From: a virus
Reading direction: 5' to 3' (one strand)
DNA length: 64,000 nt
Virus record (IMG/VR): IMGVR_UViG_3300008517_000034
Coordinates: 1-64,000 of that record
Shown: in pieces, positions 1 through 64,000 of the stretch
How positions within the stretch are numbered: position 1 is the stretch's first letter
Layout: every line of letters starts with the position of its first letter
Made by a program: the position numbers and the translations under genes
The notes under the pieces: generated by a model
The model's database searches: none
What the model saw: the letters and a program-made list of their open reading frames with translations, nothing else
Told to the model about the DNA's origin: nothing

Positions 1-155
1 ATCCCCTCATTATACAACCTTACCCCGTATTCCTTAGGGAAGCCCTTAGGAATCTTCCGGCTCTCGGATAGTGAAATTATAAATTTAATATATTCTATCC
101 CCAGGGCCTTGGTCAGCAGGGCATCGAATATCTCTCCTTCTTTGTCTTTTCGCAT
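1..155 (-). CDS. Partial hypothetical protein (runs off window edge)
   Basis: ATG at 155 after GGAGG; open frame MRKDKEGEIFDALL... to the edge. Confidence 0.5.
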   Translation of the reverse strand, partial: MRKDKEGEIFDALLTKALGIEYIKFIISLSESRKIPKGFPKEYGVRLYNEG

Positions 156-189
156 CTTCCCTCCTTCTTTTTTTTAATTTTTTTTGAAA

Positions 190-238
190 AAAATAAAAAG
201 AGCAGACAAAACCAGTCCGGCTGGCTTTCTTTTGCCCT
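190..238 (-). terminator. Probable intrinsic terminator after HTH gene
   Basis: Minus strand GGGCA..AAAGCCAG-CCGGA-CTGGTTTT..TGCTC followed by a T-tract. Confidence 0.55.
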
Positions 239-240
239 AT

Positions 241-483
241 TTAATTCCCTTTTACCTCATGAGATTTAAGATTAATTGTCCTCCCCTTATTTAAAGAATA
301 ATTTCTCCCCAATAGGTGACTGAATATTCGATCAAGTTTTTTCAGCCGTTCGGGGTGGGGAATATGTTTTTCTTTTTCCCACCGAAAAATAGTTGATGGC
401 GAAACCCCAACTTTAGCTGCAAGTTGAGGTTGGGTTAATCTTGCTCTTTTTCTCAGTTTCTCTAAATTTTTAATATCTATCAT
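241..483 (-). CDS. XRE/Cro-family HTH transcriptional regulator
   Basis: LRKRARLTQPQLAAKVGVSPSTIFRWE is a classic HTH_3 pattern. Confidence 0.9.
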   Translation of the reverse strand: MIDIKNLEKLRKRARLTQPQLAAKVGVSPSTIFRWEKEKHIPHPERLKKLDRIFSHLLGRNYSLNKGRTINLKSHEVKGN

Positions 484-509
484 ATTATCTGCACCATCCT
501 TTTTAAATT

Positions 510-540
510 ATTTTAAGCTTTTTCATAGGCATTTGTCAAG
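510..540 (-). promoter_or_regulatory. Sigma70-type promoter of HTH gene (TTGACA-18-TAAAAT)
   Basis: CTTGACAAATGCCTATGAAAAAGCTTAAAAT; 27/31 identical to the promoter at 6426-6456. Confidence 0.75.
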
Positions 541-558
541 ATTTATCTCATGCCTCAT

Positions 559-1335
559 CTAGGCACGGCAGTCGAGCACGGTAACCAAATAGTCTTTGCT
601 CAAATATGGTTTGATAAAATGGTCATAAAAATTGAGCACCCAATTCCGTATCCTTTCTTCGGTCTCATCACTTATCCCGAAGTAGAGCATTCTCCCTCGG
701 CTATGCCATTTTCCGTCCGGGGTTACCACCGCAAAAGTGGTGAAGGTTAGATTTCGTTTGACAAATTCCTCTTTGGATCTATAAAACTTTTGGTAATATT
801 CTGCTTTATTGATTAACCAACTTCGAAACTCTTCCCGCTCTTTAGCAGTTATCTCTTCATCTTTTTTCATAACTGTATCCCATATTCTCTGGTAATATTT
901 TTTATCCTTCTTGGGATCAAGGAGATTACTCCAATCTACATCGCAGACCAGGCATCTATTACATCTGCTGCCATCTTTCTTTAGTAATAGATCTTCCCAT
1001 CTCCCTCCGACCGTGTAGTAATGCCATCGCCCGTTAGGGTTATGGGCAGTTAATAAATTCCCTTCTTTATCCCATATTCTGTTCTCACCCCAGTACCATC
1101 TCTTAAACCTCTCGAAGCTCATGCCGATAATATCGGCCTCTTTCTCCTGCTTTTTAGCAAAAAAACTGCCAGGTTTATTTTTAGCATCATCTTTTGCCTT
1201 TAAGTATTTTCTATAACAGCTCTCCTTAGTCTCTCTGATATAAGGTTTGATTACTAGTTCTTCACTATAAGGGGCCATTAATTCTGCTATATCCTGCTCC
1301 TCTCTATGGATAACTAAACAATTAAAAGAACTCAT
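559..1335 (-). CDS. Conserved phage/MGE hypothetical protein (NPNG-W-YY-GGRW ... FAVVTPDG-W type)
   Basis: 258-aa ORF with RBS; recurrent mobile-element motif pattern, function unknown. Confidence 0.7.
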   Translation of the reverse strand: MSSFNCLVIHREEQDIAELMAPYSEELVIKPYIRETKESCYRKYLKAKDDAKNKPGSFFAKKQEKEADIIGMSFERFKRWYWGENRIWDKEGNLLTAHNPNGRWHYYTVGGRWEDLLLKKDGSRCNRCLVCDVDWSNLLDPKKDKKYYQRIWDTVMKKDEEITAKEREEFRSWLINKAEYYQKFYRSKEEFVKRNLTFTTFAVVTPDGKWHSRGRMLYFGISDETEERIRNWVLNFYDHFIKPYLSKDYLVTVLDCRA

Positions 1336-1369
1336 TTTTTATCTTCTCCTTCTTTTTTTAATATTTATT

Positions 1370-1864
1370 TTATTGAATCTTAAATTTTTCGCTGTTTATC
1401 AATTTAAAATCTTCTTTCTTCTCTGGAATCGGGTGCTCTGGCTGGTAGCATTTTATGGTTATTTCTTTGCTTTCACTATCAGATATCACCTCATAGTAAT
1501 AAAATATATCTGGGTGAAACTCGTCATTATTACAAATCCCGTAGCCGGTAAGGATCATCCGCCTCTTCATTTCTGAAACATTGCTGGTCCCCCCTGCTAT
1601 TTCCAAATCTCTCTCTATCTGTTTTTCCATCTCCTTCTTGCTCCAGTAGATAAAATTAGCAGCCTGGTATTCTAGATCAAAATTCCTACCCTCGTTCCAT
1701 CCCAGAAATTCTTTCAGGTCTGGAATCACACTTTCCGGATGGCCATCGCTATGCCGGTATACCGTTCTCCTTCTGACTACCTTAACCAATTTCCCTTTTT
1801 CCGGTCCCTCTTTTTCCTCTCTAGTCGAAATGTTCATAAACTCTATCTGACATCTGGTAGACAT
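1370..1864 (-). CDS. Hypothetical protein (MSTR...Y-H-DG-P family)
   Basis: MSTRC and VYRHSDGHPE motifs; AGGAGG RBS. Confidence 0.7.
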   Translation of the reverse strand: MSTRCQIEFMNISTREEKEGPEKGKLVKVVRRRTVYRHSDGHPESVIPDLKEFLGWNEGRNFDLEYQAANFIYWSKKEMEKQIERDLEIAGGTSNVSEMKRRMILTGYGICNNDEFHPDIFYYYEVISDSESKEITIKCYQPEHPIPEKKEDFKLINSEKFKIQ

Positions 1865-1950
1865 TTTTAAGTTCCTCCTTTCTTTTTTTAATTTTTTTAT
1901 CCTTTAATATCCTCTTAAACTCTTGCCAGTATATATTCGGGCTTAAGCAT

Positions 1951-2133
1951 TTACTCCTTGATCTCTTCATATCTCTCTGGGTTTAGTTTCACCCTTTTAA
2001 TATGTTTGCATTCCTGCCTCCTGAACTTCCAGACCGGGCAAGAACAGCCCCATTCGTTTTTATCTGATAATGAAACTACATAACTGCCATTGCCGCTCTC
2101 ACTTTTAATGTTCCATTTTTTGATCCATTTCAT
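1951..2133 (-). CDS. SWIM zinc-finger protein
   Basis: YVV...CSCP..(10)..CKH pattern. Confidence 0.75.
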   Translation of the reverse strand: MKWIKKWNIKSESGNGSYVVSLSDKNEWGCSCPVWKFRRQECKHIKRVKLNPERYEEIKE

Positions 2134-2576
2134 TTAAAAGCCTCCACTAGTTCTTTATAATTTTTCATAATATAGATACAATCTCCCCTGGTTAGTTCTA
2201 CCTCAAAAATCTTATCAGCTGCTTCTATTACATTTGCGATATTAAACATATTGGTTATGCCTGACTTCTGCACTTTTACATAGGCCCTAAATTTTTCCTT
2301 ACTTACCGCCTTTATTTTCTTCTCTCTTCTTTTAAATTTTTTTAAAAAATCTCTATCTATCTCGCTAGCAGAAACTCCGATTATCGCCGGGTCTTCTGGC
2401 CAGCTAAATTCGTAGTGCTTCTTTAATCTCTTCATAGTATCTTTTACATAAGGATCTCCACCGGTCAAGAAGGCCAGCAAAGAATCAGATTCCACATAAC
2501 AAAAGGTGAATCCTAAATTTTTTAGGGTCTCGTAGAGTTCTTCTCTCTCTTTTCTCCAGATCAAAGCAGTGTACAT
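2130..2576 (-). CDS. Hypothetical protein with C-terminal DUF5049-like domain
   Basis: VQKSGITNMFN...YIMKNYKEL; paralogous segment in 5493..5801. Confidence 0.6.
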   Translation of the reverse strand: MYTALIWRKEREELYETLKNLGFTFCYVESDSLLAFLTGGDPYVKDTMKRLKKHYEFSWPEDPAIIGVSASEIDRDFLKKFKRREKKIKAVSKEKFRAYVKVQKSGITNMFNIANVIEAADKIFEVELTRGDCIYIMKNYKELVEAFK

Positions 2577-2621
2577 CTAACCGGGTCTCTTCTTCACCTC
2601 TTATAAATTGGGTAAATTTTC

Positions 2622-2876
2622 TCATTTTAAAAAATCCTCCACAATGTTTTGGTCCTGTCTCTTGCAGGCAGCAACGATTTTAGTATCTTTTAAGCCTACA
2701 TTGATTATTCTAGCAACCTCAAATTCTGATAATGCTACGATACACTGACTTTTCCCAGAATCATAAGTTAATTTTAACCAGAAAATGCCCTCAGTATTAT
2801 CCACCGTCAGAATACCTTTAACCTGTGAATATTCTGGTATCTTTTTACCTCTGGTTATTATTTTCATATATTCCAT
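2622..2876 (-). CDS. Hypothetical protein
   Basis: ORF track; AAGGAG RBS. Confidence 0.55.
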   Translation of the reverse strand: MEYMKIITRGKKIPEYSQVKGILTVDNTEGIFWLKLTYDSGKSQCIVALSEFEVARIINVGLKDTKIVAACKRQDQNIVEDFLK

Positions 2877-3720
2877 CTCCTTTAGTTCCTAATATATAAT
2901 CTACCGCCTTCTGTGCTTGGGCCGAGGCAGAGATTATTAAGGTCGAATCATTGTTGAGCCTCTTTAGCCAGCCCTGGATGTAGGCAGCAGAATTATTGAT
3001 AGTCTTATTCTCTATTCTGCATAAGGCACAGAGGAAGCTCGCTCCTATCTCCGCGACCAGTTCCTCTTTGCTATATTTTTCACTACTAAAACCATTTCCC
3101 TTAGAATCTTTTCTATTGAGTCTTGTCTCGTGTCCGGTCGAGTGGATCAGCTCGTGAAATTTAGAAGAATAATATTTCTCCATATCTTTAAACTCTTTCT
3201 TTGAAGGGATTTTTAATATATCTAATTTAGGATTATAAGCAGCCCTGTTTCCACCTTCCTTAATGGCCGGTGGGTTGGGCATATTAAGAAGAATGTCCTC
3301 GCATTCTTTTGACTGTTTACCATTGCCATAGTCCGGTAACGGGATAGTAGTTTGATCCAGATTGAATATATTGTAGTATCTTAGAGCAAACCTTAACTCT
3401 TTCTTCGGTTCTCCGGTCTCTTCGTTGATCACAAGATTCCCGTCTTTATCCCGGGCCTCTACTTCATACCGCCTAAAAAATATCACCATGTCGGCCCGGC
3501 TCCCCTTCTTTACACTCTCTCTAAGATTCCTGACCTGCCTGAAGGTCACAAATTCACTTGATTGGTGTTCCTCCATGCTGAGCAGTAAAAGATTTATGCC
3601 GTGGTATCCTCGTTTGGTTATGTAGTTTCGTAGGCCTATCCAGGGCTTCTCCCAGGGAATTATCCCTTGGTTTAGCTTATCGATAATCTTTTGGGTTATG
3701 ATCTTATAAACTTTATTCAC
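2845..3720 (-). CDS. ardC: ArdC-like antirestriction protein (ssDNA-binding domain + zincin metallopeptidase)
   Basis: IPWEKPW, YHGINLLLL, FNLDQT, HELIHSTGH, YSKEELVAEIGA, SAAYIQGW motifs. Confidence 0.9.
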   Translation of the reverse strand: MNKVYKIITQKIIDKLNQGIIPWEKPWIGLRNYITKRGYHGINLLLLSMEEHQSSEFVTFRQVRNLRESVKKGSRADMVIFFRRYEVEARDKDGNLVINEETGEPKKELRFALRYYNIFNLDQTTIPLPDYGNGKQSKECEDILLNMPNPPAIKEGGNRAAYNPKLDILKIPSKKEFKDMEKYYSSKFHELIHSTGHETRLNRKDSKGNGFSSEKYSKEELVAEIGASFLCALCRIENKTINNSAAYIQGWLKRLNNDSTLIISASAQAQKAVDYILGTKGDGIYENNNQR

Positions 3721-3726
3721 TTTAGA

Positions 3727-4197
3727 TCATCTCCTAAATACTTTATTACAAAGACTATTTAACATAGCTCCTGTTCTCTTTCCTCTTTTTGCTAATTTCT
3801 GGCATTCGGTTTTATCGGGCATTTCCTTTTCTGCTTCTTTCTTTGTCTTGGCCTTTATTATCGATTTGGGATTGAAATCTCTTAGAGTTGCCGGTTTGAA
3901 TTTTCTCCAACTCGTTGCTAGTAATAGTCTGTGCTCTTTTTTCAGGTTCTCGATAGCAGTCTCTATCTTTTCTAATTTCCCATCGATGTCTTTGTCTATT
4001 ACTTTTACATTTTTAAGGTCGGCATTATACATACCCCATATCCTTGCTCCATGGTGTCTTATATGCGGACCATAGGGCGGTTTGCTAGACATCGAAATAC
4101 ATTCGTATCCCTTTGTTTCTACTATGATTTTCATTCTCGGATCTAATATCTTTATATTAAGTACCCTTCCCCTTCTTTGAGCTACAGCATATCTCAT
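3727..4197 (-). CDS. Hypothetical basic protein
   Basis: 156-aa ORF with AGGAGG upstream, just downstream of a hammerhead-like RNA. Confidence 0.65.
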   Translation of the reverse strand: MRYAVAQRRGRVLNIKILDPRMKIIVETKGYECISMSSKPPYGPHIRHHGARIWGMYNADLKNVKVIDKDIDGKLEKIETAIENLKKEHRLLLATSWRKFKPATLRDFNPKSIIKAKTKKEAEKEMPDKTECQKLAKRGKRTGAMLNSLCNKVFRR

Positions 4198-4221
4198 TAT
4201 CCTTTTCCTCCTTTTCCTTTC

Positions 4222-4287
4222 TTGGTCAATCTCTTCATAGCCGGGTAACCAATCCCAGCGACTCCGGTTAGTCCGGAGTTTCGATTT
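4222..4287 (-). ncRNA. Type II hammerhead ribozyme-like RNA with variant core
   Basis: AATC-GAAA-CTCCGG(ACTAA)CCGGA-GTC^-GCTGGG(ATTGGTTA)CCCGGC-TATGAAGA-GAT-TGACCAA; stems I, II, III plus 7-bp loop-I pseudoknot; core reads UAUGAAGA instead of CUGANGA. Confidence 0.7.
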
Positions 4288-4468
4288 CTAAATCTTTATC
4301 TTCAAGTTCAGTTATAAAATAAAGTTTTATTTCTCCTTCTTCCCCATACCGCATCCTTATCCTGACTTCATCTAGGTTTGCACCGGTAAGTTTTTCCTTA
4401 TCGAGCAGGTCCGCTATCTTATCTTGTAATGATCGAGACAATTTTACCTTTGTAACTTTCCTCTTCAT
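4268..4468 (-). CDS. Small hypothetical protein
   Basis: ORF track; ATGA overlap with the upstream gene; stop codon lies in hammerhead loop III. Confidence 0.65.
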   Translation of the reverse strand: MKRKVTKVKLSRSLQDKIADLLDKEKLTGANLDEVRIRMRYGEEGEIKLYFITELEDKDLEIETPD

Positions 4469-4725
4469 TTTGTATACCCCCCTTCAAATTTGAAACTCGG
4501 AGTCTTTCCTTCGTCTAAGGTAAAAGATAAGTCTACCAATTTTCTGGTCTTCTCTAATCCATAAGCGTCTTTTAATCCTTCTAAATAATAGTTATATTTT
4601 GCGTTCGCTACGTCTACCTCTTTACAATCCTTATTTTCTTTAAGTGTTTGCCTTGCATCGTCTAATAATTTTTTTATTTTCCTGGCTATTCTTCTATCCT
4701 TGTTTTCTAAAACCTCATTTTTCAT
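4465..4725 (-). CDS. Small hypothetical protein
   Basis: ORF track; AAGGAGG RBS. Confidence 0.7.
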   Translation of the reverse strand: MKNEVLENKDRRIARKIKKLLDDARQTLKENKDCKEVDVANAKYNYYLEGLKDAYGLEKTRKLVDLSFTLDEGKTPSFKFEGGYTK

Positions 4726-4763
4726 TTTTAAATCCTCCTTTATTTGATTTCACCAGCAAGGCA

Positions 4764-4937
4764 TTAACCCCGCTTTTCTGCTTTCTTTTTTGTCTTTTTA
4801 TTAACTCTATCAATCTTAAAAGTCGTACCGGTATACTTCTTTTTAAGTCTCCTGAGATGCCTTTCAGCTATCTTGATGTTTTTGTAATTCCCTTCAATAG
4901 TTTTGACGTTCTTTACTTTGGCAGTTATTGAATACAT
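4764..4937 (-). CDS. Small basic hypothetical protein (57 aa, not in ORF track)
   Basis: AAGGAGG-7nt-ATG; MYSITAKVKNVKTIEGNYKNIK...KAEKRG*. Confidence 0.6.
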   Translation of the reverse strand: MYSITAKVKNVKTIEGNYKNIKIAERHLRRLKKKYTGTTFKIDRVNKKTKKKAEKRG

Positions 4938-4953
4938 TTTAAATCCTCCTTAA

Positions 4954-5169
4954 TTATTTATCCCTTCCTAAATAACCTATTAATATTGCTCCACATTTTA
5001 GACATTTAGCCTCACGATTTTCAAGACGGACATTGTCCTGATCTGGTAATTCTTGAAGATATTTTTTTGGATGTTTACATTCCTGTTTAAAATGCTCTTC
5101 TGCTAAATTGTTTAATAAGTTGCAAAGTTTCTTGTTGATTCTGCGGTTAAATACTTTCTTATTTTTCAT
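4954..5169 (-). CDS. Small zinc-ribbon-like protein
   Basis: CKHP...CLKCG motif. Confidence 0.6.
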   Translation of the reverse strand: MKNKKVFNRRINKKLCNLLNNLAEEHFKQECKHPKKYLQELPDQDNVRLENREAKCLKCGAILIGYLGRDK

Positions 5170-5411
5170 TTAAGAATTCTCCTTAATCTTTTTATATTGA
5201 TGTCCTGATATATTTTTTCTGCATCAGATTTATTATTATATATTCCAAACCAACTTTTATTATTTTCACCTTCCAGATAGTAAGGAAACCAATATACCTC
5301 TACCATATATCGATCACTTTTTAAAAGGTTAAATTGTGCTTTCCAGTATCCGGTTTTATATTTTTTTATACATTTCGAGCTGATAACATCTTTGATGTCT
5401 AATCCTTCCAT
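5166..5411 (-). CDS. Small hypothetical protein (start revised to MEGLD)
   Basis: AAGGAG RBS 8 nt before ATG at 5411; the upstream ATG at 5441 lies inside the hammerhead core. Confidence 0.65.
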   Translation of the reverse strand: MEGLDIKDVISSKCIKKYKTGYWKAQFNLLKSDRYMVEVYWFPYYLEGENNKSWFGIYNNKSDAEKIYQDINIKRLRRILK

Positions 5412-5426
5412 TAAAAATTCTCCTTT

Positions 5427-5491
5427 ATTAGCCATTCTCATCAGTACGGATCGGCTAACCTCCGCAGACCCGGCGCTACCCGGGTTTCGAT
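5427..5491 (-). ncRNA. Type II hammerhead ribozyme with loop-I pseudoknot
   Basis: TC-GAAA-CCCGG(GTAGCG)CCGG-GTC^-TGCGGA(GGTTAGCCGA)TCCGTA-CTGATGA-GA-AT-GGCTAAT; intact core (CUGAUGA, GAAA, GUC); loop GTTAGCC pairs with downstream GGCTAAT; predicted cleavage between 5467 and 5466. Confidence 0.9.
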
Positions 5492-5492
5492 T

Positions 5493-5801
5493 TTAGTCTC
5501 TTATAAACTTAAACCGTCTGCTCACTTCCCGGTATCTATTCGCGATGTTGCGTACCTTATCTTTGCTCAATCCTGAGAGCTTTGATACCAGGGTTATGTC
5601 TGACATGTCGATAGCCCCACTTCTCTGGATCCTGGCGTAGGCTTCAAAATCTTTTTTGGTTATCTTAGTCATCTCTGAGATTCCTCCATTTCCGTTTTTT
5701 GATTTCCGGTCCTTCTGTCTATACAGATATAGTCTTCTGGTAAAATCTTCTAAGTCTTTCTTATCTATTGATTTGTTTAGGGATCTTATTTCAACTTGCA
5801 T
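5493..5801 (-). CDS. Hypothetical protein with DUF5049-like C-terminus
   Basis: FEAYARIQRSGAIDM resembles FRAYVKVQKSGITNM in 2130..2576. Confidence 0.6.
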   Translation of the reverse strand: MQVEIRSLNKSIDKKDLEDFTRRLYLYRQKDRKSKNGNGGISEMTKITKKDFEAYARIQRSGAIDMSDITLVSKLSGLSKDKVRNIANRYREVSRRFKFIRD

Positions 5802-6171
5802 TAATCTTCCTCCTTGGATTATCTAGATAATAAAATTTCATCTTGTAGCTATTAAAATCTTTACCCGGTATAATCACGACTTTTTTTAAATCTTTTCCCA
5901 TTAAATTCTTGTTAAGATATTCTTCGAGTACCTCATTAAGGGAAGAGAATAGGCCATCTGGGATAGTAATTTCTTCAAATTCCTTATCCTCTAAAAATAC
6001 ATCTAATACTTCCTTCATCTTATTGACTGTATGATTTCTAAATCCAGCGACTGATATTCCTTCCCTGGTAAGTTTTCCGGTTCTCTTATTCTTGTAGGAT
6101 TGTAAGTCCTCCGCAACATTAACCTCTTCTTTCATAATTAATCGTTGAGCCTTTCTTAATTCAGAATTCAT
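5791..6171 (-). CDS. Hypothetical protein
   Basis: ORF track; GGAGG RBS. Confidence 0.65.
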   Translation of the reverse strand: MNSELRKAQRLIMKEEVNVAEDLQSYKNKRTGKLTREGISVAGFRNHTVNKMKEVLDVFLEDKEFEEITIPDGLFSSLNEVLEEYLNKNLMGKDLKKVVIIPGKDFNSYKMKFYYLDNPRRKINAS

Positions 6172-6387
6172 TTAATTAACCTCCCTCAAATTTAGATTTT
6201 CTAATTCCTCGAGCTCATCTTCTTTATTTGATAACTCAAGAGCCATTTCATACCTTCTCGCTTGCTCTTGGGCGTTAAATTTGACATTATGTAATGTGCT
6301 TCTATTCACTCCGCTGTCCCTAAGCTCCCTTCTTAGTTTTTCTAACTCCCTTTTTAGCTCTTCTATCCTTCTTTCCGTATTTGTCAT
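6172..6387 (-). CDS. Small coiled-coil protein, first gene of the early operon
   Basis: ORF track; directly downstream of a consensus promoter. Confidence 0.65.
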   Translation of the reverse strand: MTNTERRIEELKRELEKLRRELRDSGVNRSTLHNVKFNAQEQARRYEMALELSNKEDELEELENLNLREVN

Positions 6388-6425
6388 TTCCGTTCCCTCT
6401 CTTATTTCTCTATCTCTCTAATTAC

Positions 6426-6456
6426 ATTATAAGCGTTTGCATAGTCATTTGTCAAG
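6426..6456 (-). promoter_or_regulatory. Strong sigma70-type promoter (TTGACA-18-TATAAT)
   Basis: Perfect -35 and -10 hexamers: CTTGACAAATGACTATGCAAACGCTTATAAT. Confidence 0.85.
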
Positions 6457-6775
6457 TCTTTTATGAAAAAAAAGCCATATTTTTCAATATTTTCCGAATA
6501 TTTTTGCAATGTCGTTAGTTTTCTCTTATTTAAGCCGTCTGGGAAAATTTAGGCCTTCAAATTTCGCTTTTAAGCCCCCTCTTTTGCCCCACCATAGCCA
6601 ATGATACCAACCCTTTCCAAATAATCGCACAGGGGCCATCCTGGTGCGCTTTCAAAAATCGCTGAAACTCTTATAAACAAAGCATTACATTGATTTTCGG
6701 CAAAAATGATCCCAAAAATCACCTTTATTTAAGCTGGAATATCCGGAGGATTCTTGATTTTTTAGCAGAATAAAT

Positions 6776-6815
6776 AAAAAAAAGCTACTGGGATTTAAAT
6801 ATCCCGGTAGCTTTC
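6776..6815 (-). terminator. Intrinsic terminator ending the late/lysis operon
   Basis: AAAGCTACCGGGAT-ATTTAA-ATCCCAGTAGCTTT followed by a T-tract. Confidence 0.8.
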
Positions 6816-6900
6816 GGAGAATTAGTAAAGAATCTTTAGAACATATGTCCGAAGTCTCTCTTCTTCTTTTTGGGCACGCTGTAACTAAACATGCCCTTCT

Positions 6901-7170
6901 TTAAGGGTTTGGTAGAAGTTCCGGCATAAACTTCTTAACCATTGACATAGTAAACGCCTTCTCCAATTTTGTCTTTCCCACATTGTCAAATTTGAAAGAA
7001 GTATTATCGACTACTTTTTGCAAATTGGTATCAAGAGTGGCAACTGCCGGATCGGTAAGAACCTCAGCATCACCCTTTTCAATCAAGCCACAAATAATAC
7101 CATCAAGCCAGTCCCAAGGGATTGTAAATCCCGGAAAGACTTCTATTCCGACTTCTGTTGTTTTAACCAT
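6901..7170 (-). CDS. Hypothetical protein
   Basis: ORF track; AGGAGG RBS. Confidence 0.65.
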   Translation of the reverse strand: MVKTTEVGIEVFPGFTIPWDWLDGIICGLIEKGDAEVLTDPAVATLDTNLQKVVDNTSFKFDNVGKTKLEKAFTMSMVKKFMPELLPNP

Positions 7171-7381
7171 TATTTAAACCTCCTTTCTTTTTTTAATTCT
7201 ATTCTGGTTTAGTAAAATACCAAAACAATCCAGCTATTACAGCGACTATTGCCGCCCACCAATACCAAGCTAATTCTACCATAACAGATTCCTCCTCTCA
7301 CTTCTTAAACGAAGTATTCTAATAGGCTAATCCACCACAAAAAATATATAATCCCTAATGCACCGCCTATAAGCCATTGTA

Positions 7382-7720
7382 TTATTCCCATAAAAATTCA
7401 CCTCTCTCTAAAATTCTCGGCTTGCCGGATGAGTTGATTAGATAATTCTCTCCTACTTCTTCAATCCATCTTTTCAAATCCCAACTCTGCTCCTGCATAA
7501 TTCTTTTTTGATGTTTAGCCTTTAACTGATTCCGCAATTTTGCATTTCTGTGTATAGAATTACTATCGGTTACATGACATCCCCAGCAGGGCCAGATAAT
7601 AGCATTATACCTTTCAGAAAACTTTCTCATGGCCTTTGTTCTGCCAAATATATGGTGCCTTGATACGGTTGTATATTGATGGCAAAAAGGGCATATATCT
7701 TCTTTAAATGCTCTGATCAA
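7382..7720 (-). CDS. HNH-like zinc-binding protein
   Basis: CPFC...HHIFG...CWGCH...IH. Confidence 0.65.
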   Translation of the reverse strand: MIRAFKEDICPFCHQYTTVSRHHIFGRTKAMRKFSERYNAIIWPCWGCHVTDSNSIHRNAKLRNQLKAKHQKRIMQEQSWDLKRWIEEVGENYLINSSGKPRILERGEFLWE

Positions 7721-7764
7721 TACTGTCTTCTTCTAGCTGTCATATTCAAAAATTTATATCCCTT

Positions 7765-7980
7765 TTATAAATATTCCCAGGAAATCCATCCAAAAACAAT
7801 CCCGATCAAAACCCCAGAGAGAATAATCCATCTTGCCTTTACTATTATATGACGCCCTGTTCTGTTTAAATACCAGATCGCCAAGTAGATAACCGGAACA
7901 GTTATTGCTAAACTAATCAAAATTCTAGTTCCGAAAAACCAAACTAAAGCAAATATAGCATATAAAAACATCTCTTCCAT
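7765..7980 (-). CDS. Small membrane protein
   Basis: Two to three hydrophobic segments. Confidence 0.55.
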   Translation of the reverse strand: MEEMFLYAIFALVWFFGTRILISLAITVPVIYLAIWYLNRTGRHIIVKARWIILSGVLIGIVFGWISWEYL

Positions 7981-8159
7981 AATTCTTCACTCCCTTCCTT
8001 ACCCTAAATCAATTTCAATATACAAACCCAAAATATATATCAAGAAGAAATCACCATGCACTTCAAAATAACCATCAAATATATTATCATCTCTAAATGC
8101 CCATATTTTGAACTCGAATCCAGTCCACTCAATCCTTCTTAATTTCATGATTATTTCTC

Positions 8160-8678
8160 CTATAATTTCAGGATCCAAACAGGTATCTTGTTCAAAGTTC
8201 GGATAATCGGAATAATATTCTCAAGGTATTTAGAATCACTCGCATATCCAGCTTTGCATACTTCAGTAATAAATTGCTCTGCATCGTCTAAATATTCAAA
8301 AGCTTTCCGATATCTCTGTTCTCCATTATCATCTTTTGAAATTGATAATATTCTTGCATGATCGTTGAAGCTCTCCTTATAAGAGTAATATGCTCTAAAA
8401 TGTAATAGTTTTAATTCCATCTCTCCATTAATTTCCTCATGAGTATAGCAGGTTACATATCCGTTAGTTCCAACCCAACCTTTTTCGGGATATGCTTTTA
8501 TCGCAAATAAATTATAGGATCTTTTTCCAGTTTCTTTATCATAAGGCTCAGACTGACCATACCAAGTTTCTATAACTGCTTGAGCAGCAACTGCCGAAGC
8601 TGGTAGTCTTGTAGTTAGTTTTGATATGTAAGCTTGACGTAAAATCCTAACACACCAGAGGTACTGTTTAAGATTCAT
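8160..8678 (-). CDS. Endolysin, GH73 glucosaminidase/FlgJ-like
   Basis: AQAVIETWYG, YNLFAIKA, FRAY.SYKES, GYASD..Y motifs. Confidence 0.85.
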   Translation of the reverse strand: MNLKQYLWCVRILRQAYISKLTTRLPASAVAAQAVIETWYGQSEPYDKETGKRSYNLFAIKAYPEKGWVGTNGYVTCYTHEEINGEMELKLLHFRAYYSYKESFNDHARILSISKDDNGEQRYRKAFEYLDDAEQFITEVCKAGYASDSKYLENIIPIIRTLNKIPVWILKL

Positions 8679-8866
8679 TTTTTGGCCTCTTCTAATTTCT
8701 CTAATACCTTTTTAATCTTTTTTGCTCTGCCTCTACCAGTTTCGTAATAATCCAAAAGATCAACACAAGAAACTCGAAACATCTCATATTCTTCTGGAGT
8801 CAAGACTAAAATAATTGCACCTTCATCCTCTTCATTTTTTAAGTTAGAACTTATTTTTTCTGACAT
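8675..8866 (-). CDS. Hypothetical protein
   Basis: ORF track; AGGAG RBS. Confidence 0.5.
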   Translation of the reverse strand: MSEKISSNLKNEEDEGAIILVLTPEEYEMFRVSCVDLLDYYETGRGRAKKIKKVLEKLEEAKK

Positions 8867-8970
8867 CTTTATCTCTCCTAAAATGTTTTATATAATATGC
8901 TGCATCTATACTAATTGCCAGACCAATAATGCACCAATAAACAAGAATAAAAATTTTAAGCCATAGATCA

Positions 8971-9186
8971 TCAATCATTATTTGCTTCCTCCTGAGTTCC
9001 CTTCAGAAAGAACCTTAGAATCTCCCGTTCCAATCCCATTAAAATTCCATATGCTGCCACTCCTTGAGTGGTTACACTTGATAAGTCAGCGAAAAAGTTT
9101 AACGTAACTCTAATAAAAAGATAAGTCAATATAAAAACTAAAGCTCTTCTTATTATCCGGTTTTCCACAATCCATTTATTAATCAT
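8971..9186 (-). CDS. Putative holin
   Basis: Small, two hydrophobic segments, next to the endolysin. Confidence 0.55.
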   Translation of the reverse strand: MINKWIVENRIIRRALVFILTYLFIRVTLNFFADLSSVTTQGVAAYGILMGLEREILRFFLKGTQEEANND

Positions 9187-9187
9187 C

Positions 9188-9439
9188 TTACATAAATTTC
9201 ATAATCAGAGAAGCTACTGTCCCGGCAATCCCGGCAATAATAGCTGCCCAGATTAAGAAATGATTTCCAATTCTCCTTTCCTCATTTTCTCTATGGGATT
9301 CTAATCTCACTATTCTCGAAGTATGATCATCGACTTTCTCTTTTGTATTTTTACTATTCTCCTTAATCTCTTTTAAAGTTTTATCAATTGAGTCTAATCT
9401 TGTTATAATTACGCCATAAGTTTGACCTTTTTTAGGCAT
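9188..9439 (-). CDS. XhlA-like holin/hemolysin-type membrane protein
   Basis: N-terminal coiled coil (RIVRLE) plus C-terminal TM helix, in the lysis module. Confidence 0.6.
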   Translation of the reverse strand: MPKKGQTYGVIITRLDSIDKTLKEIKENSKNTKEKVDDHTSRIVRLESHRENEERRIGNHFLIWAAIIAGIAGTVASLIMKFM

Positions 9440-10294
9440 GTTTCTTCATCTCCTCTAGCTCTCTTTTTTCCTCAAGTTTTAGTCCATTTTGCAAGGCCCG
9501 CTTTGGGTTCTTTCTAATATCATGTTCCCATAACCAAGCTATTTTATAACCGTTTTTAGTGACAAACTTTGCTAATTTCTTATCCCTGCTCTTCCTGCAA
9601 GGCAAATTATGCCAATAGTCTCCGTTACATTCGATAATCAGCTTTTGGGCAGGAATATAAATATCCACAATGAATTCATAGCTATTAAATGAAACTTGGA
9701 TTGATAGTCAATTTTCATTTTATCTAATTCTCCCCAAATTAATTTTTCAATTGCAGACGGATTCGCTTTGTGAGACGCTTTATGCCCTGCTTTAATCCAA
9801 GGTTCCAAATGTTCTCTTTTTTTCTTTTTAGTCATTTTGGCAAAATTTTCTCGGATAGTTTTATTTCTTTTTTGCTTTACTTCTAAAGTTTGAGAAGCTA
9901 CTTGCCCCGCTAAAATCCAGGCTTCGCAATATTTCCTTCTCTCCGTTTTCTTCATCTTTGCAAACATTTGTTTTTTTATTTTCTTTTGAGCTTCGCTCAT
10001 TTTTTCTTTACTTGCTTCAGTATGATGATGTCCTTGACTTCTTTTATTGCCTTTTGCTGCTTCGCTCATCTTGAGTTTTGTATCGATAGAGTAAACAGAT
10101 AATTTCCCTTTATTCCAAGGAGAAATTCCTAAGCGTGATTTGCTTATTCTTTGTTTTGTCTCTTTAGAAAGATGTTTCCCTGTATGCGCTATGCTCATTT
10201 TTCTTTTAGTCTCTTCGGAAAGAAGTTTTCCTTTTTGAGCCTTACTATTATTTTTTCTCATCTCTTTAGTTCTTATATAAATTCCAGTCGGCAT
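9432..10294 (-). pseudogene. NUMOD3-repeat + Vsr/DUF559-like homing endonuclease, split by a 1-nt frameshift near 9700
   Basis: Repeats SEETKRKMS/TKQRIS/TKLKMS/SKEKMS; after DYQ the alternative frame reads QVSFNSYEFIVDIYIP...IECNGDYWH. Confidence 0.75.
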
Positions 10295-10297
10295 ATT

Positions 10298-11083
10298 TCA
10301 CTCCATTCCTTTCAAACTCTTAAATGACCTGTCAACAACTCTTGATTCTCCTCGTTTTAACTGTTTAAGATTTCTAATAAGTCTTAATTTCCTGTGAAAA
10401 ATATTTGTTCCTTCTAATATTTCTCCTTTTTCTGACCTCATCTGCCACTCCATTTTTCCGGAGCGCCAATTTCTTGAAATGACCCAATATAAACCTTCGG
10501 GGAAAGTCTGTTCACCAATCTCAATATAATTTTTAAAATTCAGATCATGCCACCAAGATGTATTGGAAAATGCTAACAATACTCCTTCTTTTCTATACAC
10601 GCAAATAGCATGACCTCCCGCCACAACCTTATAACTAAATTCACCAGTCGCTTGATTATAAGAATACTTTCTATAAAATCCATAATACTCTAACCAATGA
10701 ACTTCTGTAATTAGCTTTAAAACAACCATTACAAATCTACCTAATACATCACAAACTAACCGAGCAAATCCATCACAATCGCACGTTCCTCTTTTCCATA
10801 CTTCATCCGGTAAATCCCAGTAATCCAGCTTATGAAATAAATCCCAATCAGATACCCAATGATAAAATCTTTTCCATTTCCCATCTATCAGAACTTTCTT
10901 CTGCAATTCTAAGGCCATTAAAGTATCAGTAGTTATCTTCTTCATATAATCACAATAGTTTCTCCATCTCTCGGTGGTCTCGTCAACTAATTGCCACATA
11001 TGAAAATGTGGATCTAAATTATATTTGCATCTCATTAAGATTAAAACTAAGACTCCTATAATTATTAAAATTATCCAAATCAT
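10298..11083 (-). CDS. Membrane-anchored transglutaminase-like cysteine peptidase
   Basis: N-terminal TM helix; GTCDCDGFA and GHAICV (Cys/His catalytic pattern). Confidence 0.65.
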   Translation of the reverse strand: MIWIILIIIGVLVLILMRCKYNLDPHFHMWQLVDETTERWRNYCDYMKKITTDTLMALELQKKVLIDGKWKRFYHWVSDWDLFHKLDYWDLPDEVWKRGTCDCDGFARLVCDVLGRFVMVVLKLITEVHWLEYYGFYRKYSYNQATGEFSYKVVAGGHAICVYRKEGVLLAFSNTSWWHDLNFKNYIEIGEQTFPEGLYWVISRNWRSGKMEWQMRSEKGEILEGTNIFHRKLRLIRNLKQLKRGESRVVDRSFKSLKGME

Positions 11084-11095
11084 TTCATCAACTCC

Positions 11096-12940
11096 TTACT
11101 CTAAATCATTCCATTTAGTAAATTCCTTAGTATTCCATTTAGAAATTGCATGATTACTCCATGTATGTGTCCATCCTACAGTAGTAATTGCTATTGTAAG
11201 CGATGCAAGACAAGTTCCAATAGATAAAGGTTCGGTTATATCCCACAATTCAAATTCATAAGTGGACTCATCAATCGCATCATCGCAACTCAAAGCCCAT
11301 TGAAATTCAGTATAATATTCATCAGCTAAGGAATATGTTCCACTATCAGGAAGAATATTATCTCCTTCACTTTCCAATCCATTTTGCCAGGTATAGGCAG
11401 ATTGAACATCGCATAATTTTTCCCCTATAATTAAATCTCCACCATCTGTAAGGTCAGTAATGGCAGAATAAGTTATCGCTCCTGTGCTTCCTACATCAGC
11501 AAATGTCCCGCCAGAAATTCTCCATCGTAATTTATAAGCCCTGGCATAAGGCCCTTTTGAGCCATAAATTCTAGTAGCTAAAATAAAATCTTTTGTCTTA
11601 GTCCAAGCTGTTTTCATTACATATTGACGAACCTTATCAAAATCTGGACCCACTATGAATATTTCAAGTCCATCAGATTTTACATACAAACCATATGGTT
11701 TTGTTTCCTGAGAAGTAACAACATAGCTTTTACTATCGTATGTAGCAGTTGAAACGTCCCATGCTGTAGAAAGAGTATATTGAAAAATAGTATCATTGCC
11801 GTACCCCATTACATATAATTTAAATCCATCTGGTTTAAAAATTGCAGCATAAGGAGAAGTACTCTCGGATATTGTATCTAACTTCTTTGTTTCATAAGAT
11901 GCAGATGTTACATCCCATGCTGTAGTAAGAGAGTACTGATAAACTCCAGCTGCAGAAGAGAACGCATTTGTTACATACATCTTTAGACCGTCTGGCTTGA
12001 AAAATACCCCCGATGGGCTAGTAACCTGATTTGTTACACTAAAACTCTTATCATTATAAGAGGCGGTTGAAACGTCCCATGCTGTAGAAAGGGTATACTG
12101 AAAAACTGAATCATTAGATTGACCTGTTACGTACATTTCAGTACCATCTGGTTTAAAAAATAAGCCAAATGGATAAGGATCTTCAGATATAGTAAAACTC
12201 TTATTGTCATATGTAGCTGTAGATGGTTTCCATGCTGTAGAGAGAGAATACTGGTAGACCGTTTTATTTGCGTAGCCTAGTACATACATTTTAAGTCCAT
12301 CTGGTTTAAAAAATACCTGTACTGGAGTATCATCTTCAGATATCCCCAAACTTTCTGCTCCTACTGTAAAAGTACTTATATCCCATGGAGTACCCTGTAC
12401 CACATCTCCATCATCAACCCCTGATCGGTCTATTCTAGAAGCATTTGCAATACGAGAAGCACCTAAAGTCACATAATAAACTGGGTCATAAAACTGAAAT
12501 GAATACAAATATGCCGTGTCTGTTTTTTTTGCATAAAATCGAACTCTTGCCTTAGTGACGAACTCAACGGTTCCTATGCTTTTCTCTTCCCAAATTTGAT
12601 CACCAAAAACTCCCTCGTATAAATCATTCCACATATCATTGTAATACAAATCTATATCTATCAGATTAATGCCAGCTAATCCTTCCCAGTGTGCATAAAA
12701 TCTTACTGCGCCACAATTGGGAACGTTCCTGATTAATTCAATGAAACTACTCCAAACCTTGGCTTCAGTAACCATGGTAGTCCCGGCAGTATTAAGATAT
12801 CCATCACCTATTAACTCCTCATTTAACCATTGATTATCAGGATCATTATAATTCGAGGGATATTTCCAGAATCCTGTTTGAGCAAATACAGAAGTTACAA
12901 AGACTAAAACAAATAAAATAATTAACAATAATTTTTTCAT
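11096..12940 (-). CDS. Beta-propeller repeat protein (putative receptor-binding/tail) with signal-like N-terminus
   Basis: About five repeats of FFKPDG.KMYV...VYQY.L.TAWDV..A.Y; N-terminus MKKLLLIILFVLVFVTSVFA. Confidence 0.7.
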   Translation of the reverse strand: MKKLLLIILFVLVFVTSVFAQTGFWKYPSNYNDPDNQWLNEELIGDGYLNTAGTTMVTEAKVWSSFIELIRNVPNCGAVRFYAHWEGLAGINLIDIDLYYNDMWNDLYEGVFGDQIWEEKSIGTVEFVTKARVRFYAKKTDTAYLYSFQFYDPVYYVTLGASRIANASRIDRSGVDDGDVVQGTPWDISTFTVGAESLGISEDDTPVQVFFKPDGLKMYVLGYANKTVYQYSLSTAWKPSTATYDNKSFTISEDPYPFGLFFKPDGTEMYVTGQSNDSVFQYTLSTAWDVSTASYNDKSFSVTNQVTSPSGVFFKPDGLKMYVTNAFSSAAGVYQYSLTTAWDVTSASYETKKLDTISESTSPYAAIFKPDGFKLYVMGYGNDTIFQYTLSTAWDVSTATYDSKSYVVTSQETKPYGLYVKSDGLEIFIVGPDFDKVRQYVMKTAWTKTKDFILATRIYGSKGPYARAYKLRWRISGGTFADVGSTGAITYSAITDLTDGGDLIIGEKLCDVQSAYTWQNGLESEGDNILPDSGTYSLADEYYTEFQWALSCDDAIDESTYEFELWDITEPLSIGTCLASLTIAITTVGWTHTWSNHAISKWNTKEFTKWNDLE

Positions 12941-12942
12941 GC

Positions 12943-14559
12943 TTAAATTTCTCCTACATCACAAGAAGGATTAAAAAATAAGATATCTGCTGATTTCGCT
13001 ACTCCTACTCTTTGAACCTGGTCACCTGTTTCGGTCGGTGCAGTAGAAGTCATAGCCCCAGCAGTGAGGCCAACATAAACCATGGACCCAGCAAACTCGA
13101 AAGCGCTATCATCTCTTATATATCCCATAACAAGCATTAGACAGGTCTGCCCATCTGATTTAGTTTCTAAAGCAACTCTTAATCCTGGCACAGTGTCTGC
13201 TGCATCTGCATCAGTCTTTTTCCATTCTTTGTCAGTCCAGTTGAAATAAAGTAAATCTCCAAAAACTACCGATTCACCGACTGGTTGGCTATCAGTTAAT
13301 CCACTATAAGTATGGTCTGAGCCTAAAGCATTAGTTAAAATTAAAGTAGTATCAGTATTTTGAGCATGCTTCTTTGTTACCGCATTAGCCACATCTGTAT
13401 CGGTATTAGTCCCCTGTTCCATAATCCCGGTGGCATTATTTATCTTTGCAATTCTCCCAGCAGTAAAATCGCCAGTCTTAGTTACTTCATCAACTAATAT
13501 TGCTTTAATCTTTGCATCAGAATCAACTGTTGGGTCTACTTCTGTGGCCACCTTTGTATCAGCATAGGCCTTGGTAGCTGCATCTTGTGCGTCTACCGGG
13601 TCAACTACATTAATTATTTTATGGGTTCCCATATTAAGGTCCTGGGTTTGTATCCCTAAAGCAGTATCTGTGTTTTGGCTATGCTTCTTAGTTACCGCAT
13701 CCTCGATATTCGCTCCAGGAGAAGTTATATCTGCTAAATCCGCAGCATTATTACCAGACAAATCTAAGTTTTTAAGTAATGTCCAAGACTCAGCAGTAAT
13801 ACATTTATAAAATTTATCTGTATCAGTAGCTAAATATATATCTCCTACGGCAGGAGTAGCCGATTTACTGGCATCCAATCCCCTTTTAATCTTATCAACA
13901 GAAGCATTCCCTACCGTTCCAGATATATCTCCTCCTTGAGTTTCACTTCCTGAAGTATGTTTTTTGGTAACTGCATCTTTAACGTCTACTGCCGTAGAAC
14001 TATTACCTATCCCGTCGTCAACGGTCTCGGCTTTATCCACTATCTCATCGGTATCGGTATCATAAACTGCTTTTGTCATATCCCCGGCACCAGCAGGAGT
14101 TCCAAATTCTAAAGCAGTCTCTCCAGTATTAACTTTAGTATATTTACCCGCCTGTCCAGTATAATCAGCCGGAGTATCAGAGAGCTCCGTAAAAGTCTCA
14201 CTTCCACCTGATTGAGTGGTTTCTGTCCAAACTGCAGCCCCATTAGTATTATCAAGACAAACATAAGATTTGTCATTTGTAATATCTAACCACCTACTGC
14301 CAGCTGTATAGCCCTCATCAACATCATTATTAACAGTAGGAGCAGACGTCGCATCAAATTTACACTTCACTACATTTGTGGCTGCAAGACCTGTATCCTC
14401 TCCGACTCCGTTTATACCATTAAACTTAACTAAATTCCCATCGGTTATCGCACCTTGTATAGCCAATAATACCGTCGATACTGAAGAAGCATTTAAACAA
14501 ACTAAAGAAATAATCAGTATAGGAATTATTAGCCACAACCATTTTTTATTAAACTCCAT
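12943..14559 (-). CDS. Tail fibre-like protein
   Basis: APTVNND..EGY..GS.W and FTELSDTP..Y.G modules; three (D/N)AVTKKH repeats; hydrophobic N-terminus. Confidence 0.7.
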   Translation of the reverse strand: MEFNKKWLWLIIPILIISLVCLNASSVSTVLLAIQGAITDGNLVKFNGINGVGEDTGLAATNVVKCKFDATSAPTVNNDVDEGYTAGSRWLDITNDKSYVCLDNTNGAAVWTETTQSGGSETFTELSDTPADYTGQAGKYTKVNTGETALEFGTPAGAGDMTKAVYDTDTDEIVDKAETVDDGIGNSSTAVDVKDAVTKKHTSGSETQGGDISGTVGNASVDKIKRGLDASKSATPAVGDIYLATDTDKFYKCITAESWTLLKNLDLSGNNAADLADITSPGANIEDAVTKKHSQNTDTALGIQTQDLNMGTHKIINVVDPVDAQDAATKAYADTKVATEVDPTVDSDAKIKAILVDEVTKTGDFTAGRIAKINNATGIMEQGTNTDTDVANAVTKKHAQNTDTTLILTNALGSDHTYSGLTDSQPVGESVVFGDLLYFNWTDKEWKKTDADAADTVPGLRVALETKSDGQTCLMLVMGYIRDDSAFEFAGSMVYVGLTAGAMTSTAPTETGDQVQRVGVAKSADILFFNPSCDVGEI

Positions 14560-14576
14560 TTTTAATCACTTCCTTC

Positions 14577-15671
14577 TTAATAGAAATTCGACAGGATTTG
14601 GGCATACCACTGTTCATCATTGGGCTTATAAGCTAATCTAACTATATCTTCTCCGCCGGCAGCAGTCTGAAGAATTCCTAAAGTTCCTCCTGGCCACTTG
14701 ACTAATTGCTGAACTGTATGAGTCCCTGTTCCCTGATCTGTTAAATCTATCTGTGTCCCGGCGTGAGCATTAGCCTTCGAACTCGCTACCTTAATCTCGG
14801 TCGCACTAACACGGATTGCATAATAAATAGTATCTACCCCTAAAGGATCTGGCAAAGTAGTTGTTGTTTTAAATCGAATTCTTGCGCCGGTAGGAATATC
14901 AATTGTCACATCTATAATATCTGTATCTGCATGAACATTACCTGTGGCTATTGTCGCATCCGACTGAGTAACAATCTCATCCAGCACGCGACTACCGGTG
15001 CCATCTTGCGTAACTATTAATACAGCATTGATAGCTCCAGATGGTTTTGTAATAGTAATTGTGAAATTGTGCCCGGCTGTAAGAATGGCCTTATTGCCAT
15101 TCTTCAAATCCCAAGCAATATTTGTACCAGAAGTCAGTACTTGCTCAGTAAAACTTACGGTATTCTCTTTAGCAAGTAATTCTTTACCTGCGTCAGTCAT
15201 CTCAATCCCGGCTCCGGTCTTTAATTTTCCCGTTCCCTTCGGAGTTATAACTATATCAATATTGTCGTCCGTTCCGACAGCCTCTATTGTCAAAGCAACC
15301 CCGGTGGCTGAAGCTACATTTTTCAAGAAATTAACCGCATCCACAATTGTGTGAAATTCTATGATCTCATTATCATTACCGTCAAGTATTTGATACTTAC
15401 CTACACCCTTTGTCTTAATAATAAAATCTATATTAGTGTCCGTGCCTTCTGCTTTTGCCTGTGGACCACTATCGGCCGCTGCATTCTTCACAGTTATATA
15501 ATTCACTGCATCGGCAGTCGCCTCAGTCTTGATTAATGCCTTTTCATTCACGTCCACTATTCCATCAGAACCAACAAATAGCCGCTTAAACCAGCCCTTT
15601 AGCCAGTTCTTTGCAGAAGTTCCAACTTCTCCTTCTTCATTCGCTCTTGGCACTTGATTCGGAGTAGTCAT
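14577..15671 (-). CDS. Tail fibre/minor tail protein
   Basis: GTDTNID...KG.G repeats; QDGTGSR...VKWPGG motif; shared 70-aa inserted module. Confidence 0.7.
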   Translation of the reverse strand: MTTPNQVPRANEEGEVGTSAKNWLKGWFKRLFVGSDGIVDVNEKALIKTEATADAVNYITVKNAAADSGPQAKAEGTDTNIDFIIKTKGVGKYQILDGNDNEIIEFHTIVDAVNFLKNVASATGVALTIEAVGTDDNIDIVITPKGTGKLKTGAGIEMTDAGKELLAKENTVSFTEQVLTSGTNIAWDLKNGNKAILTAGHNFTITITKPSGAINAVLIVTQDGTGSRVLDEIVTQSDATIATGNVHADTDIIDVTIDIPTGARIRFKTTTTLPDPLGVDTIYYAIRVSATEIKVASSKANAHAGTQIDLTDQGTGTHTVQQLVKWPGGTLGILQTAAGGEDIVRLAYKPNDEQWYAQILSNFY

Positions 15672-15690
15672 TTTAAATCACCTTCCTTTC

Positions 15691-16554
15691 TTATACTTCT
15701 CTTGGGGTAATATCCCCATTTTCATCTATTTCAAAGAAAAAATTAATAGTATTAGGAACCTTAAGATCGGCAATGGGCATTAAATCATTGTTCGTGTCTC
15801 TTTCATGATAAACGTCCATTGGTCCAGGGTCCTCCGCCGGCATTACATCCCCATTATCATCATAATTAAACGCTAGAACCTTGCCCATTTCTGTTTTTGC
15901 ACTTGGTGCCGCTAATAAACTTGAAAGTCTTGTCTTCTTCTTGGCATAACTCGCAACACTGTCCTCAATCAAAATAATATCATCATCGACGGGTGAGGCT
16001 TTTTCACTAAAAGTATTTATATCGCCCGCTTCTCTTTTCAATTGAGCATCATCTGTTACATTTTTTAAGGTTCTTCCCACAATAATCCATTCAACATTAT
16101 TAGATCTCAAAATAAAGCAAGCGTATTGATAATTTAATCCCGTAAGAGTTGATTGTCCATCAATAGTCTCCGCTCCATTAGCACCCAAAGTTATCAAATT
16201 CGAATTATCGTCAGATTTATAAAACACATAATATCGTCCGCCATTTCCTACTGCTGTAGGTAAGTGCAAAGTATAAGGAGCTGCTGCGAAAAGTTTTATT
16301 ATTCCACACTCAGCGATAGTAAGAGTTCCAGTCCCAGTTTTCGCAGTGACCCGATTAACATCAAATTCCAAACCATCTGTATCGTCCTTAGGGTAATGAC
16401 CGTCTCCAAATTTTGTCTGCCCAAAAGTGTCAGCAATATTATTCAGAATCTTTCTTAATTCATTAATAATATTTTTCTCATCAACATGATGAGCAGTCGT
16501 CACCTTGCCATTCACATCGGTTTGATAAAATTTATGAATCGTCATAAACATCAA
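15691..16554 (-). CDS. Tail fibre-associated protein
   Basis: TLHLPTAVG...ETIDG motif common in fibre proteins; D.NGD..P repeats. Confidence 0.6.
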   Translation of the reverse strand: MMFMTIHKFYQTDVNGKVTTAHHVDEKNIINELRKILNNIADTFGQTKFGDGHYPKDDTDGLEFDVNRVTAKTGTGTLTIAECGIIKLFAAAPYTLHLPTAVGNGGRYYVFYKSDDNSNLITLGANGAETIDGQSTLTGLNYQYACFILRSNNVEWIIVGRTLKNVTDDAQLKREAGDINTFSEKASPVDDDIILIEDSVASYAKKKTRLSSLLAAPSAKTEMGKVLAFNYDDNGDVMPAEDPGPMDVYHERDTNNDLMPIADLKVPNTINFFFEIDENGDITPREV

Positions 16555-16557
16555 CTC

Positions 16558-19551
16558 CTATCCGCGTTCCAAATCCAAAACCGCTGTATAATCAATAGTC
16601 TCTGGCGTTTTGGTTAGACCAACACTATTAATCTTTTTAATTATCATTGATATCTGGTCCATAAGAACTGATGCTCCTTCACCATCTTCTTTAAAATGCA
16701 CAACTCCCTCATCATCTTCCTTGAATAGAAGAGCACCATAACTAAAATCGACCGTGTCCTCCCGCTCAAAAGGTAGCGGGGTAGGAAACGTAACGTTCAT
16801 CCGCGTCTTCGCAAGTTTAAACCTATCTAAATAATTATTCGCAATTACCTTAGCATTAGGATTCGCTTGGATCAAATGGTTAGTAATCGGTAATGTTTTC
16901 TTTCCCCCGCTAAAATCTATTACCCCCTGGCTGGCTAAAACCTCCGCAAAAACTTTTGTTGATATCTCCCGATAATCCTGACCATGAGGGCTAAAATGTG
17001 GGGTAGGATACTCATCCTCATCCTCTGTCCCCTCAGGATCAGTTGTAATTATTTCCACATCTCCTTCATAAATAATCCCTCCCACCACAATATAAGCATA
17101 AACATAATAGGTGGTATCGGGCAACAAATCTGGAAGCATCATGTTATATGATCCATTTGTAAAATTTCCATTTTCATGAACATCAAATTCATCAGCCGCT
17201 TCGGTAGTCCCATATCTAAATCCTCTCCTCGTTGCATAGATCCCTTCAGGTAAATTTATAATACCCTCGTGTTTAATAACAGTTGTCTCTCCCACTGTAG
17301 GCGGAGCACCTCCACCTCCATTACCATTTGGTTCATTTGTGAGATAAGTTCTCGATGGGGTTGAAAAATCCACTTCCTCTCCATAGACCCTCCCAAATTC
17401 GTTTGAAGCAAAAGCTCTACATTTATACGCCTTCCCTTCAATAAGACAATTATCTGCTACAGGCCAACCAAATTCCATTTCACCTATCGTTATTAAATAA
17501 GCTCCCACCTCTAAATCAAATGTTTCTAAAACTGTTTTTATTAAATCCCCCGCCCAATAAAAACTAGTTATAATGCCCACCTCATTTTCTACCGATTCAC
17601 TCTCCAATTCACCTTCAAAGCCGGCAATCTCAAATTTCCAAGAATCTCGAAGATTCCCTGAATATTCATGCTTAACTTCAAAACCTCGTTCTGTTAGATC
17701 TGATGCTCCTTTACTGACAACAGTTCCATTCCCATCTGCCTTATTGTAATTGATACTTGTCATATCCTCTGTCGTAACCGTAGGAAGATTCTTCATCCAG
17801 CCGGATGCAACAAATTTCTCTGGTTCTTCAGCATCATCTTTACAATATGCCCTAAACCACCAAATGATATTATCGGCAATATATTGCTGATTATACAATT
17901 CCCTGTTTTTCAAAGAATATTCACCATCAACGAATCCGTCGGCTTTAGTCTCCTTCACCTCTGTCCCTGTATCCTCAGCAGCAGGTTCTGCTTCTTGTAT
18001 TTTATATTCAAAGCCTCGCTCAACTATGGTCCCAAAGATATCTGAAATTTCGCCAGTTAATATTGTTCTTGCAAATACACGGTTATTTTCCGCTCCGATA
18101 TTGGTTACAGTTGGAGGTGGAGGTGGCAGAGTAGTAAACTCTACCTCAGAGCCATATTGCCTTCCCCAACTATCTTCAGCAAATGCTCTATAATGGTATG
18201 TAGTTGAACCCTTAAATACTGCATAAGTTTTCCAGAAGTCACCGCTACTTTTTATTGGAGTATAATATACAGTTTGAACTTCTTCGGGATGGCCATCTTC
18301 ATAATATTCAAAGCCCATACTTAATATAGTGGCTTGGTAGTTAGTTAATTTGCCTCTAAGATAAGCAGAATTGTATGTTACGTTTAATGGAGAATAAGTG
18401 TAAACACTTACAGGAGTCCAAAATTCTATAGAATTACTACTATAACCATATTGCTCATTATATGCACAAGCCCATACATAATATTTCCATCCCCGGTATT
18501 GTAAATAAATATTGTCTCTTTCAAATATCCCAAGTTCGGTATTGGCTATATAAGACGGATTCGAAGGTTTATCTGGATCTGACATATTATAAGCATAACC
18601 AGTCCCTATTAGTGCCTTGCCACCATGAGCTGTAACATTCCCGGTAATTTTATACCTATTTGTATATTCAATAGAGATTTCAAAAGATATTATAGAAACA
18701 GAAGGGGGTAAACATTCTACCATTAGATAGACAGGCCACGCCATAATATTTTCGTCATCTCCTGTGGGAGGAGAAGCTGCCAACTCTTTACTGCTCCGTA
18801 ACATTAATTTAGTCAGGCCATTTTGTATCCAATTAAGAAAATCACCCCCAAGAGGCAAATTAAATGAATAGCCTCCCTTGCCTGTGACTAAAGTTTCACT
18901 TTCACCACCTATATCGCCATAATGGGTTTTATCATAATCCCCACCCACTACAGGAACATGAGGGAAATCAGGTTGCCCACTCTGTACAACTATTTTAAAA
19001 TCTGCTATTAGAGCTCCAAGATGAGTCCCACAAAATGCTGCGCTCAAAATTCCTTCAGGAATTATTCCAGTCGTGTACCATATACCAGGAGACCTGAATA
19101 TCCTATAATTAGACCCCCATTTTTGCTGACCTATCTGATTAGTTTTAACCAAACCTCCAGTGGCGGCATTATGAGCTATAGAGTAATCATCATTTGCAGC
19201 CTTTAGAGTTTGCAAATCATAAGAGCCTGTTGGAAGAAAGGCATATGTCTTGTATGTATTAGTAGTAACTGAATTCCAATCTGTATAATATGTATCTTCA
19301 CCAACTCTTATACAAAGTCTCCAATAATATAAAGTGGTTTTTAATAATCCTGTTGCCTCTAAACAAGTCAAGCCGGTCGTAAAATGAGTATAATATTCAG
19401 TTCCTTTTTTAATATCTCCATCTGCTCCTTTTTTCCATTCTATATAACGGTAAAAATAGGTTTCTACATCAAAATGTAAATAAGCATAGCCAGTAAACTT
19501 GTTGTTGAATATTTGGTTTGCACCTATTTCATAAAAATCTATTACAGCCAA
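16558..19551 (-). CDS. Large tail protein with FN3-like repeats
   Basis: Repeated ERGFEY...YRAFA.N..G..YG..V.F.T units. Confidence 0.7.
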   Translation of the reverse strand: MAVIDFYEIGANQIFNNKFTGYAYLHFDVETYFYRYIEWKKGADGDIKKGTEYYTHFTTGLTCLEATGLLKTTLYYWRLCIRVGEDTYYTDWNSVTTNTYKTYAFLPTGSYDLQTLKAANDDYSIAHNAATGGLVKTNQIGQQKWGSNYRIFRSPGIWYTTGIIPEGILSAAFCGTHLGALIADFKIVVQSGQPDFPHVPVVGGDYDKTHYGDIGGESETLVTGKGGYSFNLPLGGDFLNWIQNGLTKLMLRSSKELAASPPTGDDENIMAWPVYLMVECLPPSVSIISFEISIEYTNRYKITGNVTAHGGKALIGTGYAYNMSDPDKPSNPSYIANTELGIFERDNIYLQYRGWKYYVWACAYNEQYGYSSNSIEFWTPVSVYTYSPLNVTYNSAYLRGKLTNYQATILSMGFEYYEDGHPEEVQTVYYTPIKSSGDFWKTYAVFKGSTTYHYRAFAEDSWGRQYGSEVEFTTLPPPPPTVTNIGAENNRVFARTILTGEISDIFGTIVERGFEYKIQEAEPAAEDTGTEVKETKADGFVDGEYSLKNRELYNQQYIADNIIWWFRAYCKDDAEEPEKFVASGWMKNLPTVTTEDMTSINYNKADGNGTVVSKGASDLTERGFEVKHEYSGNLRDSWKFEIAGFEGELESESVENEVGIITSFYWAGDLIKTVLETFDLEVGAYLITIGEMEFGWPVADNCLIEGKAYKCRAFASNEFGRVYGEEVDFSTPSRTYLTNEPNGNGGGGAPPTVGETTVIKHEGIINLPEGIYATRRGFRYGTTEAADEFDVHENGNFTNGSYNMMLPDLLPDTTYYVYAYIVVGGIIYEGDVEIITTDPEGTEDEDEYPTPHFSPHGQDYREISTKVFAEVLASQGVIDFSGGKKTLPITNHLIQANPNAKVIANNYLDRFKLAKTRMNVTFPTPLPFEREDTVDFSYGALLFKEDDEGVVHFKEDGEGASVLMDQISMIIKKINSVGLTKTPETIDYTAVLDLERG

Positions 19552-19601
19552 TTACCTTAATTCTCCTTTCTAAATAATTAAGCTCAAAATCTATACCCGT
19601 T

Positions 19602-21224
19602 TTAAAACGTTACTTCAATCCAAATCCATTTACCAAAAAACATTCCCTGCGAATTCCTCACAAATGCTCGAAACCAATGACCTACGCTCAGTGTCACGGT
19701 ATGAACTCCAATTCCCCGATCAATTAAATCCATCTGAATTCCCGCTAAAGCATCATCTTTTGTTGCTGCCACCTGTATACGTGATGGATCTGTTTTAATG
19801 GCATAATATGCAGTCCCCGAAACCAAAGGATCGGGCAAGGTATCAGTTGAGCTAAAATGTATTTTTGAGCCGGTAGAAATGCTAAAGGAAACATTAATCT
19901 TATCTGTAGCAACACTAATATCGTAAATTGTTATATTTCCGTCTTCAAGAACAAAATCCCTCAATTCCGACTCAGTCAATTGATGCTCAAACTGGCCAAT
20001 CTCAAAAGAACCATTCTCATACCAGTCTCCGGTAGCAAGTAAAGCGACTCCCCACTGGAAGCCTCTTCTATTAACGCCACCTTTACCAACCGAATCAGTG
20101 ACCCCATACATAACAGCAATCTCAAGATCGGAATCGACATTCGCTGCGTGGGTGGTTACAGTCGGTATTTTGACTAACTTCTTCCTCTCCTCACCTTTAA
20201 CAATAATGTGATTCTTAACCTCACCGATCAACTCCCTACGGTTATTAACAGTAATGTTATCCACTGTAATTAATTTCACTGCAGCACCGACAACTGGAGG
20301 CGGTTTAAAAATAGGATTGCCATCATGATCAGGATAGAATCGGTACCGGACCGCTTCCGCTACCAATCTCAGGGCTTCCAAACAGGTAGTTCCTTTGTTG
20401 AACCAAACCCTATCGATAATCTTACCCGTAGGAGTTACATAATCGCTATTTGCAAGCCAACCTGCTCGTTCATATTCACCCAAAAATCCAGCTTCAACCA
20501 AAATATCGGCAACTACTTCCTCCGGGACTTGAGATTTAAAATAATAAACCACCAAATTATTAGTTCCGTTATAATAAGGAATAATATTTCTTAACAGCAA
20601 AAATATATTAGTTGTCCAATCGTAAGTCCAGCCCGAATTGAAAGTGATTTCCTTTAAGTGAGTGCCATTATAAGGGGATTTCGCATCGAGAAAAGCACGG
20701 TGAACTCCCGTACAACCTGTCGGCCCCGCCGGCATTGGATATTCATCCTTACTATCATAAGTATTAAAAAATCTCTGAGTCCCCCAATAGACTTGCTTCA
20801 TTCTATTTTCGATGAGCATTCTCATGAGGCATCTGCCAGTTATAGTACAAATCTCCTCGCCCGCCCCCTGAGTAAATTTAGGTTCATCGATCCTGCCAGT
20901 GATCCATTTCCAATGATAATTTGTATCGCTGATCCTGATTCCGATATGTAACCTGATCTTTCTTCCCTGACGTAACCAGTTATAATGCGTGGCCCCTGTA
21001 TCGAGCCACGAGTATCTATCATTTGTGTTCAAACAGATTACAGTGAAACTGGAAGCTGAAAACAGCATTACTTCATCGATTAAATTGCTACTGATATTGC
21101 AAGATTTAACGTCTAGCAATTCCTGAAAATTATTCCACCCTGTCGTGTCAATTTCAACTTTGCCCACAATTACATGCGATTTAACATCGAAATCTGAAGT
21201 AGCTAAACCCTGTAAATTCTGCAT
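19602..21224 (-). CDS. Baseplate hub/Tal-like tail protein
   Basis: Position after Dit; G.ID.P...ITGR and EVKNHIIV.G motifs. Confidence 0.6.
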   Translation of the reverse strand: MQNLQGLATSDFDVKSHVIVGKVEIDTTGWNNFQELLDVKSCNISSNLIDEVMLFSASSFTVICLNTNDRYSWLDTGATHYNWLRQGRKIRLHIGIRISDTNYHWKWITGRIDEPKFTQGAGEEICTITGRCLMRMLIENRMKQVYWGTQRFFNTYDSKDEYPMPAGPTGCTGVHRAFLDAKSPYNGTHLKEITFNSGWTYDWTTNIFLLLRNIIPYYNGTNNLVVYYFKSQVPEEVVADILVEAGFLGEYERAGWLANSDYVTPTGKIIDRVWFNKGTTCLEALRLVAEAVRYRFYPDHDGNPIFKPPPVVGAAVKLITVDNITVNNRRELIGEVKNHIIVKGEERKKLVKIPTVTTHAANVDSDLEIAVMYGVTDSVGKGGVNRRGFQWGVALLATGDWYENGSFEIGQFEHQLTESELRDFVLEDGNITIYDISVATDKINVSFSISTGSKIHFSSTDTLPDPLVSGTAYYAIKTDPSRIQVAATKDDALAGIQMDLIDRGIGVHTVTLSVGHWFRAFVRNSQGMFFGKWIWIEVTF

Positions 21225-21227
21225 GAA

Positions 21228-21578
21228 CTAAACCTCCACACCTTCAATTGTCGCTTCATACCCTGAGGGTATCCTCCGACTACGAACCGCACTAAATGGA
21301 TTTCTGAATTTTATGCTATGATCAACACCATAGGATTCTTCTTCTAATTGAACATTTAAGATATTTGATAAAACAAAGATTTCTTCTAAGACCAACTTTT
21401 CCGCATAAGTTAAATAAACAAATTCAAAAGAATAGACCTTATACGAATTATGTGCTTCCTGAAATTTGATTTCCCCCGAGATAAGTCCATGCTCAGATTT
21501 TGGCACAATTGTATCAGAATTCACATTTACATAATTAAAATCAACTTCTGACCCTAAAATGCCCAACTTGATAATCAT
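21228..21578 (-). CDS. Distal tail (Dit)-like protein
   Basis: Small ORF immediately after the tape measure gene. Confidence 0.5.
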   Translation of the reverse strand: MIIKLGILGSEVDFNYVNVNSDTIVPKSEHGLISGEIKFQEAHNSYKVYSFEFVYLTYAEKLVLEEIFVLSNILNVQLEEESYGVDHSIKFRNPFSAVRSRRIPSGYEATIEGVEV

Positions 21579-24446
21579 TTAACTCCTCCCAAAAACTAAT
21601 CCAGCATCTTTAGCTTTTTTATGCACAATCCACATAATCTTGTCTCCTGCTTCGTTTATAGTAGCATCATCAAGGGTTTTAGCATTTATAATAATCGATC
21701 CCTGTCCAAAGGTAATACCACCGCCCCAAACTCCTCTGTCTGGAGCACCACCTGGTTGTCCACCAGCCCAACTTCCAACCATTCCCCCTCCAGCTAAAGC
21801 AGGACTCGGAGTAGGCAAACCCTTTTGAATCGCTTCTACTAAACCCCCAGTTACCATACCGGTTCTACGAATAAAATCTACCATTTGTTTCTTAATTAAA
21901 TATTCACCTGGAGTTGCCATTATAGGAACAGTGTCAGTTCCAATTCCACCGCCAACGGCTAGATGCTTAATGGCATTTGCAAAAGTCTGAACTAATCCAC
22001 CCTTCTCCATCGATACTAATGTTACGCCTGCAGCAGATTCTTCTTGGCTTAAAATGTGCTGAGATCTAAACCCAATTGTCTTTCCTTCGGCATCAACCAC
22101 CTTAAATAATTTCTTTTTGGCCTCTGCAGCAGCAAGTTTTTCTGCAGCCACAGCTGTTCCTCCATAAGACTCCTTTAATTTATTAAGATTTTCAATCTCT
22201 TCATTTCGTTTTTTGATTAAATCATCTATTGCCTCTCCCGCTTCTTTACGCCGCTCAATTGCTTCATTTATACTTGCTATCTCTTTTTCACTTCTGGCAA
22301 TAGCAAGCTCTAAAATTGAAGCCTTTTCTTTATCAAACGCCTCTTTAAACCTCTCGATTGCCTCAGCTTGTGCATCTGCGGACAGCATAGCTTCTTTTGC
22401 TGCTTCAATGCGTGCATCCCGTTCCTTCTCTAAATCACGAATCCTGACCTCCGTAGCTGTATGCTCTAATTCAAATAACTTATCTTCAACTTCCTGAATA
22501 TTCCTTAAATGCTCCTGACGCTCTGAAGATTCTGCAATTATATGATCAAGCATAACCTGCCGATATTCATCAATCTGCTCCATCGTCATTAAATTAGTAT
22601 CCATATTAGTAAGTAAAGCAATACATTCTCGGTCTAAATCATCTATTTTTTGTTGAGTAGCTGTACGATCAACATCAGACATCCGCTGTCTTAAACCCAT
22701 ATATTCTTCCTGTTGCTCAGAAAGTTCTTTACCCGTAATAATAGATTTTGAAATAGCCGAATCCAAATCCTCAAAAGATTTAATCTGCCCTTCTGTAGCC
22801 TCTGTAGTCTCTGATTTCGCGCTTGCTAATTCATACTCCATCTTAGCCAAATCTCTCTCTTTTTGTGCAACTCTTTCTAACACAGAAGCAGATAACTTAT
22901 GATTATCAATCCAATACTGCATTTCTTCATCAGTTAAATTGTAAGCTTCTCGTAATTTCTCAAGTGCTATAGTCTGAGACTCAGCAGCTCCTTTAGCCAT
23001 CTCTCCTATCTCTTTCCAAGATGGCCCCTCTCTAACTTCTTTCCATGCTTTACCAATTTCTAATCCTAATTTTGTCATGCCTATAATAAACAGAGCTAAT
23101 GCGGGCATCGATATGCCTATACCCGTTGCTAGTGCCGCAAATCCCTCAGAAAGTAACCCAAATAAACCAATAATCTTAGGTAAAGCAACCACCAAACCCG
23201 GGAGAGTCATTAAAAACATGCCAATAGGAACTAAGGCCATTCCCACGCCTCCACCAAGCATAGTTAAGGAAGCAGCTAATTCTTCATTTTTTGTAATCCA
23301 CTCTCCCATACTTTTAACAGTTTCAATCATTCTCCTTTGAATAACGTCCATCATAGGATCAATAGCTTTTCCCAAAAGTGCTATTAAATTCTCGGTTACA
23401 GCCTTCTGCTCCTTATTAAAAGCATCACCCGTCGTAGTCCAGTCTTGGAAAGCTTGATCCGCCATGCCAGCTTTCTCAGCAACAGAAACTATAGTATCCG
23501 CTAACAAGTTCGTTCCTTCAGCAGTTAGCTTGGATACACCTAAAATAGCTTGCTTTCTGCCAAACAATTCACCTAATGCTTCTGAGCTACCTCCAGTCTC
23601 CACGCTAATTCTTCTCAAAACTTCCACAAAACCCAATTCTTTAATGGCCAACTCAGCTGTGTCAAATCCCATTTTCTTAATTACTGCAGACATTGCCTCA
23701 GTGGGTTTCATTAACCCTGTTAGAACACCTTCATACTCGGTAGCTGCCTCCGCGGTGCTTCCAGCAGTCTTTGATATAACGGCCATTGATGCACCCATCT
23801 CGTCTTGAGAAATCTTTAACTGAGCAGACATTGTAGCCAATCCACCAATGACAGGTATTAATTCTCCAACGGTTGTCTGCCCTTCTTTTTCAATAGCAAA
23901 CATAAGATCAGCTGCTTCCGAAACATCCTTGATTCTTCCCTCATAACCAGCCATTACTTTTGTAAGACCCTTAACAACTTCCGATTGATTCATGTGGGCT
24001 GCTGCAGCTGTTTGGGACGAAACTGTTAAAGTATTAACTGCTTCCACGGGATCCTTAATTCCAGCTGAAACAATCTGGTAATAACCTCTTGTTAAATCGG
24101 TTAAACTACCCAAAATTGGGGGTATGGCTTTCATTCGGGTTTCTATACTCTCTATGGATTCATCGGTAATTTTACCCATGTCCACCAAAGCTGATTCATA
24201 AGTATCCCAAGCATCACCCATCTTCTTAACTGCAAAAGTAACTATGCCACCAGCAACCGTCGCAATCATCCCCGTTTTTTTAATGGTTGCCGCATTATCC
24301 GTGACCTTTTTACTAAACTTATCAAAAGAGCGCCCCATTGCTGTGGACGCTCTTTCCGCCTGAGTCTGTATTGCCTTTATATCCTGTAAGGCTTTATCTT
24401 TGGAAATCGCTACAGTCCCCATTAATTTGAAGATTTCCATTGCCAT
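21579..24446 (-). CDS. Tape measure protein (TP901-like)
   Basis: 955 aa, Ala-rich helical, G.TTVGEL motif, central TM segments, GTDTVP.M.TPGE motif. Confidence 0.9.
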   Translation of the reverse strand: MAMEIFKLMGTVAISKDKALQDIKAIQTQAERASTAMGRSFDKFSKKVTDNAATIKKTGMIATVAGGIVTFAVKKMGDAWDTYESALVDMGKITDESIESIETRMKAIPPILGSLTDLTRGYYQIVSAGIKDPVEAVNTLTVSSQTAAAAHMNQSEVVKGLTKVMAGYEGRIKDVSEAADLMFAIEKEGQTTVGELIPVIGGLATMSAQLKISQDEMGASMAVISKTAGSTAEAATEYEGVLTGLMKPTEAMSAVIKKMGFDTAELAIKELGFVEVLRRISVETGGSSEALGELFGRKQAILGVSKLTAEGTNLLADTIVSVAEKAGMADQAFQDWTTTGDAFNKEQKAVTENLIALLGKAIDPMMDVIQRRMIETVKSMGEWITKNEELAASLTMLGGGVGMALVPIGMFLMTLPGLVVALPKIIGLFGLLSEGFAALATGIGISMPALALFIIGMTKLGLEIGKAWKEVREGPSWKEIGEMAKGAAESQTIALEKLREAYNLTDEEMQYWIDNHKLSASVLERVAQKERDLAKMEYELASAKSETTEATEGQIKSFEDLDSAISKSIITGKELSEQQEEYMGLRQRMSDVDRTATQQKIDDLDRECIALLTNMDTNLMTMEQIDEYRQVMLDHIIAESSERQEHLRNIQEVEDKLFELEHTATEVRIRDLEKERDARIEAAKEAMLSADAQAEAIERFKEAFDKEKASILELAIARSEKEIASINEAIERRKEAGEAIDDLIKKRNEEIENLNKLKESYGGTAVAAEKLAAAEAKKKLFKVVDAEGKTIGFRSQHILSQEESAAGVTLVSMEKGGLVQTFANAIKHLAVGGGIGTDTVPIMATPGEYLIKKQMVDFIRRTGMVTGGLVEAIQKGLPTPSPALAGGGMVGSWAGGQPGGAPDRGVWGGGITFGQGSIIINAKTLDDATINEAGDKIMWIVHKKAKDAGLVFGRS

Positions 24447-24452
24447 TCTCTA

Positions 24453-24794
24453 TCAACTCCTAAGTTTCTTATCCATCTCCACTATTCTTTCGGCTATCTG
24501 TAAGGCTTTCTTTTTCATTGATTCTAGGTCTTCAACTTTCTCTTCTCCTTCAGTCAGGCCCAGGCCCCTTAACCATTCTTGAAAAGTCATTCTGTGTTCT
24601 CTAATAGCAATCGGTTGCAATAGATATATCAACCATCCCAGATAGGCCTGCTCCCTCATTCTCATTCTGAGTTCTTCTACCTTCTGGCTAGAAGCAACTC
24701 TAACTAATTGCATAAACCGAGCATACGGTATATTGTATTTTATTTCTTCGTCAGTCCAACCATACCGTTCTTGGATGAGGTCGAGGTTTTTTTC
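24453..24794 (-). CDS. Tail assembly chaperone extension (gpT-like), read via -1 frameshift
   Basis: The -1 frame from G-AAA-AAA reads NLDLIQERYGWTDEEIKYNIPYARF and continues in frame into ORF 24453..24713. Confidence 0.8.
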   Translation of the reverse strand, partial: EKNLDLIQERYGWTDEEIKYNIPYARFMQLVRVASSQKVEELRMRMREQAYLGWLIYLLQPIAIREHRMTFQEWLRGLGLTEGEEKVEDLESMKKKALQIAERIVEMDKKLRS

Positions 24795-25231
24795 AAAAAC
24801 TCCTTCAATATCGGCATCTCCAGTAGCCCGGTTAATCTGGTAAAAAAAGCCTTCACGTCTATGTGTTCGACTAAGGCCTTGATTATGTCTACTTCAGACC
24901 CCATCGGAAATATATCGGGGTTCCTTATATCTTCCGGTTTAACTCCCAGCACATCAGCAAATAAATTTAATATTTGTTGGTCTGCATAGGGAAATCCAAC
25001 GATCAATAGCCCAATAGCGGCCTCTGCAGTCATCTCTAAGTTGCTGATTTCTTTTCCTATCCCTGCCGCACCAATAGCTATAATCCGAGCCAACTTAAAG
25101 GTATCGGCCATTCCCAGACGCCTCATCTTATATTCTTTGCCCTTGATAGTAACAATAGGTGTGTCTCCGATGAGTGGTTCTATTTCCTTCTCGAACGTCT
25201 TCTTATCTTTTTTTTCTTCAACCATTACCAA
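24740..25231 (-). CDS. Tail assembly chaperone (gpG-like)
   Basis: Between major tail protein and tape measure; slippery A7 near the 3' end. Confidence 0.8.
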   Translation of the reverse strand: MVMVEEKKDKKTFEKEIEPLIGDTPIVTIKGKEYKMRRLGMADTFKLARIIAIGAAGIGKEISNLEMTAEAAIGLLIVGFPYADQQILNLFADVLGVKPEDIRNPDIFPMGSEVDIIKALVEHIDVKAFFTRLTGLLEMPILKEFLKKTSTSSKNGMVGLTKK

Positions 25232-25258
25232 TCTCCTTAGCTAATTTTTAAATTAAGA

Positions 25259-26530
25259 CTATGCCCGCGGATATCGTATATCCCAAGGTTCAGTATCTGG
25301 GTCAGCGGGGTTATAATGACCCGTAAACACTATCACTGGCACCGCTTCATCTCTCGGTGCTGTTGATAATGAAAATCCAGTATCTGCAAGAGCGTTTTTC
25401 ACCATGCAAATTACATCATCCCCCTTGCCAGAAATAGTTCCAACCAGAGCTACATTTTCAATGTAATCCTCGTCACCAATATCTCCACCAGTAATAGTAT
25501 CGTGAGTCGCGGGGTCTCCGGTTTCGTAAGTATAGCTGACAGTTAGCATTTCCGCTGTAGCATTCGGTGCTGTGGGAACATCTTCCAGATTAAAGGTAAT
25601 TACTCCAGTTGAATTAACAATCGTATAATCCCCCGAAAACTGAACAAATCCCAAAGTGTCAATCCATAATTCATCGTTCTGCGTCGGAGCAGAAGCACAA
25701 TCAATAGTTATAGTTGAATCGGTTCCGGTTGCTGTAAAATCAAAAACCGTCATGACAAACTCTGTAGTTAAATCTGGTAGTTCTTTACTTTGCCCATCAC
25801 ACTTTATGGTTACTTTTCCACCATCCCAGTCAGTCCCTTTCTTAGCGTAAATTGTGATTCTATATTTCTTCCCTACTTCAAGATTAGTTAAGACAGTTCC
25901 TAAAGCATCATCCAATTTTAAAAGGTTGACTGAAGGAGAAGCACCTACTACATATTTACCACCATTACCAGCCTGTCCACCAGTTTCACTAGTCAATGTT
26001 CCACCAGTCAGAGCGTCCCAATCACCAATATCGGTGGTGAAATCCTTGTTATTAGTGGCATTATTACCAACGAACAGCGATTCACTTTTTGTTCCTCGTT
26101 CCTTCAAAACCCCATCAATATAAACTTTCTCTGATTTTGCGACTACTGGATAATGAGCTACAGTAAATTCATCAATTGCTTCTGAACCTACCCCTAAGTA
26201 TTCAGCATCTACTACTGCCGTCGCTTTAGTTTCTGCTGAATTTGCACCCGCAATAGCCTTTAGCAAATTATCAAGGGATAATTCAATAAGGTTACAAGTA
26301 ATCTGTGGACGACAAACCGTTCTTCTTCTTAATCCCTTTACCGAACCTCTAACACCATCTACCTCGATATCTCGAATCTCTCTATTCAGATTGAATTCAT
26401 TTCCACCACGAGTGGCACCAAGTAGCCTCTCGCTTGGCAAACCATAATTCAAATAAACCGCTCCGGCATCGACAAAGATTCTTTTCGGAGTATCGGCATT
26501 TAATCCACTCTTAATTCCCATTTTTATCAC
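25259..26530 (-). CDS. Major tail tube protein with inserted beta-sandwich/CBM-like domains
   Basis: DAGAVY...LGATRGG..F N-terminus and ENVALVG...F.GHY.P C-terminus flank a ~250-aa insert. Confidence 0.8.
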   Translation of the reverse strand: MIKMGIKSGLNADTPKRIFVDAGAVYLNYGLPSERLLGATRGGNEFNLNREIRDIEVDGVRGSVKGLRRRTVCRPQITCNLIELSLDNLLKAIAGANSAETKATAVVDAEYLGVGSEAIDEFTVAHYPVVAKSEKVYIDGVLKERGTKSESLFVGNNATNNKDFTTDIGDWDALTGGTLTSETGGQAGNGGKYVVGASPSVNLLKLDDALGTVLTNLEVGKKYRITIYAKKGTDWDGGKVTIKCDGQSKELPDLTTEFVMTVFDFTATGTDSTITIDCASAPTQNDELWIDTLGFVQFSGDYTIVNSTGVITFNLEDVPTAPNATAEMLTVSYTYETGDPATHDTITGGDIGDEDYIENVALVGTISGKGDDVICMVKNALADTGFSLSTAPRDEAVPVIVFTGHYNPADPDTEPWDIRYPRA

Positions 26531-26542
26531 CTCGTTTCTTTT

Positions 26543-26977
26543 TTAAACATTTATATTTGATTTCCTAATATATTTCACTGTATATAAAATAACTAAGTGT
26601 TGAATAAATTCTTCCTCTTCCTCAATCATGTCACTACTATCGAAAAATACTCTCACCCCTTTCGCTTCCTCTCCTGAAATGGGAAACTCATGTAAGTCCA
26701 TTAGCCAAATTAGCCTATTCCTCATATTGTTAACTCGGGTCATTAAATTGCTTTTATCCCACAAATGGGTCTCCAGAGTCCCCGTTCCTAACAAGGGCAT
26801 GAGTGGATCCACAAAAGGCCTGATTCCAAAAGTTATATAAGGAAACACATCTGACCTTAAGGCTCGTCCAACTCTGATATTCTTGTTTCCCATAATTCCC
26901 ACTAAATTACCTTCTAAAGTATCGTCAGCCCTTAGATAATCGAATATTTCTTTATTTATCGCTGCAATTACATCCAT
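26543..26977 (-). CDS. Tail terminator/completion protein
   Basis: FPYITFG motif and synteny. Confidence 0.7.
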   Translation of the reverse strand: MDVIAAINKEIFDYLRADDTLEGNLVGIMGNKNIRVGRALRSDVFPYITFGIRPFVDPLMPLLGTGTLETHLWDKSNLMTRVNNMRNRLIWLMDLHEFPISGEEAKGVRVFFDSSDMIEEEEEFIQHLVILYTVKYIRKSNINV

Positions 26978-26978
26978 T

Positions 26979-27413
26979 CTAAAACCACTCTTCCTCGAGA
27001 AATTTCTTAATCATTTCTCTCGATTGTTCCAATGTTACTCCCAGCCAGGGTCTTGCAGCCACATGTTCTGTTCCAAATTCCAATCCTTTCCCATATTCAC
27101 CTATTTTTCCTCCCGTGCCTACATGCATCAGAAAGATATTTCCTGCTTCGGTTACTATAAAGAAAATTGAGCCGTGAAGCCCGCCATGCCAGATAACCGG
27201 TGGCTTTCCGGGAGCACTGGCTATGTGAACTCTGCCCCTTGGAGTTACATATTTTTTTCCAGTCCCTAATTGGGATATTACCTCTCTAATTTCTCTAACT
27301 AAAAGATCCCCTAGATCATTAAGTCGGTCATTAGAAACCCGATTTATGGCATCGCTAACTTCTTTACCTTTCCAGATTAATTTAAAATCATTCTTTCCTT
27401 TCAAATAAATCAA
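26979..27413 (-). CDS. HK97 gp10-like neck/tail-completion protein
   Basis: SAPG.PP...G.L..SI and LEFGT....RPW motifs. Confidence 0.8.
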   Translation of the reverse strand: MIYLKGKNDFKLIWKGKEVSDAINRVSNDRLNDLGDLLVREIREVISQLGTGKKYVTPRGRVHIASAPGKPPVIWHGGLHGSIFFIVTEAGNIFLMHVGTGGKIGEYGKGLEFGTEHVAARPWLGVTLEQSREMIKKFLEEEWF

Positions 27414-27711
27414 CTACCATTATCTTATTTTTTAATAGCTTGGGATCGACATATTTAACGTCAAAGATTCTGCTCGTTCCCTTTAGCTTCACTCGGTGCT
27501 CTTCGGTAATATTCGGGTGTTCAGTATAAAGACGGTAATCGGCTATCACTCCGGTCTTATCGTAAGAGACGCCTTCCCTCCCCCTTAAAGAATCAATTAC
27601 TCCTCCAAACTCATCGGTCTCAGTCCAGGTAATTGCCTGCCCTTCGGCTGTAACCTCTCCTTTAGTTCTTTCTATCAGAATAAATCTCTTCCGGGGTCCA
27701 ATGATCCTCAT
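27388..27711 (-). CDS. Head closure (stopper) protein
   Basis: Size, SPP1 gp16-like pattern and synteny. Confidence 0.7.
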   Translation of the reverse strand: MRIIGPRKRFILIERTKGEVTAEGQAITWTETDEFGGVIDSLRGREGVSYDKTGVIADYRLYTEHPNITEEHRVKLKGTSRIFDVKYVDPKLLKNKIMVVDLFERKE

Positions 27712-27723
27712 TTCTAATCCTCA

Positions 27724-28890
27724 CTAAGCTATTAATATTGGTTTTCGATTAACATACCGTTTTAGGTATCTATCGCATTCGATAATTCCACTCAAGTATT
27801 CTTCTCCTCCCCGGTCATAGGAATAGACCCGGCCCATCGATTCCTTTTCAAATTCATAATGTTCATATAATGTCGGGTCATTCTCATCCCTAGCCAAGAT
27901 TATGCAGGCATTTTTAATCGCCTGAGGACACGTATAGTGGCCTATAGTCCCTTTAATTTCTATATTCCTCTGGCCTTTGGGGAAATAACCATTAAGAAAA
28001 AATTCCGACGGCTCCATAAGTGTTCCCGGTTCGTGTGTAATGCCTTGTGCATTGCGATAAATACAGTCATCATCGAAGTCCCAGTTGGTTATAATCGATA
28101 CAATATCCGCTTCTTCTGCTGGTGTGGTCACTAAAGTCATTTTTAGTGGCTGCTCTAAAGTAAAGACAGATTTCCCATCCTCATCAGTTGCGGTATTTCC
28201 TAAAATCCTGCTGCCCCATAGATTGTCTACTCGTTCTGAGTCGTCTTTGATTCCCAAATAATTGTTTTTATAATAATCTTTAGTGGCAGAAATGGTTAGG
28301 GTAATAGTATATTCTCCAGCTGTCCCGGATGTATCCGTTCCAGTCTTATCTATAGTAGAAATTTCGACCTCACTGATAGCCATATAGTTAATCGATAATA
28401 TTTTTTGCCTGATGGAAAGAAATAGCCTATCCTTGCCGTTGCCATCTAAAAAGTCCTGGAAAGTCTTGGGATAAAAATAGTCCTTGGTTATTCGCTCCAC
28501 CTGGGCTTCTACTCGATCTATAACAGCCTGCCTATCGGCCAGAGTTACTCCTTCACCCACATCTATAGTGTGGGTTCCTACTCCCTGTGAAGTTATATCA
28601 ATAGGAACGGGAGGGTCAGCAGCAGCATTAACTGAAGAACTTGCGACCTGAATAATAGTAGTGCTAATTTTAATCGCATAATAAATTACACCTGATTCAA
28701 GTCCCCCTGGTAATACCCCGGTAGAACTGAACCTTATCTTTGAACCAGTAGGGATATCTATGCCCACCGTGATTTTATTATCCGTAATATTTACCTTATC
28801 AGTAGCAAAATCGGCAGTAGCACTAATTGCTGGCCCCCAGTTGTCTATATCATCTTCGGTTATATAATTGCCCGTAGCTTTTTCTGTCAT
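27724..28890 (-). CDS. Head-tail adaptor protein with inserted domains
   Basis: YIT..D N-terminus; FPKG..NI.I....G....P.AIK.A C-terminus; two insertions. Confidence 0.7.
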   Translation of the reverse strand: MTEKATGNYITEDDIDNWGPAISATADFATDKVNITDNKITVGIDIPTGSKIRFSSTGVLPGGLESGVIYYAIKISTTIIQVASSSVNAAADPPVPIDITSQGVGTHTIDVGEGVTLADRQAVIDRVEAQVERITKDYFYPKTFQDFLDGNGKDRLFLSIRQKILSINYMAISEVEISTIDKTGTDTSGTAGEYTITLTISATKDYYKNNYLGIKDDSERVDNLWGSRILGNTATDEDGKSVFTLEQPLKMTLVTTPAEEADIVSIITNWDFDDDCIYRNAQGITHEPGTLMEPSEFFLNGYFPKGQRNIEIKGTIGHYTCPQAIKNACIILARDENDPTLYEHYEFEKESMGRVYSYDRGGEEYLSGIIECDRYLKRYVNRKPILIA

Positions 28891-28924
28891 TTATATCACT
28901 CGCAATTTTTATTTTTTCTACTAT

Positions 28925-28966
28925 AAAAACTTTGAAGGGGTTGTATCTTAACAACCCCTAAAAAGT
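28925..28966 (-). terminator. Probable intrinsic terminator after the capsid cluster
   Basis: AGGGGTTGT-TAAGAT-ACAACCCCT hairpin with T-rich tail. Confidence 0.6.
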
Positions 28967-28982
28967 CTTTTCGATTTTTAAC

Positions 28983-29852
28983 TTATGGGCTAATCTGTAA
29001 CATAATCAAAGGTGGTCCGGAAACAGTATCGGTTTGTCTATTTATAATAAACCCAGCACATTGATATTCATCAGTAACGCCAGCACCGTAACCCTTAGCT
29101 GCAAATCTATAAGCAACTGCTCCTTCATGGTCAAAGACTACTTCTCGGTTATCATTAGCAGGATTACTACCAACATCACCATACGGATTTATCCAAATCG
29201 GTCCCCAGGTCTGAATCCAAAGATACCTGTTTGCAGCAGCAGTAATAACATTCGGCATTCCAGCCACAGATGAAAAAGCACCAGCCGGATGTCCTCCCCC
29301 CAAATAGAAGCAATGTACGCTTGAATATGGATTCGGATAAACTTCAACGTATGTGCCAAGAGCAACATCCGCTGTCAATGGATCACGAAGATAAATTGTA
29401 ATATTACCATCACTAGCAATAGTATTACCACTGATAACTCGTTGCTGTTCAAGACCATCAGCAACATGAATTATTAAAGTTCCTCCAAGAAGTTCATCTT
29501 TAGCAAAATCACCAGCGATGAAAATGCTCGTATCGCCTTTCACTTGCTTTTGAACCAAAGTAGATTCAATCCCATCACTTGATAGCGCCCAAAACTTTAC
29601 ACCGAATTTACAAGATGTAATAATGTTTGTTGCTTTGGCATACCGATATACCTGGCCACCCGGAGAGACTCGACGACTACCTATCAGATAATTTTGAGTG
29701 TCACTTACTTCATAAAGACCCTGTTCTGGCCTACCTGGAAGCAATCCCCCATAAATTATGTCGCAGTCAATGCCATGTTTGAAAGCCTCCTGGATTATCC
29801 TGCTCCAGTCCTGGCCTATATCTCTATCTATCGCACTTAAATCCCTTCTCAT
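28983..29852 (-). CDS. Putative capsid decoration/structural protein
   Basis: G.VYRY.KA and Y.WIQT.GP motifs; lies just after the major capsid gene. Confidence 0.55.
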   Translation of the reverse strand: MRRDLSAIDRDIGQDWSRIIQEAFKHGIDCDIIYGGLLPGRPEQGLYEVSDTQNYLIGSRRVSPGGQVYRYAKATNIITSCKFGVKFWALSSDGIESTLVQKQVKGDTSIFIAGDFAKDELLGGTLIIHVADGLEQQRVISGNTIASDGNITIYLRDPLTADVALGTYVEVYPNPYSSVHCFYLGGGHPAGAFSSVAGMPNVITAAANRYLWIQTWGPIWINPYGDVGSNPANDNREVVFDHEGAVAYRFAAKGYGAGVTDEYQCAGFIINRQTDTVSGPPLIMLQISP

Positions 29853-29855
29853 TTT

Positions 29856-30070
29856 ATTTCACCTCACTTAACCTATTAATTAATTCTTTCTTCTTAATAT
29901 GTTTATCAAATTCGATTCCTTTCTCCTTAGCTATTTTTTAGCTTGAAGAAATTCATCTCCTTATATTCTGATAGGTCTTTAACTACACTTATAAAAGGGC
30001 AGTTTACTTGCATCCTCAGCAAAGTTAGGGATCACTTAGAACCTGCCCGGTTGATTATCTTAAATCGCAT
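29856..30070 (-). pseudogene. Degraded small gene with Rho-N/HeH-like C-terminus
   Basis: Fragments MRFKIINR / NFAEDASKLP / FISVVKDLSEYKEMNFFKLK / IAKEKGIEFDKHIKKKELINRL are separated by frame breaks. Confidence 0.45.
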
Positions 30071-30087
30071 GACTATTCTCTTCTATC

Positions 30088-31386
30088 TTAGCCATGAATA
30101 ACGTTTACCAAGATTACGGCTGCCTCTGGGTTTTCCACTGCTATGTCTATCTTCAGGTTGTAGAAAACATATTGGGCCTGGTCTTCTGGTGCACGCTTGC
30201 TCTCTAAGGTCAGCTCCTTCTGGATGCCGATGATGAAATTGCTCTTAGGAGTTAAAATAACATCGCCACATACATTCCCACCTAATTTACCGTCTGCGGT
30301 GGTAGTATCTACTGTTTCACTGACAGTTATGGTAGTGGTAGTGTCCGCATAGGCTGAGCTTACAACGGTATAAACTCCATTATTTTTTGCGCTTCCCGAA
30401 ACTATTATCTTTAAACCTGCAGTAAATTCCGCTGTAAAGTCACCGGCTATATCAAAGGTCGATGCAGTAACAGCTATAATATTATGTAGTGTTCCGGTCA
30501 CATCGTAATCTTCCTTCCCGTTAAGGGTTCCTTCAACTACCTCGTAAGTTACAGGCATAAGAGGAACTGACGCAATAGGAACAGTTCTATAAGGTAGATC
30601 TTCTTCGCCTAAGAGAGCCTTGTCTCCTAAGATAGTTGCTCGATTAGCTAAGGCCTCGGCATAATCATTGGGAATGATATCGTTGCAGAAGAATCTTAGG
30701 TTTTTCAGTCCCACTAATTTATACTTGGAAGGCATAACCGCCAGCATCTTGGCAAACTTAAATTCCCAGTCCGTGGTTGTCCCGATTTTTTCGGCTATCT
30801 TACCAGCTGTTGAAAAGTCATTTTCATGCCCAGCTAAGGTATTGGAAGCATCCAGAAGAGTTGCTGCTTTCGGGAAAACCCCAGTCTTGGCTTGTTCGAC
30901 TAAAAGTTTGTATCTAAAACCTTTCCACAGGCTTCTTATATCCGTATCGGCAAATCCATCATGGGAGCAGTAGGCCGCCTCATCTATCTCGTTGGCTACC
31001 TTCTTGGCTATTATCTTCATCAGGTGATCCGCAAAGGCCTGTCCCTCGATGCCTTCTTCCAGGTCGTCATCATAAACGACTACCGCACCCCGCACTTTCT
31101 GTGCATGTAAGGTAACCTTGCCTTCTGCAAACTCTTTTAGGTAGTCTGAAGCAGCAAATTTATTTGCCGGTTTTAAGAACCTGGTTCCAGCCTTAAACCC
31201 CAGATACCTTAAGTTCTTCTCGACCTTTTCCATTTTCACTATCCGGGCATTGTTCTTCCAGAAGGATTCATCCACTACGTAATCGATAAATTTATCGGCC
31301 TCTTCTGGAAGCAATTCGATATCCGGTAAAGCCTTCATGGCTTTCATAAAGTTCTTCTTATTCAGTAATGCTTTATTAGTTATCAT
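30088..31386 (-). CDS. Major capsid protein (HK97 fold) with inserted beta domain
   Basis: L.PEEADKFI, LEE.IEG..F...L, NFIIG...E....E and Y....D..VE..EA motifs; follows the scaffold gene. Confidence 0.85.
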   Translation of the reverse strand: MITNKALLNKKNFMKAMKALPDIELLPEEADKFIDYVVDESFWKNNARIVKMEKVEKNLRYLGFKAGTRFLKPANKFAASDYLKEFAEGKVTLHAQKVRGAVVVYDDDLEEGIEGQAFADHLMKIIAKKVANEIDEAAYCSHDGFADTDIRSLWKGFRYKLLVEQAKTGVFPKAATLLDASNTLAGHENDFSTAGKIAEKIGTTTDWEFKFAKMLAVMPSKYKLVGLKNLRFFCNDIIPNDYAEALANRATILGDKALLGEEDLPYRTVPIASVPLMPVTYEVVEGTLNGKEDYDVTGTLHNIIAVTASTFDIAGDFTAEFTAGLKIIVSGSAKNNGVYTVVSSAYADTTTTITVSETVDTTTADGKLGGNVCGDVILTPKSNFIIGIQKELTLESKRAPEDQAQYVFYNLKIDIAVENPEAAVILVNVIHG

Positions 31387-31417
31387 TTTTTTTCACCTCA
31401 ATTCTCTATCGTCGAAA

Positions 31418-32296
31418 TTATTCTTCTGTTACTATTTCAAAGTCGAAAGAAGGCCACGGTTTATCACTTTTCTTGACGTCTCCATCGTCTTCATCCTGAC
31501 CCTCTATCTGTTTCTTAGTTCCCTTGGCTTTTTCCAAAGTCTCCAGCCTCTTAGTTAGTTCAGATATGCTCTTATCCTTTCCTTCCAAATCCTTTCCCAG
31601 TTTTTCTATGGTCTCGGTGGCATCTTTTATAGCGCTATCAAACTTTTCATCTCGTTCTTTTTCCTTATCGGCTCTTTCTTTTTCCTCATCAGTCTTCTTA
31701 AGAGCTTTCCTCTCTTCTTCAGAAAGAAGATCAGAAAGGATAGAAATAGCCTTTTTGGTCTCATCTCCCTTAGAAAAAACGTCATTAAGTATTTTGATAG
31801 CCTTTTTAATCGCCTCCAGAGTGTCCTTAGAAATCTTCTTTCCCGCCTTTTCCATTGCTTCTTGGACAGCCTTATCGAAATCTTCTTCGCTCTTTTTAGC
31901 AGGGTAGGGATAGGGGTAGGGTTTAGCAGCATATTTAGCCAGTAATGCCACGGCATCCTGTAAATCTTTTGAGAAATCACCTTTGTATTTATTTAAAATA
32001 TTCAGTGCACCTTTGATGGCATTAATGGCCTCGGGAGTAAGCTTCTTCAAAAGCTCAATCTGCTCCTCAGCAAAATTCTCTTGGTCATTGGTTAAACTTT
32101 TATAAATTTCTATCAGTTCGTTCATCTCGAGTTTTCCCTCCTTAATTAAATTTTCGATATCAGAATTATCCTGATCCTTATCAGAGGTCTTCTGCATATC
32201 TTTGTCTTTTTTAATAATTAGAAATTTTCGTTTTATCGCCGGAATATCAACCAGACTAATTTCGTCCACATCGATATCTATAAGTTGCCTCGGCAT
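31418..32296 (-). CDS. Capsid scaffolding protein with N-terminal protease-tail motif
   Basis: N-terminal EISLVDIPA; acidic coiled coil; YPYPYP linker. Confidence 0.75.
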   Translation of the reverse strand: MPRQLIDIDVDEISLVDIPAIKRKFLIIKKDKDMQKTSDKDQDNSDIENLIKEGKLEMNELIEIYKSLTNDQENFAEEQIELLKKLTPEAINAIKGALNILNKYKGDFSKDLQDAVALLAKYAAKPYPYPYPAKKSEEDFDKAVQEAMEKAGKKISKDTLEAIKKAIKILNDVFSKGDETKKAISILSDLLSEEERKALKKTDEEKERADKEKERDEKFDSAIKDATETIEKLGKDLEGKDKSISELTKRLETLEKAKGTKKQIEGQDEDDGDVKKSDKPWPSFDFEIVTEE

Positions 32297-32334
32297 CTAA
32301 ATCACCTTCCTATTGACTAGGTGTCCGCAAAAAC

Positions 32335-32394
32335 AAAAAAAAAGCGGACGCCCAAGCCAAAATATTTTTCAATTTATCAGCTTAAGCGTCCGCT
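32335..32394 (-). terminator. Long hairpin + U-tract (attenuator/terminator) upstream of scaffold
   Basis: AGCGGACGCTTAAGCTGA...TTGGCTTGGGCGTCCGCT followed by T8. Confidence 0.65.
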
Positions 32395-32442
32395 AAACGA
32401 ACCTTAACTTACTAAACTTGCTTAAATATTAGATTTTAAAAT

Positions 32443-32494
32443 AAAAAAAGGCACTTCAAACTTTCTAATAATTTTAGAAAAGCTTAAAGCGCCT
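32443..32494 (-). terminator. Second long hairpin + U-tract
   Basis: AGGCGCTTTAAGCTTTTCTAA-AATTA-TTAGAAAGTTTGAAGTGCCT followed by T6. Confidence 0.65.
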
Positions 32495-32551
32495 CGCTTT
32501 AACTTCTGAACATTATCTGATTTCACAAGCCGTATTTTATTTTCCGTAATT

Positions 32552-32580
32552 ATAATACTAAATTATCTTTATTTTGTCAA
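32552..32580 (-). promoter_or_regulatory. Sigma70-type promoter (TTGACA-17-TATTAT)
   Basis: TTGACAAAATAAAGATAATTTAGTATTATAAT. Confidence 0.65.
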
Positions 32581-32592
32581 ATAGTTTTGTAA

Positions 32593-33699
32593 TTAAGAGG
32601 GGGAGCTCGCCCTCCCGGCGATGCTGAAACCGGTTAGCTCTCCTTTTAACACCCTTTCCCAAATATCTTTATTTTCCTTATCTCCTAGATAGACAGCAAT
32701 CCACCAATCTCCTTTTTCCAAAAGATTATTGGGAGACGTGCCACCTTTATGATGCTGTTCCTCTACAAAATAATTCTCTATAATTGGGATTTCTCTTTCT
32801 TTACCCTCGTGCATCACTTTAAGTTTCTTTTTTTTGAGCATAAAACGCTTTAGAGCCTTCCAGACTTCCGGAGGCGTGGTCCAATCCGCCTGCGAATCCG
32901 TTTTATAACTAAAATAGACTACTCCGCCGACTATATGCTCTACTTTATCGATCTTCTTAAAAGTGAATTTAGCTATTTCTTGCCCATCCTTAATTATCTT
33001 TTTTCGCCTCTCATCCCATTCTTTAACTTCTTTCTCTGCCGGCGGTTTAGACTTCATATACTTTCTGGCCTCCCGGTAGCATCCCCAGTAGCTGGTCTTG
33101 TATCCTTTATCCCCGATTTTGGGAGATATCACAGGAAAATAGACTGAGCGAAGGGCGTCAACTATTGCTGCATAGTATTTTAGGGCATCCTCTAATTTCC
33201 ACTCTCCCCATTTCTTATCCTCTTTAAGTTTGGGATACCCTGAGTTCCCGATGTATCTTAAGTCGGCAAATAATTCCTTGTGTCTTACTGTAGGATTTTT
33301 AAGATCATCGTCTATTCCTTCGGCTTTAAACTGTTCAAGGTCAAGCTTTCCAAACTCCTCTTTAATAAAATTTTTAATCTTCCCGGCTAGACTATTCCAC
33401 CATTCTTCCCAGTCCTTATCCCCTAATTTTATTTTGCCTGCTACTACTATTCTTAATCTACCTTCCCGGCCAGTATCATATTTAGAATACAATCCTTCCA
33501 TTTCGTTTAACTTATTACTTATAGCCTGAACTTTGCAATCGTCTTTCGGATCTTTCATTCTAAATACTACAAAGGCAACTCTCTCGGCAGAATGTCCGAT
33601 ATCAGTAGCTCTTATTTCTATTTCTGGTATACTGTTTAAATCTTCTAGCCAAGTGTCTTTAAATTCTTTATCTATTTCGATACAATTTATTTTAGGCAT
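32593..33699 (-). CDS. xkdF: XkdF-like prohead serine protease with N-terminal accessory domains
   Basis: C-terminal IV.GVVY...DSQ.D...MH...IIE.Y...G.W......IW..V.KGELTGFSIAG. Confidence 0.8.
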   Translation of the reverse strand: MPKINCIEIDKEFKDTWLEDLNSIPEIEIRATDIGHSAERVAFVVFRMKDPKDDCKVQAISNKLNEMEGLYSKYDTGREGRLRIVVAGKIKLGDKDWEEWWNSLAGKIKNFIKEEFGKLDLEQFKAEGIDDDLKNPTVRHKELFADLRYIGNSGYPKLKEDKKWGEWKLEDALKYYAAIVDALRSVYFPVISPKIGDKGYKTSYWGCYREARKYMKSKPPAEKEVKEWDERRKKIIKDGQEIAKFTFKKIDKVEHIVGGVVYFSYKTDSQADWTTPPEVWKALKRFMLKKKKLKVMHEGKEREIPIIENYFVEEQHHKGGTSPNNLLEKGDWWIAVYLGDKENKDIWERVLKGELTGFSIAGRASSPS

Positions 33700-34444
33700 A
33701 ATGAAATTCCTTTAGCTTAGATTCGAGACTATTCAAATTTATTAATTCTGATTCCCAAATAATTAAAGTATCAAATCCATACCTTTTAAAATATTCGATA
33801 CGTTCTTTCGAAGTTTGTATTTTAGGAAAATATTTATGGTTATGCCAATAGCCTCCAAATAATTCAATCAACTTTTTTTTACCATTAATATTCATAAAAT
33901 CTGGGGATCTGCCTCCTAATACAAATGAGAAATCACCTACAAATTTATATTCATTTGGAAATAATCTATGAAGAATCCTATCTAGTGTTTGTTCTTGGTT
34001 ATTGGGACGCTTTTTTAAACCCTTTTGCAATTTTTTAATATAATCGGAATCAAGATACTTTTCCTTCATTAACTCAGAGAAGCCTATGCCTCGACATTGA
34101 TTTGAACAATATTTATGAGTATTTTTATTAAATTGTGGAGTCATAAATTCTTTACCACATATTTCATAAGTCCTCTTTATTCTATTATAAGTACAATTTA
34201 AATGAGTTCGTTTTACCCATTTTCCTTTACATTTTTTAGAACAAAAGAGTCTTTCTCTTCTCTTTGCCTCACTAGGATAAATTTTATATTCTTTCCCACA
34301 TTCCAAACAAATTTTTTTAATTTTTTGCTTTTCTTGGGCTTTATTTTTACATTTTTTGGAGCAATATTTGCCTCTATTATTTTGCAATTTATAAGGATAA
34401 ATTTGAAAAGCTTTCCCACAGAATTGACATTTAACAGTGACCAT
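33692..34444 (-). CDS. Zn-ribbon repeat + Vsr-like PD-(D/E)xK homing-type endonuclease
   Basis: C..CGK.F / (Y/F)CS..C repeats; SPDF...IELFGGYWH. Confidence 0.8.
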   Translation of the reverse strand: MVTVKCQFCGKAFQIYPYKLQNNRGKYCSKKCKNKAQEKQKIKKICLECGKEYKIYPSEAKRRERLFCSKKCKGKWVKRTHLNCTYNRIKRTYEICGKEFMTPQFNKNTHKYCSNQCRGIGFSELMKEKYLDSDYIKKLQKGLKKRPNNQEQTLDRILHRLFPNEYKFVGDFSFVLGGRSPDFMNINGKKKLIELFGGYWHNHKYFPKIQTSKERIEYFKRYGFDTLIIWESELINLNSLESKLKEFHYA

Positions 34445-36248
34445 GTTTTTTGACCGTTATGGCCCTCCCATTTATTATATTATAGCACCAAATCCTTTTG
34501 GGTGAATCGGTTCTACCGCTTAAAAATTCTTTTGGCATTTCTCCATATACACTCAAGTAGGCGAAAGTAGGGCTGTTCACCCATTCTTTATAGAATTCTA
34601 CTTTTAATTCAGCCCAGATATTTGGATTCCTGTTATCCCCAAATTTCTTGGCTGCTATTCCATCTTTTACTTCTTTAACAGAAATTATTTCACCTTTACC
34701 ATCACCACTTGTAGCCCATTCTTCAAAATGCTCTTTACAAAACCAAGCATGACCTATTCCCTCAGCCCATATACACTCATAAACAGGAGGATTATTACAT
34801 TCCATACACTTTTCTCTACTATGTTTAGATTTTTTAATCTGGATATTTTTCTCCCGGGCAAATTCTTTTGCCAGTCTTAAAATCTCAGATGCAGCAATAT
34901 CCTCTAATTCTCCAGAGTCCCGGTCCGCTTTATTATGCACGATCACATACTCTCTAAATTCCTCTATATTAAATTTAGGATGTTCCTTAACAAATTTAGA
35001 GAAGTGCCCACTCCCAAAATCACAAAATTCCTCATAGCCTTCTTCTTTATAAAACTCTTCGGCAAACTCCGGTTCGTTCATCTCTCTAATCTCCTGTGGC
35101 TGATGGGGCACTAAAACTAAATTCCAGCCGGTCTGGTATCTCCAGTTGGGCCCGAAAGTCGATCCCAGCCATTCTGGAGTTAACCATTTTCCGGACATCT
35201 TTCCCACTCTCTGCTCCAAGATTCTATCTATCTTTAGTCTTAAAGATTTATCTAGAGCTATCGTAAATCTACCGTCTTCTTCTTTTGCTCTGACTATGAT
35301 ATCGATATCATTAGGCTTCCGATTGCCCTCCCTCTCGTAAAAGAGAGACCCGGCAATGTTTATAAACTCAGGGATCCACACGAAGGAAGGAAGTTCTTCA
35401 ATTAAAACTTCATCGCTTTTTGATAAATAGATGTTTTCTTTCTTGAGTGGGAAATTAGAAATAAGGAGTTCTCTCCTGAATTCTTGTGTCCCTTCGGTAT
35501 TAGAAAAGCTTTGTAATACCTTAACTTTTTTTAGATGAAAATCTTTAAATGCTTTATTAATTGCTTTAACATCATTAAGAGAAAGTATAAATTTCCCTTT
35601 TATTTTTTTACAAAAATCATGAAGTTCTATTAAACTAATATTACCACCAATTGTTTTATTCTCAGTATCAGGATAGGGTGGGTCCAGATAATAAAAGGTT
35701 TCTTTAGAATCATAATTAATACTTTCTTTATAATCGTTATTCTTTATCTTTACATTTTTTAATCTTTCTTTTATGTTGGGGAGTGCAGAAGTACAGTCAG
35801 CTTCTTGACCTTCAAAGGAACTAACATAATTTTTAAATCTTGAAAATCTCATCATATATGAGAATCTATAAAATCGTTCTAAATTATTTTCGGGTTTATT
35901 TTTTTTAAGGTTCTCAAAATGACTTTTGCTCCCTACCCAATTTTTCTTTTTTAGCTTTTTCAAATCCTCATCACTAATTTTTTTTATAAACCTATAAGCA
36001 AAAGCGATCTCTTTATCCAAATCATTTATCACTTCAACCTCACTTGGTTCTTTGGCAAAAAATACTGCACCACCTCCCATAAAATTCTCTACATAAGTCT
36101 TATGTTCTGGGATATAACTGACAATAGTTTTAGCTAGATATCTTTTACCACCAGGAGAGCCAAAGCCGGGTCTGATTCCTTTTTCTAAATCTTCAGAATA
36201 TTCTTCTTCTCCTTGTTTTGTTAATTCTTTTATTTCTTCTAGTTCCAT
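34431..36248 (-). CDS. Multidomain protein: Dam/D12-class adenine MTase + nucleotidyltransferase-like + zinc finger
   Basis: GGKRYLA, ENFMGGGAVFF, INDLD, YLDPPY; IAGS...DIDIIVR; CMEC...WFCKEH. Confidence 0.85.
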   Translation of the reverse strand: MELEEIKELTKQGEEEYSEDLEKGIRPGFGSPGGKRYLAKTIVSYIPEHKTYVENFMGGGAVFFAKEPSEVEVINDLDKEIAFAYRFIKKISDEDLKKLKKKNWVGSKSHFENLKKNKPENNLERFYRFSYMMRFSRFKNYVSSFEGQEADCTSALPNIKERLKNVKIKNNDYKESINYDSKETFYYLDPPYPDTENKTIGGNISLIELHDFCKKIKGKFILSLNDVKAINKAFKDFHLKKVKVLQSFSNTEGTQEFRRELLISNFPLKKENIYLSKSDEVLIEELPSFVWIPEFINIAGSLFYEREGNRKPNDIDIIVRAKEEDGRFTIALDKSLRLKIDRILEQRVGKMSGKWLTPEWLGSTFGPNWRYQTGWNLVLVPHQPQEIREMNEPEFAEEFYKEEGYEEFCDFGSGHFSKFVKEHPKFNIEEFREYVIVHNKADRDSGELEDIAASEILRLAKEFAREKNIQIKKSKHSREKCMECNNPPVYECIWAEGIGHAWFCKEHFEEWATSGDGKGEIISVKEVKDGIAAKKFGDNRNPNIWAELKVEFYKEWVNSPTFAYLSVYGEMPKEFLSGRTDSPKRIWCYNIINGRAITVKKHGHC

Positions 36249-36265
36249 TTAAATCACCTCTTAAA

Positions 36266-37000
36266 TTATGATTCTAGATATTGGAGTTCCCCAGTATAAG
36301 AAAGGAACTTAATTTGAAGAGGAGAAAATCCATTTTCATTTTCTCTTCTGAAATGTTTTAATTCTTCCTCTGCCTTCATATGAGAAGATCGTGTAAGAGT
36401 AATAAGATAAGAATCAAGATTTTTTCGAATTTTATACCAAGGAATAATATGATGATTGCATAAATTATCTATTTTCCTAGTTAAAAAACATTTATATCCA
36501 TCTCTTTCTAAAATTCTTTTTCTGGCTTCTTCCCATTCTCTAGTATGACGAAAATCATAACCTGTCCACCGACAATGATTTTTTCCTCTATTAAATTCAT
36601 GATAACATTTTAACGAACAAAATTGCTTGTTATAATATTTTATCCTGCTCTTTCTTCGTTCAATTTTTTTTCCGCAATTAAAACAAATGACTTTAATCCA
36701 ATTATTTTTCTGCTTAGACTGGTAATAACATCTAAATGAACAAAACTCTGCCGTTCCTTTCCTGCAAGGGGAGACATAAAACTTCTTTCCACAAGTAAGA
36801 CATCTTTTGGGTATTTTTTTAGATATAGCTCTTATTATCTTTTTATAATGGACTTCCTTCCTAACTTTAAGTCCGAGAGAGCAAGCCTTTCCGTAGATAG
36901 AACTTCTAGTATATTTCTTCAATAGAGGCTTAATTTCTGGACCTTTATCGCTGTATTCTCTTCTTAATAAATTTTCATCTTCTTCCGGCCATCTCCTCAT
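36266..37000 (-). CDS. HNH homing-type endonuclease with Zn-ribbon repeats
   Basis: FCS..C repeats; ILERDGYKC...HHIIP...LITL...H. Confidence 0.8.
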   Translation of the reverse strand: MRRWPEEDENLLRREYSDKGPEIKPLLKKYTRSSIYGKACSLGLKVRKEVHYKKIIRAISKKIPKRCLTCGKKFYVSPCRKGTAEFCSFRCYYQSKQKNNWIKVICFNCGKKIERRKSRIKYYNKQFCSLKCYHEFNRGKNHCRWTGYDFRHTREWEEARKRILERDGYKCFLTRKIDNLCNHHIIPWYKIRKNLDSYLITLTRSSHMKAEEELKHFRRENENGFSPLQIKFLSYTGELQYLES

Positions 37001-40000
37001 TTATATGCCTCTCTTCCAAATTGTTTAACTTCATTTGCGGGAACTGGGTAATAACTACCTTTCTGTGCTTTATGTTCAATTGGGTCCATAGGTAAAGGAT
37101 TATCACTGCATTTCCAGAACCACCATCTATTATTCTTTCCCGCCTTAAAACACCTAATAATGTATCTCCCGTTTAATATTTCTTTATCTTTACATCTATC
37201 AGGATAAAAAAAGTATTCGTGTACGTCTTCTCTTTGTACACCAGCTTTTACCTTTCCAAGATAGACAGCTTGCATGAAGGCATCTTTATAAGCAGTTGCC
37301 CCTACTTCTCCAGCTTTTATGATATATGATTTATCAAGAAGTGCGAGATCGGCTACTATTTTTGCTCCTTTAGCATTTAGTAATGCCTCTTTTACTTCCG
37401 ATTTTTTCAATTCTCTAGTAGGTTCCTCTGCACTAGGTTTAACAATACAGAGTCCTTTATCTACATTACCAGTTTTTGGATCTCTTTTTCCCTTTAAGGC
37501 ATTCAAATAAGCATCGATTGAATCTTCAGTTAGGACCCATTGAATAAGTTTATTCTTAAATTTCATTCTGATATCACAATGCATACTATGATCCTCTAAT
37601 AGTTTAGCAAGAGATATTTTTTTCTGTTTCCATTGTTTAGTCTCATTCGGTTCTAATCCTCTAAAGTGGAATTGAGCCCACATCATTCCCTCATCATAAT
37701 CCGGATAAAATTCTTTAGGTAGTGGTTCATTTTCCTTGGCGTATATCTTATATATTTCTTTGGGAATCTTCCCTCCCTCTATGCTTATCTTAATATCATC
37801 TTTAATTCCCTTTTCCACTAGGGCCTCTCTCCGTGGAGTGAACTCAGAAAGCCTCTCCAATACAAACATTTTGTCCGGTACATTCTTTTCCGGAACCGGT
37901 TGTAATACTACACTCACATAAGCTTTATAATAGGGGTATTTAGGATCTTCAGTCTCGTAGCTATTGACATCTTCGCTGGCTACTCTTAGTATCGAACCTA
38001 TCACTACATCCTGTTTCGTATTATCCGACTTCCCTATATGGTTATAAAACTTCTCCCTAAATTCTATTACTGCCTTCTTATCTTTTCTGCTTATGGCCTC
38101 TGCCCACTCTTTATCAATGGGTCCCACAGCTAATTCGTAATTCCAATTCCCGGTCTTCTTTCCTTCTCTGATAATTTCCTTTTCCCCCACTACCAGGCAA
38201 TCAATCTCGTACTTCTCCTTCCATTTGCAAGCACCATGGTCTTGAGGCATTTCGTAGGGGGTGTTGAGTAATTTAATCATTACTCCCTCGGCAATATGTT
38301 TGGGATAAGGACCACCTCTATGGGCATAGCCCATCATCTTATCTTTAACCTTTTCAACTTGCTTAAGATCCTCTAAATCCACAATATAAGATAAGGCTTC
38401 TTTCTGTAAATTAGTTGAACTTCTAACAAAATGAACGTGCTCAGAATCTTTGAATTTGCTGAGCAGTTCCTTACGCTCTTTTAGAGGCCAATCTTTGATA
38501 TTTTTCCCATCATATTCCACAATATCAAAAATGTAAATATGAGCTTTCTTACTAGCCTCGGTGGGGTCGAACTTCCCGTTTAAAAGTGCATTAGTGACTA
38601 CCCTGTGTAAGCATTCATTCTTTTCCTTATCAATCATTATTATTTCAGAATCCCCCACAAAATCTTCCTTCATCTTCTTAAGCTCTTCTACCTGCCAGGG
38701 TAGTCTCTCGGTCTTGATGGGAGAGCCTTTAATATCCTCTGGATCACTCATTATAATTACATCTTTGCCCTTCTTTACAATTTTCGTCCTCATTCCATCA
38801 AACTTGGCTTCGACAATTGCTTTTCCTTTCTGAAAATGGGGAGTATTTTTAAGGTCCTCAAAGGTAAATATTCGATAGGCCGGTTTATTTAAGCCCCATT
38901 TTTCTCTCTTCTCAAAATCCTTCTCTTCTAAGATATCACCATCATATAAGATCTTACCATTCCATATCTTAAGCCCGGCATTAACCTTCTCTTTATGCTT
39001 TAAAATATCCTTTCTTAAATTAGTGAGATATATTACCTTCGGTTTCAATTCCTCTGCTAATTGCAGGAGAGAGAGAAAAGAAAGTTTCCCTCTTTCTCTG
39101 TCATCCTTTTCATAATCTCCTACTCCACAAATCCAGATAGTCCCTTGTATCAGGTCTTTCTGTGCCTTCCCTAATTCTAAGAACTCGGGCAAGATCGATA
39201 TCTTCTTTTTTCCTACATCTAATCTCAAACCTATAGAAGGTGTCCCGACTGCCGGGGTAGTCTTGATCGGTATAATCCCCAAGCCATCAATCTTTAGTGG
39301 TTTTAAGAATAGATGCGTATCTTCCCTCTTGGGTAGCCGGTCAAATATTGCTCCTACAGTATAGACCGGGATATCCTTATATTCATTAAGATATTCCCAG
39401 TGGTCCTTATCGGCTTGAGTTATAATTATAAAGTCTAAATCCTCTTTTACCTCTTTCTGGTGTACTGCTGGGTCGATAAGAATCCTTTTATCTTTGTGAC
39501 GTATAAGCAGAGAGAAGTGTTTGCCCTGTGGGGAATTAAGCTGGGCCATGGTGCCGAGGACCTGGATAAAACCGGTCTTCGGTATATCATCTTTCTTTCT
39601 TACTATCTCAATCTTCTCCTTAGGCCTTAGCACTTTTTCAAATAGTGGGATGCATGAATCCCATTCAGTCAGATCATAAATAAAATTCAGCTTCTTATTT
39701 ATCTGTTTCTCGAAAAGTTTAGTAATTGCTGATTCTAACTTTGGATTCTGCTCATCCCTAATAAGTATATTTATATCCGGTTGGTCTCTTAGGGATTTCT
39801 TCGAATCTCTTACAATACTAATATATTCAGGATCGAGCATTATCGAACCTAAACTGGACATATCTATTCCCAATTCTTCTTTCTTAAACACTATATCGTC
39901 TATGCTGGTCTCAACATGATTTATTTTTCTCTTATGCATCTCCCTGACCAGCAATTGATACTTCCCGAGAAAATCACCTCTTTTGACATCTAATTTAGGT

Positions 40001-40122
40001 TTCGGTTTCTCAAAATATTTTTCCCATAGCTGTGAAAAGCGTAGGTCCAGAGAATACAGTTCTATATTAGGTGCTTTCCTCAGGTTTAATTTTGTCATCT
40101 CTTCTATTCTCAATATTTTCAC
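36997..40122 (-). CDS. Multidomain ATP-dependent DNA ligase (degenerate NTase + degenerate MBL + ligase + LigD-type phosphoesterase)
   Basis: EAKFDG, DSEI, IFDIV, EGVMIK, KWK ligase motifs; VLGT..ILIDP..ITQADKDH MBL fold; QFH...HCDIRM..W phosphoesterase-like. Confidence 0.85.
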   Translation of the reverse strand: MKILRIEEMTKLNLRKAPNIELYSLDLRFSQLWEKYFEKPKPKLDVKRGDFLGKYQLLVREMHKRKINHVETSIDDIVFKKEELGIDMSSLGSIMLDPEYISIVRDSKKSLRDQPDINILIRDEQNPKLESAITKLFEKQINKKLNFIYDLTEWDSCIPLFEKVLRPKEKIEIVRKKDDIPKTGFIQVLGTMAQLNSPQGKHFSLLIRHKDKRILIDPAVHQKEVKEDLDFIIITQADKDHWEYLNEYKDIPVYTVGAIFDRLPKREDTHLFLKPLKIDGLGIIPIKTTPAVGTPSIGLRLDVGKKKISILPEFLELGKAQKDLIQGTIWICGVGDYEKDDRERGKLSFLSLLQLAEELKPKVIYLTNLRKDILKHKEKVNAGLKIWNGKILYDGDILEEKDFEKREKWGLNKPAYRIFTFEDLKNTPHFQKGKAIVEAKFDGMRTKIVKKGKDVIIMSDPEDIKGSPIKTERLPWQVEELKKMKEDFVGDSEIIMIDKEKNECLHRVVTNALLNGKFDPTEASKKAHIYIFDIVEYDGKNIKDWPLKERKELLSKFKDSEHVHFVRSSTNLQKEALSYIVDLEDLKQVEKVKDKMMGYAHRGGPYPKHIAEGVMIKLLNTPYEMPQDHGACKWKEKYEIDCLVVGEKEIIREGKKTGNWNYELAVGPIDKEWAEAISRKDKKAVIEFREKFYNHIGKSDNTKQDVVIGSILRVASEDVNSYETEDPKYPYYKAYVSVVLQPVPEKNVPDKMFVLERLSEFTPRREALVEKGIKDDIKISIEGGKIPKEIYKIYAKENEPLPKEFYPDYDEGMMWAQFHFRGLEPNETKQWKQKKISLAKLLEDHSMHCDIRMKFKNKLIQWVLTEDSIDAYLNALKGKRDPKTGNVDKGLCIVKPSAEEPTRELKKSEVKEALLNAKGAKIVADLALLDKSYIIKAGEVGATAYKDAFMQAVYLGKVKAGVQREDVHEYFFYPDRCKDKEILNGRYIIRCFKAGKNNRWWFWKCSDNPLPMDPIEHKAQKGSYYPVPANEVKQFGREAYK

Positions 40123-40198
40123 CTACTTATTTTTAATATATTATACCAAATCTGGTATACTAGTTAGCTTTTAATATTAATACATTTTAATTTGTTAT

Positions 40199-40429
40199 TC
40201 AATAAATTCTACCCTTTATGAATTTAGGCCTATCGGTTATCTTTATTATATATCCGCCGAGTTCCTTAACTGTTTCTTTGGCAACTGCTAGATCTGGGAA
40301 AGGAGAATAGTCCGTAAGAATGTCTCTAGAAAATACCGATAGCATATCTTTCAAAAATTTATCTTTACATTCCCACTTATTGTCTTTTATACTGGCCTGA
40401 ACTCCTTCTATCTCCACAGTCACAGCCAT
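40199..40429 (-). CDS. Small protein coupled to MuF gene (candidate immunity/partner)
   Basis: TAATG stop/start overlap with the MuF gene. Confidence 0.5.
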   Translation of the reverse strand: MAVTVEIEGVQASIKDNKWECKDKFLKDMLSVFSRDILTDYSPFPDLAVAKETVKELGGYIIKITDRPKFIKGRIY

Positions 40430-42192
40430 TAATATATCCCCCTTACTAGGTTATAAATAAAATCAAAATATCCTGGGTCCTTGGTAGCCAATCTATAAGG
40501 ATTTTTATAGAACTCTCCCAGCCCCATACTTAATATTTCACTCGCCTTTCCTTCGTAATCTTTTCCCATATAAGCATCGATAAACTTATCTTTTCTAGTA
40601 AGTTCATCTGCTCCATATCCGTCCAACAGACGGGCCAAGCTTTCTCCTTCAGTTCGCTTTTTATAAAAGGCCATAATTGATTTATGTGCCTTTGGATTCA
40701 TTTCTTCCAGCCAATGTCCCATTTCATGGACAACTACCTTGGTGTCTTTATAATTTATCGCGGGATTCCCGATATAAATCGAACCCCTTTGATAATATGA
40801 CCTAAGTCCGGTTTTTCCGACTCGAGGGAATGATACCCCCATAGCCTCTTTGTCAATAAGCTTACTAAATTCTCTTATTCCATTTCTGAGGAACGTCTTC
40901 TCCTTTTCTCTTACCCCAACAGCCCATTCTGGATACAGGTTAAAACCTTCATCAGAGACCTGCAACATCTTCCTCATCTTTATAGTATCTCTTACCCTGA
41001 TGAAATCTTCCTTAGCTCTACTCTTCATATACAGGTCTTTATATTTTTCTGCCGAATCAGATAGCCCAAGTCTTCTAAATTCGAGTGACCTCTTTTGGTA
41101 TCTGTAAGACTGACGCTCAAGTCCAGCAAGTTCTTCAATTGAATCTTTATGGATCTTCTCGATTCCTGACCTTATTCCCTTAGGAGTTTTAGGTTTCTTT
41201 GGTACTGGTTTCCTCGGGATACCCGGTTTCGGCTTTTTTACCCTGGGAATCACTACGATCCAATGACAACGACAATTAGGATGTACCGGAAGCCTCCCTC
41301 TGGCCTCAGACCTTTTAAATTTTATTCCTGCCAAATCCAGACATTCGGGACAGGCATCTCCAGCTGAAGAGATCTCCACCTCTTCATACCGGGTTCCCTC
41401 TAATGAATCTAAATAGCCTTCATTTACACTCCTTGATATTTCGGTCCTAGCTATTAGTTTACTCCGATCTCTAAGTAGTCTATCATAACGTTTAGTATAC
41501 TTTTGTAGGTATAATTCTTTGGGGAGCTTCTGTGCCTTTAACGCTCTTCTATATTTCAGTAAGGCTGTACTCTGTCTCCCATTTAGCCCCACGTCTTTTA
41601 AATGCTCTATATCCCTTGCTACCTGAGTAAGTGTCTTCCCTTCCTTCAATCCTTGAGACACTATTCTCCGGATTCCTTTTTTTGTCTCCTTTTCCACCAG
41701 TGAGATTAATTCATAAGAATATTTCTCGGCCCATTCCACCGATCGGGGATTTATCACATCAAAGGAAGCTTCTATTCTAGCGTGTGCTCGGGACAGGTTG
41801 CCAGATTTCTCCATTATATTAAGATAGGCCGGTTTAATTATGCTCTTTCCACTACCCTCTATTGTCTCCCAGTCCACATAATCTACTACTATCTCAGGCT
41901 TGGACTTCTTCCTGATCTCTGCTGGACCTTTACCTGAAATATAGATAAGTGAGGAACTCACCGGAAGATTTCCTAGTTCTGTCCTCTTCCTAAGGATTTT
42001 CTTTTTTATATCTTTTATGATCTGTTCCCGGGCACCTTGCAGCCAGTCTCTTATCTTGGGATATAGATAGGCCTCACACTCATCCATCAATTTAAGTGTT
42101 TGCTTTCTTAACCTCTCCTTTCGACCTACCTTTTCAAAGAATACATCTAGGAGTCTATTTAATTCTTCTAGGGTATCGCTGGTTAATGGCAT
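40429..42192 (-). CDS. MuF/gp7 minor head protein with C-terminal HEXXH metallopeptidase-like domain
   Basis: IARTE...C..C...PVHPNCRC; Pro/Lys linker; VVHEMGH...SEILSMG. Confidence 0.85.
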   Translation of the reverse strand: MPLTSDTLEELNRLLDVFFEKVGRKERLRKQTLKLMDECEAYLYPKIRDWLQGAREQIIKDIKKKILRKRTELGNLPVSSSLIYISGKGPAEIRKKSKPEIVVDYVDWETIEGSGKSIIKPAYLNIMEKSGNLSRAHARIEASFDVINPRSVEWAEKYSYELISLVEKETKKGIRRIVSQGLKEGKTLTQVARDIEHLKDVGLNGRQSTALLKYRRALKAQKLPKELYLQKYTKRYDRLLRDRSKLIARTEISRSVNEGYLDSLEGTRYEEVEISSAGDACPECLDLAGIKFKRSEARGRLPVHPNCRCHWIVVIPRVKKPKPGIPRKPVPKKPKTPKGIRSGIEKIHKDSIEELAGLERQSYRYQKRSLEFRRLGLSDSAEKYKDLYMKSRAKEDFIRVRDTIKMRKMLQVSDEGFNLYPEWAVGVREKEKTFLRNGIREFSKLIDKEAMGVSFPRVGKTGLRSYYQRGSIYIGNPAINYKDTKVVVHEMGHWLEEMNPKAHKSIMAFYKKRTEGESLARLLDGYGADELTRKDKFIDAYMGKDYEGKASEILSMGLGEFYKNPYRLATKDPGYFDFIYNLVRGIY

Positions 42193-42342
42193 AATTATTT
42201 AGCTCCTCATCTTTATAACCATAGCTCTTCCGTTATAACGTCAGCAGTTGAACATTCACCTTCCTCATAGCCATATAAAAAGAAGGCCCCATCGGCAAAA
42301 GACGCAGAACCATAATAATGTATTATTCGGCAATCTATTTTA

Positions 42343-42537
42343 TTATCCATTTCGTTCATTATCTTTCCTCCGCGGAGTCCGGCCATCTGCTATTCCCAAT
42401 TCTATTCTGATGGCAATATTGACTCCCGGCATATCTTCTTTAATCCTCTTATCTACTATCTGCACTATCTCCGCCAGGATCTCTTTAACATAAGCTTCTA
42501 ATTCCATCTTTTTAATAAATTTCTCTACATCCACCAT
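42343..42537 (-). CDS. Small hypothetical protein
   Basis: ORF track; GAGG upstream. Confidence 0.45.
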   Translation of the reverse strand: MVDVEKFIKKMELEAYVKEILAEIVQIVDKRIKEDMPGVNIAIRIELGIADGRTPRRKDNERNG

Positions 42538-42541
42538 TCTT

Positions 42542-44032
42542 TTATTCCTCTAACTTTCCTTCGTCTTTCCCTACTTCTTTAAGAAAATCACCTTCGGCTA
42601 ATTTGTTAATTCCTTCTGTGAGATCTTCCACCGCCTTGATAAATTTGTCTTCCCTCTTCTCCAGCTCTTCTTCTCCTACTACTTCCAGACCACTCTTCAT
42701 GTAATAATTGTCTCCTCCCACATAAGTCTTCCCCAGACCTAATTTATTTCTGGCCTGGTTGGGGGTCATCATCGCATGTTCGATATACTTAATATACCTA
42801 TCCCCTTCCGCATCTATATTTCGAACGTCTAAGGTATTGAGTTTGAATATATATTTATGGCAATCTAGGCCTTGCTCGATAATCGGTCCATTAATGATAT
42901 CTTCCATATCCTTCTGTAAGGGCTCTATCACCGATTCAATATATATCTTAGTCGCTTCTGTGGTTATGCTACCCCCACCTAGCTTTCCTACCCTTGACCT
43001 GACTCCAATCCGTTCTCCGGGCATAGAATAGGCAATAAGTATATCTTCTTGCAAGGATTCCCTGTATAGCCTGAAGCTCCCTTCTTTTACGTCTACGGAT
43101 AGCTGCTGCCATTGAAATTTGGCATTCTCATCGGGAAGCTGAAATACCATAGTCCGATGGGCATTTTCGGAACCCCTAATTTCGTTATCCAAAAAATTCT
43201 TGATCTTCTTTGCTGATCCTTCTTTCCAGTCTCCAATTAAAGTAATTAAGGCCGCAGGAACTCCGTAGTTTTCAAAGAAGGATAAATTATAATCCCTAAT
43301 CCCGATAAGTCCAACCAGGGAACCCACTGCTGATAGTATGGGAGGAGCTCCATAATAATCTGATCTCGGATAGTATCTTTTGTAGTAGATTAACTCACTT
43401 GCTCTACTCTTTAAGTCAAGCTTGGTTTCCTTTCCATCCTCTGGAGAGATATCTTTTTCCTCTCCATATCTTTTAAACCATATCTTGTCATTATTCCTCT
43501 GTTGACAAAACTTCTTCTTCTTTTTATGGATCCTAAAAGTATGTCCGGCAATATGCCATATCTCTGCTACTTCCCCTCCGGCATTTCTGACTATTTCAAA
43601 TCCGCCCCAGCCTATTATTCCTACATCAATAAGCATCTCTTTTAATATATGTCTTAAATACTCTTCCGGATTGGGTCTGTCTAAGAGTTCATTAATCTTC
43701 TTTTTCTCATCTTCATCCTCTTCTTCTCCCTCTTTTAACTCCAGCCTCCACCCCAGTCCGGCTACATCTTCGGCTATCTGGTCTACGCAAGCGCTAAAGG
43801 TCGAATTCATATCGTATAACTGGAGTAGACTGTTAGGAGAATTGGGAGGAGCAACCAATTGATTAATTCCAAATTGTTCTTCTTCTTTAATCTGTTTGGA
43901 AGTCTTTTTAACTTCGTATCTCTTTAGATCTGATAGGGGATAAACCCCTTTAGTGGTCTGAATAAATTGCTGCCCTTTGGTAAGGGTAACGTGAACCTCA
44001 GCCTGCTTTTTTTTCTTTATTGCTTCAGTCAT
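42542..44032 (-). CDS. Portal protein (PBSX/HK97-like)
   Basis: YYG.PP, N..FFEN.GVP, TPNQAR..LGL motifs; follows the terminase. Confidence 0.9.
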   Translation of the reverse strand: MTEAIKKKKQAEVHVTLTKGQQFIQTTKGVYPLSDLKRYEVKKTSKQIKEEEQFGINQLVAPPNSPNSLLQLYDMNSTFSACVDQIAEDVAGLGWRLELKEGEEEDEDEKKKINELLDRPNPEEYLRHILKEMLIDVGIIGWGGFEIVRNAGGEVAEIWHIAGHTFRIHKKKKKFCQQRNNDKIWFKRYGEEKDISPEDGKETKLDLKSRASELIYYKRYYPRSDYYGAPPILSAVGSLVGLIGIRDYNLSFFENYGVPAALITLIGDWKEGSAKKIKNFLDNEIRGSENAHRTMVFQLPDENAKFQWQQLSVDVKEGSFRLYRESLQEDILIAYSMPGERIGVRSRVGKLGGGSITTEATKIYIESVIEPLQKDMEDIINGPIIEQGLDCHKYIFKLNTLDVRNIDAEGDRYIKYIEHAMMTPNQARNKLGLGKTYVGGDNYYMKSGLEVVGEEELEKREDKFIKAVEDLTEGINKLAEGDFLKEVGKDEGKLEE

Positions 44033-44059
44033 ATCCCTTTCACCTCACCTAATTAAATA

Positions 44060-45526
44060 TTAAAAGAAAGCCTCCGCCTGCTTATGTTTTTTCTTTCCTG
44101 AGCAGGTGTTGGCCACCGCATCCCCATAATCCGGGGATCGACCCAACCTCTTTTTAATCTTATCCTTCTCTTCGATTATGATGTCTCCATTGCTTCTGGT
44201 GCTCCAATGCACCTCGGTTAAATCCTGGGTCAGCTCATCTACAGGAGGTAAAGCCAACTTTTCATCAAATGCCGGGTCTAAAGCATCTCTTAAAGCCCAG
44301 TATAAATAGGCCCTCATATTGGCAAAGGTTCTCTGCTCGGTCAGATCAGTTAACCCTTTCGCTGATTCCGAGGCCTTAACCCCCACCGCATTAACCTTAA
44401 GTTCTATCAATCTTGAAAAGACTCCCGCCCCTTCTCCTGCTGAATCTATATAGGTGATATCCTCTTTCTTTATTAGTTCATTCTTTGCTCTTCCTACGGT
44501 TACCATGTGATCTTGCTTGCTATAAACTTTAAGTTTTTCAATAATGTTCCCTCTCCTAAAAGCAAATACCGTAAGGTCCCTCCCCATGCCGGCTACATCG
44601 ACTCCTAATTTTAAGGCACCTTTTTCTTTACCCTTTTGTTCCCGCCACCTGTCGTTGGCCATCTCTACCCAACTTAAAGGAATTAAGGTATCTTCGGCAG
44701 CCCTAGGAAACTCTCCCATCACCTTTACTAAGAATAAGTCATTAGGCCGGTACCATTTTCCTTCCCACTTAAAATCGCGGGTGTCTTTTCTTACTTCATT
44801 TTCCTCTATCTCTACTACCCAGCCCGGCTTCTTAATTTTCTCATCGATCCATTCATAATCTACCTGGCCTGGTATTAGGATTTTCTTGGCCCTAACGTTT
44901 ACCGCATTCAAACAATTTAGTTTAAATTTTTCATACTGTGGGCTCCTGGTGCTTTGATAGGCCTCTCCGGTAGTCCTGTTGGGGTTGAATATCAAGACTA
45001 ATCGGCTATTCCCGGTTAGTATCCCTTCTATAGCATCAAACGTTGCCTGGTCTATCCCGGAGGCCTCGGTAATTACTACCATAAGATTGGGAGAATGGAA
45101 ACCAGTCCAGTCTTCCGGCTTCTTATCTTTAGTTTTAAAACCCAATAAAAACCAGTCTAAATCCTTGGGGAAAGTTATTTTATGAGTCCACAGGTCTCCA
45201 CCAAGATTTATATTGGCATTTCTATATATTCTGCCTATCTCAGACATCATAATAGAAATAACTTGTCTATCGGTGGGTGCGGTGTTGATAACCTTAGAAG
45301 GGACATAATGATATAAAAAACATAAAGAAGCAACTGCAGCTACATAGTCTTTCCCAGCTGCATGGCCTGACCTGACCGATACTCTCCTACTAAGTTGTAT
45401 TGACTCTAATATCTTTCTCTGTTTCCGGTCCAGCCTCACCCCCAAAGCATCTCTAGAAAATTTATTCCAGTTATTTTCATATTCAGTTAATATCGCATCT
45501 TCTTGCTCTGCGGAAAGGTACTTCAC
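44060..45526 (-). CDS. terL: Terminase large subunit
   Basis: VRSGHAAGKD Walker A, VITEASG Walker B, GVDVAG.G.D and SPDYGDA nuclease motifs. Confidence 0.92.
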   Translation of the reverse strand: MKYLSAEQEDAILTEYENNWNKFSRDALGVRLDRKQRKILESIQLSRRVSVRSGHAAGKDYVAAVASLCFLYHYVPSKVINTAPTDRQVISIMMSEIGRIYRNANINLGGDLWTHKITFPKDLDWFLLGFKTKDKKPEDWTGFHSPNLMVVITEASGIDQATFDAIEGILTGNSRLVLIFNPNRTTGEAYQSTRSPQYEKFKLNCLNAVNVRAKKILIPGQVDYEWIDEKIKKPGWVVEIEENEVRKDTRDFKWEGKWYRPNDLFLVKVMGEFPRAAEDTLIPLSWVEMANDRWREQKGKEKGALKLGVDVAGMGRDLTVFAFRRGNIIEKLKVYSKQDHMVTVGRAKNELIKKEDITYIDSAGEGAGVFSRLIELKVNAVGVKASESAKGLTDLTEQRTFANMRAYLYWALRDALDPAFDEKLALPPVDELTQDLTEVHWSTRSNGDIIIEEKDKIKKRLGRSPDYGDAVANTCSGKKKHKQAEAFF

Positions 45527-45528
45527 TA

Positions 45529-45891
45529 TTATTTATTTTTCTCCCGTTCCTTTTTGGCTTTCACTAAATTAGCATAGGTAAGTTCTAATGAACCTCCTAT
45601 CTCATGTTTGGTAGTTTCCTTCCATTTATCCGGAGCTCGGTTACAAAGAAAAAACTTCTGAGCTGCTAAACTCCCTTCTACCGCTATTTTGTATAATGCA
45701 TCTTCTACTACTCCTATCTGGCTCTCTACCGCTTCTTCGACATCCCTTTTAAAGCTTTTTGCAATCTTCATCCATCTATAAAAAGTATCTCTATTAATAT
45801 TAGCTTCGGTACACGCCTTAGTTTTAGTTGCCCCATTTCTAAGGCTTTCGATAATAATTCGTTTTATTTTTCTTCTTGCTTTGTCATCCAT
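45529..45891 (-). CDS. terS: Terminase small subunit (HTH)
   Basis: AC..A.I.R.TFYRW, VEDALY..A..G...A..F.L.NR motifs; precedes terL. Confidence 0.8.
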   Translation of the reverse strand: MDDKARRKIKRIIIESLRNGATKTKACTEANINRDTFYRWMKIAKSFKRDVEEAVESQIGVVEDALYKIAVEGSLAAQKFFLCNRAPDKWKETTKHEIGGSLELTYANLVKAKKEREKNK

Positions 45892-45959
45892 AATAATTAG
45901 TTGATCACCTCTTTAATCATTCTAAATCCTCGAGACCTTTGTCGGATTTGTCGGATTTT

Positions 45960-47297
45960 TTAGGTCATGCTTTTTAATTTAACTGCTTTTTTCCCAGTAA
46001 ATTTTTCCCATCTGGCTAAGATTACCTCTCCATAAATTGGCTCTATCTCTATTGCTCGGCAACTCCGCTTCATTATCTCGCAAGCAATGATGGTAGATCC
46101 CGAACCGCAAAAAGGCTCGGCTATTATTCCTCTCCGCGGAGACAATATTTTAATATAGGGAACTAAAATCTGAATCGGTTTCTTTCCTAAGATGATATTT
46201 TCTACTCTTCCCTTTCCAGTCTGTTCTGCTGACCAGGTTATGTGATCAGTTATCTTAGACCAGCGGGTTTTTTTCCTTCGATCGAAAGAGCTGTCACCTT
46301 TCTGGCCATAGATTATAACCTCATAGGAATCCAAAAATTTCTGGCCTTCTTCTTTAAGATAATTGTCTAATTCTTCCTCAAATTTTTCATTTAGCTTTAC
46401 ATCTCCATTATCTCCCAAAACCATTACATCATAACGATTAGGAAAAGTTTTCTTTCCTATATATGATTGATACCTCTTCTCAGCTTTCCAGATTATCATA
46501 TTTTTAATCTTCCAATATTTTTCTATCGATAGCCATAATCTAACAATATTTTTCCATTTCTCGAATACCATTATGTTTGAACCTTTGCTATTCTGATAGC
46601 CAATTGCTATCGATAACCAACTATCATAGTCTTTAGGAACTTTTTTACCTTCAACACTTAGATAGGAAAATTTCTTATGGCCAAAGCTTTTTATATTGAA
46701 ATAAGGGGGATCGGTGAATAAAAAATCAAATCTTTCTTCTCCAAATAATTCATTCCAGCCATTTTTATCCGTACAATCGCCAATAAGTAATTTATGTTCT
46801 CCCAGTTTCCACAAATCTCCGCTCTTAACTCTCTTAGCATCTTCTTTAATGAATTTCTCTAATTCTTTATCTATGTCAAATTCTTCATTAACATCGAGAC
46901 CAAAAATATCATCCAGCTCTTCCCTGCCAAATCCCACATTCATTAGCAGTTTTTCATCAAAATTAGTCAGCATGTCATAATCCCAGGAGCCTAAATTCTT
47001 ATTCTCTCTCAAGTTTGCCTCTCTTAATTCTTCGGGAGTCAGTTCCCTATTAGGAATCCTTACATCAATTTCTTCCTCTCCTCTACCTAACAATTGCAAT
47101 ATCTTTAATCTTTGATGGCCTGATACAATAACATCATCAGTGTTTACTACTGGAATCGACATTAAATTAAACCGTTTTAAGCTCTCTTCCAGGTCCTCTT
47201 TCTGCTTTAGAGTCATTTGACGGGGATTAGAATCATAGGGAATTAACTTATTTATTATTCGCTTCTCTGTATGCCATATTAGTTTTTTATTATTCAT
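45960..47297 (-). CDS. ParB-like N-domain + N6A/N4C DNA methyltransferase
   Basis: PYDSNPR...SGHQR; GD.W.LG.H; TDPPY; EPFCGSGST. Confidence 0.9.
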   Translation of the reverse strand: MNNKKLIWHTEKRIINKLIPYDSNPRQMTLKQKEDLEESLKRFNLMSIPVVNTDDVIVSGHQRLKILQLLGRGEEEIDVRIPNRELTPEELREANLRENKNLGSWDYDMLTNFDEKLLMNVGFGREELDDIFGLDVNEEFDIDKELEKFIKEDAKRVKSGDLWKLGEHKLLIGDCTDKNGWNELFGEERFDFLFTDPPYFNIKSFGHKKFSYLSVEGKKVPKDYDSWLSIAIGYQNSKGSNIMVFEKWKNIVRLWLSIEKYWKIKNMIIWKAEKRYQSYIGKKTFPNRYDVMVLGDNGDVKLNEKFEEELDNYLKEEGQKFLDSYEVIIYGQKGDSSFDRRKKTRWSKITDHITWSAEQTGKGRVENIILGKKPIQILVPYIKILSPRRGIIAEPFCGSGSTIIACEIMKRSCRAIEIEPIYGEVILARWEKFTGKKAVKLKSMT

Positions 47298-47311
47298 TTT
47301 TCCCCTCTCCT

Positions 47312-48109
47312 CTAAAACAAAGATTCTGGAATAGCATTAATTCTTTTTCTCGCTATTTCACAGTATTCTGGACTTATATCAATTCCAATAAATTTCCTAC
47401 CTAATTTTTTTGCCATTTTACAAGTGGTTTCACTTCCACACATCGGGTCTAAAACTATATCTCCTTTATTGCTCCAAGAATATATGTGGTCTTCTGCCAA
47501 TTGATCGGGGAATATGGCAGGGTGCCCATATGCTATCTTGTCCTTAGTAGATTTCATATAGCCTCCATCATATAACCAAACATTGCCCCAATTACTCTCA
47601 TCTTTATATGTAACATTTTTCGTTTCTTTCATGTCACCATTTTTTTGTCTATGAGTCATGCTTCTTGTGAAAGCACCATATATATTCTTTCTCTTTAGCA
47701 AATTCAAAGTCCCTGGCTTCCCTTTAGACAATATAAACATATATTCGAATATTTGGTTATATCTTTTTGATTGTGGGAATGGTAGATTATTCTTTAAATA
47801 AATCATAGTATCATATAGCTTAAAACCAACTTTTTTAGCGTAAAGAGCATGTCTGAAAGAATTGCCCGATTCACTACCATTTATTGTTTGGTCTCCGACT
47901 ACCCAAACCAATGTCCCTCTCATTTTTGTGACTCTAAATAATTCTTTTATTAGCTCCTTATAATCAAATAAAAAACCTTTATAATCTCTTAAATCATCAT
48001 AAGGAGGACTTGTGATTATTAAAGCAATCGCGCCATTAGGGATATCTTTAATAACTTCCAAATGGTTACCACATATTATTCTATTTATGAAATCTTCAGG
48101 CCATTTCAT
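47312..48109 (-). CDS. Beta-class DNA methyltransferase (SPPY, probable N4C)
   Basis: TSPPY, HPAIFP, DPMCGSETT (G-to-E change in motif I). Confidence 0.85.
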   Translation of the reverse strand: MKWPEDFINRIICGNHLEVIKDIPNGAIALIITSPPYDDLRDYKGFLFDYKELIKELFRVTKMRGTLVWVVGDQTINGSESGNSFRHALYAKKVGFKLYDTMIYLKNNLPFPQSKRYNQIFEYMFILSKGKPGTLNLLKRKNIYGAFTRSMTHRQKNGDMKETKNVTYKDESNWGNVWLYDGGYMKSTKDKIAYGHPAIFPDQLAEDHIYSWSNKGDIVLDPMCGSETTCKMAKKLGRKFIGIDISPEYCEIARKRINAIPESLF

Positions 48110-49735
48110 TTAGAATATCTCCTGCTGAACTTTGGCAATTCTTCTATTAGCCATATCAATATATTCCTGTTTTATCTCAATACCGATAAACATTTTTCTT
48201 TGTTTTACGGCCACCAACGCGGTAGTCCCCGCTCCCATAAATAGATCTAAAACTATACCGCCTTCAAATCCTGCATTGCAACCACAGTCGGTATAACCAA
48301 TTTCTTTTCTTACTCTTCTTTTCCCAGTTAACAATGTACTTGTAGGGCTAACTTTTTGTATTTGTTCTGCCGTTATACTATTATTACCCCCACATATTTC
48401 ATATTCGCCAGTATCTTTATATATCTTTACTCTTGCCTTCCCACACTTCTTACAGACAAATTCAGGACATCCAGCTTTAATTGGTATCTCAATTAGCCCC
48501 TCCGGATATACCGCAAAGTGGGCTTCTGGGAAGGGCTGAGTCGGTATAGCCCAGACAGAACGTTTATTGCGACCTTGAGGATTTGGTCTAACGGCTCCTT
48601 CAACTAATTTAGATGTTTTGCCTAATTTCATTGTTTTTTCATAAATTGTCTTTTTTTCCGTCCTCGATTTTTGTATATCACCACCCCATCTATTAAGAGG
48701 ATAATCATATTTATCAAACTGCTGTTCAAACCAGTAATCGTGGCCAGACCAGAGGGAATATTTTACCTTTTTTAAACCTTTACACCTTGGGCATATCTTA
48801 TTTTTTATATTTTTCTTTTCTCCATTACTTGCCTTAAATTGAGGGCAGCCTTCCCCTTTTCTCATGACGTCCCGGGTTCGATAATTAAAATAATTTTTAT
48901 TAGAGCAGGCAGGGCAGGGTCTCCATTCCCAATCTTTAGCCTCTATCCCTTTAGTGCCTAATGGCTTTTTATCTACACATTCCAGAGTTTTCTCATTGGT
49001 CCAGAATATAGCTTTATTGTTTTTAGTAAAGAAAAATAGATATTCAAAATCTACTGTAAACCTATCATTTGCACTCGAGGGCATACAATTTTTTTTATAC
49101 CAGATTATTGTATTTCTCTTGATCCAGCCCCGGTTAATCATTTCTATGGAGAAGCGATAGGGTATATCTAATAAACATTTCGCATACTGTCTAGTAATTT
49201 TTTGATTCCCTTTGGTAGCTCCCATTTCTAAAGTCTTATAGCCTAAATTTTTTGTATCTTTTGTATGTCCGGAAGCATTACCACTGCCACCGTAGGAATC
49301 GCCTATATTTATAAAACAAGTCCCGTCCTTCCTTAATACCCTTTTTACCTCGTCAAAGATATCACACAGATGTTTTATATATAATTCAAAGGTTGGCTCG
49401 AGGCCCAGGCTACCCCGCCAGGCTCCGCATTTAGAGCAAAACCCTGCTTTTGCCTTACCGAAACCATGTAAATTTTTCCTATATTGTGGATTACCCAATG
49501 TGCCACCATCTAAATTTTGCCTATTTTCATGTAACAACTTTGAATCATATTCTCTAAAATCGTGTTTACAATCTTTATCTCCATCCCAAATAACTGATTC
49601 GATCCCATAATCTCTGAGACCCCAATAAGGCGGGGAGCATGCACAGCAATTAACTGATTCACCAGGAATCTCCTTTAAAATTTCCAGTGCATCTCCACAT
49701 ATAATCTTATTAATATAATGATTAATATAATTCAT
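48110..49735 (-). CDS. Beta-class DNA methyltransferase with Cys-rich insertions
   Basis: SPPYWGLRDY, RNKRSVW, HFAVYP, DLFMGAGTT. Confidence 0.9.
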   Translation of the reverse strand: MNYINHYINKIICGDALEILKEIPGESVNCCACSPPYWGLRDYGIESVIWDGDKDCKHDFREYDSKLLHENRQNLDGGTLGNPQYRKNLHGFGKAKAGFCSKCGAWRGSLGLEPTFELYIKHLCDIFDEVKRVLRKDGTCFINIGDSYGGSGNASGHTKDTKNLGYKTLEMGATKGNQKITRQYAKCLLDIPYRFSIEMINRGWIKRNTIIWYKKNCMPSSANDRFTVDFEYLFFFTKNNKAIFWTNEKTLECVDKKPLGTKGIEAKDWEWRPCPACSNKNYFNYRTRDVMRKGEGCPQFKASNGEKKNIKNKICPRCKGLKKVKYSLWSGHDYWFEQQFDKYDYPLNRWGGDIQKSRTEKKTIYEKTMKLGKTSKLVEGAVRPNPQGRNKRSVWAIPTQPFPEAHFAVYPEGLIEIPIKAGCPEFVCKKCGKARVKIYKDTGEYEICGGNNSITAEQIQKVSPTSTLLTGKRRVRKEIGYTDCGCNAGFEGGIVLDLFMGAGTTALVAVKQRKMFIGIEIKQEYIDMANRRIAKVQQEIF

Positions 49736-49761
49736 TAAAAAATGCCTTAAACGAATAATAT

Positions 49762-51165
49762 TTAAAATAAAACTGCTTCTATCGCTCTTAATCTACACTT
49801 TGCAATTTCTACATATTCCTTCTCAATCTCAATGCCGATATACTTTCTGCTCGTTTCTTTACAGGCCATCAAAGTAGTTCCGCTACCACAGAAAGGATCT
49901 AATACTACTCCGCCCGTCGGAGTTTTAGTCAGTGTGCAAAGGTATTTCATGAGTGCTAAAGGCTTAACGGTGGGATGGTGGTTTTTGCTCTTTAGAGATT
50001 TATTGGGCTTACCTGTTTGTCCATGAACACCTTTTTGTCTTAGTGATATATCTCCTTTGATCTCAACTTCTTCCAATCTTTCGCACCCTCTATTCCGTTC
50101 GGCTTTACTTGCCTTCGCACAGTAGAAGAAGCGGGAAGCAGAGCCTGAATCATTTACTCCGATAGCCGTAGGATAACCATCTCTTACTATTCCGTTCATA
50201 TAGATTTCACTTTTAATTTTTCCTCTTCTTGAATTTGGACGATATGATGTCCCTGTATTCGGAAATAACCCTACCACTTCATCAGAACCATCATGTATTA
50301 CATTTGCAGGAAAGCGACCTTTATTAATATTAGAATTTAATAATCCATAACCAAAAGTTGAACCAAAACAAGTTTTTTTATATTTAACATTATCCGATAA
50401 TTGCTTGTTATGATGCCCGTCTTTAAAATCATTATTATTTTCATAAGGTATCCTTCCCCCATCTATATTCAATCCTGTCACTTTCCACTTCAAAGCATTA
50501 TTAGCATAACTACCCTCGTTAGGTTTCATTGCCACTAGTATGGGTTCATATGCAGGTTTTAGCCCATGTGATTTCCAGCCGTTCCAAAGAGTAGCTTCGG
50601 GGGTTGCAGATTCTTTTATTGGTTGTTTGCCACCCTTAATTCCTATTACTTCTTTACCAAATACTGCTTCACTACTATAACCAGCAGACTTTCTATTTTC
50701 TCTACCAAAGGGTTCTTGATAATCAATTACTTTTCTAAATCCTTCCCATTCTTTCTTAAATTCCTCTCGTGTCGGCTTCCTGCCTAATTTTTCTTCTAAC
50801 TTCTTCCTGCATTTATCTTTATCTAACATCTGGCTGATATCCGTTGCCTTCGGAAAGCCTGACCCATAGAGCCACATGATACAATCTTTTAAGATAAATC
50901 CAGCATCCTCAACATTAACCGCCATCCTATGTTGTGTTCTACTTCCTGCAAAGATTAAAGCAGTTCCGCCGGGCTTTAATATCCTTAAACATTCCTGCCA
51001 TGTCTCGATTGAAGGGACGTCATAATCCCATTTTTGTCCCATAAATTTTAGTCCATAAGGCGGATCGGTAATTATGGTGTCTATGCAATTGTCAGGAAAG
51101 TCCTTCATTACTTCAAGACAATCACCATGTATTAATTTATTTATAAAATCTTCTGGATATCTCAT
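49762..51165 (-). CDS. Beta-class DNA methyltransferase (DPPY)
   Basis: TDPPYGL.FM, GRFPAN, HPTVKP, DPFCGSGTT. Confidence 0.9.
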   Translation of the reverse strand: MRYPEDFINKLIHGDCLEVMKDFPDNCIDTIITDPPYGLKFMGQKWDYDVPSIETWQECLRILKPGGTALIFAGSRTQHRMAVNVEDAGFILKDCIMWLYGSGFPKATDISQMLDKDKCRKKLEEKLGRKPTREEFKKEWEGFRKVIDYQEPFGRENRKSAGYSSEAVFGKEVIGIKGGKQPIKESATPEATLWNGWKSHGLKPAYEPILVAMKPNEGSYANNALKWKVTGLNIDGGRIPYENNNDFKDGHHNKQLSDNVKYKKTCFGSTFGYGLLNSNINKGRFPANVIHDGSDEVVGLFPNTGTSYRPNSRRGKIKSEIYMNGIVRDGYPTAIGVNDSGSASRFFYCAKASKAERNRGCERLEEVEIKGDISLRQKGVHGQTGKPNKSLKSKNHHPTVKPLALMKYLCTLTKTPTGGVVLDPFCGSGTTLMACKETSRKYIGIEIEKEYVEIAKCRLRAIEAVLF

Positions 51166-51170
51166 TAAAT

Positions 51171-51225
51171 AAAAAAAGCCTAAACTCCCTTAAATTATTC
51201 TTCAATAATTCTAAAGAGCTTAGGC
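51171..51225 (-). terminator. Long hairpin + U-tract immediately upstream of the MTase cluster
   Basis: GCCTAAGCTCTTTAGAATTATT-GAAG-AATAATTTAAGGGAGTTTAGGC followed by T7. Confidence 0.65.
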
Positions 51226-51271
51226 CAAAACCTAACTTTTCAGACATTATATTATTTAATTTTCTTATTAA

Positions 51272-51300
51272 ATTTTATCAAATTAAGTGATTTCTGTCAA
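51272..51300 (-). promoter_or_regulatory. Sigma70-type promoter (TTGACA-17-TAAAAT)
   Basis: TTGACAGAAATCACTTAATTTGATAAAAT. Confidence 0.65.
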
Positions 51301-51334
51301 AGAAGAAGTATCAGTCAGTCCATTCTTACTCTTT

Positions 51335-51769
51335 TTATTCCCATCCGGGAATTAACCTGCTATATTTTTCTATTTCTTTATAGCTTAGTATTTTCTCGAA
51401 ATCTATCCCTAGATCATCACACAAAAATTTAATCATCTCGCCATTAGCCTTATCCCTCGCGTATTTATCAGGAATTATAAATTGTAGCTTAGCAAATTCT
51501 TTTGGATAATATTTTTTAAACCGCCTTAGTTTGGTTTTATCGCCGGGTCTAAACCATCCCTTACATTCTACCCATAAATCTATTATAGGCAGGTAAAAGT
51601 CTGGCTTATAATACCGGTTACCGCGTTTGATAGTTTTAAATTCGAATTCTTTTGGTTCATAGATATATTCAATTTCGGTAAGTTTATAATATCTGGCAAT
51701 ATTCGCCTCCATCTTACTCCGGAAATATTGTTTTAGATCTTTTCGGTAACCGCCTTTGGCTACGTGCAT
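51335..51769 (-). CDS. PD-(D/E)xK nuclease (T7 endonuclease I/resolvase-like)
   Basis: FRSKMEA, YEP, YKPDF, VECKG motifs. Confidence 0.75.
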   Translation of the reverse strand: MHVAKGGYRKDLKQYFRSKMEANIARYYKLTEIEYIYEPKEFEFKTIKRGNRYYKPDFYLPIIDLWVECKGWFRPGDKTKLRRFKKYYPKEFAKLQFIIPDKYARDKANGEMIKFLCDDLGIDFEKILSYKEIEKYSRLIPGWE

Positions 51770-52641
51770 TTTCCACCTCTCAATTTAATAAAATCTTCCA
51801 ATTCACAAAATTTATACAATCTTTTATTTACCCACCTTGCAAATTCCTTAGTCCTTCTATCTACATTTTCATAAATCATTATGAAGGGATCTACCCCCAA
51901 ATTTAACAATTCATTAAACCGGTAAAGGTCCTCTTCAAAAGTAGTATCAAATCCGCATAAAACAAATACCATTATTCTATATGGCTTGATCCCCGCCTTG
52001 AATATTATCCTCAGACCCTCTTTAAGCTCTTTCTCATAATCCATCAGGTCCCAGGCAAAGTGTATTTGCTTCAGATGTTTTACTTCAGCCAATAGCTTGG
52101 CGTTCTCCTTATTTACAAGTCTTATATCAAGTCCCTGGTTAAAATCCATTCTCCAGCCTTTATTAATATACTTTTGTAATTTTTTAATATAAGAGGGTAA
52201 GGCCAGGAAATTATTATCTAATAAAACTACTACATTAGTCTTTGGATTTAGAAATTCCTCCACTTCTGCATGCTCCCGGATCTTACCTTCTTTCTCCGGT
52301 ACTATACAAAATTTACAATTTCTAATACAGCCCCGGGTAGTAAAGCCTAGAGAATAATCAAGGTTATAAAGAGTATAATCGGGCTTTATATGTTCAATAT
52401 CATAAGGCAAAACAATTTTTAAATTAAATCCTGATCCACCCATAATGCTATTTTCTGGTATATATCCTTCCTCGATATTATGCTTTGAAAATATCTTTGA
52501 AACATATACCCTGTCGTATGTCTTTTCCATCAATGGTTTATATTTTTCTATCTGATCCCCAAAACTTTTATGCCAAGCAGATATTTTCATTAAGGCTAAA
52601 TTGTGATATTTTGAATCAATATCGAATAAACCGATTTTCAT
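51760..52641 (-). CDS. Radical SAM protein (start revised to MKIGLFDID)
   Basis: TRGCIRNCKFC (CxxxCxxC), NLALMKIS, LLDNN, FNQGLD. Confidence 0.85.
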   Translation of the reverse strand: MKIGLFDIDSKYHNLALMKISAWHKSFGDQIEKYKPLMEKTYDRVYVSKIFSKHNIEEGYIPENSIMGGSGFNLKIVLPYDIEHIKPDYTLYNLDYSLGFTTRGCIRNCKFCIVPEKEGKIREHAEVEEFLNPKTNVVVLLDNNFLALPSYIKKLQKYINKGWRMDFNQGLDIRLVNKENAKLLAEVKHLKQIHFAWDLMDYEKELKEGLRIIFKAGIKPYRIMVFVLCGFDTTFEEDLYRFNELLNLGVDPFIMIYENVDRRTKEFARWVNKRLYKFCELEDFIKLRGGKCT

Positions 52642-52796
52642 AGTCATATCTTGCCCAATATTTTTAATAGTGCAATAATTTCCATACCAAATGCTGTTAT
52701 AAAAAGCACCCACCAGGCCCAATCGTTAGTCTTTTCAGCTTTTTTAACCGGACTACTAAATCCTTTAATCCTTTCTTCGCCTATCTTTAATTTCAT

Positions 52797-54791
52797 CTAA
52801 TCACTTTCCCTTTTATTTTTTAATAATAAATCTAAAATACTATTTTTATCGATGCTTTCAGGCGAGAGATCGATATCTGCTTTTTCTTTATCATCAACAA
52901 GTTCAGCACCTGATTTTGATAAAATATCTTTCAACTCGATACTATTCTGGTAAAAATTTACAAGATATTTTCTACTATTTTCGGCGAATTCCGAATTAGA
53001 TGAGGTGATTGATCTACCGATTGATGTCTCGGCAAAATAGAATCTGCTCTCCTTCATTGTGGTAATCAATAATCCTAGTATTTTTTGTTTTTGGCTGATT
53101 TCAGATTGGACAACCGAAACAATATTATTGGGATTAACCATATAATTATTTCCAAAATCTTTAGCTTTTTCTTTGGCAACGATTATTTTAAGGGGAACTT
53201 TTATTTCAGCATTGTAATTGTAGTAATTTAAGAAAAGGATAAAATTATCCTTTAATTGTCTTTTCACATAAAATAATTCTGTCGCTCCGATAGGTGCATT
53301 AGTGATATCCCCTGAATATAGAATATTACCTTCTTCATTTCTATAACCGGCATCCCAGCCATATTTCCTATCAGAAGAAACTAGGGAAAGATCTAAATCT
53401 ATCATATAAGGCTTAATATTTTCCCAATAGACTCCGACAATCATATCCTGGGGAACAGAGATATAAGTTCCCGATGGCAAATTCCCGGTAAATTGTTTTT
53501 CTGTCGCCGGTAAGCTGTAATTTATATAATCAGGGATATAAATTTTCTTACCCCTTACATTTTTTTTAATATCCTCTGTAATAGAATCTAAGACAATAGC
53601 TAAGACCTTTCTTGCTCTTTCTTTTCTTCTAAAATAGAAATCAGTAGCAAACGATTTTCCGTTCCGTATACGATACAAAATCGAGTCTATGTCTTTTGTT
53701 CTAAATTTCAAAGCATAGGCCAACCTTATTTTCCTAAAGATATTGACCCTCCCTAATTCACTTTCTAATTTATCCATATCTATTATTTTGCCTTTTTTAA
53801 TTTTAGCAGTGACTTCATTAAGATAGTCTTCTGGCATAGGCTTGTGATAATGGATTGCCAATTTTCTTATTTTATTAATGATAGTTTTTAGTTCTCGATT
53901 GGTCCTAAAAGCAAGAAAGATTGGTTTAAAGCGATAGAATATTTCCGCTAATCTTTTTAATCCGTATTTTCTACCATAATCCTTAAAAATTTTAATAACC
54001 TTAATGTTCTTCCCTTCCTTTATTTCCCCTATCAATTCCTTAGATTTTATCAATAGTGTTTCATCCGTTGCAGTATAGACAACATATCTTAAAAACTCGA
54101 CAGGATTTTCAGGAACCAAATCCAAATAGTTATATAAAATTATTCTGACTTCTTTATTCTTTATATCTTTTATTTCCTTTTCATTTATATCTAAAAATAA
54201 GGCCACATCTACAACATCGTTTATGGTATCTTCTTTTAAGGCAATCCCGGAATTAAGCAATTTTAATAATTTATCTTTAAGCTCCTGTTTGGTATATCCT
54301 TTTATGACTACCAGTTTTATTTCATCTATATTTATTTCAGGGATATCTAATATTTCTTTTGGAATGTAAATATAATCTTTATCACGAATTTTATCTGTAT
54401 GAAAATCTTCCAAACCTGATATTCTTTCCGATAAATTATCTACTCCCCAATTCTCCAAATACTCTTTTTGAAACATATATCTCCCGGGATCTTTCTTGCC
54501 GTAAGTTGTAATATAATGAGCAATCTGTTCTGTAATCAATTGCTCTATATCAGCTTCCTTTACCTTCTTCCAGGACTTATGAAAAGAAGCATTTACTTTC
54601 TCGCTGGTTATCCCGAAAACTTCTTCAACCAATTTTATTAATTCGTCATAATTGGAATAATTGTAGATTACCTCCGGAGAAAATATAAAACCCCTTTTGA
54701 TTGTTTTTTTTAGCAGATCTTTTGTTGGTGATTTCTTGTGCTTTGCTTTTATTGGTAAGGCCTTAAATAGTCTGATAGTCGCTTTACTCAT
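52797..54791 (-). CDS. Large helical protein with C-terminal TerD-like domain (possible TROVE/Ro-like RNA-binding protein)
   Basis: GVYW...DLDLS...YSGDITNAP.GATE.F (TerD-like); N-terminal ~430 aa helical and basic. Confidence 0.6.
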   Translation of the reverse strand: MSKATIRLFKALPIKAKHKKSPTKDLLKKTIKRGFIFSPEVIYNYSNYDELIKLVEEVFGITSEKVNASFHKSWKKVKEADIEQLITEQIAHYITTYGKKDPGRYMFQKEYLENWGVDNLSERISGLEDFHTDKIRDKDYIYIPKEILDIPEINIDEIKLVVIKGYTKQELKDKLLKLLNSGIALKEDTINDVVDVALFLDINEKEIKDIKNKEVRIILYNYLDLVPENPVEFLRYVVYTATDETLLIKSKELIGEIKEGKNIKVIKIFKDYGRKYGLKRLAEIFYRFKPIFLAFRTNRELKTIINKIRKLAIHYHKPMPEDYLNEVTAKIKKGKIIDMDKLESELGRVNIFRKIRLAYALKFRTKDIDSILYRIRNGKSFATDFYFRRKERARKVLAIVLDSITEDIKKNVRGKKIYIPDYINYSLPATEKQFTGNLPSGTYISVPQDMIVGVYWENIKPYMIDLDLSLVSSDRKYGWDAGYRNEEGNILYSGDITNAPIGATELFYVKRQLKDNFILFLNYYNYNAEIKVPLKIIVAKEKAKDFGNNYMVNPNNIVSVVQSEISQKQKILGLLITTMKESRFYFAETSIGRSITSSNSEFAENSRKYLVNFYQNSIELKDILSKSGAELVDDKEKADIDLSPESIDKNSILDLLLKNKRESD

Positions 54792-54810
54792 TTCTTTACC
54801 CCTTTCTTTA

Positions 54811-55018
54811 AGGCGGGTAGTATTTTGGTAAGCGGGGGAATACCCCGCTAGTTATTTTGATAGGAACTACCTATGCCTCTATTTTTATTTTTAAAATAAG
54901 GCGAGTGGTAATTACACCAATTGAATTATAGGAACCACTTATGCCTTATAATTTTATTTAATTTCTTACATTGAGGCGGGTAGTAAAACGCTGGTTTTAT
55001 AGGAACTACCTATGCCTC
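54811..55018 (-). ncRNA. Array of three structured RNA repeats
   Basis: Units 54811-54878, 54896-54949, 54973-55018: AGGC-AUA-RGURGU-UCCUAU-(variable)-ACYACY-C-GCCU, with compensatory base changes. Confidence 0.75.
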
Positions 55019-55152
55019 TATTTTTAAGAAATAATTAAAGTCTTTATTATTTTCTTTATTAAATTTTTCTATAGATTCTATAAATCCAGATTCTTTTTTT
55101 TGACTTTTTTAAAAACCCAATACATTCTTTCGTATTCATATCAATTTCTCCT

Positions 55153-55434
55153 CTAATTTTTAATTAGCTCATCTTTATATTTATCAAATTCTTCCTGGCT
55201 CATTCCCCAGTTACTCATAACCTTTCTAAGCTGAGCCTCTGATAGTGGCCAAGCCAAGATGTCCCCTCTGCATAAATAGGTATATTGTGTCCTCATACTT
55301 ATAAATCCCTTACGGAGTTTTAACTTAGGATAAGTAAGAGTGTTATCGGTAGCAAAAATTTGCCCTGGTTTGATCTCATTCACTTTTTTGATTTTCTTGT
55401 CATCTGCCATTCTTTTTAATTTTCCCTTCAACAA
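55153..55434 (-). CDS. Hypothetical protein
   Basis: ORF track. Confidence 0.55.
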   Translation of the reverse strand: MLKGKLKRMADDKKIKKVNEIKPGQIFATDNTLTYPKLKLRKGFISMRTQYTYLCRGDILAWPLSEAQLRKVMSNWGMSQEEFDKYKDELIKN

Positions 55435-55685
55435 AATAACTTTTCAAATATTCTATCAATTCTTTCTATGACCGATATCAAAATAGATCCTAATCGGGTC
55501 TCTCTCGTGACTGCCTCAAATTCACGATAAGCTTTCCTTGCCCTCCACCTTTGAAATGAAAAAGTATTCCTCATTTTTATAATCTCCTTTTCACTAAGTG
55601 ATTGAGTCCTAATATCTACTTCTTCGTTTAGCCATTGTAAAATATCATTATATTCTTCATCACTTACCGGTTTACGTTTTCTCAT
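55428..55685 (-). CDS. Hypothetical protein
   Basis: ORF track. Confidence 0.55.
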   Translation of the reverse strand: MRKRKPVSDEEYNDILQWLNEEVDIRTQSLSEKEIIKMRNTFSFQRWRARKAYREFEAVTRETRLGSILISVIERIDRIFEKLFC

Positions 55686-55697
55686 TTATTGCTTCCC

Positions 55698-56576
55698 CTA
55701 AGTTTCTATCGTAGGATTATATTCATCCTCTTCTAATCCAAAGGTCCAGGCTTTTGCCTCTCGTACACTACGCATATCAGGAGGCACTTTAAGAAAATAT
55801 CTTTTGCCAGTTGAAGAATCTTTAACCTGTAAAAATGCTATGCTATCTGTTAAGATTATGATTCTATCCTTTCTGTCATTAAAATACCCTCTTGGAATAC
55901 TACCATAAAAATCAGAAGGATGCTGAAAGGTTCTATCTTCAAGAATGATATACTGAATTTTATTCATCTCAAATCCTTCTCTTATATAGTTCTCGTAGCC
56001 GAGCTTCCTTAGTGCCTGCTCCCGTAACTCTAGATTTTCTGTTTCTTCTACATCTTCAAATGTTATGGGATAGTCCGTCTCCAGTTTTATCTTCGTCTCT
56101 AAATCCTGAATATATCGTTTTAGAATATATTTAAATTCATAAAGTACATTATTGTCTCTTCTCAAACTTAAAGGCCTTCCAAGATCTACTCCAAGACTTA
56201 ATTCTATATCCAGAAAGTTACTGAATAAGTCTTTATCCTCGGAGAGTATCTCAGCTAAGTTCCTTTTATTTAGAATTCTAAGAGCTGTACTGCAAGGAAA
56301 AAGTATTATGGTATGAATTCTACTTGCCACATTCACCGGAGGTATCCCTATATGATGACTACATAATCTTTCCTCTTTCACCTCAAAATATAATTCAATA
56401 ACATAAGGATTAAAATGCGATGATCTTAAATAAGCCTCACCCATAGCCTCGTCTAGTATGTAGTAGTCCCCATATATGGTATGCCTTACATTCTCCCCGG
56501 TTTTCCATGAATTTAACTTAGTCCTCAACGAATTTGATATATTCTGTATCATATTCCCTTTGTCTCCTAATTTCAT
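55698..56576 (-). CDS. DUF6745-like protein (5' end uncertain)
   Basis: N.ELR..A...LGYENY; C-terminal LQVKDSSTG..Y.L.VPP......A.AWTFG. Confidence 0.7.
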   Translation of the reverse strand: MKLGDKGNMIQNISNSLRTKLNSWKTGENVRHTIYGDYYILDEAMGEAYLRSSHFNPYVIELYFEVKEERLCSHHIGIPPVNVASRIHTIILFPCSTALRILNKRNLAEILSEDKDLFSNFLDIELSLGVDLGRPLSLRRDNNVLYEFKYILKRYIQDLETKIKLETDYPITFEDVEETENLELREQALRKLGYENYIREGFEMNKIQYIILEDRTFQHPSDFYGSIPRGYFNDRKDRIIILTDSIAFLQVKDSSTGKRYFLKVPPDMRSVREAKAWTFGLEEDEYNPTIET

Positions 56577-56907
56577 ATGTCCCAGCAGGAATAGTTATAG
56601 TATTATGTTCTTCGTGGATTAGTTCTGCTGGTGCACCAACTAGCGCATAGCCGATTATTTGTTTATCAACTGGGCTAACCCTAAAAGGTCCAGCCGTTAT
56701 TTCTAGACCATTAGGTAAATGAAAGCTAGGGTTTACAATTTTTTCGGCCACTTCTAGTATCTTGGCATTTCCCCTTAATCTATGAGCATGTCCAGTTACC
56801 TCTCCTTTTAAAATTACCTTACTTTTTTTAGTCTTAAATTTTATGTTTTCGGGTAATTTATCAATTTTAATTAACAAAATATCTCCGTGTCTATAGTGTT
56901 TATTCAT
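56518..56907 (-). CDS. Conserved His-rich partner of DUF6745-like genes (start revised to MNKHY)
   Basis: YRHGD, GE.TGH.H, L.HEEH..I.IP.G.Y..RRQREY; AAGGGGG RBS. Confidence 0.75.
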   Translation of the reverse strand: MNKHYRHGDILLIKIDKLPENIKFKTKKSKVILKGEVTGHAHRLRGNAKILEVAEKIVNPSFHLPNGLEITAGPFRVSPVDKQIIGYALVGAPAELIHEEHNTITIPAGTYEIRRQREYDTEYIKFVED

Positions 56908-56960
56908 GATAAAAAATCCCCCTTTTTTTAAATATCCTCTCAAAATTTTAAACAATGATT

Positions 56961-57536
56961 TCACCCACTAAACCAAAGATCGTGTTTTAATATTTCTTCA
57001 AGTTTTGACATGGGAATTTTAGTATATTCTCCATATACCTTCTTAATCATTCCCATAATCTTGTCTAAGTTCTGCATCTCATCCTTAAAATCCTCGTATT
57101 TGCCCCACATAAAAGAACTTAATTGATGAATGAGCATATAAGCATGTCGGTTGATAAATCTTCTCTTCCCGCAAACACTTAAAAAAGTTGCTGCGCTCGC
57201 ACAGCATCCATCGATCATCGTGTGGACGGGAACAACGCTTTTAATGATTTCGTCCATCCCCGCCATCCCTGCAAAGACACTGCCACCATAACTTTGGATA
57301 TGAAGATGGATATTAGCGGGCTCTCGATTTTGAATTGTGGCCTCACGCTGCAAATTAATTCCCATACTTAATATATTTCTATTAAGTTGTAATATTTTTT
57401 CTGTTTCAATACGAGAATAGAAATAAATCCTATTCTCTACCACCTCAACAAAAGATGGATGAGTATCTTTTTCCTCTATAGACTTAGGCTTTTCATCATG
57501 TTCTGGCTTTTTTTCAGCCCAATTAAAACCTTTCAT
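56961..57536 (-). CDS. clpP: ClpP-like protease, C-terminally truncated
   Basis: I.S.GGSV..G, CASAAT (Ser), LIHQ (His), HDLW (Asp); lacks the A.E...YGL.D end. Confidence 0.8.
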   Translation of the reverse strand: MKGFNWAEKKPEHDEKPKSIEEKDTHPSFVEVVENRIYFYSRIETEKILQLNRNILSMGINLQREATIQNREPANIHLHIQSYGGSVFAGMAGMDEIIKSVVPVHTMIDGCCASAATFLSVCGKRRFINRHAYMLIHQLSSFMWGKYEDFKDEMQNLDKIMGMIKKVYGEYTKIPMSKLEEILKHDLWFSG

Positions 57537-57539
57537 TTT

Positions 57540-57824
57540 TTAAAATTCTCCCTTCTTAATCTCAAATAAATGGAATACCAATGCCCCATTTCCTATCTGA
57601 AAAGTTCCTATATAATTAATTATTCTAAGGTAATCTTCACCTAGGGGATGACCGGTTCCACTTAGCCTAAAATGCCTGGTCTCTTTCTTTGTTTCTGAAT
57701 CTACCATCGCCCATAACTGAGGAGCACCTCTCTGGGTTTGAACCGTTAGTATTTTAGCATCTCTATGCACTTCCAAAGTGAAGTGATCTTCCGCAGGGAT
57801 CGGATATTTAAAGATCGTCAGCAT
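57540..57824 (-). CDS. Conserved phage hypothetical protein
   Basis: IFKY.....LTVQ.Q....LWA.V...GTG...YIGT.Q....V.HLFE pattern. Confidence 0.7.
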   Translation of the reverse strand: MLTIFKYPIPAEDHFTLEVHRDAKILTVQTQRGAPQLWAMVDSETKKETRHFRLSGTGHPLGEDYLRIINYIGTFQIGNGALVFHLFEIKKGEF

Positions 57825-57914
57825 AATTTTTTCCCTTTTTTTATTTTTTCTTAAAAATCAGATATAATATTATTCCTGCTACTATAATTCCTATAATCCA
57901 CCAATACCACATAA

Positions 57915-58331
57915 TTATCCACCACCTTTATTTAGATTATTTTTACGTTCCAGGTCCCTTTTTTTAATTCTTTTTCTGTTCTTTTTATACCACGCATGAG
58001 CGGTTTTTTTTAAATATTCTTTATGCTTTATTTTATAGTCTTGAAAATACTTACTCCGGTCTTTTCCGTCTTGATATTCTTTGATTTTAATGAGTAGCCA
58101 ATCTTTATTCTGATAATAATATTCTAAAGCCTCTTTGCTCCGGCAGGCTTTGCAGATATTTATTCTACCACCAGCGCTCCTCTTATCCTTCGAGAAGTGG
58201 AATAGTGATTTCCTCTCTCCGCATTTTCTACATACTTTAAATATTTTAGTAGCCTCTTTTTCTTCCCTTTCTTCAAGCTCCTTTTCAAAATCAGAGAATC
58301 GAGTAGCAAATTCAAAAGACCTTGTAACCAT
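57915..58331 (-). CDS. Zn-binding protein resembling HNH/EndoVII N-terminus, no nuclease domain
   Basis: K.C.KC...K....F.......G....CK.C followed by a basic helical tail. Confidence 0.6.
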   Translation of the reverse strand: MVTRSFEFATRFSDFEKELEEREEKEATKIFKVCRKCGERKSLFHFSKDKRSAGGRINICKACRSKEALEYYYQNKDWLLIKIKEYQDGKDRSKYFQDYKIKHKEYLKKTAHAWYKKNRKRIKKRDLERKNNLNKGGG

Positions 58332-58369
58332 AATTACCCCCTTTTAATTTCATTTAATCACCTTCTTTC

Positions 58370-58732
58370 TTAATCAAACGGTAACGAAACATCATAATTA
58401 TCTCGCGGATCCCATTCTTCCCAATCATCTGCTTCTTTATCGTCTTCCGGTACTTGATCTATGAGATCGACCGGATGATTTTTAAAATATTTTTTATCCG
58501 GTTTTGATTCCCTGTAAATTGCCGATCTTACATGACAATTTCCTATTGCTTCTTGTAACTTCATAATTTTCTCCTTTTTTTTTAATAATGGACATATCTT
58601 TGGCCTATGCCCTTTATTATCTATAAAAAAATACTTGCCTAAAATCTTTTTTAATTTAGGACAATGAAAAGAGTATCTACCTCTTCGATTTTTCGTTCTT
58701 ATATAAGGACATTCAAAACAGGTTTTATACAT
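58370..58732 (-). CDS. Cys-rich hypothetical protein
   Basis: C.ECP...C...RP..CPL. Confidence 0.55.
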   Translation of the reverse strand: MYKTCFECPYIRTKNRRGRYSFHCPKLKKILGKYFFIDNKGHRPKICPLLKKKEKIMKLQEAIGNCHVRSAIYRESKPDKKYFKNHPVDLIDQVPEDDKEADDWEEWDPRDNYDVSLPFD

Positions 58733-58735
58733 TAA

Positions 58736-59107
58736 CTATCCTTTTTTATATAGATTTTCGTATTCATAATATTCTACTTTATTCCCTTCATTATGACTTT
58801 TAGGGATAAAATTCTTTTCATCACTTAAATCGTTTTCATTTATTGCTACTTTATAACCACCTTTCTTCATTATCTCTATATCTTTTTCAATAACCCCTAT
58901 ATATCCTTCCTGTTTATTGTGGCCACAACAGCAACCTGTTGTTCTAATTCCCAATGACCATAAATACTTAATTTCTTCAGCTATACATTTATCGATACAT
59001 ATCGTATTGCTGGTTGTCCCCTCAGTTCTACCAATCATACATTTTGGCCTTAATAATTCCACTTGATTATCATAACTACCTATTTTTACATTTACACAAT
59101 TACACAT
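58736..59107 (-). CDS. Hypothetical protein with ID.CI...GIRT..CC.GH motif (TYW3-like pattern)
   Basis: IDKCIAEEIKYLWSLGIRTTGCCCGH. Confidence 0.6.
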   Translation of the reverse strand: MCNCVNVKIGSYDNQVELLRPKCMIGRTEGTTSNTICIDKCIAEEIKYLWSLGIRTTGCCCGHNKQEGYIGVIEKDIEIMKKGGYKVAINENDLSDEKNFIPKSHNEGNKVEYYEYENLYKKG

Positions 59108-59123
59108 AAATCATTCCTCTTCC

Positions 59124-59544
59124 CTATCCTATATTCGTTCTTACTCCATCATCAAATTTCTTCCAATCAATCCCATATAATTCGCAAATAGCTATTAATT
59201 GAGGTTTACCATAATATTCATAGTCCCTTAAATCATTCCATTTCTCTAGAAATTCATCCTGCCCATCGAGCCACAACCAGGCGACCATATGTCGCAAACT
59301 TCTACTAGCACTTATACCCCGACAACCATTGGCTTTTTCCCAGGCAAATGGCATATAGTCTTTGAGTTCTTCTACGGGATTTATTTTCTCTGGCTTCCAG
59401 TCTCCGCTTCTCACAATCTTCTTCAAAAAAGGGTTTAGCATGTTCGTAATCTAAACGGCGAATATATCCATCGAACTCCCAACCAAACATATCATTTTTT
59501 TTCCTCTCGCTAATCCTCTTTACTATCTCTTCCTGTGTTCTCAT
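59124..59544 (-). pseudogene. Single hypothetical gene split by a +1 shift at CCC-TTT-TTT
   Basis: MRTQEEI...HAKPF joins LKKIV...AWEKA..RGISA.RS if one T is removed at 59425-59430. Confidence 0.65.
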
Positions 59545-59563
59545 TTAATCACCTCGCTTTTTT

Positions 59564-59857
59564 CTACTTTTCTGTTTTTAATTTGCTCTTTAATAATTGC
59601 ATCTTCTCGAATGCTCTATTCATTTGTCCCCTAATCTCGCAGAGTCTCTTATACTCATCTTCGATCCATCCTTCAGAAGCTTTCTTAGCCATATCCTTTT
59701 CCTCTTGTGCTTCCATTGGGGAACCAACCAGCTCGCTATTTACTTCTGATATGATTAAATTCAGCTCTTTAGCCCTGGCTAATATAGAAAAAATGACTTT
59801 CGATATATCCCCAGTAGTTGCTGGTTTCCTATCTTCTACACTCCTTAGTCCTTGCAT
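59564..59857 (-). CDS. Hypothetical protein
   Basis: ORF track; GGAG RBS. Confidence 0.55.
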   Translation of the reverse strand: MQGLRSVEDRKPATTGDISKVIFSILARAKELNLIISEVNSELVGSPMEAQEEKDMAKKASEGWIEDEYKRLCEIRGQMNRAFEKMQLLKSKLKTEK

Positions 59858-60620
59858 CTCCCTTCCTCCTTTCTTTTTTGATTTTAGGAAATTCTTTGAT
59901 CTCTTCCGGATAAATATCTTTTAGGCTATCTTTTAAATAAATTGGTATTTTAGCTCTTCTACAATAATCAATTATGTTTTCTATCCATTCTTTTTTAGGT
60001 ATGATCTCCCCTTTTCTATTGCCTGTTTCTGCCCCGATTATTACCCAATTTATACCTTCAAGATTCAGGAAATAAATTAATTGCATATCCATCAATAAAG
60101 GTTCAAAGCATACGAATTTTAGATTATCCTTATTATGCTGTTTATATTCGTAATAATCCCATCTGCCTGGCTCCCCAGTTTTCGGGTTTTTGATAATAGT
60201 TACACCCAACCAACAATTTGAAGGGAATACCCAATCATTATATACTTGGGGAAATTTAGTTAAAAATTGAAAAGTATGTTGAGGATATTGCTTAATTTTC
60301 TCAATCACCCTCTCTATCCATACTTCATCCCAATGAGCTATTTCACTCATGCTTCCCACAAATATTTTTTGGGTCTTTTGGGGAAACTTCTTAACAAATT
60401 GAGATTCTAAAAATGTGGGTTTAAAGTCTTTTAGTCCCGATAAGTAATCTCCGGTCCAGACCCAATTAGGGTGCGCCATATAATAAAAGTTAAACTCGTC
60501 ATCGTATCTCTGCTTCCAAAACCTCTTTGCTATTCTCCTCGCGTAACAATATTCACATTTATTCATACAGCCCCACACCGGGTTAAACGTGAGATTACAC
60601 CACCCTATTTTATTTTTCAT
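59829..60620 (-). CDS. Gp37Gp68 (DUF5131) family radical-SAM-like protein
   Basis: I.WC..T.NPV.GC...C.YCYA, FVGSMS, FLTK, EPLL, WVIIGAETG. Confidence 0.88.
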   Translation of the reverse strand: MKNKIGWCNLTFNPVWGCMNKCEYCYARRIAKRFWKQRYDDEFNFYYMAHPNWVWTGDYLSGLKDFKPTFLESQFVKKFPQKTQKIFVGSMSEIAHWDEVWIERVIEKIKQYPQHTFQFLTKFPQVYNDWVFPSNCWLGVTIIKNPKTGEPGRWDYYEYKQHNKDNLKFVCFEPLLMDMQLIYFLNLEGINWVIIGAETGNRKGEIIPKKEWIENIIDYCRRAKIPIYLKDSLKDIYPEEIKEFPKIKKERRKGDARTKECRR

Positions 60621-60801
60621 TTCCTTTCACCACAGCCTTTCTAAAAATTATGTCGGCCTCGTCTTCCCAGGAATATTTTTTATCCCTTATAACTAATTTT
60701 TCAATATTCTTTTTAAGCTTCTTAGAAAACTCATCGAATTCACTGTTCTTTTTTACCTGCTCGTAATAAGTCTTTATGGTGGGAAACATTGTCTTGCCTC
60801 C

Positions 60802-61134
60802 TCATAATTTTTTATATGCCTCAAATGTAATAAAATCACATTCCCCGATAACTACCTTCTGTCCACATCTTAGGCATATCCTTGTCTGTCCTCTTCCTCC
60901 CGCTCTTGCACGGATAATATGAATTGGTCTTGGGAGTTCATTATTGGCATCGAATGGGCAGCCACTTTTATAATTTGTTACACAACGCATTACCGTTATC
61001 CATTTACCATTGCCTGCTCTGTACCCGCAATCGTGGGGACTCCAACAAATCCGGCAAGGGCATATCTTATCTGCTGCCCCGGTCAATCTGCCTTTATATT
61101 CTCTTTTATCTAAAAGCCGATTTCTAACTTTCAT
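60802..61134 (-). CDS. Cys-rich hypothetical protein
   Basis: CPC..C...C and C..CG motifs. Confidence 0.55.
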   Translation of the reverse strand: MKVRNRLLDKREYKGRLTGAADKICPCRICWSPHDCGYRAGNGKWITVMRCVTNYKSGCPFDANNELPRPIHIIRARAGGRGQTRICLRCGQKVVIGECDFITFEAYKKL

Positions 61135-61377
61135 TCTTAATCTGCATTTAGCCCCTTTTTAATATTGGATCTCGCAACTCTGGTTTTAATTTTTGCTTAT
61201 TATCAATTATTCTTTTTTTTCGTATTTCTTCCAGTGCCCTATCTCTTTTAAAAAAATAAAATAATCTATGCAAAATAAAAATCAAAACTAAACAAAGTTC
61301 AAATATAAGAATATTTCTAATTATCATTTTATTTAACCTCTGATAAAAATACTTTTTTTTAATTTTATTTTTTCTTC

Positions 61378-61596
61378 TTAATCTCTCCCTATAACCTTTT
61401 TAAAATCTATTACAGTTAATTCGTGGCCTTTAAATATTGCTGATTCGCCATTTCCACCCACAGAGTAAATATTATTGGCATCTAAATCATCTAACATTTC
61501 TGTGTATACAGCGTCAATATTTTCCAAATCTGTTATAATTTTAATCTCATCTCCGTAAATTGTAATCAGATTAAATTCTTCTTTTTTGCTTTCCAT
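61378..61596 (-). CDS. Small acidic hypothetical protein
   Basis: ORF track; GAGG RBS. Confidence 0.5.
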   Translation of the reverse strand: MESKKEEFNLITIYGDEIKIITDLENIDAVYTEMLDDLDANNIYSVGGNGESAIFKGHELTVIDFKKVIGRD

Positions 61597-61826
61597 CCTC
61601 TTGACCTCCCTTTTAACCTTCTTTTCTCATCATGCCCGCAATTCATTTTCTCTATTCGTTTCCATTCTCCTAGCTTCTTCCTTCTGGCCTCCTTGATCTC
61701 TCGTCTTTTTGCCCTATCAATTTCTGAATCGAGCATATCGAAAGTCTGATTAATATAATCCTTACCCATGCTGCTATCTATCCTTTCAGCCTCTTTCTTG
61801 AGATACTTTCTAATCGCTTTCTGCAT
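61566..61826 (-). CDS. Hypothetical protein
   Basis: ORF track. Confidence 0.5.
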   Translation of the reverse strand: MQKAIRKYLKKEAERIDSSMGKDYINQTFDMLDSEIDRAKRREIKEARRKKLGEWKRIEKMNCGHDEKRRLKGRSRGWKAKKKNLI

Positions 61827-61879
61827 ACTGCCTTCCTCTCTAATTTAATTTTCTGCTTCCTATCTGCTCAATACATTAG

Positions 61880-62122
61880 TCAAGGATACCCTTTCAATAG
61901 TTGCAATCCTCTGCCTTCTTCAAAATCATTATCTCTTTTTTCCAGCCTATCCATCCTATCTTGTATCGCTCCAATTAGCTCTGCGTTGGTCCCATCCCGG
62001 CTGATCAAAATCTTAATTAGAAGTTCATTCTTGTCTATTTTAAAGTTCAAATACAAGACCCACAATCCTACTAAAAGCATTATGACTATAAATACGATTA
62101 ATAGATTCTCAAATTTTTTCAT
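61880..62122 (-). CDS. Small membrane-anchored coiled-coil protein
   Basis: N-terminal TM helix; GGAGG RBS. Confidence 0.55.
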   Translation of the reverse strand: MKKFENLLIVFIVIMLLVGLWVLYLNFKIDKNELLIKILISRDGTNAELIGAIQDRMDRLEKRDNDFEEGRGLQLLKGYP

Positions 62123-62303
62123 CCTCCACCTCCTTAATTCGCTTTTTTAACTGTATTCTCATGTCATTACCCGGAGATAATTTTTTAATTAATTTTTTCC
62201 ATTTCCTGATTTTATTTTTTTCCTTTCTATGCCCTGTCTTATATTTTTGACATTTATCTTTATTTCGGCCATACTTTCTTGCTCCTCCGCCTATTTTTTT
62301 CAT
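62109..62303 (-). CDS. Small basic hypothetical protein
   Basis: ORF track; GAGG RBS. Confidence 0.5.
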   Translation of the reverse strand: MKKIGGGARKYGRNKDKCQKYKTGHRKEKNKIRKWKKLIKKLSPGNDMRIQLKKRIKEVEDEKI

Positions 62304-62317
62304 ACTATCCCTCTTCT

Positions 62318-62884
62318 TTATTTTATTTTTTCCTTTAATAGATTTTTATCCTTTACTTTAGTGCCATCAAGACACCTACCATATTTTTCTAACATATATT
62401 CCTCGCTATAGCCTTTCTGGTTATTTTCCAGTTCAAAAATCCCAGTCAGTTTCTCCGGATGATTACTTCTCCTCTTCATAATAGGATACAGTTTTATAAA
62501 CTCCTTTTTTGCCCATTTTTCCTCTTTAAGAGAGGTATCACATATCCTTATCCAACCTCCCAACGCCTCCACTACTGAGCCTATTATTGGGTTTTCAGGA
62601 AAGGACACAGACATATATCCATCATATCTCTCTATCTTTTCCTTTAAAATTAGCCAGGCAATCTCCGCCTCATCCTCGATTCTACCTTCGATTATTTCTA
62701 TAATCTCGGATATTTTTGGAAAGAATTTTAATTCTCTCATAGACTTAATTACTGCTTTTTTTATATTTATATCAGAATAGCCTTTTAATATATCCCAATA
62801 TATTTTAGCCCGGTCCTCGCTCAGTTTTTCACCAAAGGCAGATTCCAGACTATTTAAACTCTGTAAAAATAATTTTTTATCCAT
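62318..62884 (-). CDS. Replication accessory / helicase-loader-like protein (DUF6475-like C-terminus)
   Basis: IYW..L.....I..A.......FFP.ISE; SV.F.....VE.LGGW; follows the initiator. Confidence 0.7.
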   Translation of the reverse strand: MDKKLFLQSLNSLESAFGEKLSEDRAKIYWDILKGYSDINIKKAVIKSMRELKFFPKISEIIEIIEGRIEDEAEIAWLILKEKIERYDGYMSVSFPENPIIGSVVEALGGWIRICDTSLKEEKWAKKEFIKLYPIMKRRSNHPEKLTGIFELENNQKGYSEEYMLEKYGRCLDGTKVKDKNLLKEKIK

Positions 62885-62896
62885 TTACTCCTTTTC

Positions 62897-63670
62897 TTAA
62901 TCCACACCATCAAGCCGATGATCCGTTTTTATCCTTTCTTTCAGGCTCTTGCCCCGGTCTATTACCTCTTTATAGAATCTCGAATAGTGTTTTCGCAGAC
63001 TGGCCGGACATAGAATATTTTTAGCCCAGAATTTATTTTCTACCACCCAGTCTATTATTTTTTTTATTTCATTGGGTTCAGCCTTATCTATACGAATAAG
63101 GTAATCCATATCTTTACACCAGGATTGTATTTGAGGCTCTTCTCTTTTTCTAATTGATTTATTATTTTCCCTTATTTTACCTTCAAAATAGATAGTTAAT
63201 TGATACACCACCGCCTCTTTATCAAAAGAGGCTTTACTTAGTGTCTTTTGTATAGTTTCTTTTGAAGAAATTTCTTTTGTATAGTTTCTTTTGTACTTAC
63301 CCATTTGGGTAACTTTAATTACCTGTTTAGGTAACTTTATGTCCTGTTTAGGTAACTTTATGTCCTGTTTAGGTAACTTTATCCACTTATCATAATCTTT
63401 CTGGAAACCTAATTTTTTTCCATTTCTTATAATCATATTTTTTTTAATTAATTTTTTTAGAGTCCTACTAACATGACTTTCTGCTATACCGGTCATTTTT
63501 GCAATTTGAGTATTAGTAATCCAATCTTTCTTTTTATGCCAACCATAAGTTTTTCTAAATATAGCCCATAAAACCTTGCTTTCGTAACTCGATAAATAGG
63601 TTTTTGCTAGTATTTCTACTATTTCATTAGCTATATCAACATGCCCGTTTTCAGCTTGTGGATTTGCCAT
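62897..63670 (-). CDS. Phage replication initiator, lambda O-like
   Basis: MA.PQ.E.G...IANE..E, RKTYGW.KK.D.I...Q, FW..NIL.P..LR. Confidence 0.88.
   Translation of the reverse strand: MANPQAENGHVDIANEIVEILAKTYLSSYESKVLWAIFRKTYGWHKKKDWITNTQIAKMTGIAESHVSRTLKKLIKKNMIIRNGKKLGFQKDYDKWIKLPKQDIKLPKQDIKLPKQVIKVTQMGKYKRNYTKEISSKETIQKTLSKASFDKEAVVYQLTIYFEGKIRENNKSIRKREEPQIQSWCKDMDYLIRIDKAEPNEIKKIIDWVVENKFWAKNILCPASLRKHYSRFYKEVIDRGKSLKERIKTDHRLDGVD
63301..63382 (+). repeat. Iterons (replication origin) inside the initiator gene
   Basis: CCTGTTTAGGTAACTTTAT at 63322, 63343, 63364 (21-bp period) plus a degenerate copy at 63301; AT-rich CTTTTGTATAGTTTCTT duplicate adjacent. Confidence 0.8.
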
Positions 63671-63687
63671 ATATAATTACCTCAAAT

Positions 63688-63822
63688 AAAATGGGCAAAA
63701 GAAAAACCAGATGTAGGAGATAATCTATTGCAGTGACACAATAGACCCGCGGAGACACCCGGCCTTTATTTGCCTATTTATTTTATTTTTAATTTTTTCT
63801 TTTATATTTTTCACGGTCACTA
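63688..63822 (-). promoter_or_regulatory. Structured leader RNA upstream of the initiator
   Basis: Nested stems AATAGGCAAA/TTTGCCCATT, GGCCGGGTGT/ACATCTGGTT, TCTATTG/CAATAGA; loop GTCACT complementary to upstream AGTGAC. Confidence 0.45.
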
Positions 63823-64000
63823 TCTCTTTATTTAAGTTTAGAATTCTCTTAAAATGCTCAAAGGATTTACTCCCCATGTTCCCATTGGATCAGGTTTATA
63901 GGGATCAGTTTCACAAATTACCCGGGCCTTAATTTTTACCTCTTTTAAATTTAAAATGAATAAATAATTTATTTTTAGGGTTATATCGACACAGCAATCG

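Follow-up and report, generated by a model that had tools for sequence, protein, structure and literature searches.

Two type II hammerhead ribozymes bracket a variable small-gene cassette in a phage operon and may process its transcript

The window analysed here, a 64-kb stretch (64,000 nucleotides) of a 75.9-kb phage record, carries two hammerhead-like sequences with five small open reading frames (ORFs) between them, all on the minus strand. This arrangement raises the question of whether both are genuine ribozymes, whether both would cut, and what a phage would gain from cutting its message around a handful of small genes. The original prediction had proposed two sense-strand type II hammerheads, each with a loop-I pseudoknot and with GTC triplets ending at C5467 and C4260, such that cuts at both would free an RNA of 1207 nt (5466 to 4260) containing five intact ORFs; it took these for candidate anti-defence genes whose RNA might be excised or circularised. 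While this interpretation as a whole is partly supported, its anatomical basis stood: both elements match Rfam RF02276 and show conserved anatomy, the coordinates of the triplets and of the interval were confirmed, the pseudoknot pairings can be read in both ribozymes, and the ORFs are arranged as described. The features of the locus, in the direction of transcription, are as follows.

6426-6455, minus strand: sigma-70-type promoter-like site, 12/12 consensus match (TTGACA-18-TATAAT)
5493-5801, minus strand: 102-aa gene (p102), whose stop abuts HH-A
5426-5492, minus strand: HH-A, type II hammerhead with full consensus core (RF02276, 35.7 bits, E = 0.0015)
5166-5411, minus strand: ORF1, 81 aa, with its ATG at 5411 and a Shine-Dalgarno (SD) sequence
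4954-5169, minus strand: ORF2, 71 aa, with two CxxC-like pairs
4764-4937, minus strand: ORF3, 57 aa, basic
4465-4725, minus strand: ORF4, 86 aa, the sole gene present after HH-A in every relative
4268-4468, minus strand: ORF5, 66 aa, whose start overlaps the ORF4 stop (ATGA)
4221-4286, minus strand: HH-B, type II hammerhead with variant core (RF02276, 34.6 bits, E = 0.003)
3727-4197, minus strand: 156-aa gene (p156), first gene of the putative HH-B 3' cleavage product
2845-3720, minus strand: ArdC-type anti-restriction protein with ArdcN and zincin-like metallopeptidase domains (Pfam PF08401, 2.1e-22, and PF18818, 6e-35; PHROG 7245, 9.5e-67)

The E-values refer to a search of both strands of the 64-kb window with the Hammerhead_II model (RF02276), for which the Rfam gathering score is 37 bits. 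Since both ribozymes fall 1-2.5 bits under this score, a default Rfam search lists neither, and they appear at E-value thresholds. The same model revealed no further hammerhead on either strand of the window or in the 75.9-kb record; searches for other ribozyme classes and for extra hammerheads were negative in the window (E<=1) and in 14 metagenome loci (E<=5), and a tRNA search returned none. HH-A and HH-B both start with AAAUCGAAAC, and both fill the space that separates a stop codon from the following SD on the coding (minus) strand. They have only the core and stem II in common, and differ in stems I and III and in the pseudoknot. The two, and a hammerhead of the phage L011 (see below), were compared using the Rfam model and structure-aware parsing, as MAFFT misaligned the GUC triplet and the stems.

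HH-A possesses the complete conserved core (C3 U4 G5 A6 N7 G8 A9, G12 A13 A14, A15.1-U16.1 and H17): it reads CGAAAC / GUC / CUGAUGA, with the GAAA present and the pairs A15.1-U16.1 and U1.1-A2.1 formed. Stems III and I are 6 bp each, stem II is minimal (2 bp, C-G and U-A) and forms the open end, and the tail (UGGCUAA) pairs with loop I (UUAGCCG) in a pseudoknot of 6-7 bp, which together give the three-helix topology of type II. Cleavage is predicted after C5467 (C17, the end of the GUC triplet). Upstream, the element directly adjoins the stop codon of the 102-aa gene; downstream, its tail reaches into the SD of ORF1. In 14 sequences, 96% of cells are paired, as against 21-42% with the partners slid; stem changes among relatives are wobble-compatible, and loop III is free to vary. 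With its full consensus core, HH-A should be a fast cutter.

HH-B has the same three-helix topology, open at stem II, with a stem III of 7 bp, a stem I of 6 bp, a stem II of 4 bp and a 6-bp pseudoknot (UUGGUU with GACCAA). Stems III and I reappear in its minimum free energy fold (z = -2.9), pairing holds in 99% of cells across eight sequences, and the TAA stop of ORF5 (4270-4268) lies inside its loop III. The GAAA, the A15.1-U16.1 pair and the GUC triplet are in place, and the putative cleavage site follows C4260 (C17, the end of that triplet). The CUGAUGA box, off consensus at or beside C3, reads U-A-UGAAGA after stem I. It is best read as Y3 plus an inserted purine, followed by U4 G5 A6 A7 G8 A9, that is, with one base more beside position 3 than the conserved C3 U4 G5 A6 N7 G8 A9. 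Across HH-B copies, UGAAGA is preceded by UA, CA or UG; position 3 is a U in most copies and a true C in two orthologues, L048 and L050, of which L050 has an A-C mismatch at pair 1.1-2.1. Judged by this core, HH-B is probably a slow or partial cutter; the 2011 criteria of Perreault et al. (PMC3088659) would not have admitted such a core.

The variant is rare. In 33 viral pattern matches, its UA form occurred in L011/L015 only; for the CA and CG forms, none of 63 viral pattern matches was structured; and prokaryote genomes yielded no structured variant-core example among the 120 matches listed, for a pattern that required a GGC stem end. The L011/L015 hammerhead, from an unrelated phage, carries the same odd box as HH-B. 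Relative to HH-B, stems III and II and the pseudoknot of this hammerhead are different over their whole length yet still pair, and stem I differs at two pairs. That the helices differ and still pair argues that the core, insertion included, is maintained. Within the HH-A family and within the HH-B family no pair shows a change in both partners, and shuffles carry no information, the relatives being too close to one another. Anatomy, placement and conservation confirm both elements as real type II hammerheads.

Among relatives, one ribozyme is fixed and the other facultative. In each of the 13 related loci spanning the site, HH-A comes after the same gene (28.8-39.6 bits), and four of these orthologues score 37.3-39.6 bits, above the gathering score, against 35.7 for the window copy. 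Its nucleotide identity is 85-94%, as compared with 69-78% for the adjoining 102-aa gene. HH-B was found in seven of ten informative relatives (L040, L042, L043, L044, L046, L048 and L050; the best orthologue, L048, scores 38.3 bits) and is absent from L003/L041, L045 and L047. The expectation that an Infernal search would find such pairs flanking variable cassettes in related phages was thus borne out in six further loci, where an HH-A and HH-B-type pair brackets a variable small-ORF block (the seventh HH-B locus is cut at its 5' end), but not in the three relatives lacking the second ribozyme, which indicate that the pair is dispensable. Furthermore, L003 keeps the same downstream 156-aa gene, which can therefore do without HH-B.

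Every locus has a different set of genes between the ribozymes (two to eight small ORFs); ORF4 alone is constant, at 91-97% amino-acid and 93-96% nucleotide identity throughout. The spacing of HH-A and HH-B varies between about 710 and 1840 nt, and nothing besides ORF4 is conserved within it. ORF1, of which a longer frame, from 5441, would begin inside HH-A, has relatives in L046 (89% aa) and L049 (68%); those of ORF3 are in L040, L041, L044, L046 and L047 (72-91% over 46 aa); and those of ORF5 are confined to L043 (98%) and L044 (95%), with none in viral_contigs. ORF2 is covered by contigs from two other studies. In the contigs of other studies, depth is greatest at ORF4 and in the bins of both ribozymes, and coverage of ORFs 1-3 and 5 almost disappears. 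Each of the five ORFs is preceded by an SD, and the joints between cassette variants fall in the repeated RBS modules before each small ORF (4714-4744, 4937-4955, 5158-5187 and 5399-5429), a pattern indicating that cassette genes turn over by recombination at these modules. As to what the genes do, the five ORFs and their neighbours have no Pfam or PHROG match, ArdC excepted, and ORF4 gave no lead from ESM Atlas. The proposal of an anti-defence cassette comes down to the presence of ArdC two genes downstream, and is weakened accordingly.

The promoter-like site at 6455-6426, the single 12/12 match upstream, is likely the start of an operon that runs through p71, p126, p102, HH-A, the cassette, HH-B, p156 and ArdC. 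No terminator-like site was found on the minus strand between it (6426-6455) and position 2500, and we infer that the stretch from p71 to ArdC is one transcription unit. The reading that we favour, and hold to be rather more probable than its competitors taken together, is that two cis-acting type II hammerheads process this one early phage transcript, insulating each segment. The transcript would probably begin at the promoter-like site. A cut in HH-A after C5467 would yield a p71-p126-p102 segment, terminated by the stem III hairpin and a 2',3'-cyclic phosphate, and a separate cassette RNA whose 5' end would bear a 5'-OH and the stem I/pseudoknot fold, with the SD of the first cassette gene 4-5 nt on. 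HH-B would act likewise ahead of the 156-aa gene and ArdC. Every segment would gain its own defined 5' leader and 3' end, and the decay and translation of the conserved genes would be insulated from the small genes inserted by recombination. That the RNA is cut, and that cutting alters stability and translation, we infer. If HH-B is slow or partial, the 1207-nt piece would be only one among several RNA species. A synthetic parallel is RiboJ, an engineered self-cleaving hammerhead placed directly upstream of an RBS, which strips variable upstream RNA and standardises the 5' leader. The phage element, too, is a hammerhead directly before an RBS, but a natural one, and by analogy with synthetic constructs the locus may be the natural counterpart of this insulator.

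The closest natural precedent for such processing was described by Perreault et al. in 2011 (PLoS Comput Biol, PMC3088659), who reported that clustered prophage hammerheads flank single genes or short gene blocks and cut polycistronic transcripts in vitro, the A. tumefaciens set flanking ardA doing so also in E. coli. These authors proposed gene-length mRNA processing, or circular or spliced products, the latter undetected (PMC3088659). In addition, three type II hammerheads beside phage-like genes of Desulfovibrio vulgaris cleave in vivo (PMC8782182). The present locus conforms to the clustered phage type, with two hammerheads 1.2 kb apart on the coding strand and variable genes enclosed. The likeness extends to the placing of hammerheads no more than a few kb apart along the coding strand of a phage operon, to inconstant flanked genes, to type II topology with a loop I/3'-tail pseudoknot, and to a nearby anti-restriction gene (ardA there, ArdC here). 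The locus differs in that the pair could here be followed through close relatives, with one ribozyme fixed and the other facultative, in that gene turnover occurs at repeated RBS modules, and in the non-consensus core of the second ribozyme. Since the arrangement was described in 2011, the locus is a well-documented example rather than a discovery.

The most serious alternative, which we regard as unlikely although a reading to be reckoned with, is that only HH-A is active, and that HH-B is crippled or dead, kept as a structured leader or in the process of being lost; a single cut would then fall before the cassette, and no 1207-nt RNA would be released. The extra base beside C3 and the U at position 3 in most copies would suit this, as would the rarity of the variant (no structured example among 63 viral matches and the 120 prokaryote matches listed) and the absence of HH-B from L003/L041, L045 and L047. 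The saltern hammerheads HHmeta and HHphage, the closest analogues with cleavage tests and reported from salterns only, point the same way: they carry insertions 2a/2b between stem I and C3, show very low self-cleavage at 15 mM Mg2+, and are restored by removal of the insertion (PMC3088659). They resemble HH-B in their extra core nucleotides beside C3, their phage context and their position just upstream of the head gene of a polycistron. They differ from it in having two extra bases rather than one, in their hypersaline pond as opposed to the marine sediment of the HH-B phage, and in that position 3 of HH-B is C or U. Against a dead HH-B, all eight copies keep the remaining core bases, the three stems and the pseudoknot intact, L048 and L050 have a true C at position 3, and the unrelated L011/L015 keeps the same box with different, still paired helices. 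Moreover, a 5' end has been mapped in vivo at the halovirus variant of Perreault et al. (PMC3088659).

A further alternative concerns the fate of the released ends. The end chemistry left by hammerhead cleavage suits RtcB, and a host RtcB-type ligase could ligate 5466, with its 5'-OH, to 4260, with its cyclic phosphate, closing a circular five-gene mRNA, or could join the flanks and splice the cassette out. We consider this very improbable. Its most elaborate form, in which the ligase would turn the released RNA into a translated circle (or join the flanks) and the junction hammerhead would be rebuilt, with cutting and rejoining acting as a switch, is a long shot; if true, a circular mRNA made by natural ribozymes would be known for the first time from a dsDNA phage. 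The recurrence of the ribozyme pair in relatives is in keeping with ligation, and the stem II halves of the two ribozymes could replace one another (both have AAUC as the 5' half, with GAAU or GAUU as the 3' half), so that a joined product would be expected to rebuild a whole hammerhead. However, the rebuilt junction would carry the consensus core of HH-A and re-cut itself. Cleaved type II halves would be held by a stem II of only 2-4 bp, favouring release, and no complementarity was found that would bring the ends of the 1207-nt RNA together (AT-rich 10-14-mers only). HH-B is probably slow, three relatives manage with one ribozyme, and across the inter-ribozyme distance of about 710-1840 nt the only conserved feature is ORF4. 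There is no RtcB in the phage record (which is about 70% complete), and Perreault et al. sought circular and spliced products and detected neither (PMC3088659). The circularisation first proposed for this locus finds no support in these results.

Circles have been demonstrated for retrozymes and viroid-like circular RNAs, which are non-coding, replicate through RNA or cDNA, and are bounded by repeated, near-identical type III or I hammerheads (PMC4918200, PMC7229834). Here, as there, two hammerheads in the same orientation would set the limits of a roughly 1-kb RNA, with a 5'-OH at one end and a cyclic phosphate at the other. In contrast, HH-A and HH-B do not repeat each other, differing in every helix, and the RNA between them would be a translated five-gene message of a dsDNA phage, as read from the sequence. 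Relatives of the region are also present in metatranscriptome run X20, the one RNA library that contains it, available as contigs, from which neither ends nor strand nor level can be read and in which DNA carry-over is possible; no back-joined joint is listed, contigs being uninformative on cleavage and circles alike. Splicing was considered for the skips seen in X20 (for example, 4288 to 4474) and rejected: the same skips occur in DNA runs, and they are therefore genome variants.

Finally, it is very improbable that the hammerheads are mainly conserved DNA serving as recombination anchors rather than RNA catalysts: they are indeed the best conserved stretches at the edges of the hypervariable block, but the variant joints lie in the RBS repeats and not in the ribozymes, for which reason we reject the latter as recombination points, their conservation tracks RNA structure (stems kept, loop III free), and the core and stem II that HH-A and HH-B share are too little for mutual homologous exchange.

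For the processing of one transcript by two hammerheads, the locus offers a clean natural comparison in a field where the role of phage and bacterial hammerheads is still unsettled: close relatives possess the same operon with one or two ribozymes, and the gene content between differs by locus. It lets one ask whether the conserved genes, ArdC included, are insulated from the shuffling early small genes, whether the variant core is a slow or conditional cutter, and whether any ligation product is formed. The rare core variant of HH-B is also maintained in an unrelated phage, and there, in L011, the variant-core hammerhead likewise fills the space from a stop codon to the SD that follows it.

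Two matches to the Rfam type II hammerhead family RF02276, here named HH-A and HH-B, were found in the window, and no further match was seen there or in the whole 75.9-kb IMG/VR virus record, which is about 70% complete and carries nearly every gene on the minus strand. The runs in which the sequence occurs are metagenomes of marine sediment. Both ribozymes score slightly lower than the RF02276 gathering score of 37, and a default Rfam search is therefore empty. The features of the locus are as follows.

6455-6426, minus strand: sigma-70-type promoter-like site, TTGACA-18-TATAAT, 12/12 consensus match
5492-5426, minus strand: HH-A, RF02276 (type II hammerhead), 35.7 bits
5399-5429, 5158-5187, 4937-4955 and 4714-4744, minus strand: near-identical RBS modules, AAUAAAGGAGGAUUUAAAA then AUG, ahead of small ORFs
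4286-4221, minus strand: HH-B, RF02276 (type II hammerhead), 34.6 bits

All coordinates of the original prediction were borne out by reading the sequence: the C17 positions are 5467 (HH-A) and 4260 (HH-B), the span 5466-4260 comprises 1207 nt and contains five ORFs with Shine-Dalgarno (SD) sequences, and the last of these has its TAA stop inside loop III of HH-B. The two ribozymes share the start AAAUCGAAAC, as read from the sequence. The hammerhead observation is correct: the pair genuinely exists and recurs among the phages of this group.

Anatomy of the two ribozymes
Core: HH-A, full consensus (CGAAAC, GUC, CUGAUGA); HH-B, U-A-UGAAGA replaces CUGAUGA
Stem III: HH-A, 6 bp; HH-B, 7 bp
Stem I: HH-A, 6 bp; HH-B, 6 bp
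Stem II: HH-A, 2 bp; HH-B, 4 bp
Loop I/3'-tail pseudoknot: HH-A, 6-7 bp; HH-B, 6 bp

HH-B departs from consensus at the core box only; every helix is intact, and its MFE fold recovers stems III and I (z = -2.9). In its seven orthologues, UA, CA or UG precedes UGAAGA, for which the simplest reading would put a pyrimidine at position 3, where C-G or U-G pairing to G8 stays possible, and one inserted purine after it. Alternatively, the insertion may precede position 3, leaving a purine there. Under both readings, one base too many adjoins C3.

The same U-A-UGAAGA box occurs in a single type II hammerhead, identical at 4777-4841 (minus strand) of L011 and 2854-2918 (minus strand) of L015, which represent a phage having no proteins in common with the window phage. 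In stems III and II and in the pseudoknot it differs wholly from HH-B yet keeps the pairing, and two pairs of stem I are changed. It is likewise positioned with a stop codon upstream and the next gene downstream, between a 203-aa and a 320-aa ORF. The presence of this core in an unrelated phage, with stems changed yet paired, argues that it is maintained and is no single decayed copy. Such variants escape routine annotation, since this one scores only 23 bits with Rfam. The variant core is rare, with no structured example among 63 viral pattern matches or among the 120 prokaryote matches listed. This rare one-base core insertion, kept also in a second, unrelated phage lineage, is locally new.

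The promoter-like site heads the operon, a short way upstream of the 71-aa gene; the stretch 6400-7400 is otherwise ORF-poor. No terminator-like sites were found on the minus strand from 6426 down to 2500. The transcription unit likely comprises p71, p126, p102 (the 102-aa gene), HH-A, the small-ORF cassette, HH-B, a 156-aa gene and then a gene for an anti-restriction protein of the ArdC type, which matches PF08401 and PF18818 in Pfam. Neither the five ORFs of the cassette nor the genes immediately beside them matched a family in Pfam or PHROGs (nor did ORF4 in the ESM Atlas), and an anti-defence role of the cassette would be plausible from gene context.

Searches with the flanking proteins and ORF4 yielded 2 viral and 14 metagenome loci. 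In 13/13 loci covering the site, HH-A comes after the stop codon of the 102-aa gene (28.8-39.6 bits). The Infernal check for ribozyme pairs around variable cassettes in relatives was positive: an HH-B-type ribozyme ends the small-ORF block, immediately 5' of the next larger gene, in seven loci (L040, L042, L043, L044, L046, L048 and L050), and is missing from three relatives (L003/L041, L045 and L047) in which the region is covered. Four loci whose contigs stop short of the site (L005, L039, L049 and L051) were left out of this count. HH-A retains 85-94% nucleotide identity, versus 69-78% for the neighbouring 102-aa gene, with a freely variable loop III and wobble-compatible stem substitutions. 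Neither the HH-A nor the HH-B family contains a pair changed on both sides, because these relatives are too similar to be informative on this point.

The gene set between the ribozymes differs in every locus, with 2 to 8 small ORFs and an HH-A to HH-B distance of 710 to 1840 nt, and ORF4 (86 aa) is the only constant cassette gene. In contigs of four other studies, depth peaks over both ribozymes and ORF4 and is near nil over ORFs 1-3 and 5, and some joints lead directly from HH-A to ORF4 or from ORF4 to HH-B. Deletion or replacement joints in these other-sample contigs (4727-4758 to 5415-5430, and 5169 to 5411) coincide exactly with the RBS modules, which suggests that cassette genes are shuffled through recombination between these repeats and not at the ribozymes. 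Such evidence at the level of a population, in which an RBS-shuffled cassette is bordered by a fixed ribozyme and a facultative one, is locally new. The small genes are not restricted to the bracketed block, since L041, a relative without HH-B, carries an ORF3-like gene (5902-6063; 72% over 46 aa) downstream of ArdC, far outside it. A protein of about 162 aa downstream of the cassette region in L045 (1627-2115) and L043 (5425-5913) is 29% identical to a portion of the 102-aa gene preceding HH-A, of which it may be a paralogue.

The paired arrangement is of a kind known since 2011, when type II hammerheads with a loop I/3'-tail pseudoknot were described (Perreault et al., PMC3088659). Many prophages have several hammerheads placed around one gene or a short block of variable genes, and an association with the anti-restriction gene ardA was described; the clusters cleave in vitro within transcripts of about 2 kb, and one set does so in E. 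coli as well. Saltern phage hammerheads have core insertions near C3 (PMC3088659). Our locus matches these in pseudoknot, variable-block flanking, anti-restriction association and C3-near insertion. In Desulfovibrio vulgaris, type II hammerheads beside phage-like genes cleave in vivo (PMC8782182).

In the mechanism we propose, HH-A and HH-B, each preceded by a stop codon and followed by an SD, would on cleavage leave the upstream RNA with a 3' end formed by the stem III hairpin and a cyclic phosphate. A 5'-OH and the stem I/pseudoknot fold would head the downstream RNA, its SD remaining a few bases past this fold. Each segment would thereby acquire separate ends and an unvarying leader, independent of upstream content, and such segment-specific ends make sense at both borders of a block whose content changes. 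The structure should favour release over re-ligation, as the cleaved halves would be joined by the 2-4 bp stem II alone. HH-A should cleave fast; HH-B is likely slow, by analogy with saltern hammerheads whose insertions near C3 give poor cleavage at ordinary Mg2+, regained on insertion removal (PMC3088659). Cleavage may furthermore depend on upstream translation, because ribosomes terminating on the upstream ORF would mask the 5' part of each ribozyme; at HH-B, that stop codon is located in loop III.

The original prediction also had the 1207-nt piece excised and possibly joined into a circular mRNA. Such an excised circle finds no support here, and several points speak against it. The end chemistry is compatible with RtcB, and the interchangeable stem II halves mean that the joined product would restore a hammerhead; this junction, however, would have the HH-A consensus core and cleave again. 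RtcB is absent from the about 70% complete record, no complementarity joins the two ends of the 1207-nt RNA, three relatives have a single ribozyme, and Perreault et al. detected none of the circular and spliced products that they sought from such clusters (PMC3088659). Skips in the contigs of the single RNA run do not represent splicing, as the same skips in DNA runs identify them as genome variants; they speak neither for nor against cleavage or circles. A 1041-aa protein among the head genes (36997-40122, minus strand) is not an RtcB; its domain is that of an ATP-dependent DNA ligase (PF01068, 1.9e-16), accompanied by a weak metallo-beta-lactamase-like match.

Follow-up and report, generated by a model that had tools for sequence, protein, structure and literature searches.

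A virus head-gene locus encoding DNA ligase, phosphoesterase and Dam modules: a possible fragmented copy of a capsid-protease-anchored cargo system

Why should a virus keep a putative DNA ligase, phosphoesterase and DNA methyltransferase between its portal and capsid genes? We addressed this question in a window of 64,000 nucleotides, positions 1 to 64,000 of the IMG/VR virus record IMGVR_UViG_3300008517_000034. On the reading that we prefer, with a probability of roughly 0.5, the window carries, in fragmented form, a copy of a "polyvalent" cargo system anchored to the capsid protease. An earlier note on this DNA had placed four large ORFs between the portal gene (42542-44032) and the scaffold and capsid genes (30088-32296), and all four lie there on the minus strand, as do the portal, scaffold and capsid genes themselves. 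Its inventory of these about 9.6 kb had, however, overlooked three ORFs of 76, 244 and 250 aa, two of them of the homing-endonuclease type. The features are, in the order of transcription:

42542-44032, minus strand: portal protein, 496 aa (PF04860, E = 3e-34; phrog_12, E = 2.5e-53), upstream border of the module
40429-42192, minus strand: MuF head-morphogenesis protein, 587 aa (PF04233, 31.3 bits against a cut-off of 29.6)
40199-40429, minus strand: 76-aa ORF between MuF and ligase chain
36997-40122, minus strand: ligase chain, 1041 aa
39583-40122, minus strand: ligase chain residues 1-180, helical leader and degenerate small NTase-like copy (comparison of relatives)
38917-39582, minus strand: residues 181-402, metallo-beta-lactamase (MBL)-like domain (PF13483, E = 4e-4, below cut-off)
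37807-38916, minus strand: residues 403-772, ATP-dependent DNA ligase, adenylation and OB domains (PF01068, E = 1.9e-16)
36997-37806, minus strand: residues 773-1041 (269 aa), LigD-type 3'-phosphoesterase, PE (predicted fold and motif)
36266-37000, minus strand: free-standing zinc-finger and HNH endonuclease-like gene, 244 aa (phrog_1271, E = 1.7e-18; phrog_8446, phrog_589)
34431-36248, minus strand: Dam chain, 605 aa
35415-36248, minus strand: Dam chain residues 1-278, D12-class N6-adenine DNA methyltransferase (PF02086, E = 5.3e-20; phrog_56, E = 1.8e-48)
35049-35414, minus strand: residues 279-400, small Pol-beta-type NTase-like domain (GS...DxD motif, invariant FYK at its end)
34488-35048, minus strand: residues 401-587, acidic linker, Cys/His zinc module and first 32 residues of module XN (alignments A1, A7)
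33688-34487, minus strand: inserted endonuclease cassette splitting XN (DNA alignment with the uninterrupted gene of the related locus L003, protein alignment)
33692-34444, minus strand: 250-aa zinc-finger and DUF559/Vsr-like endonuclease ORF in the cassette (zf-FCS, E = 3e-6; phrog_1271, phrog_559)
32593-33699, minus strand: downstream half-gene, 368 aa, with the XN remainder (1-112), helical Xhel (113-238) and XkdF prohead serine protease (239-368; PF14550, E = 1.5e-18)
32297-32592, minus strand: conserved leader between protease and scaffold, a TTGACA-17-TATTAT promoter-like site followed by two terminator-like hairpins
31418-32296, minus strand: scaffold protein, 292 aa (phrog_3017, C-terminal part)
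30088-31386, minus strand: major capsid protein, 432 aa (phrog_1623, E = 4.7e-40, and alignments), downstream border

From ligase to protease, the order is therefore ligase chain, HNH endonuclease-like gene, Dam-NTase-ZnF chain, endonuclease gene within XN, and XN'-Xhel-XkdF. Family profile searches gave no match for the 76-aa ORF; ORFs of similar size occupy the same position in the related loci L002 and L004, with no detected sequence similarity.

Ligase, PE, Dam and XkdF are predicted to be intact enzymes, their active-site motifs being conserved. The 1041-aa protein, previously taken for a ligase fusion, indeed joins a PF01068 ligase to an MBL-like and a LigD-type PE domain in one chain. 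Ligase motif I reads EAKFDG, the domain matches human LIG1 structures (E = 1.4e-5), and K440, D442, G443, R445, E612, G613, K617, K633 and K635 are invariant across 18 homologues. For the AF2 model of the PE domain (pLDDT 87.7), the best six Foldseek matches are all LigD PE structures (6/6), and comparison with 3P43 in VIA gave a Z of 10.1 (rmsd 2.8 Å, 119/124 residues; next unrelated fold, Z 4.0). The PE motif QxHxRG...HSxHxDxR is conserved in homologues, one of which (P0079) contains PF13298 LigD_N. In the window's MBL-like domain TQADKDH replaces the HxHxDH metal motif, so that this domain is degenerate (alignment A2), whereas the relatives' MBL domains match PF12706/PF13483 above cut-off and carry a canonical SHRHIDH motif. 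Lineage-1 ligase chains retain the N-terminal ~60 to 90 residues whichever module comes next, and in the fused giants described below the region matching residues 1-180 has an intact GS...DxD NTase. In bacterial and archaeal LigD systems for NHEJ, the order is POL-PE-LIG and Ku takes part. The window's chain resembles LigD in joining an ATP-dependent ligase to a LigD-fold PE with the His/Asp/Arg motif; it differs in the order LIG-PE, in the MBL-like domain in place of POL and in its location in a head module. A family profile search found no primase-polymerase domain in the chain, and no Ku gene was found in the 76-kb record, itself ~70% complete. No cultured phage with the ligase chain was found; the source material of family members is subsurface and sediment metagenomes, and inteins are frequent in the family.

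The Dam chain has the Dam-NTase-ZnF architecture proposed for it, with a PF02086 domain (FxGxG and DPPY motifs; PDB matches 7M6B and 2DPM), the NTase-like domain and then the zinc module. In the NTase-like domain G22-S23, D36 and D38 are invariant (n = 15 sequences). Its nearest named ESM clusters are PF01909 NTP_transf_2 (0.91 to 0.92), which we use as a lead only; a PDB sequence search gave no match for this part, and its AF2 model is poor. The first 32 residues of XN, at the end of the chain, read WVNSPTF...PKRIW, and in relatives XN is invariably accompanied by a WxNSPTxAY...RGRT segment.

Dam to XkdF is one intact gene in L003 (1051 aa) and L002 (907 aa), and the two half-genes of the window align end to end with the intact gene of a relative. 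The cassette between them brings its own promoter-like site, with an extended -10 (34506-34479), and RBS, and its 3' end provides the ATG of the downstream half-gene; an intron family search of 33688-34487 found none. The homologue of its 250-aa endonuclease in L006 matches DUF559 with 31 bits (cut-off 20.6). Since this endonuclease gene split the Dam-to-protease gene, the XkdF protein of the window is the downstream half-gene. Its earlier description as an XkdF protease with extra N-terminal domains was right about the C-terminal XkdF (PF14550 match at residues 246-365), but the protein is actually one half of a split gene. In Aeromonas phage Aeh1, nrdA is split by the free-standing homing endonuclease gene mobE. 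There, too, a coding region contains an endonuclease gene that has expression signals of its own, and two ORFs together equal the intact gene of relatives, whereas the gene split here encodes a predicted head-protease polyprotein.

The 244-aa gene, whose three matching phrogs are all annotated "HNH endonuclease", is, by comparison with relatives, inserted in the intergenic space that separates the ligase gene from the Dam gene. In L002, which lacks it, the ligase and Dam ORFs are 12 nt apart; the ORF list of L004 leaves no room for it, and the gap in L003 is ~730 nt and contains a 102-aa ORF. Two putative homing-endonuclease-type genes have thus broken the module string of the window. Its parts stand in separate ORFs, so that no covalent link ties the ligase chain or the Dam chain to the protease or to MuF. 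Were fusion to the protease a requirement for loading, these two chains would not be loaded in the window's phage. The protease chain is also split in L007, and fusion is therefore dispensable for whatever the modules do.

The relatives show what the unbroken string looks like. Ligase (PF01068) and XkdF (PF14550) occur in one chain in at least 12 protein cluster representatives of up to 1824 aa, the largest of which (P0071) reads ligN-NTase-Dam-MBL-LIG-PE-XN-Xhel-XkdF and thus has all modules in one chain. Such all-module chains come from other uncultured phages and close on the sole prohead protease of the phage. The survey of synteny suggested in the earlier note found the ligase and XkdF modules at the portal-MuF-[protease]-scaffold-MCP slot in relatives; in L044, L045 and L047, the fused chain itself fills the protease slot of the order TerL-portal-MuF-[chain]-scaffold-MCP. 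Lineage 2 has the order portal-...-MBL-Xhel-LIG-PE-...-S78 protease-MCP, and in a third lineage (L036) a ligase C-half, NTase and Peptidase_S78 share one ORF. Dam, NTase-like, Xhel and ASCH-like modules shuffle between "ligase" and "protease" chains, Xhel being found also within the ligase chains of other lineages. As predicted from these proteins, the family strings small NTase, Dam, MBL-like, ATP-dependent ligase, LigD-type PE, zinc module, XN and Xhel modules into one or two chains whose end is formed by the sole prohead protease that the phage has.

These loci bear directly on the idea that the head module offered a permissive gap in which the additional genes, as accessory or mobile insertions ("morons"), settled without any link to head assembly. 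It is true that two of the window's ORFs, both mobile-type endonuclease genes, do not occur at these positions in L002 and L003, that inteins recur in the family, and that MuF C-terminal domains vary. Yet both the ligase chain and the NTase-...-XkdF chain hold their position in at least 39 viral loci, down to ~35 to 45% identity, even where the families of terminase, portal, protease and capsid differ, and their catalytic motifs are invariant. We consider this explanation, already disfavoured, very improbable.

Since relatives fuse the enzymes to the capsid-maturation protease, the enzymes are probably incorporated into the head and delivered together with the DNA. In XkdF, D, H (KVMH) and S (GFS) are invariant (n = 11 sequences), and the best match of the XkdF part of the AF2 model among 48,161 chains searched is the T4 gp21 protease (Z 7.6, 114 residues). 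The same genes could, with clearly lower probability, serve late cytoplasmic DNA maturation, ligase/PE and Dam treating replicated concatemers before or during packaging and being absent from the virion. Nicks that would stall the terminase would be sealed and progeny DNA methylated, the head operon would give timing and dosage, and fusion to the protease would serve polyprotein processing or co-regulation and not loading. The free-standing ligase and Dam chains of the window and the tolerance of split forms fit such a role. Moreover, portal to XkdF is one unit, from which scaffold and MCP are set apart by their own promoter-like site and the terminator-like hairpins in the leader (RNA fold z-score -5.5; kept in L002 and L003). 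Methylase genes commonly adjoin packaging genes, and four more lie just upstream of the terminase gene (TerS) in the window, so that late cytoplasmic methylation is already provided for. Timing alone, however, leaves unexplained the repeated fusion to a C-terminal prohead protease in three head-gene lineages and in a constant order. The prohead proteases of the HK97 and T4 systems act inside the procapsid, and a tether to such a protease gives a cytoplasmic enzyme no gain.

If the chains were processed by the protease, candidate sites would lie at module junctions. All seven hydrophobic-x-Lys junction strings listed earlier are present in the translations (7/7), and their recurrence holds in the window's relatives, where hydrophobic-x-K occurs in 62/66 junction windows (94%) against 42% of equal-sized intra-module windows, counts that are not independent since the sequences are related. 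Hydrophobic-x-E (53 versus 43%) and hydrophobic-x-R (14 versus 29%) are not enriched. Junctions are also rich in Lys (18.5% versus 10.7%), and composition alone would therefore place the motif in about 60% of windows; in the ligase alignment, only 2 or 3 of 14 conserved hydrophobic-x-K sites are at junctions, the others being inside domains. We know of no established cleavage specificity for XkdF-type proteases. The motif was also rightly noticed in the scaffold and capsid leader: a site phi-E-K-[AS]-G is conserved in 10/10 scaffolds, and the N-terminal ~20 residues of the major capsid protein close on a conserved hydrophobic-x-K in alignments. The scaffold has an N-terminal DEISLVDIPAIKRKF strand motif, an internal MEKAGKKIS and a C-terminal PWPSF, all three conserved in 10 scaffolds and at the loci of the fused giants, and in gp58 of Bacillus phage BMBtp14 the strand motif and EKAGRKVS stand on either side of an XkdF domain in one chain. 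The suggestion that the locus encodes polyproteins thus stands in part: one-chain relatives, slot and Lys motif tie the enzymes to the prohead protease as polyprotein modules, but the ligase and Dam chains of the window are unlinked.

From architecture, synteny, folds, catalytic motifs and junction-motif enrichment we infer packaging, cleavage specificity, ejection and a role in the cell as follows. The chains would be produced late, together with the head proteins, and enter the procapsid by docking of their protease end on the scaffold. The prohead protease would cleave them at Lys-ending junctions, and the released enzymes would remain in the head and exit with the DNA. In the new cell, PE and ligase might heal and seal breaks or close genome ends, while Dam might methylate the incoming DNA. 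The same protease-fusion evidence would also suit enzymes that are loaded but act in the head or at the portal and need no ejection, keeping the packaged genome intact over long dormancy or processing its ends during or after packaging. The subsurface and sediment origin agrees with this, and the ligase could be pre-adenylated. Ligation past one pre-adenylated turnover, however, needs ATP and methylation needs SAM, neither of which is expected in a sealed capsid, and densely packed DNA is a poor substrate; action in the head is thus unlikely.

Delivery of enzymes with the DNA has precedents. Phage P1 packages its Dar proteins (DarA, DarB, Hdf, DdrA/B, Ulx), an anti-restriction system with a link to head morphogenesis, into the capsid; during head assembly it loads large enzymes, among them DarB with its methylase domain, and these shield the injected DNA. 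The likeness is at the level of concept, no sign of a sequence relationship having been noticed: DarB joins a methylase to a helicase, whereas the window's family has ligase and PE, and P1 loading depends on DarA/Hdf, whereas fusion to the prohead protease is found in the relatives of the window. In T4, internal proteins and Alt carry a short N-terminal capsid-targeting sequence, are cut by the gp21 prohead protease after Glu (L/I-x-E) and are injected with the DNA; this cargo includes no ligase. The proposed route is alike in that cargo would be brought to the prohead core, trimmed, retained and ejected, with a protease of the same fold class; here, the putative cargo is fused to the protease itself (in relatives), and the candidate site ends in Lys, not Glu.

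MuF polymorphic-toxin or MuF-effector fusions were reportedly described by Jamet et al. in 2017. The MuF protein of the window, read in the earlier note as a MuF-metallopeptidase, combines its PF04233 domain with a variable, zincin-like C-terminal domain that contains VVVHEMGHWLEE, an HExxH motif, and matches the minor head families phrog_33618 (E = 5.5e-34), phrog_19443 and phrog_115. As in MuF-effector proteins, this domain differs between close relatives, those of L002 to L004 including a phrog_7153 zinc-finger protease and a weak ATLF match; unlike in MuF toxins, it looks like a peptidase and is only one member of a larger set.

In general form the idea has been published before, as the "polyvalent protein" concept (Iyer, Burroughs, Anand, de Souza and Aravind, 2017, J Bacteriol; PMC5512222). 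In that paper, polyvalent proteins of phages and conjugative elements are predicted to be packaged, processed and injected, their hub domains being MuF, zincin-like metallopeptidase and N6A methylase; Pol-beta NTases and MuF fusions are described as well (PMC5512222). As in the window's family, many unrelated enzyme domains share a chain, and the genes lie beside portal-terminase packaging genes. The text of the paper names no DNA ligase, the three uses of "ligase" read in it referring to RNA ligases (PMC5512222), whereas the window's family has a DNA ligase. The literature searched gave no account of a cargo made up of ligase and phosphoesterase. Also in contrast to polyvalent proteins, the window distributes the string among several ORFs, with endonuclease genes interrupting it.

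The genomic setting of the enzymes is that of a packaging and head module. The 75.9-kb IMG/VR record, of which the window forms the first 64 kb, is about 70% complete according to CheckV; every gene in the window lies on the minus strand, and the G+C content is about 37%. The relevant features are as follows.

45960-52722, minus strand: four DNA methylase genes and a radical-SAM gene, directly upstream of TerS
45529-45891, minus strand: TerS
44060-45526, minus strand: TerL
42542-44032, minus strand: portal, followed by a 64-aa ORF
40429-42192, minus strand: MuF with a C-terminal HExxH domain
between MuF and the ligase chain, minus strand: 76-aa ORF
36997-40122, minus strand: ligase chain, 1041 aa
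36266-37000, minus strand: zinc-finger and HNH endonuclease-like gene, 244 aa
34431-36248, minus strand: Dam chain, 605 aa
33692-34444, minus strand: zinc-finger endonuclease-like gene, 250 aa
32593-33699, minus strand: 368-aa protein with the XkdF prohead protease at its end
32297-32592, minus strand: leader of 296 nt between the XkdF protein and scaffold
31418-32296, minus strand: scaffold
30088-31386, minus strand: major capsid protein (MCP)

The four large ORFs described in the earlier note were confirmed in their place and with their domain calls; the two endonuclease-type genes and the 76-aa ORF were missing from its gene list for these 9.6 kb. The order TerS-TerL-portal-MuF-...-XkdF-scaffold-MCP matches that of at least 39 related loci. 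MuF, encoded directly after the portal, scored 31.3 bits against PF04233 (cut-off, 29.6), and its HExxH domain is a putative metallopeptidase, as judged from the motif and PHROG families only. Neither the 76-aa ORF nor the MuF C terminus had a Pfam match at E ≤ 1, and from portal to MCP no protease family besides XkdF was found, the HExxH domain of MuF excepted.

The ligase chain consists of an NTase-like (small nucleotidyltransferase-like) remnant, a metallo-beta-lactamase-like (MBL-like) domain, a ligase and a LigD-type 3'-phosphoesterase (PE) module. Residues 403 to 772 are an ATP-dependent DNA ligase (PF01068, E = 1.9e-16; human LIG1 structures, E = 1e-5), in which motifs I, III, IV and V are invariant across 18 homologues and the KxDG adenylation motif reads EAKFDG, with K440 invariant. 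The last 269 residues showed no sequence match in Pfam or the PDB, and since a search of the PE alignment against PDB profiles gave nothing useful, the fold was assigned by structure prediction. The six best Foldseek matches of an AlphaFold model built on 18 sequences (pLDDT 87.7) were all LigD 3'-phosphoesterase structures, and VIA-align superimposed the model on 3P43 with Z = 10.1 (rmsd of 2.8 Å over 119 of 124 residues), compared with Z = 4.0 for the next unrelated fold. The conserved pattern QxHxRG...HSxHxDxR is consistent with the metal and phosphate site of PE, and Pfam LigD_N was found on one homologue. In the MBL-like domain (residues 181 to 402), the HxHxDH position reads TQADKDH and the canonical motif is kept in distant relatives; in this phage the domain may lack activity.

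With its KxDG ligase and PE domain, the chain is similar to LigD but differs from it in lacking the primase-polymerase (POL) domain, for which no Pfam or PHROG match was found in the ligase chain, the N-terminal part being MBL-like instead. Ku (PF02735) was likewise not found in the 75.9-kb record (~70% complete), while the control genome was matched; the host may possess a Ku of its own. The chain resembles a LigD without POL in its predicted working, yet it is not a LigD.

The 605-aa Dam chain carries Dam, NTase and zinc (ZnF) modules. Dam is recognized by PF02086 at 72.6 bits, with FxGxG present as NFMGGG and DPPY as LDPPYP. The following 122 residues contain an invariant GS and DxD, the pattern of minimal Pol-beta nucleotidyltransferases, and precede the Cys/His zinc module. 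The language-model neighbours of this NTase-like part are NTP_transf_2 clusters, which we regard as a lead only; its alignment gave nothing useful against PDB profiles, and in an AF2 model of an NTase-plus-XkdF protein it remained below pLDDT 50, leaving the NTase fold unconfirmed. In the 368-aa protein, residues 246 to 365 match PF14550 (Peptidase_S78_2) at 67.4 bits (cut-off, 24), and the catalytic H (KVMH) and S (GFS) are invariant in 11 sequences. The best match of the XkdF model among 48,161 chains was T4 gp21, with a middling score (Z = 7.6, rmsd of 3.3 Å over 114 residues) from a model of pLDDT 60 to 90 in the XkdF part. The XkdF gene sits immediately upstream of the scaffold and MCP genes. 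For the two modules preceding XkdF, here called XN and Xhel, nothing was found in Pfam at E ≤ 1, and ESM Atlas searched with XN plus Xhel returned no usable match. The family phrog_13242 unites Dam and XkdF.

Homologues of the ligase chain numbered 46 among 5.8 billion proteins, all of them metagenomic and some with inteins, and three contained a Dam domain within the ligase chain. A profile scan of viral contigs yielded 39 loci, which were mapped with phmmer. A first lineage has the order portal-(MuF)-ligase chain-[(Dam)-NTase-(ZnF)-(XN)-(Xhel)-(ASCH-like)-XkdF]-scaffold-MCP; the shortest protease protein in it is NTase plus XkdF (278 aa). A second has different terminase, portal and capsid families, with a Peptidase_S78 protease, in the order portal, two small ORFs, MBL-Xhel-LIG (LIG, ATP-dependent ligase), PE, protease, MCP. 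In a third, Dam-LIG and LIG-NTase ORFs lie ahead of an S78 protease, and in one locus (L036) the C-terminal half of the ligase, NTase and Peptidase_S78 share a 1233-aa ORF. In this third lineage (L023-L025, L039, L040 and L036) the ligase extends over two ORFs in succession, one with Dam and the initial part of the ligase, the next with the remainder and NTase; the cause may be a natural split, a frameshift site or an artefact of sequencing.

The polyprotein proposal is partly supported, and the link between the enzymes and the prohead protease is strong. In a search with Xhel plus XkdF, ligase (PF01068) and protease (PF14550) were found in one chain in at least 12 database cluster representatives. 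One of these fused proteins, P0071 (1824 aa), reads ligN-NTase-Dam-MBL-LIG-PE-XN-Xhel-XkdF, where ligN is the conserved N-terminal leader of ligase chains, with an ASCH-like stretch visible ahead of XkdF; it unites every module of the window in a single polypeptide, and the chains of relatives contain up to 10 modules (1824 aa). In three loci (L044, L045 and L047) the fused chain is the sole gene between MuF and scaffold. These one-chain forms indicate that a protease-anchored polyprotein is present in the window in fragmented form. Viral-contig scans were the sole source of gene contexts for database proteins, and one made with P0071 gave no match.

No near-identical DNA was found in cultured phages. 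Against cultured-phage proteins, the ligase chain gave three weak ligase matches only, the ANMV-1 context being unrelated, and the XkdF domain gave four weak matches, none with a methyltransferase fusion. The only host clue for the window is a 1.65-kb contig of a WOR-3 bacterium metagenome-assembled genome (MAG) with 81% identity, and lineage-2 relatives are labelled as archaeal MAGs; both are unreliable as host identification. Inteins (LAGLIDADG or Hint) interrupt PE, ligase, MuF and XN in different relatives (L002, 2829-7031; L006, 5316-7241 and 11536-14139; proteins P0003, P0004, P0038 and P0044). The position in XN, RAS|CEGHS, may mark a functionally important spot of this module.

The 368-aa protein had been described as an XkdF protease with extra N-terminal domains. 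XkdF is indeed present, but the protein is the downstream half of a split gene: Dam to XkdF is a single ORF in the related loci L003 (1051 aa) and L002 (907 aa), with whose two halves the 605-aa and 368-aa proteins align. In the DNA alignment, homology ends after the Trp codon at 34488 and restarts at about 33688-33679. Within the insert of about 800 nt lie a promoter-like site whose -10 is extended, an RBS and the 250-aa ORF; the final codons of this ORF overlap the ATG with which the downstream half now starts. The split point lies within XN, and the Dam chain ends with WVNSPTF...PKRIW, a segment that always travels with XN. A second endonuclease-type gene, the 244-aa HNH-type gene, occupies the gap between ligase and Dam; in L002 the same two ORFs are 12 nt apart.

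The 250-aa protein had no match in the PDB, and its DUF559 assignment rests on the homologue in L006, a DUF559/Vsr-like nuclease with FCS zinc fingers. An explanation of the Dam/XkdF break by a group I intron or an intein was rejected: non-coding sequence amounts to only about 45 nt upstream and 4 to 13 nt downstream of the 250-aa ORF, which is equipped with its own promoter-like site and RBS and with a start and stop in a different frame. Rfam at E ≤ 1 gave no intron, and neither endonuclease insertion is explained by an intron or intein. An ORF of an endonuclease family that brings its own signals and occupies a site left intact in close relatives points to a putative free-standing homing endonuclease. 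The polyprotein tolerates its division into separate genes by homing endonucleases at two points, one between modules and the other within a module. The L006 homologue (14073-15050; 325 aa, zf-FCS plus DUF559) lies between the protease and scaffold genes, and this different place fits mobility of such genes within the head module.

Junctions, defined as borders of adjacent phmmer-defined modules in related loci, carry the hydrophobic-x-K motif noted before. It occurred in 62 of 66 junction windows from related sequences, compared with 42% of equal-sized windows inside modules, the motif having been defined after looking; in 14 of 16 junction types it was present in the majority of cases. Hydrophobic-x-E (53% at junctions, 43% inside) and hydrophobic-x-R (14% and 29%) were not enriched. 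The Lys content of junctions (18.5%, compared with 10.7% inside) alone predicts about 60% of windows with the motif, and conserved hydrophobic-x-K is also present inside domains. The residue following the junction Lys is mostly Ala, Ser or Lys. Several instances are kept across different neighbours: FYK closes the NTase domain in 11 of 11 and 15 of 15 sequences, F-x-K precedes the LxLEEF of Xhel, V-E-K-G follows the ligase OB domain, and YLSK/YLAK follows Dam. Hydrophobic-x-K is a reasonable candidate for the cleavage rule of the XkdF protease and would offer a concrete, testable one for this little-studied protease family.

Related motifs occur in the head proteins. All 10 scaffolds share phi-E-K-[AS]-G-[KR]-K, and all capsid proteins have hydrophobic-x-K about 20 residues from their start. 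In gp58 of Bacillus phage BMBtp14, a standard XkdF-scaffold fusion, the strand ITHISYVDKAANKKQFF is followed by the XkdF domain and a scaffold with IEKAGRKVS, whereas in the window's family XkdF closes the upstream polyprotein and both the strand motif DEISLVDIPAIKRKF and EKAGKKIS are found in the scaffold ORF. Across lineages, no part of the scaffold is better conserved than this N-terminal strand. The placement of the strand compared with gp58, together with this conservation, suggests that it may dock on XkdF in trans. In some scaffolds (L006, 15171-16136; L007, 10762-11730; L009, 7665-8690) a CxxC...CxxC zinc-ribbon insertion directly follows the strand motif.

The region's best sigma-70-like site, TTGACA-17-TATTAT, lies in the leader at 32297-32592 (minus strand) and is followed by two long hairpins with U-runs. 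The leader has an RNA fold z-score of -5.5 and is conserved over its whole length in L002 and in altered form in L003; it may act as an antitermination or attenuation element separating scaffold/capsid expression from the upstream operon. At gathering thresholds, Rfam gave no family in all 64 kb, and no hammerhead at 4222-4287 or 5427-5491.

Polyvalent phage proteins are multidomain chains encoded beside packaging genes, with two to fifteen domains of disparate activity per polypeptide; MuF, a zincin-like peptidase and N6A methylase act as hubs, Pol-beta NTases are included, and the proteins are predicted to be packaged, processed and injected (Iyer et al. 2017, PMC5512222). The window shows the same multi-activity chains (1041 and 605 aa), the same placement next to portal-terminase packaging genes and the hubs MuF, HExxH and Dam, with an assemblin-like peptidase (XkdF) in C-terminal position. 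In every feature of the class that can be read from sequence, the system belongs with these predicted cargo proteins. It differs by its DNA ligase, none being mentioned in that study (Iyer et al. 2017, PMC5512222), and full-text literature searches for a ligase in polyvalent or virion-packaged contexts retrieved nothing relevant. Among tested systems, those closest in function are the Dar proteins of P1 and the internal proteins and Alt of T4; none of the searches described here gave a sign of sequence relationship to either.

By inference, these proteins may be packaged, cleaved at Lys and ejected, and they may act against restriction or in repair. A tentative reading, to which we assign a probability of roughly 0.3, is that tailed viruses of slow-growing sediment or subsurface hosts carry a LigD-like break-repair kit (3'-end cleaning and ligation) and a methylase in the capsid. 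The kit would enter as a polyprotein on the prohead protease, whose domain would bind the N-terminal beta-strand of the scaffold in trans and so be drawn with its cargo into the procapsid. A genome nicked or end-blocked in long dormancy, or cut on entry, would then be mended before viral expression. The case for loading by fusion is weaker in this phage because the ligase and Dam chains are free-standing here; in this tentative reading, the two halves of the split XN would reassemble and hold the methylase chain to the protease chain.

To our knowledge, the phage proteins described as injected comprise inhibitors, polymerases, ADP-ribosyltransferases and the Dar proteins of P1. If the enzymes indeed travel in the head, phages would arrive in the cell with DNA-break repair of their own (end cleaning plus ligation) and a methylase, a counter-defence and genome-survival strategy not yet described among such proteins. 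The prohead protease would then be a general loading handle for large enzymes, with possible use in engineered phage-head cargo delivery. The window also provides natural evidence for a polyprotein surviving gene fragmentation by homing endonucleases.

Some further observations concern methylation and the capsid. One of the four methyltransferases in a row at 45960-52722 has a ParB-like N-terminal domain, and with Dam included the phage encodes at least five methylases. Among 4-base palindromes in the whole window, avoidance is strongest for GTAC (0.49 of expectation) and CTAG (0.50). GATC falls only slightly short, with 167 sites observed and 230 expected, and many Dam-type sites therefore remain. 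The MCP contains, at about residues 300 to 360, a Thr/Ala/Val-rich insertion of about 56 residues that is missing in the 375- to 376-aa orthologues of L002 and L003 and may be a surface decoration loop.

What the first reader, a model, noticed from the sequence alone, without database searches (positions are those of the whole stretch)
52797..55018. Array of three covarying structured RNAs directly upstream of a helical/TerD-like protein: candidate undescribed RNP system
Seen: three units, each 5'-AGGC-AUA-RGURGU-UCCUAU-[14, 18 or 38 nt variable]-ACYACY-C-GCCU-3'. The inner stem is GGUAGU/ACUACC in two units and AGUGGU/ACCACU in the third (two compensatory pairs). The outer stem also covaries (GAGGC/GCCUC vs AUAAGGC/GCCUUAU), while the AUA/C internal loop and UCCUAU are invariant. 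The variable parts fold into their own hairpins, and the last unit ends about 20 nt before the ATG. The protein has a long basic helical region and TerD-like motifs (DLDLS, YSGD..AP.GA.E). Inference: terminal stems with fixed bulges recall Y RNAs bound by Ro60/TROVE proteins. The protein may bind processed units as small scaffold or guide RNAs, or the units may be multiple autoregulatory operators.
Basis: partly seen in the sequence, partly recalled or inferred. Interest (0 to 1): 0.85.

Follow-up and report, generated by a model that had tools for sequence, protein, structure and literature searches.

The report
Phage handle RNAs with TerD-fold partner
Three small folded RNAs in front of an unnamed phage gene belong to a widespread, undescribed RNA-plus-protein pair that is laid out like the Ro60/Y-RNA particle and tied to tRNA and RNA-repair genes, but uses a different RNA docking stem and a protein with no detectable kinship to Ro60.

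Summary
Three units on the minus strand (55018-54973, 54949-54896, 54879-54810) share an outer stem, an AUA/C internal loop, a 6-bp inner stem and UCCUAU. They end 18 nt before the ATG of a 664-aa gene.

A covariance model built from them finds 180 units in 79 of 81 related viral loci and 104 units in 71 of 80 bacterial and archaeal loci. All lie on the gene's strand. No protein neighbour is conserved.

The protein is a high-confidence helical domain plus a TerD-fold beta-sandwich. It has no Pfam, PHROG or PDB sequence match, and TROVE likeness is only at background level.

In relatives the variable loop often carries a YrlA-type permuted tRNA mimic. Alternatively, the stem replaces the anticodon loop of a tRNA-like cloverleaf. 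Loci sit inside phage tRNA clusters or beside RtcB, RlaP and CCA-adding enzyme genes.

In one planctomycete a true Ro60 with its own, different Y-RNA array lies 1.8 kb from this module.

Best reading: a Ro60-independent "handle and cargo" ribonucleoprotein, with possible self-regulation at the ribosome-binding site. Binding and function are inferred, not shown. This scan found the same system earlier on other DNA; I found no paper describing it.

The parts
54973..55018 (-). Handle RNA unit A: outer stem GAGGC/GCCUC, AUA/C internal loop, inner stem GGUAGU/ACUACC, UCCUAU plus a 14-nt loop that forms a small AAAAC/GUUUU hairpin
   Evidence: R1 covariance-model hit at 54967-55023, 59.5 bits, E 7e-16.
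54896..54949 (-). Handle RNA unit B: outer stem AUAAGGC/GCCUUAU, AUA/C loop, inner stem AGUGGU/ACCACU (two compensatory changes against units A and C), UCCUAU plus an 18-nt loop
   Evidence: R1 hit at 54892-54952, 67.7 bits, E 2e-18.
54810..54879 (-). Handle RNA unit C: outer stem GAGGC/GCCUU (one G-U pair), AUA/C loop, inner stem GGUAGU/ACUACC, UCCUAU plus a 38-nt loop with a GCGGGG-UAUUC-CCCCGC hairpin; ends 18 nt before the ATG
   Evidence: R1 hit at 54804-54884, 63.3 bits, E 4.5e-17.
54792..54809 (-). Leader between unit C and the start codon, holding the purine-rich ribosome-binding site (AAAGAAAGGGGUAAAGAA). No terminator lies between the array and the gene.
   Evidence: Sequence. The terminator scan found none on this strand.
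52797..54791 (-). Gene for the 664-aa partner protein (P0001). No Pfam, PHROG or PDB sequence match. The family has at least 1439 clusters at 50% identity.
   Evidence: AlphaFold model with pLDDT 93.3 and pTM 0.91.
53547..54791 (-). N-terminal, mostly helical region (residues 1-415) with conserved basic and aromatic motifs (FHKSW, HYxTTYG, RFKP, FRKIRLAYAL, YRIRNGK). Proposed RNA-binding part; no convincing known fold.
52962..53459 (-). TerD-fold beta-sandwich domain (residues about 445-610), with invariant D465, D467, G478, W479, D495 and E505

Best explanation
The three units are genes for small 'handle' RNAs, or processed parts of the leader transcript. Each folds into a fixed docking stem: a C-G closing pair, an A-N-A bulge opposite a single C, exactly six base pairs ending in G-C and U-A, then UCCU on the 5' side and U on the 3' side. 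This stem carries a free-to-vary apical 'cargo'.

The 664-aa protein encoded just downstream is their dedicated partner. Its helical domain is inferred to grip the two invariant patches of the handle, which are held six pairs apart. Its TerD-fold domain takes the place of the vWA domain of Ro60.

The pair forms a self-contained ribonucleoprotein that moves between phages, bacteria and archaea. In many relatives the cargo is a tRNA look-alike, and the locus sits in tRNA clusters or RNA-repair operons. The particle therefore most likely works in tRNA or RNA surveillance, repair or protection during infection, as Ro60 does with YrlA. In this phage the three cargos are simple loops or a hairpin.

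Because unit C ends 5-10 nt before the ribosome-binding site, protein bound there could also damp its own translation.

Shown here: RNA structure and covariation, strand, co-occurrence, protein fold, cargo types and gene neighbourhoods. Inferred: binding, processing into small RNAs and biological role.
For: 1. Co-occurrence.
- R1 finds 180 units in 79 of 81 viral loci that hold the gene. The two without a unit are cut at the gene's 5' end.
- All 180 units lie on the gene's strand: 170 upstream, 10 downstream, 1-6 per locus.
- A locus with a 29%-identical protein also has two units. Ninety-nine control loci that merely matched a loose pattern have none.
- In 80 bacterial and archaeal loci there are 104 units in 71 loci, all on the gene strand. 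Four more loci hold the permuted form.

2. The units act as RNA on the sense strand: strong covariation and 31 G-U/U-G cells against 4 A-C/C-A cells in the helices.

3. No protein neighbour is conserved. The best is present in 7 of 82 viral loci and 4 of 80 cellular loci. The RNA is the protein's only constant companion.

4. Cargo.
- 12-16 of 169 distinct units carry a permuted tRNA-like module: T-arm, sealed acceptor hairpin, then D-arm.
- Rfam's YrlA model recognises this module at E 1e-7 to 2e-4, but only in the tRNA-like part and not in the Ro-binding stems.
- In about 25 loci the handle is instead a closed hairpin in place of the anticodon loop of a normal-order cloverleaf.

5. Context.
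- tRNA genes lie within 3 kb in 17 of 60 viral loci, and ten of these have 5-16 tRNAs on the same strand.
- The cultured cyanophages S-CRM01 (g174) and S-CBWM1 (gp22) carry the gene and units inside their tRNA clusters.
- RtcB is the commonest cellular neighbour (at least 3 of 80 loci confirmed by Pfam: L222, L227, L282).
- Chryseobacterium defluvii has the order RtcB, tRNA-like handle RNA, three units, protein, RlaP, R2K ATP-grasp.
- A CCA-adding enzyme and/or RlaP lie next to the gene in other loci.

6. Parallel grammar. In a Bythopirellula genome a true Ro60 (TROVE + vWA_Ro60) lies 1.8 kb from this module. It is preceded by its own tandem array of YrlA-like RNAs with a different stem (CGACUG...GGAGUACAU / CCUCGUCG), and R1 finds no handle there.

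7. Metatranscriptome contigs cover the gene's 5' end and reach into the array. This is weak evidence.
Against:
- The helical domain has no recognised RNA-binding fold.
- The RNA-library contigs cannot prove transcription or show small-RNA ends.
- In this window the cargos are plain and no tRNA, RtcB or RlaP gene is present, so the link to tRNA repair rests on relatives.
- In about 70% of loci the last unit lies within 40 nt of the start codon, which also fits a purely cis-acting leader.
- RNA-repair neighbours occur in only a few percent of loci.
- The large alignment used for covariation was fitted to the model.
Confidence: 0.65

Rival explanations
1. The units are only cis-acting operators in the 5' leader. 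The protein binds its own mRNA and blocks the nearby ribosome-binding site, and the repeats merely add cooperativity. No free small RNA or particle exists.
For: The array is co-oriented with the gene, and no terminator lies between them in the window. Unit C ends 18 nt before the ATG. In about 55 of 77 viral loci the nearest unit ends within 40 nt of the start codon. An RNA-library contig runs from the gene into the array.
Against: - Ten of 180 units lie downstream of the gene, and two loci (L156, L198) have units only downstream.
- Units also sit 1.3-2.5 kb away, behind inserted genes or alone between tRNA genes (L004, L145; L284 444-509 in S-CBWM1; Phass-1).
- Cargos such as complete tRNA mimics, and cloverleaves with 7-9-bp acceptor stems, make no sense for an operator.
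- Canonical Ro60 loci show the same upstream-array layout although their Y RNAs are known free RNAs (PMC4201824).
Confidence: 0.15
2. This is the Ro60/Y-RNA system itself, diverged beyond recognition. The helical domain is a true but very remote TROVE ring, and the RNAs are true Y RNAs with a changed Ro-binding stem.
Against: - No TROVE hit at E <= 1 in any of 70 members.
- The family profile finds no PDB chain at E <= 10, although Ro60 chains are solved.
- hhalign against a real Ro60 gives probability 0.7%.
- The C-domain is a TerD beta-sandwich, not vWA.
- The handle lacks the GNCGAA motif of YrlA (PMC4201824) and does not align to YrlA's stems.
- Both systems coexist side by side with distinct handles.
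Confidence: 0.12
3. The units are protein-independent RNA elements: processing punctuation or stabilising hairpins of phage early/tRNA transcripts that merely happen to neighbour this gene.
For: Many copies lie within tRNA arrays and between genes.
Against: Fourteen invariant nucleotides sit in loops and at helix ends, which a stabilising hairpin does not need. The units are found next to this gene in about 150 of 161 loci across phages, bacteria and archaea, while every other neighbour changes. In the 64-kb window and the whole 75.9-kb record they occur only here.
Confidence: 0.05
4. The repeats act as DNA: iterons, or binding sites for a DNA-binding protein or for replication or packaging.
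For: They are tandem repeats in an intergenic region of a phage replication/early module.
Against: Compensatory changes keep a hairpin while the sequence changes. G-U is tolerated but A-C is not (31 against 4). All 284 hits share the gene's strand. tRNA-like cargos are RNA features.
Confidence: 0.02

Closest known systems
Ro60 (Rsr; TROVE + vWA) with bacterial and phage Y RNAs YrlA/YrlB (Rfam RF02553; Chen et al. 2014, PMC4201824; phage phiLo Ro60, PMC12135203)
   Same: - One or several small RNAs are encoded in tandem on the same strand next to the protein gene.
- Each RNA has a conserved bulged terminal stem plus a variable module.
- In many members that module is a permuted tRNA mimic (T-arm, sealed acceptor, D-arm).
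- The protein is a helical domain followed by a domain of a cation-binding type.
- Neighbours include RtcB.
- The system occurs in phages and bacteria.
   Different: - The handle's sequence and geometry differ: C / A-N-A + C bulge / 6 bp / UCCU, against GNCGAA-type stems.
- The protein has no detectable TROVE homology.
- It ends in a TerD fold instead of vWA.
- None of the window's three units reaches any Rfam family at E <= 10.
- Four of five cellular genomes with this protein lack Ro60.
- Where both occur, each has its own RNA array.
TerD-family tellurite-resistance proteins (PDB 2kxt, 3ibz, 2qz7)
   Different: Neither the window protein nor any of the 70 family members aligned gives a Pfam TerD hit at E <= 1. 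The acidic GDN..G.GDDE calcium loop reads SGDxTDAPxPxGASE in the family consensus. The domain is fused to a 415-residue helical region. There is no Ter operon (TerC, TerB, TelA) nearby, and the domain is linked to an RNA.
Autoregulatory RNA operators of phage and ribosomal-protein genes (for example T4 gp32 and RegA targets, MS2 coat operator, r-protein leaders); from general knowledge
   Same: A structured RNA just upstream of the RBS of the gene whose product is proposed to bind it.
   Different: Here there are multiple independent units with swappable cargos, including whole tRNA mimics. Units also lie downstream of the gene or kilobases away inside tRNA arrays.

Membership tests
Ro60 / TROVE proteins | Match to the TROVE domain model (PF05731) | tested here: not met
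   No hit for P0001 or for any of 70 family members at E <= 1. The same model finds D. radiodurans, B. thetaiotaomicron and the Bythopirellula Ro60. hhalign of the family against that Ro60 gives probability 0.7%.
Ro60 / TROVE proteins | Ring of HEAT-like repeats (doughnut fold) | tested here: inconclusive
Ro60 / TROVE proteins | C-terminal vWA domain with MIDAS motif | tested here: not met
   The C-domain is a TerD-type beta-sandwich. No vWA or vWA_Ro60 hit.
YrlA / bacterial Y RNAs (RF02553) | Score at or above Rfam's gathering threshold (69 bits) | tested here: not met
   The window units give no Rfam hit at E <= 10. Cargo-bearing relatives score 37-48 bits, E 1e-7 to 2e-4.
YrlA / bacterial Y RNAs (RF02553) | tRNA-like module (T-arm, acceptor-like hairpin, D-arm) | tested here: not met
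   Absent from the three window units. Present in 12-16 of 169 units of relatives, and in about 25 loci as normal-order cloverleaves.
YrlA / bacterial Y RNAs (RF02553) | Ro-binding stem with the GNCGAAN0-1G motif, encoded beside a Ro60 gene (PMC4201824) | tested here: not met
   The handle reads C-ANA-NNNNGU-UCCU ... U-ACNNNN-C-G. YrlA's outer stems do not align. The neighbour is the TerD-fold protein, and no TROVE gene is in the phage record.
TerD family (tellurite resistance) | TerD fold | tested here: met
TerD family (tellurite resistance) | Sequence membership (Pfam TerD model) and Ter operon context | tested here: not met
   No Pfam TerD hit at E <= 1 for the window protein or any of 70 family members. 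The neighbours examined are methylases, a nuclease and a radical-SAM protein, not Ter genes.
Cis-regulatory leader / autoregulatory operator | Always in the 5' UTR of the regulated gene, next to its RBS | tested here: inconclusive
   Met in the window (18 nt from the ATG) and in about 70% of loci. However, 10 of 180 units are downstream, two loci have units only downstream, and some units lie 1.3-2.5 kb away.
CRISPR-like arrays / RNA anti-CRISPR repeat mimics | Near-identical repeats separated by unique spacers | tested here: not met
   Units in one array differ in stem sequence with compensation, and the variable part lies inside the hairpin, not between repeats.

The most novel reading that the evidence does not exclude
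The helical/TerD-fold protein and its handle RNAs form a second, Ro60-independent class of Y-RNA-like ribonucleoprotein found in phages, bacteria and archaea. A universal docking stem presents interchangeable cargos, often complete tRNA mimics, to tRNA-processing, repair or host-defence enzymes. In phages this could serve, for example, as decoys or repair platforms against anticodon nucleases.
Probability: 0.5. Interest if true: 0.9.

Novelty: new variant of a known kind. Interest (0 to 1): 0.8.

Why it matters
Ro60 with its Y RNAs is the only well-known particle in which a small RNA with a protein-docking stem carries a tRNA mimic, and what that mimic does is still unclear. A second system built on the same plan from apparently unrelated parts would show that the plan itself is selected. 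This system is present in at least 1439 protein clusters across phages, bacteria and archaea, and it is often embedded in phage tRNA clusters or RtcB/RlaP operons. That gives an independent handle on the function of tRNA mimics in RNA repair and in phage-host conflict. It would also add a large RNA family missing from Rfam and give a role to a large protein family with no annotation. Tractable hosts exist: Synechococcus phages S-CRM01 and S-CBWM1, and Chryseobacterium defluvii.

Tried and rejected
- Rfam on the array (2-kb and 271-nt searches, E <= 10) gave only chance-level hits: HIV pol SL, SNORD50, mir-5886, PK-PYVV.
- A weak minus-strand match of one relative's unit to RAGATH-12 (RF03149, E 0.77) did not recur in the window or in the 8-locus search. 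I treat it as chance.
- Pfam, PHROGs, the PDB sequence profile and the ESM Atlas gave nothing for the protein.
- The botulinum/NTNH rows in Foldseek have TM below 0.1 and rmsd above 30 A, so they are noise.
- A search for longer fused forms found none, which is weak evidence.
- A loose DNA pattern scan of viral contigs returned 118 stretches. Of the 100 loci tested with R1, only L046 was real.
- The promoter/terminator scan was uninformative.
- ARAGORN finds no tRNA in the window and does not call the handle-bearing cloverleaves.
- Run X5's contig ends at 54813, near the 3' end of unit C. At depth 2 this is no evidence of processing, and parts of the stretch without cover in the RNA runs mean nothing.
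- I considered that the invariant UCCU masks the Shine-Dalgarno sequence. I set this aside because the same UCCU is kept in Bacteroidota loci such as L282, a phylum that from general knowledge largely lacks SD-led initiation, and in units far from any gene start.
Searches for TROVE + TerD, RlaP/RtcB/TROVE and TerD + Y RNA found nothing relevant.
Full report
**1. What is in the window**

The window is most of a 75.9-kb viral record from marine sediment. Nearly all its genes are on the minus strand. They include the portal, a ClpP-like protease, four N6/N4 DNA methylases in a row, an endonuclease I-like nuclease, a radical-SAM protein and a ligase fusion.

The finding's gene is 52797-54791 (-), 664 aa.
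- unit A, 55018-54973
- unit B, 54949-54896
- unit C, 54879-54810

The ATG follows 18 nt after unit C. The 18-nt core occurs three times in 64 kb, only here, against 0.2 expected by chance. The array folds better than shuffles, z = -3.7. No Rfam family matches.

**2. The RNA is real and conserved**

I took 21 units from the window and six related viral loci. The two helices hold in 91% of cells, and 10 of 13 pairs change on both sides.

A covariance model (R1) then found:
- 180 units in 79 of 81 viral loci that encode a relative of the protein (39-80% identity)
- every unit on the gene's strand
- 170 upstream and 10 downstream, with 1-6 per locus

The two loci without a unit are cut at the gene's 5' end.

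Over 134 distinct units the inner helix is 99.5% paired. One pair shows all four Watson-Crick types (AU 47, UA 32, CG 26, GC 26). The covariation score is 0.625 against 0.229 for shuffles (this alignment was fitted to the model). G-U/U-G outnumber A-C/C-A by 31 to 4. Together with the strand bias, this points to an RNA read from the gene's strand.

Fourteen positions are invariant or nearly so:
- the C-G pair that closes the outer stem
- A-N-A opposite a single C
- the last two inner pairs, G-C and U-A
- UCCU on the 5' side and a U on the 3' side of the apical loop

The inner helix is always six pairs. The two conserved patches are therefore held at a fixed distance, which is the signature of a protein-docking site. 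That last step is inference.

**3. The protein**

The family is large: at least 1439 clusters at 50% identity. There is no Pfam or PHROG match and no sequence match to any solved structure.

Residues 1-415 are mostly helical. Folded alone, this part has no convincing match:
- Foldseek finds nothing

Ro60 does give the longest aligned stretches, so a very remote relationship cannot be excluded. However, hhalign of the family against a genuine Ro60 gives probability 0.7%.

Full-length look-alikes exist in BFVD, the library of predicted structures of viral proteins: proteins of Campylobacter phages IBB35 and CP21, Lactobacillus phage LpeD and an uncultured siphovirus.

**4. The RNA is the protein's only constant companion**

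I clustered all ORFs within 3 kb. No neighbour is present in more than 7 of 82 viral loci or 4 of 80 cellular loci.

The pair also occurs in genome assemblies of many bacterial phyla and of archaea: 335 confirmed stretches, including large chromosomes. R1 finds 104 units in 71 of the 80 loci kept, all on the gene strand.

A locus whose protein is only 29% identical still has two units. Ninety-nine loci that merely matched a loose pattern have none.

**5. Cargo**

In the window, the apical regions are 14, 18 and 38 nt after UCCUAU. The third forms a G+C-rich hairpin.

In relatives, 12-16 of 169 distinct units carry 75-140-nt inserts that read:
- an anticodon-like stem
- a variable loop
- a T-arm (GGUUCGAnUCC)
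- a sealed 6-7-bp acceptor-like hairpin
- U-A
- a D-arm (AGCUCAGUUGGuAGAGC)
- the return strand

This is the permuted tRNA mimic that defines YrlA (PMC4201824). Rfam's YrlA model hits these units at 37-48 bits, E 1e-7 to 2e-4, below its 69-bit threshold. The alignment covers the tRNA-like part only, not YrlA's Ro-binding stems.

A second topology exists. In about 25 loci the handle is a closed hairpin (U-ACnnnn-C-GC-loop-GGC-AnA-nnnnGU-UCCU). It sits where the anticodon loop would be in a normally ordered cloverleaf that has a 7-9-bp acceptor stem, a D-arm and a T-arm. R1 cannot see this permuted form. It accounts for four of the nine cellular loci that R1 missed (L227, L236, L238, L247).

Both topologies describe the same object: a tRNA-like body joined through its anticodon stem to the handle.

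**6. Context points to tRNA and RNA repair**

- Seventeen of 60 viral loci have tRNA genes within 3 kb, and ten of them have 5-16 tRNAs on the same strand. tRNAs often abut the units or the gene's stop codon.
- The cultured cyanophages S-CRM01 (g174) and S-CBWM1 (gp22) carry the gene inside their tRNA clusters, with units upstream, downstream or between tRNA genes. Gut phage Phass-1 has five units 1.3 kb downstream.
- Among cellular loci RtcB is the commonest neighbour; Pfam confirms it in L222, L227 and L282.
- Chryseobacterium defluvii has the order RtcB, handle-bearing cloverleaf, three units, the protein, RlaP, R2K ATP-grasp.
- A CCA-adding enzyme and/or RlaP flank the gene in other loci.
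- RlaP adds nucleotides to cleaved tRNA halves, according to a 2025 preprint (10.64898/2025.12.29.696909).

**7. A natural control**

Four of five cellular genomes that carry the protein lack any TROVE gene. The fifth is a Bythopirellula chromosome. There a true Ro60 (TROVE + vWA_Ro60) lies 1.8 kb from the module, in convergent orientation.

That Ro60 is preceded on its own strand by a tandem array of YrlA-like RNAs running up to its RBS. Their shared stem is different (CGACUG...GGAGUACAU / CCUCGUCG), and R1 finds no handle there.

So the two systems use the same genomic grammar, with separate handles and separate proteins.

**8. Mechanism**

Shown here:
- RNA structure and strand
- co-occurrence of RNA and protein
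- the protein's fold
- cargo types
- gene neighbourhoods

Inferred:
- The protein binds the handle, each unit being one ligand.
- The units are released from the leader or tRNA-array transcript.
- The particle acts on tRNA or RNA quality control, repair or protection.
- Binding at unit C, 5-10 nt from the RBS, may feed back on translation.

Evidence of expression is weak. Contigs from two metatranscriptome runs cover the gene's 5' end. One contig of about 90% identity spans 54336-54968, from the gene into units C and B. DNA carry-over cannot be excluded.

**9. Rivals**

- A purely cis-acting operator fits the window. It does not fit downstream-only arrays (L156, L198), distant units in tRNA arrays, or tRNA-mimic cargos.
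- A diverged true Ro60 is not supported by sequence or by the C-domain fold.
- Protein-independent hairpins do not explain the invariant loop nucleotides or the linkage to the gene.
- DNA repeats do not explain the invariant loop nucleotides, the linkage to the gene, or the G-U bias.

**10. Novelty**

I found no paper that links this protein family or this RNA motif to Y-like RNAs.

This scan has met the same system before on other genomes, and earlier follow-up reports reached the same reading. The tests reported here were run afresh on this window and its relatives.

I class it as a new variant of a known kind. It is a Y-RNA-type particle with a new handle and a new protein. This window holds a plain member, with three simple cargos.

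Noticed in passing
L286 2434-3219 (-) and L286 784-2433 (-); L221 3001-4875: In a Bythopirellula chromosome a canonical Ro60 (TROVE + vWA_Ro60) is preceded by at least five tandem Y-RNA-like units. They share the stem CGACUG..GGAGUACAU / CCUCGUCG, and two reach YrlA E-values of 1e-7 and 5e-5. The array runs up to the Ro60 RBS and lies 1.8 kb from the TerD-fold module, in convergent orientation.
   Followed up: partly
L282 2632-2760: Chryseobacterium defluvii has a complete cloverleaf (7-bp acceptor, D-arm, T-arm) whose anticodon loop is replaced by the handle hairpin. It lies between RtcB and three ordinary units. ARAGORN does not call it a tRNA.
   Followed up: partly
L283 2791-2937 (NC_015569.1 132391-132537): In Synechococcus phage S-CRM01 the annotated 48-aa reverse-strand ORF g173c lies on top of handle RNA units found by R1 (2743-2976). 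It is probably not a real gene.
   Followed up: no
L004 2315-3004: A 229-aa ORF with a NUMOD3 motif (homing-endonuclease-like) is inserted between the RNA array (1476-1704) and the protein gene. This moves the array 1.3 kb from the start codon.
   Followed up: partly
window 45960-51165 (-): Four consecutive genes with the N6_N4 DNA methylase domain (445, 265, 541 and 467 aa). This is an unusually heavy load of methyltransferases for one phage.
   Followed up: partly
window 36997-40122 (-): A 1041-aa protein combines a weak metallo-beta-lactamase-fold match with an ATP-dependent DNA ligase domain and a long unassigned C-terminal part.
   Followed up: partly
window 54896-54949 and many relatives (L001, L002, L006, L133, L176): Many 'simple' cargos share a loose motif, A-rich ...(A)UCAUUGGNG(A)UA... 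then AUU. Even the short loops may therefore fall into recurring classes rather than being free sequence.
   Followed up: no
window 51760-52722 (-), 52644-52796 (-): Directly downstream of the partner gene lie a 50-aa ORF with no family match and a 320-aa radical-SAM-like protein (CxxxCxxC; Pfam E 5e-6, below the cut-off). Neither is conserved next to the module elsewhere.
   Followed up: partly
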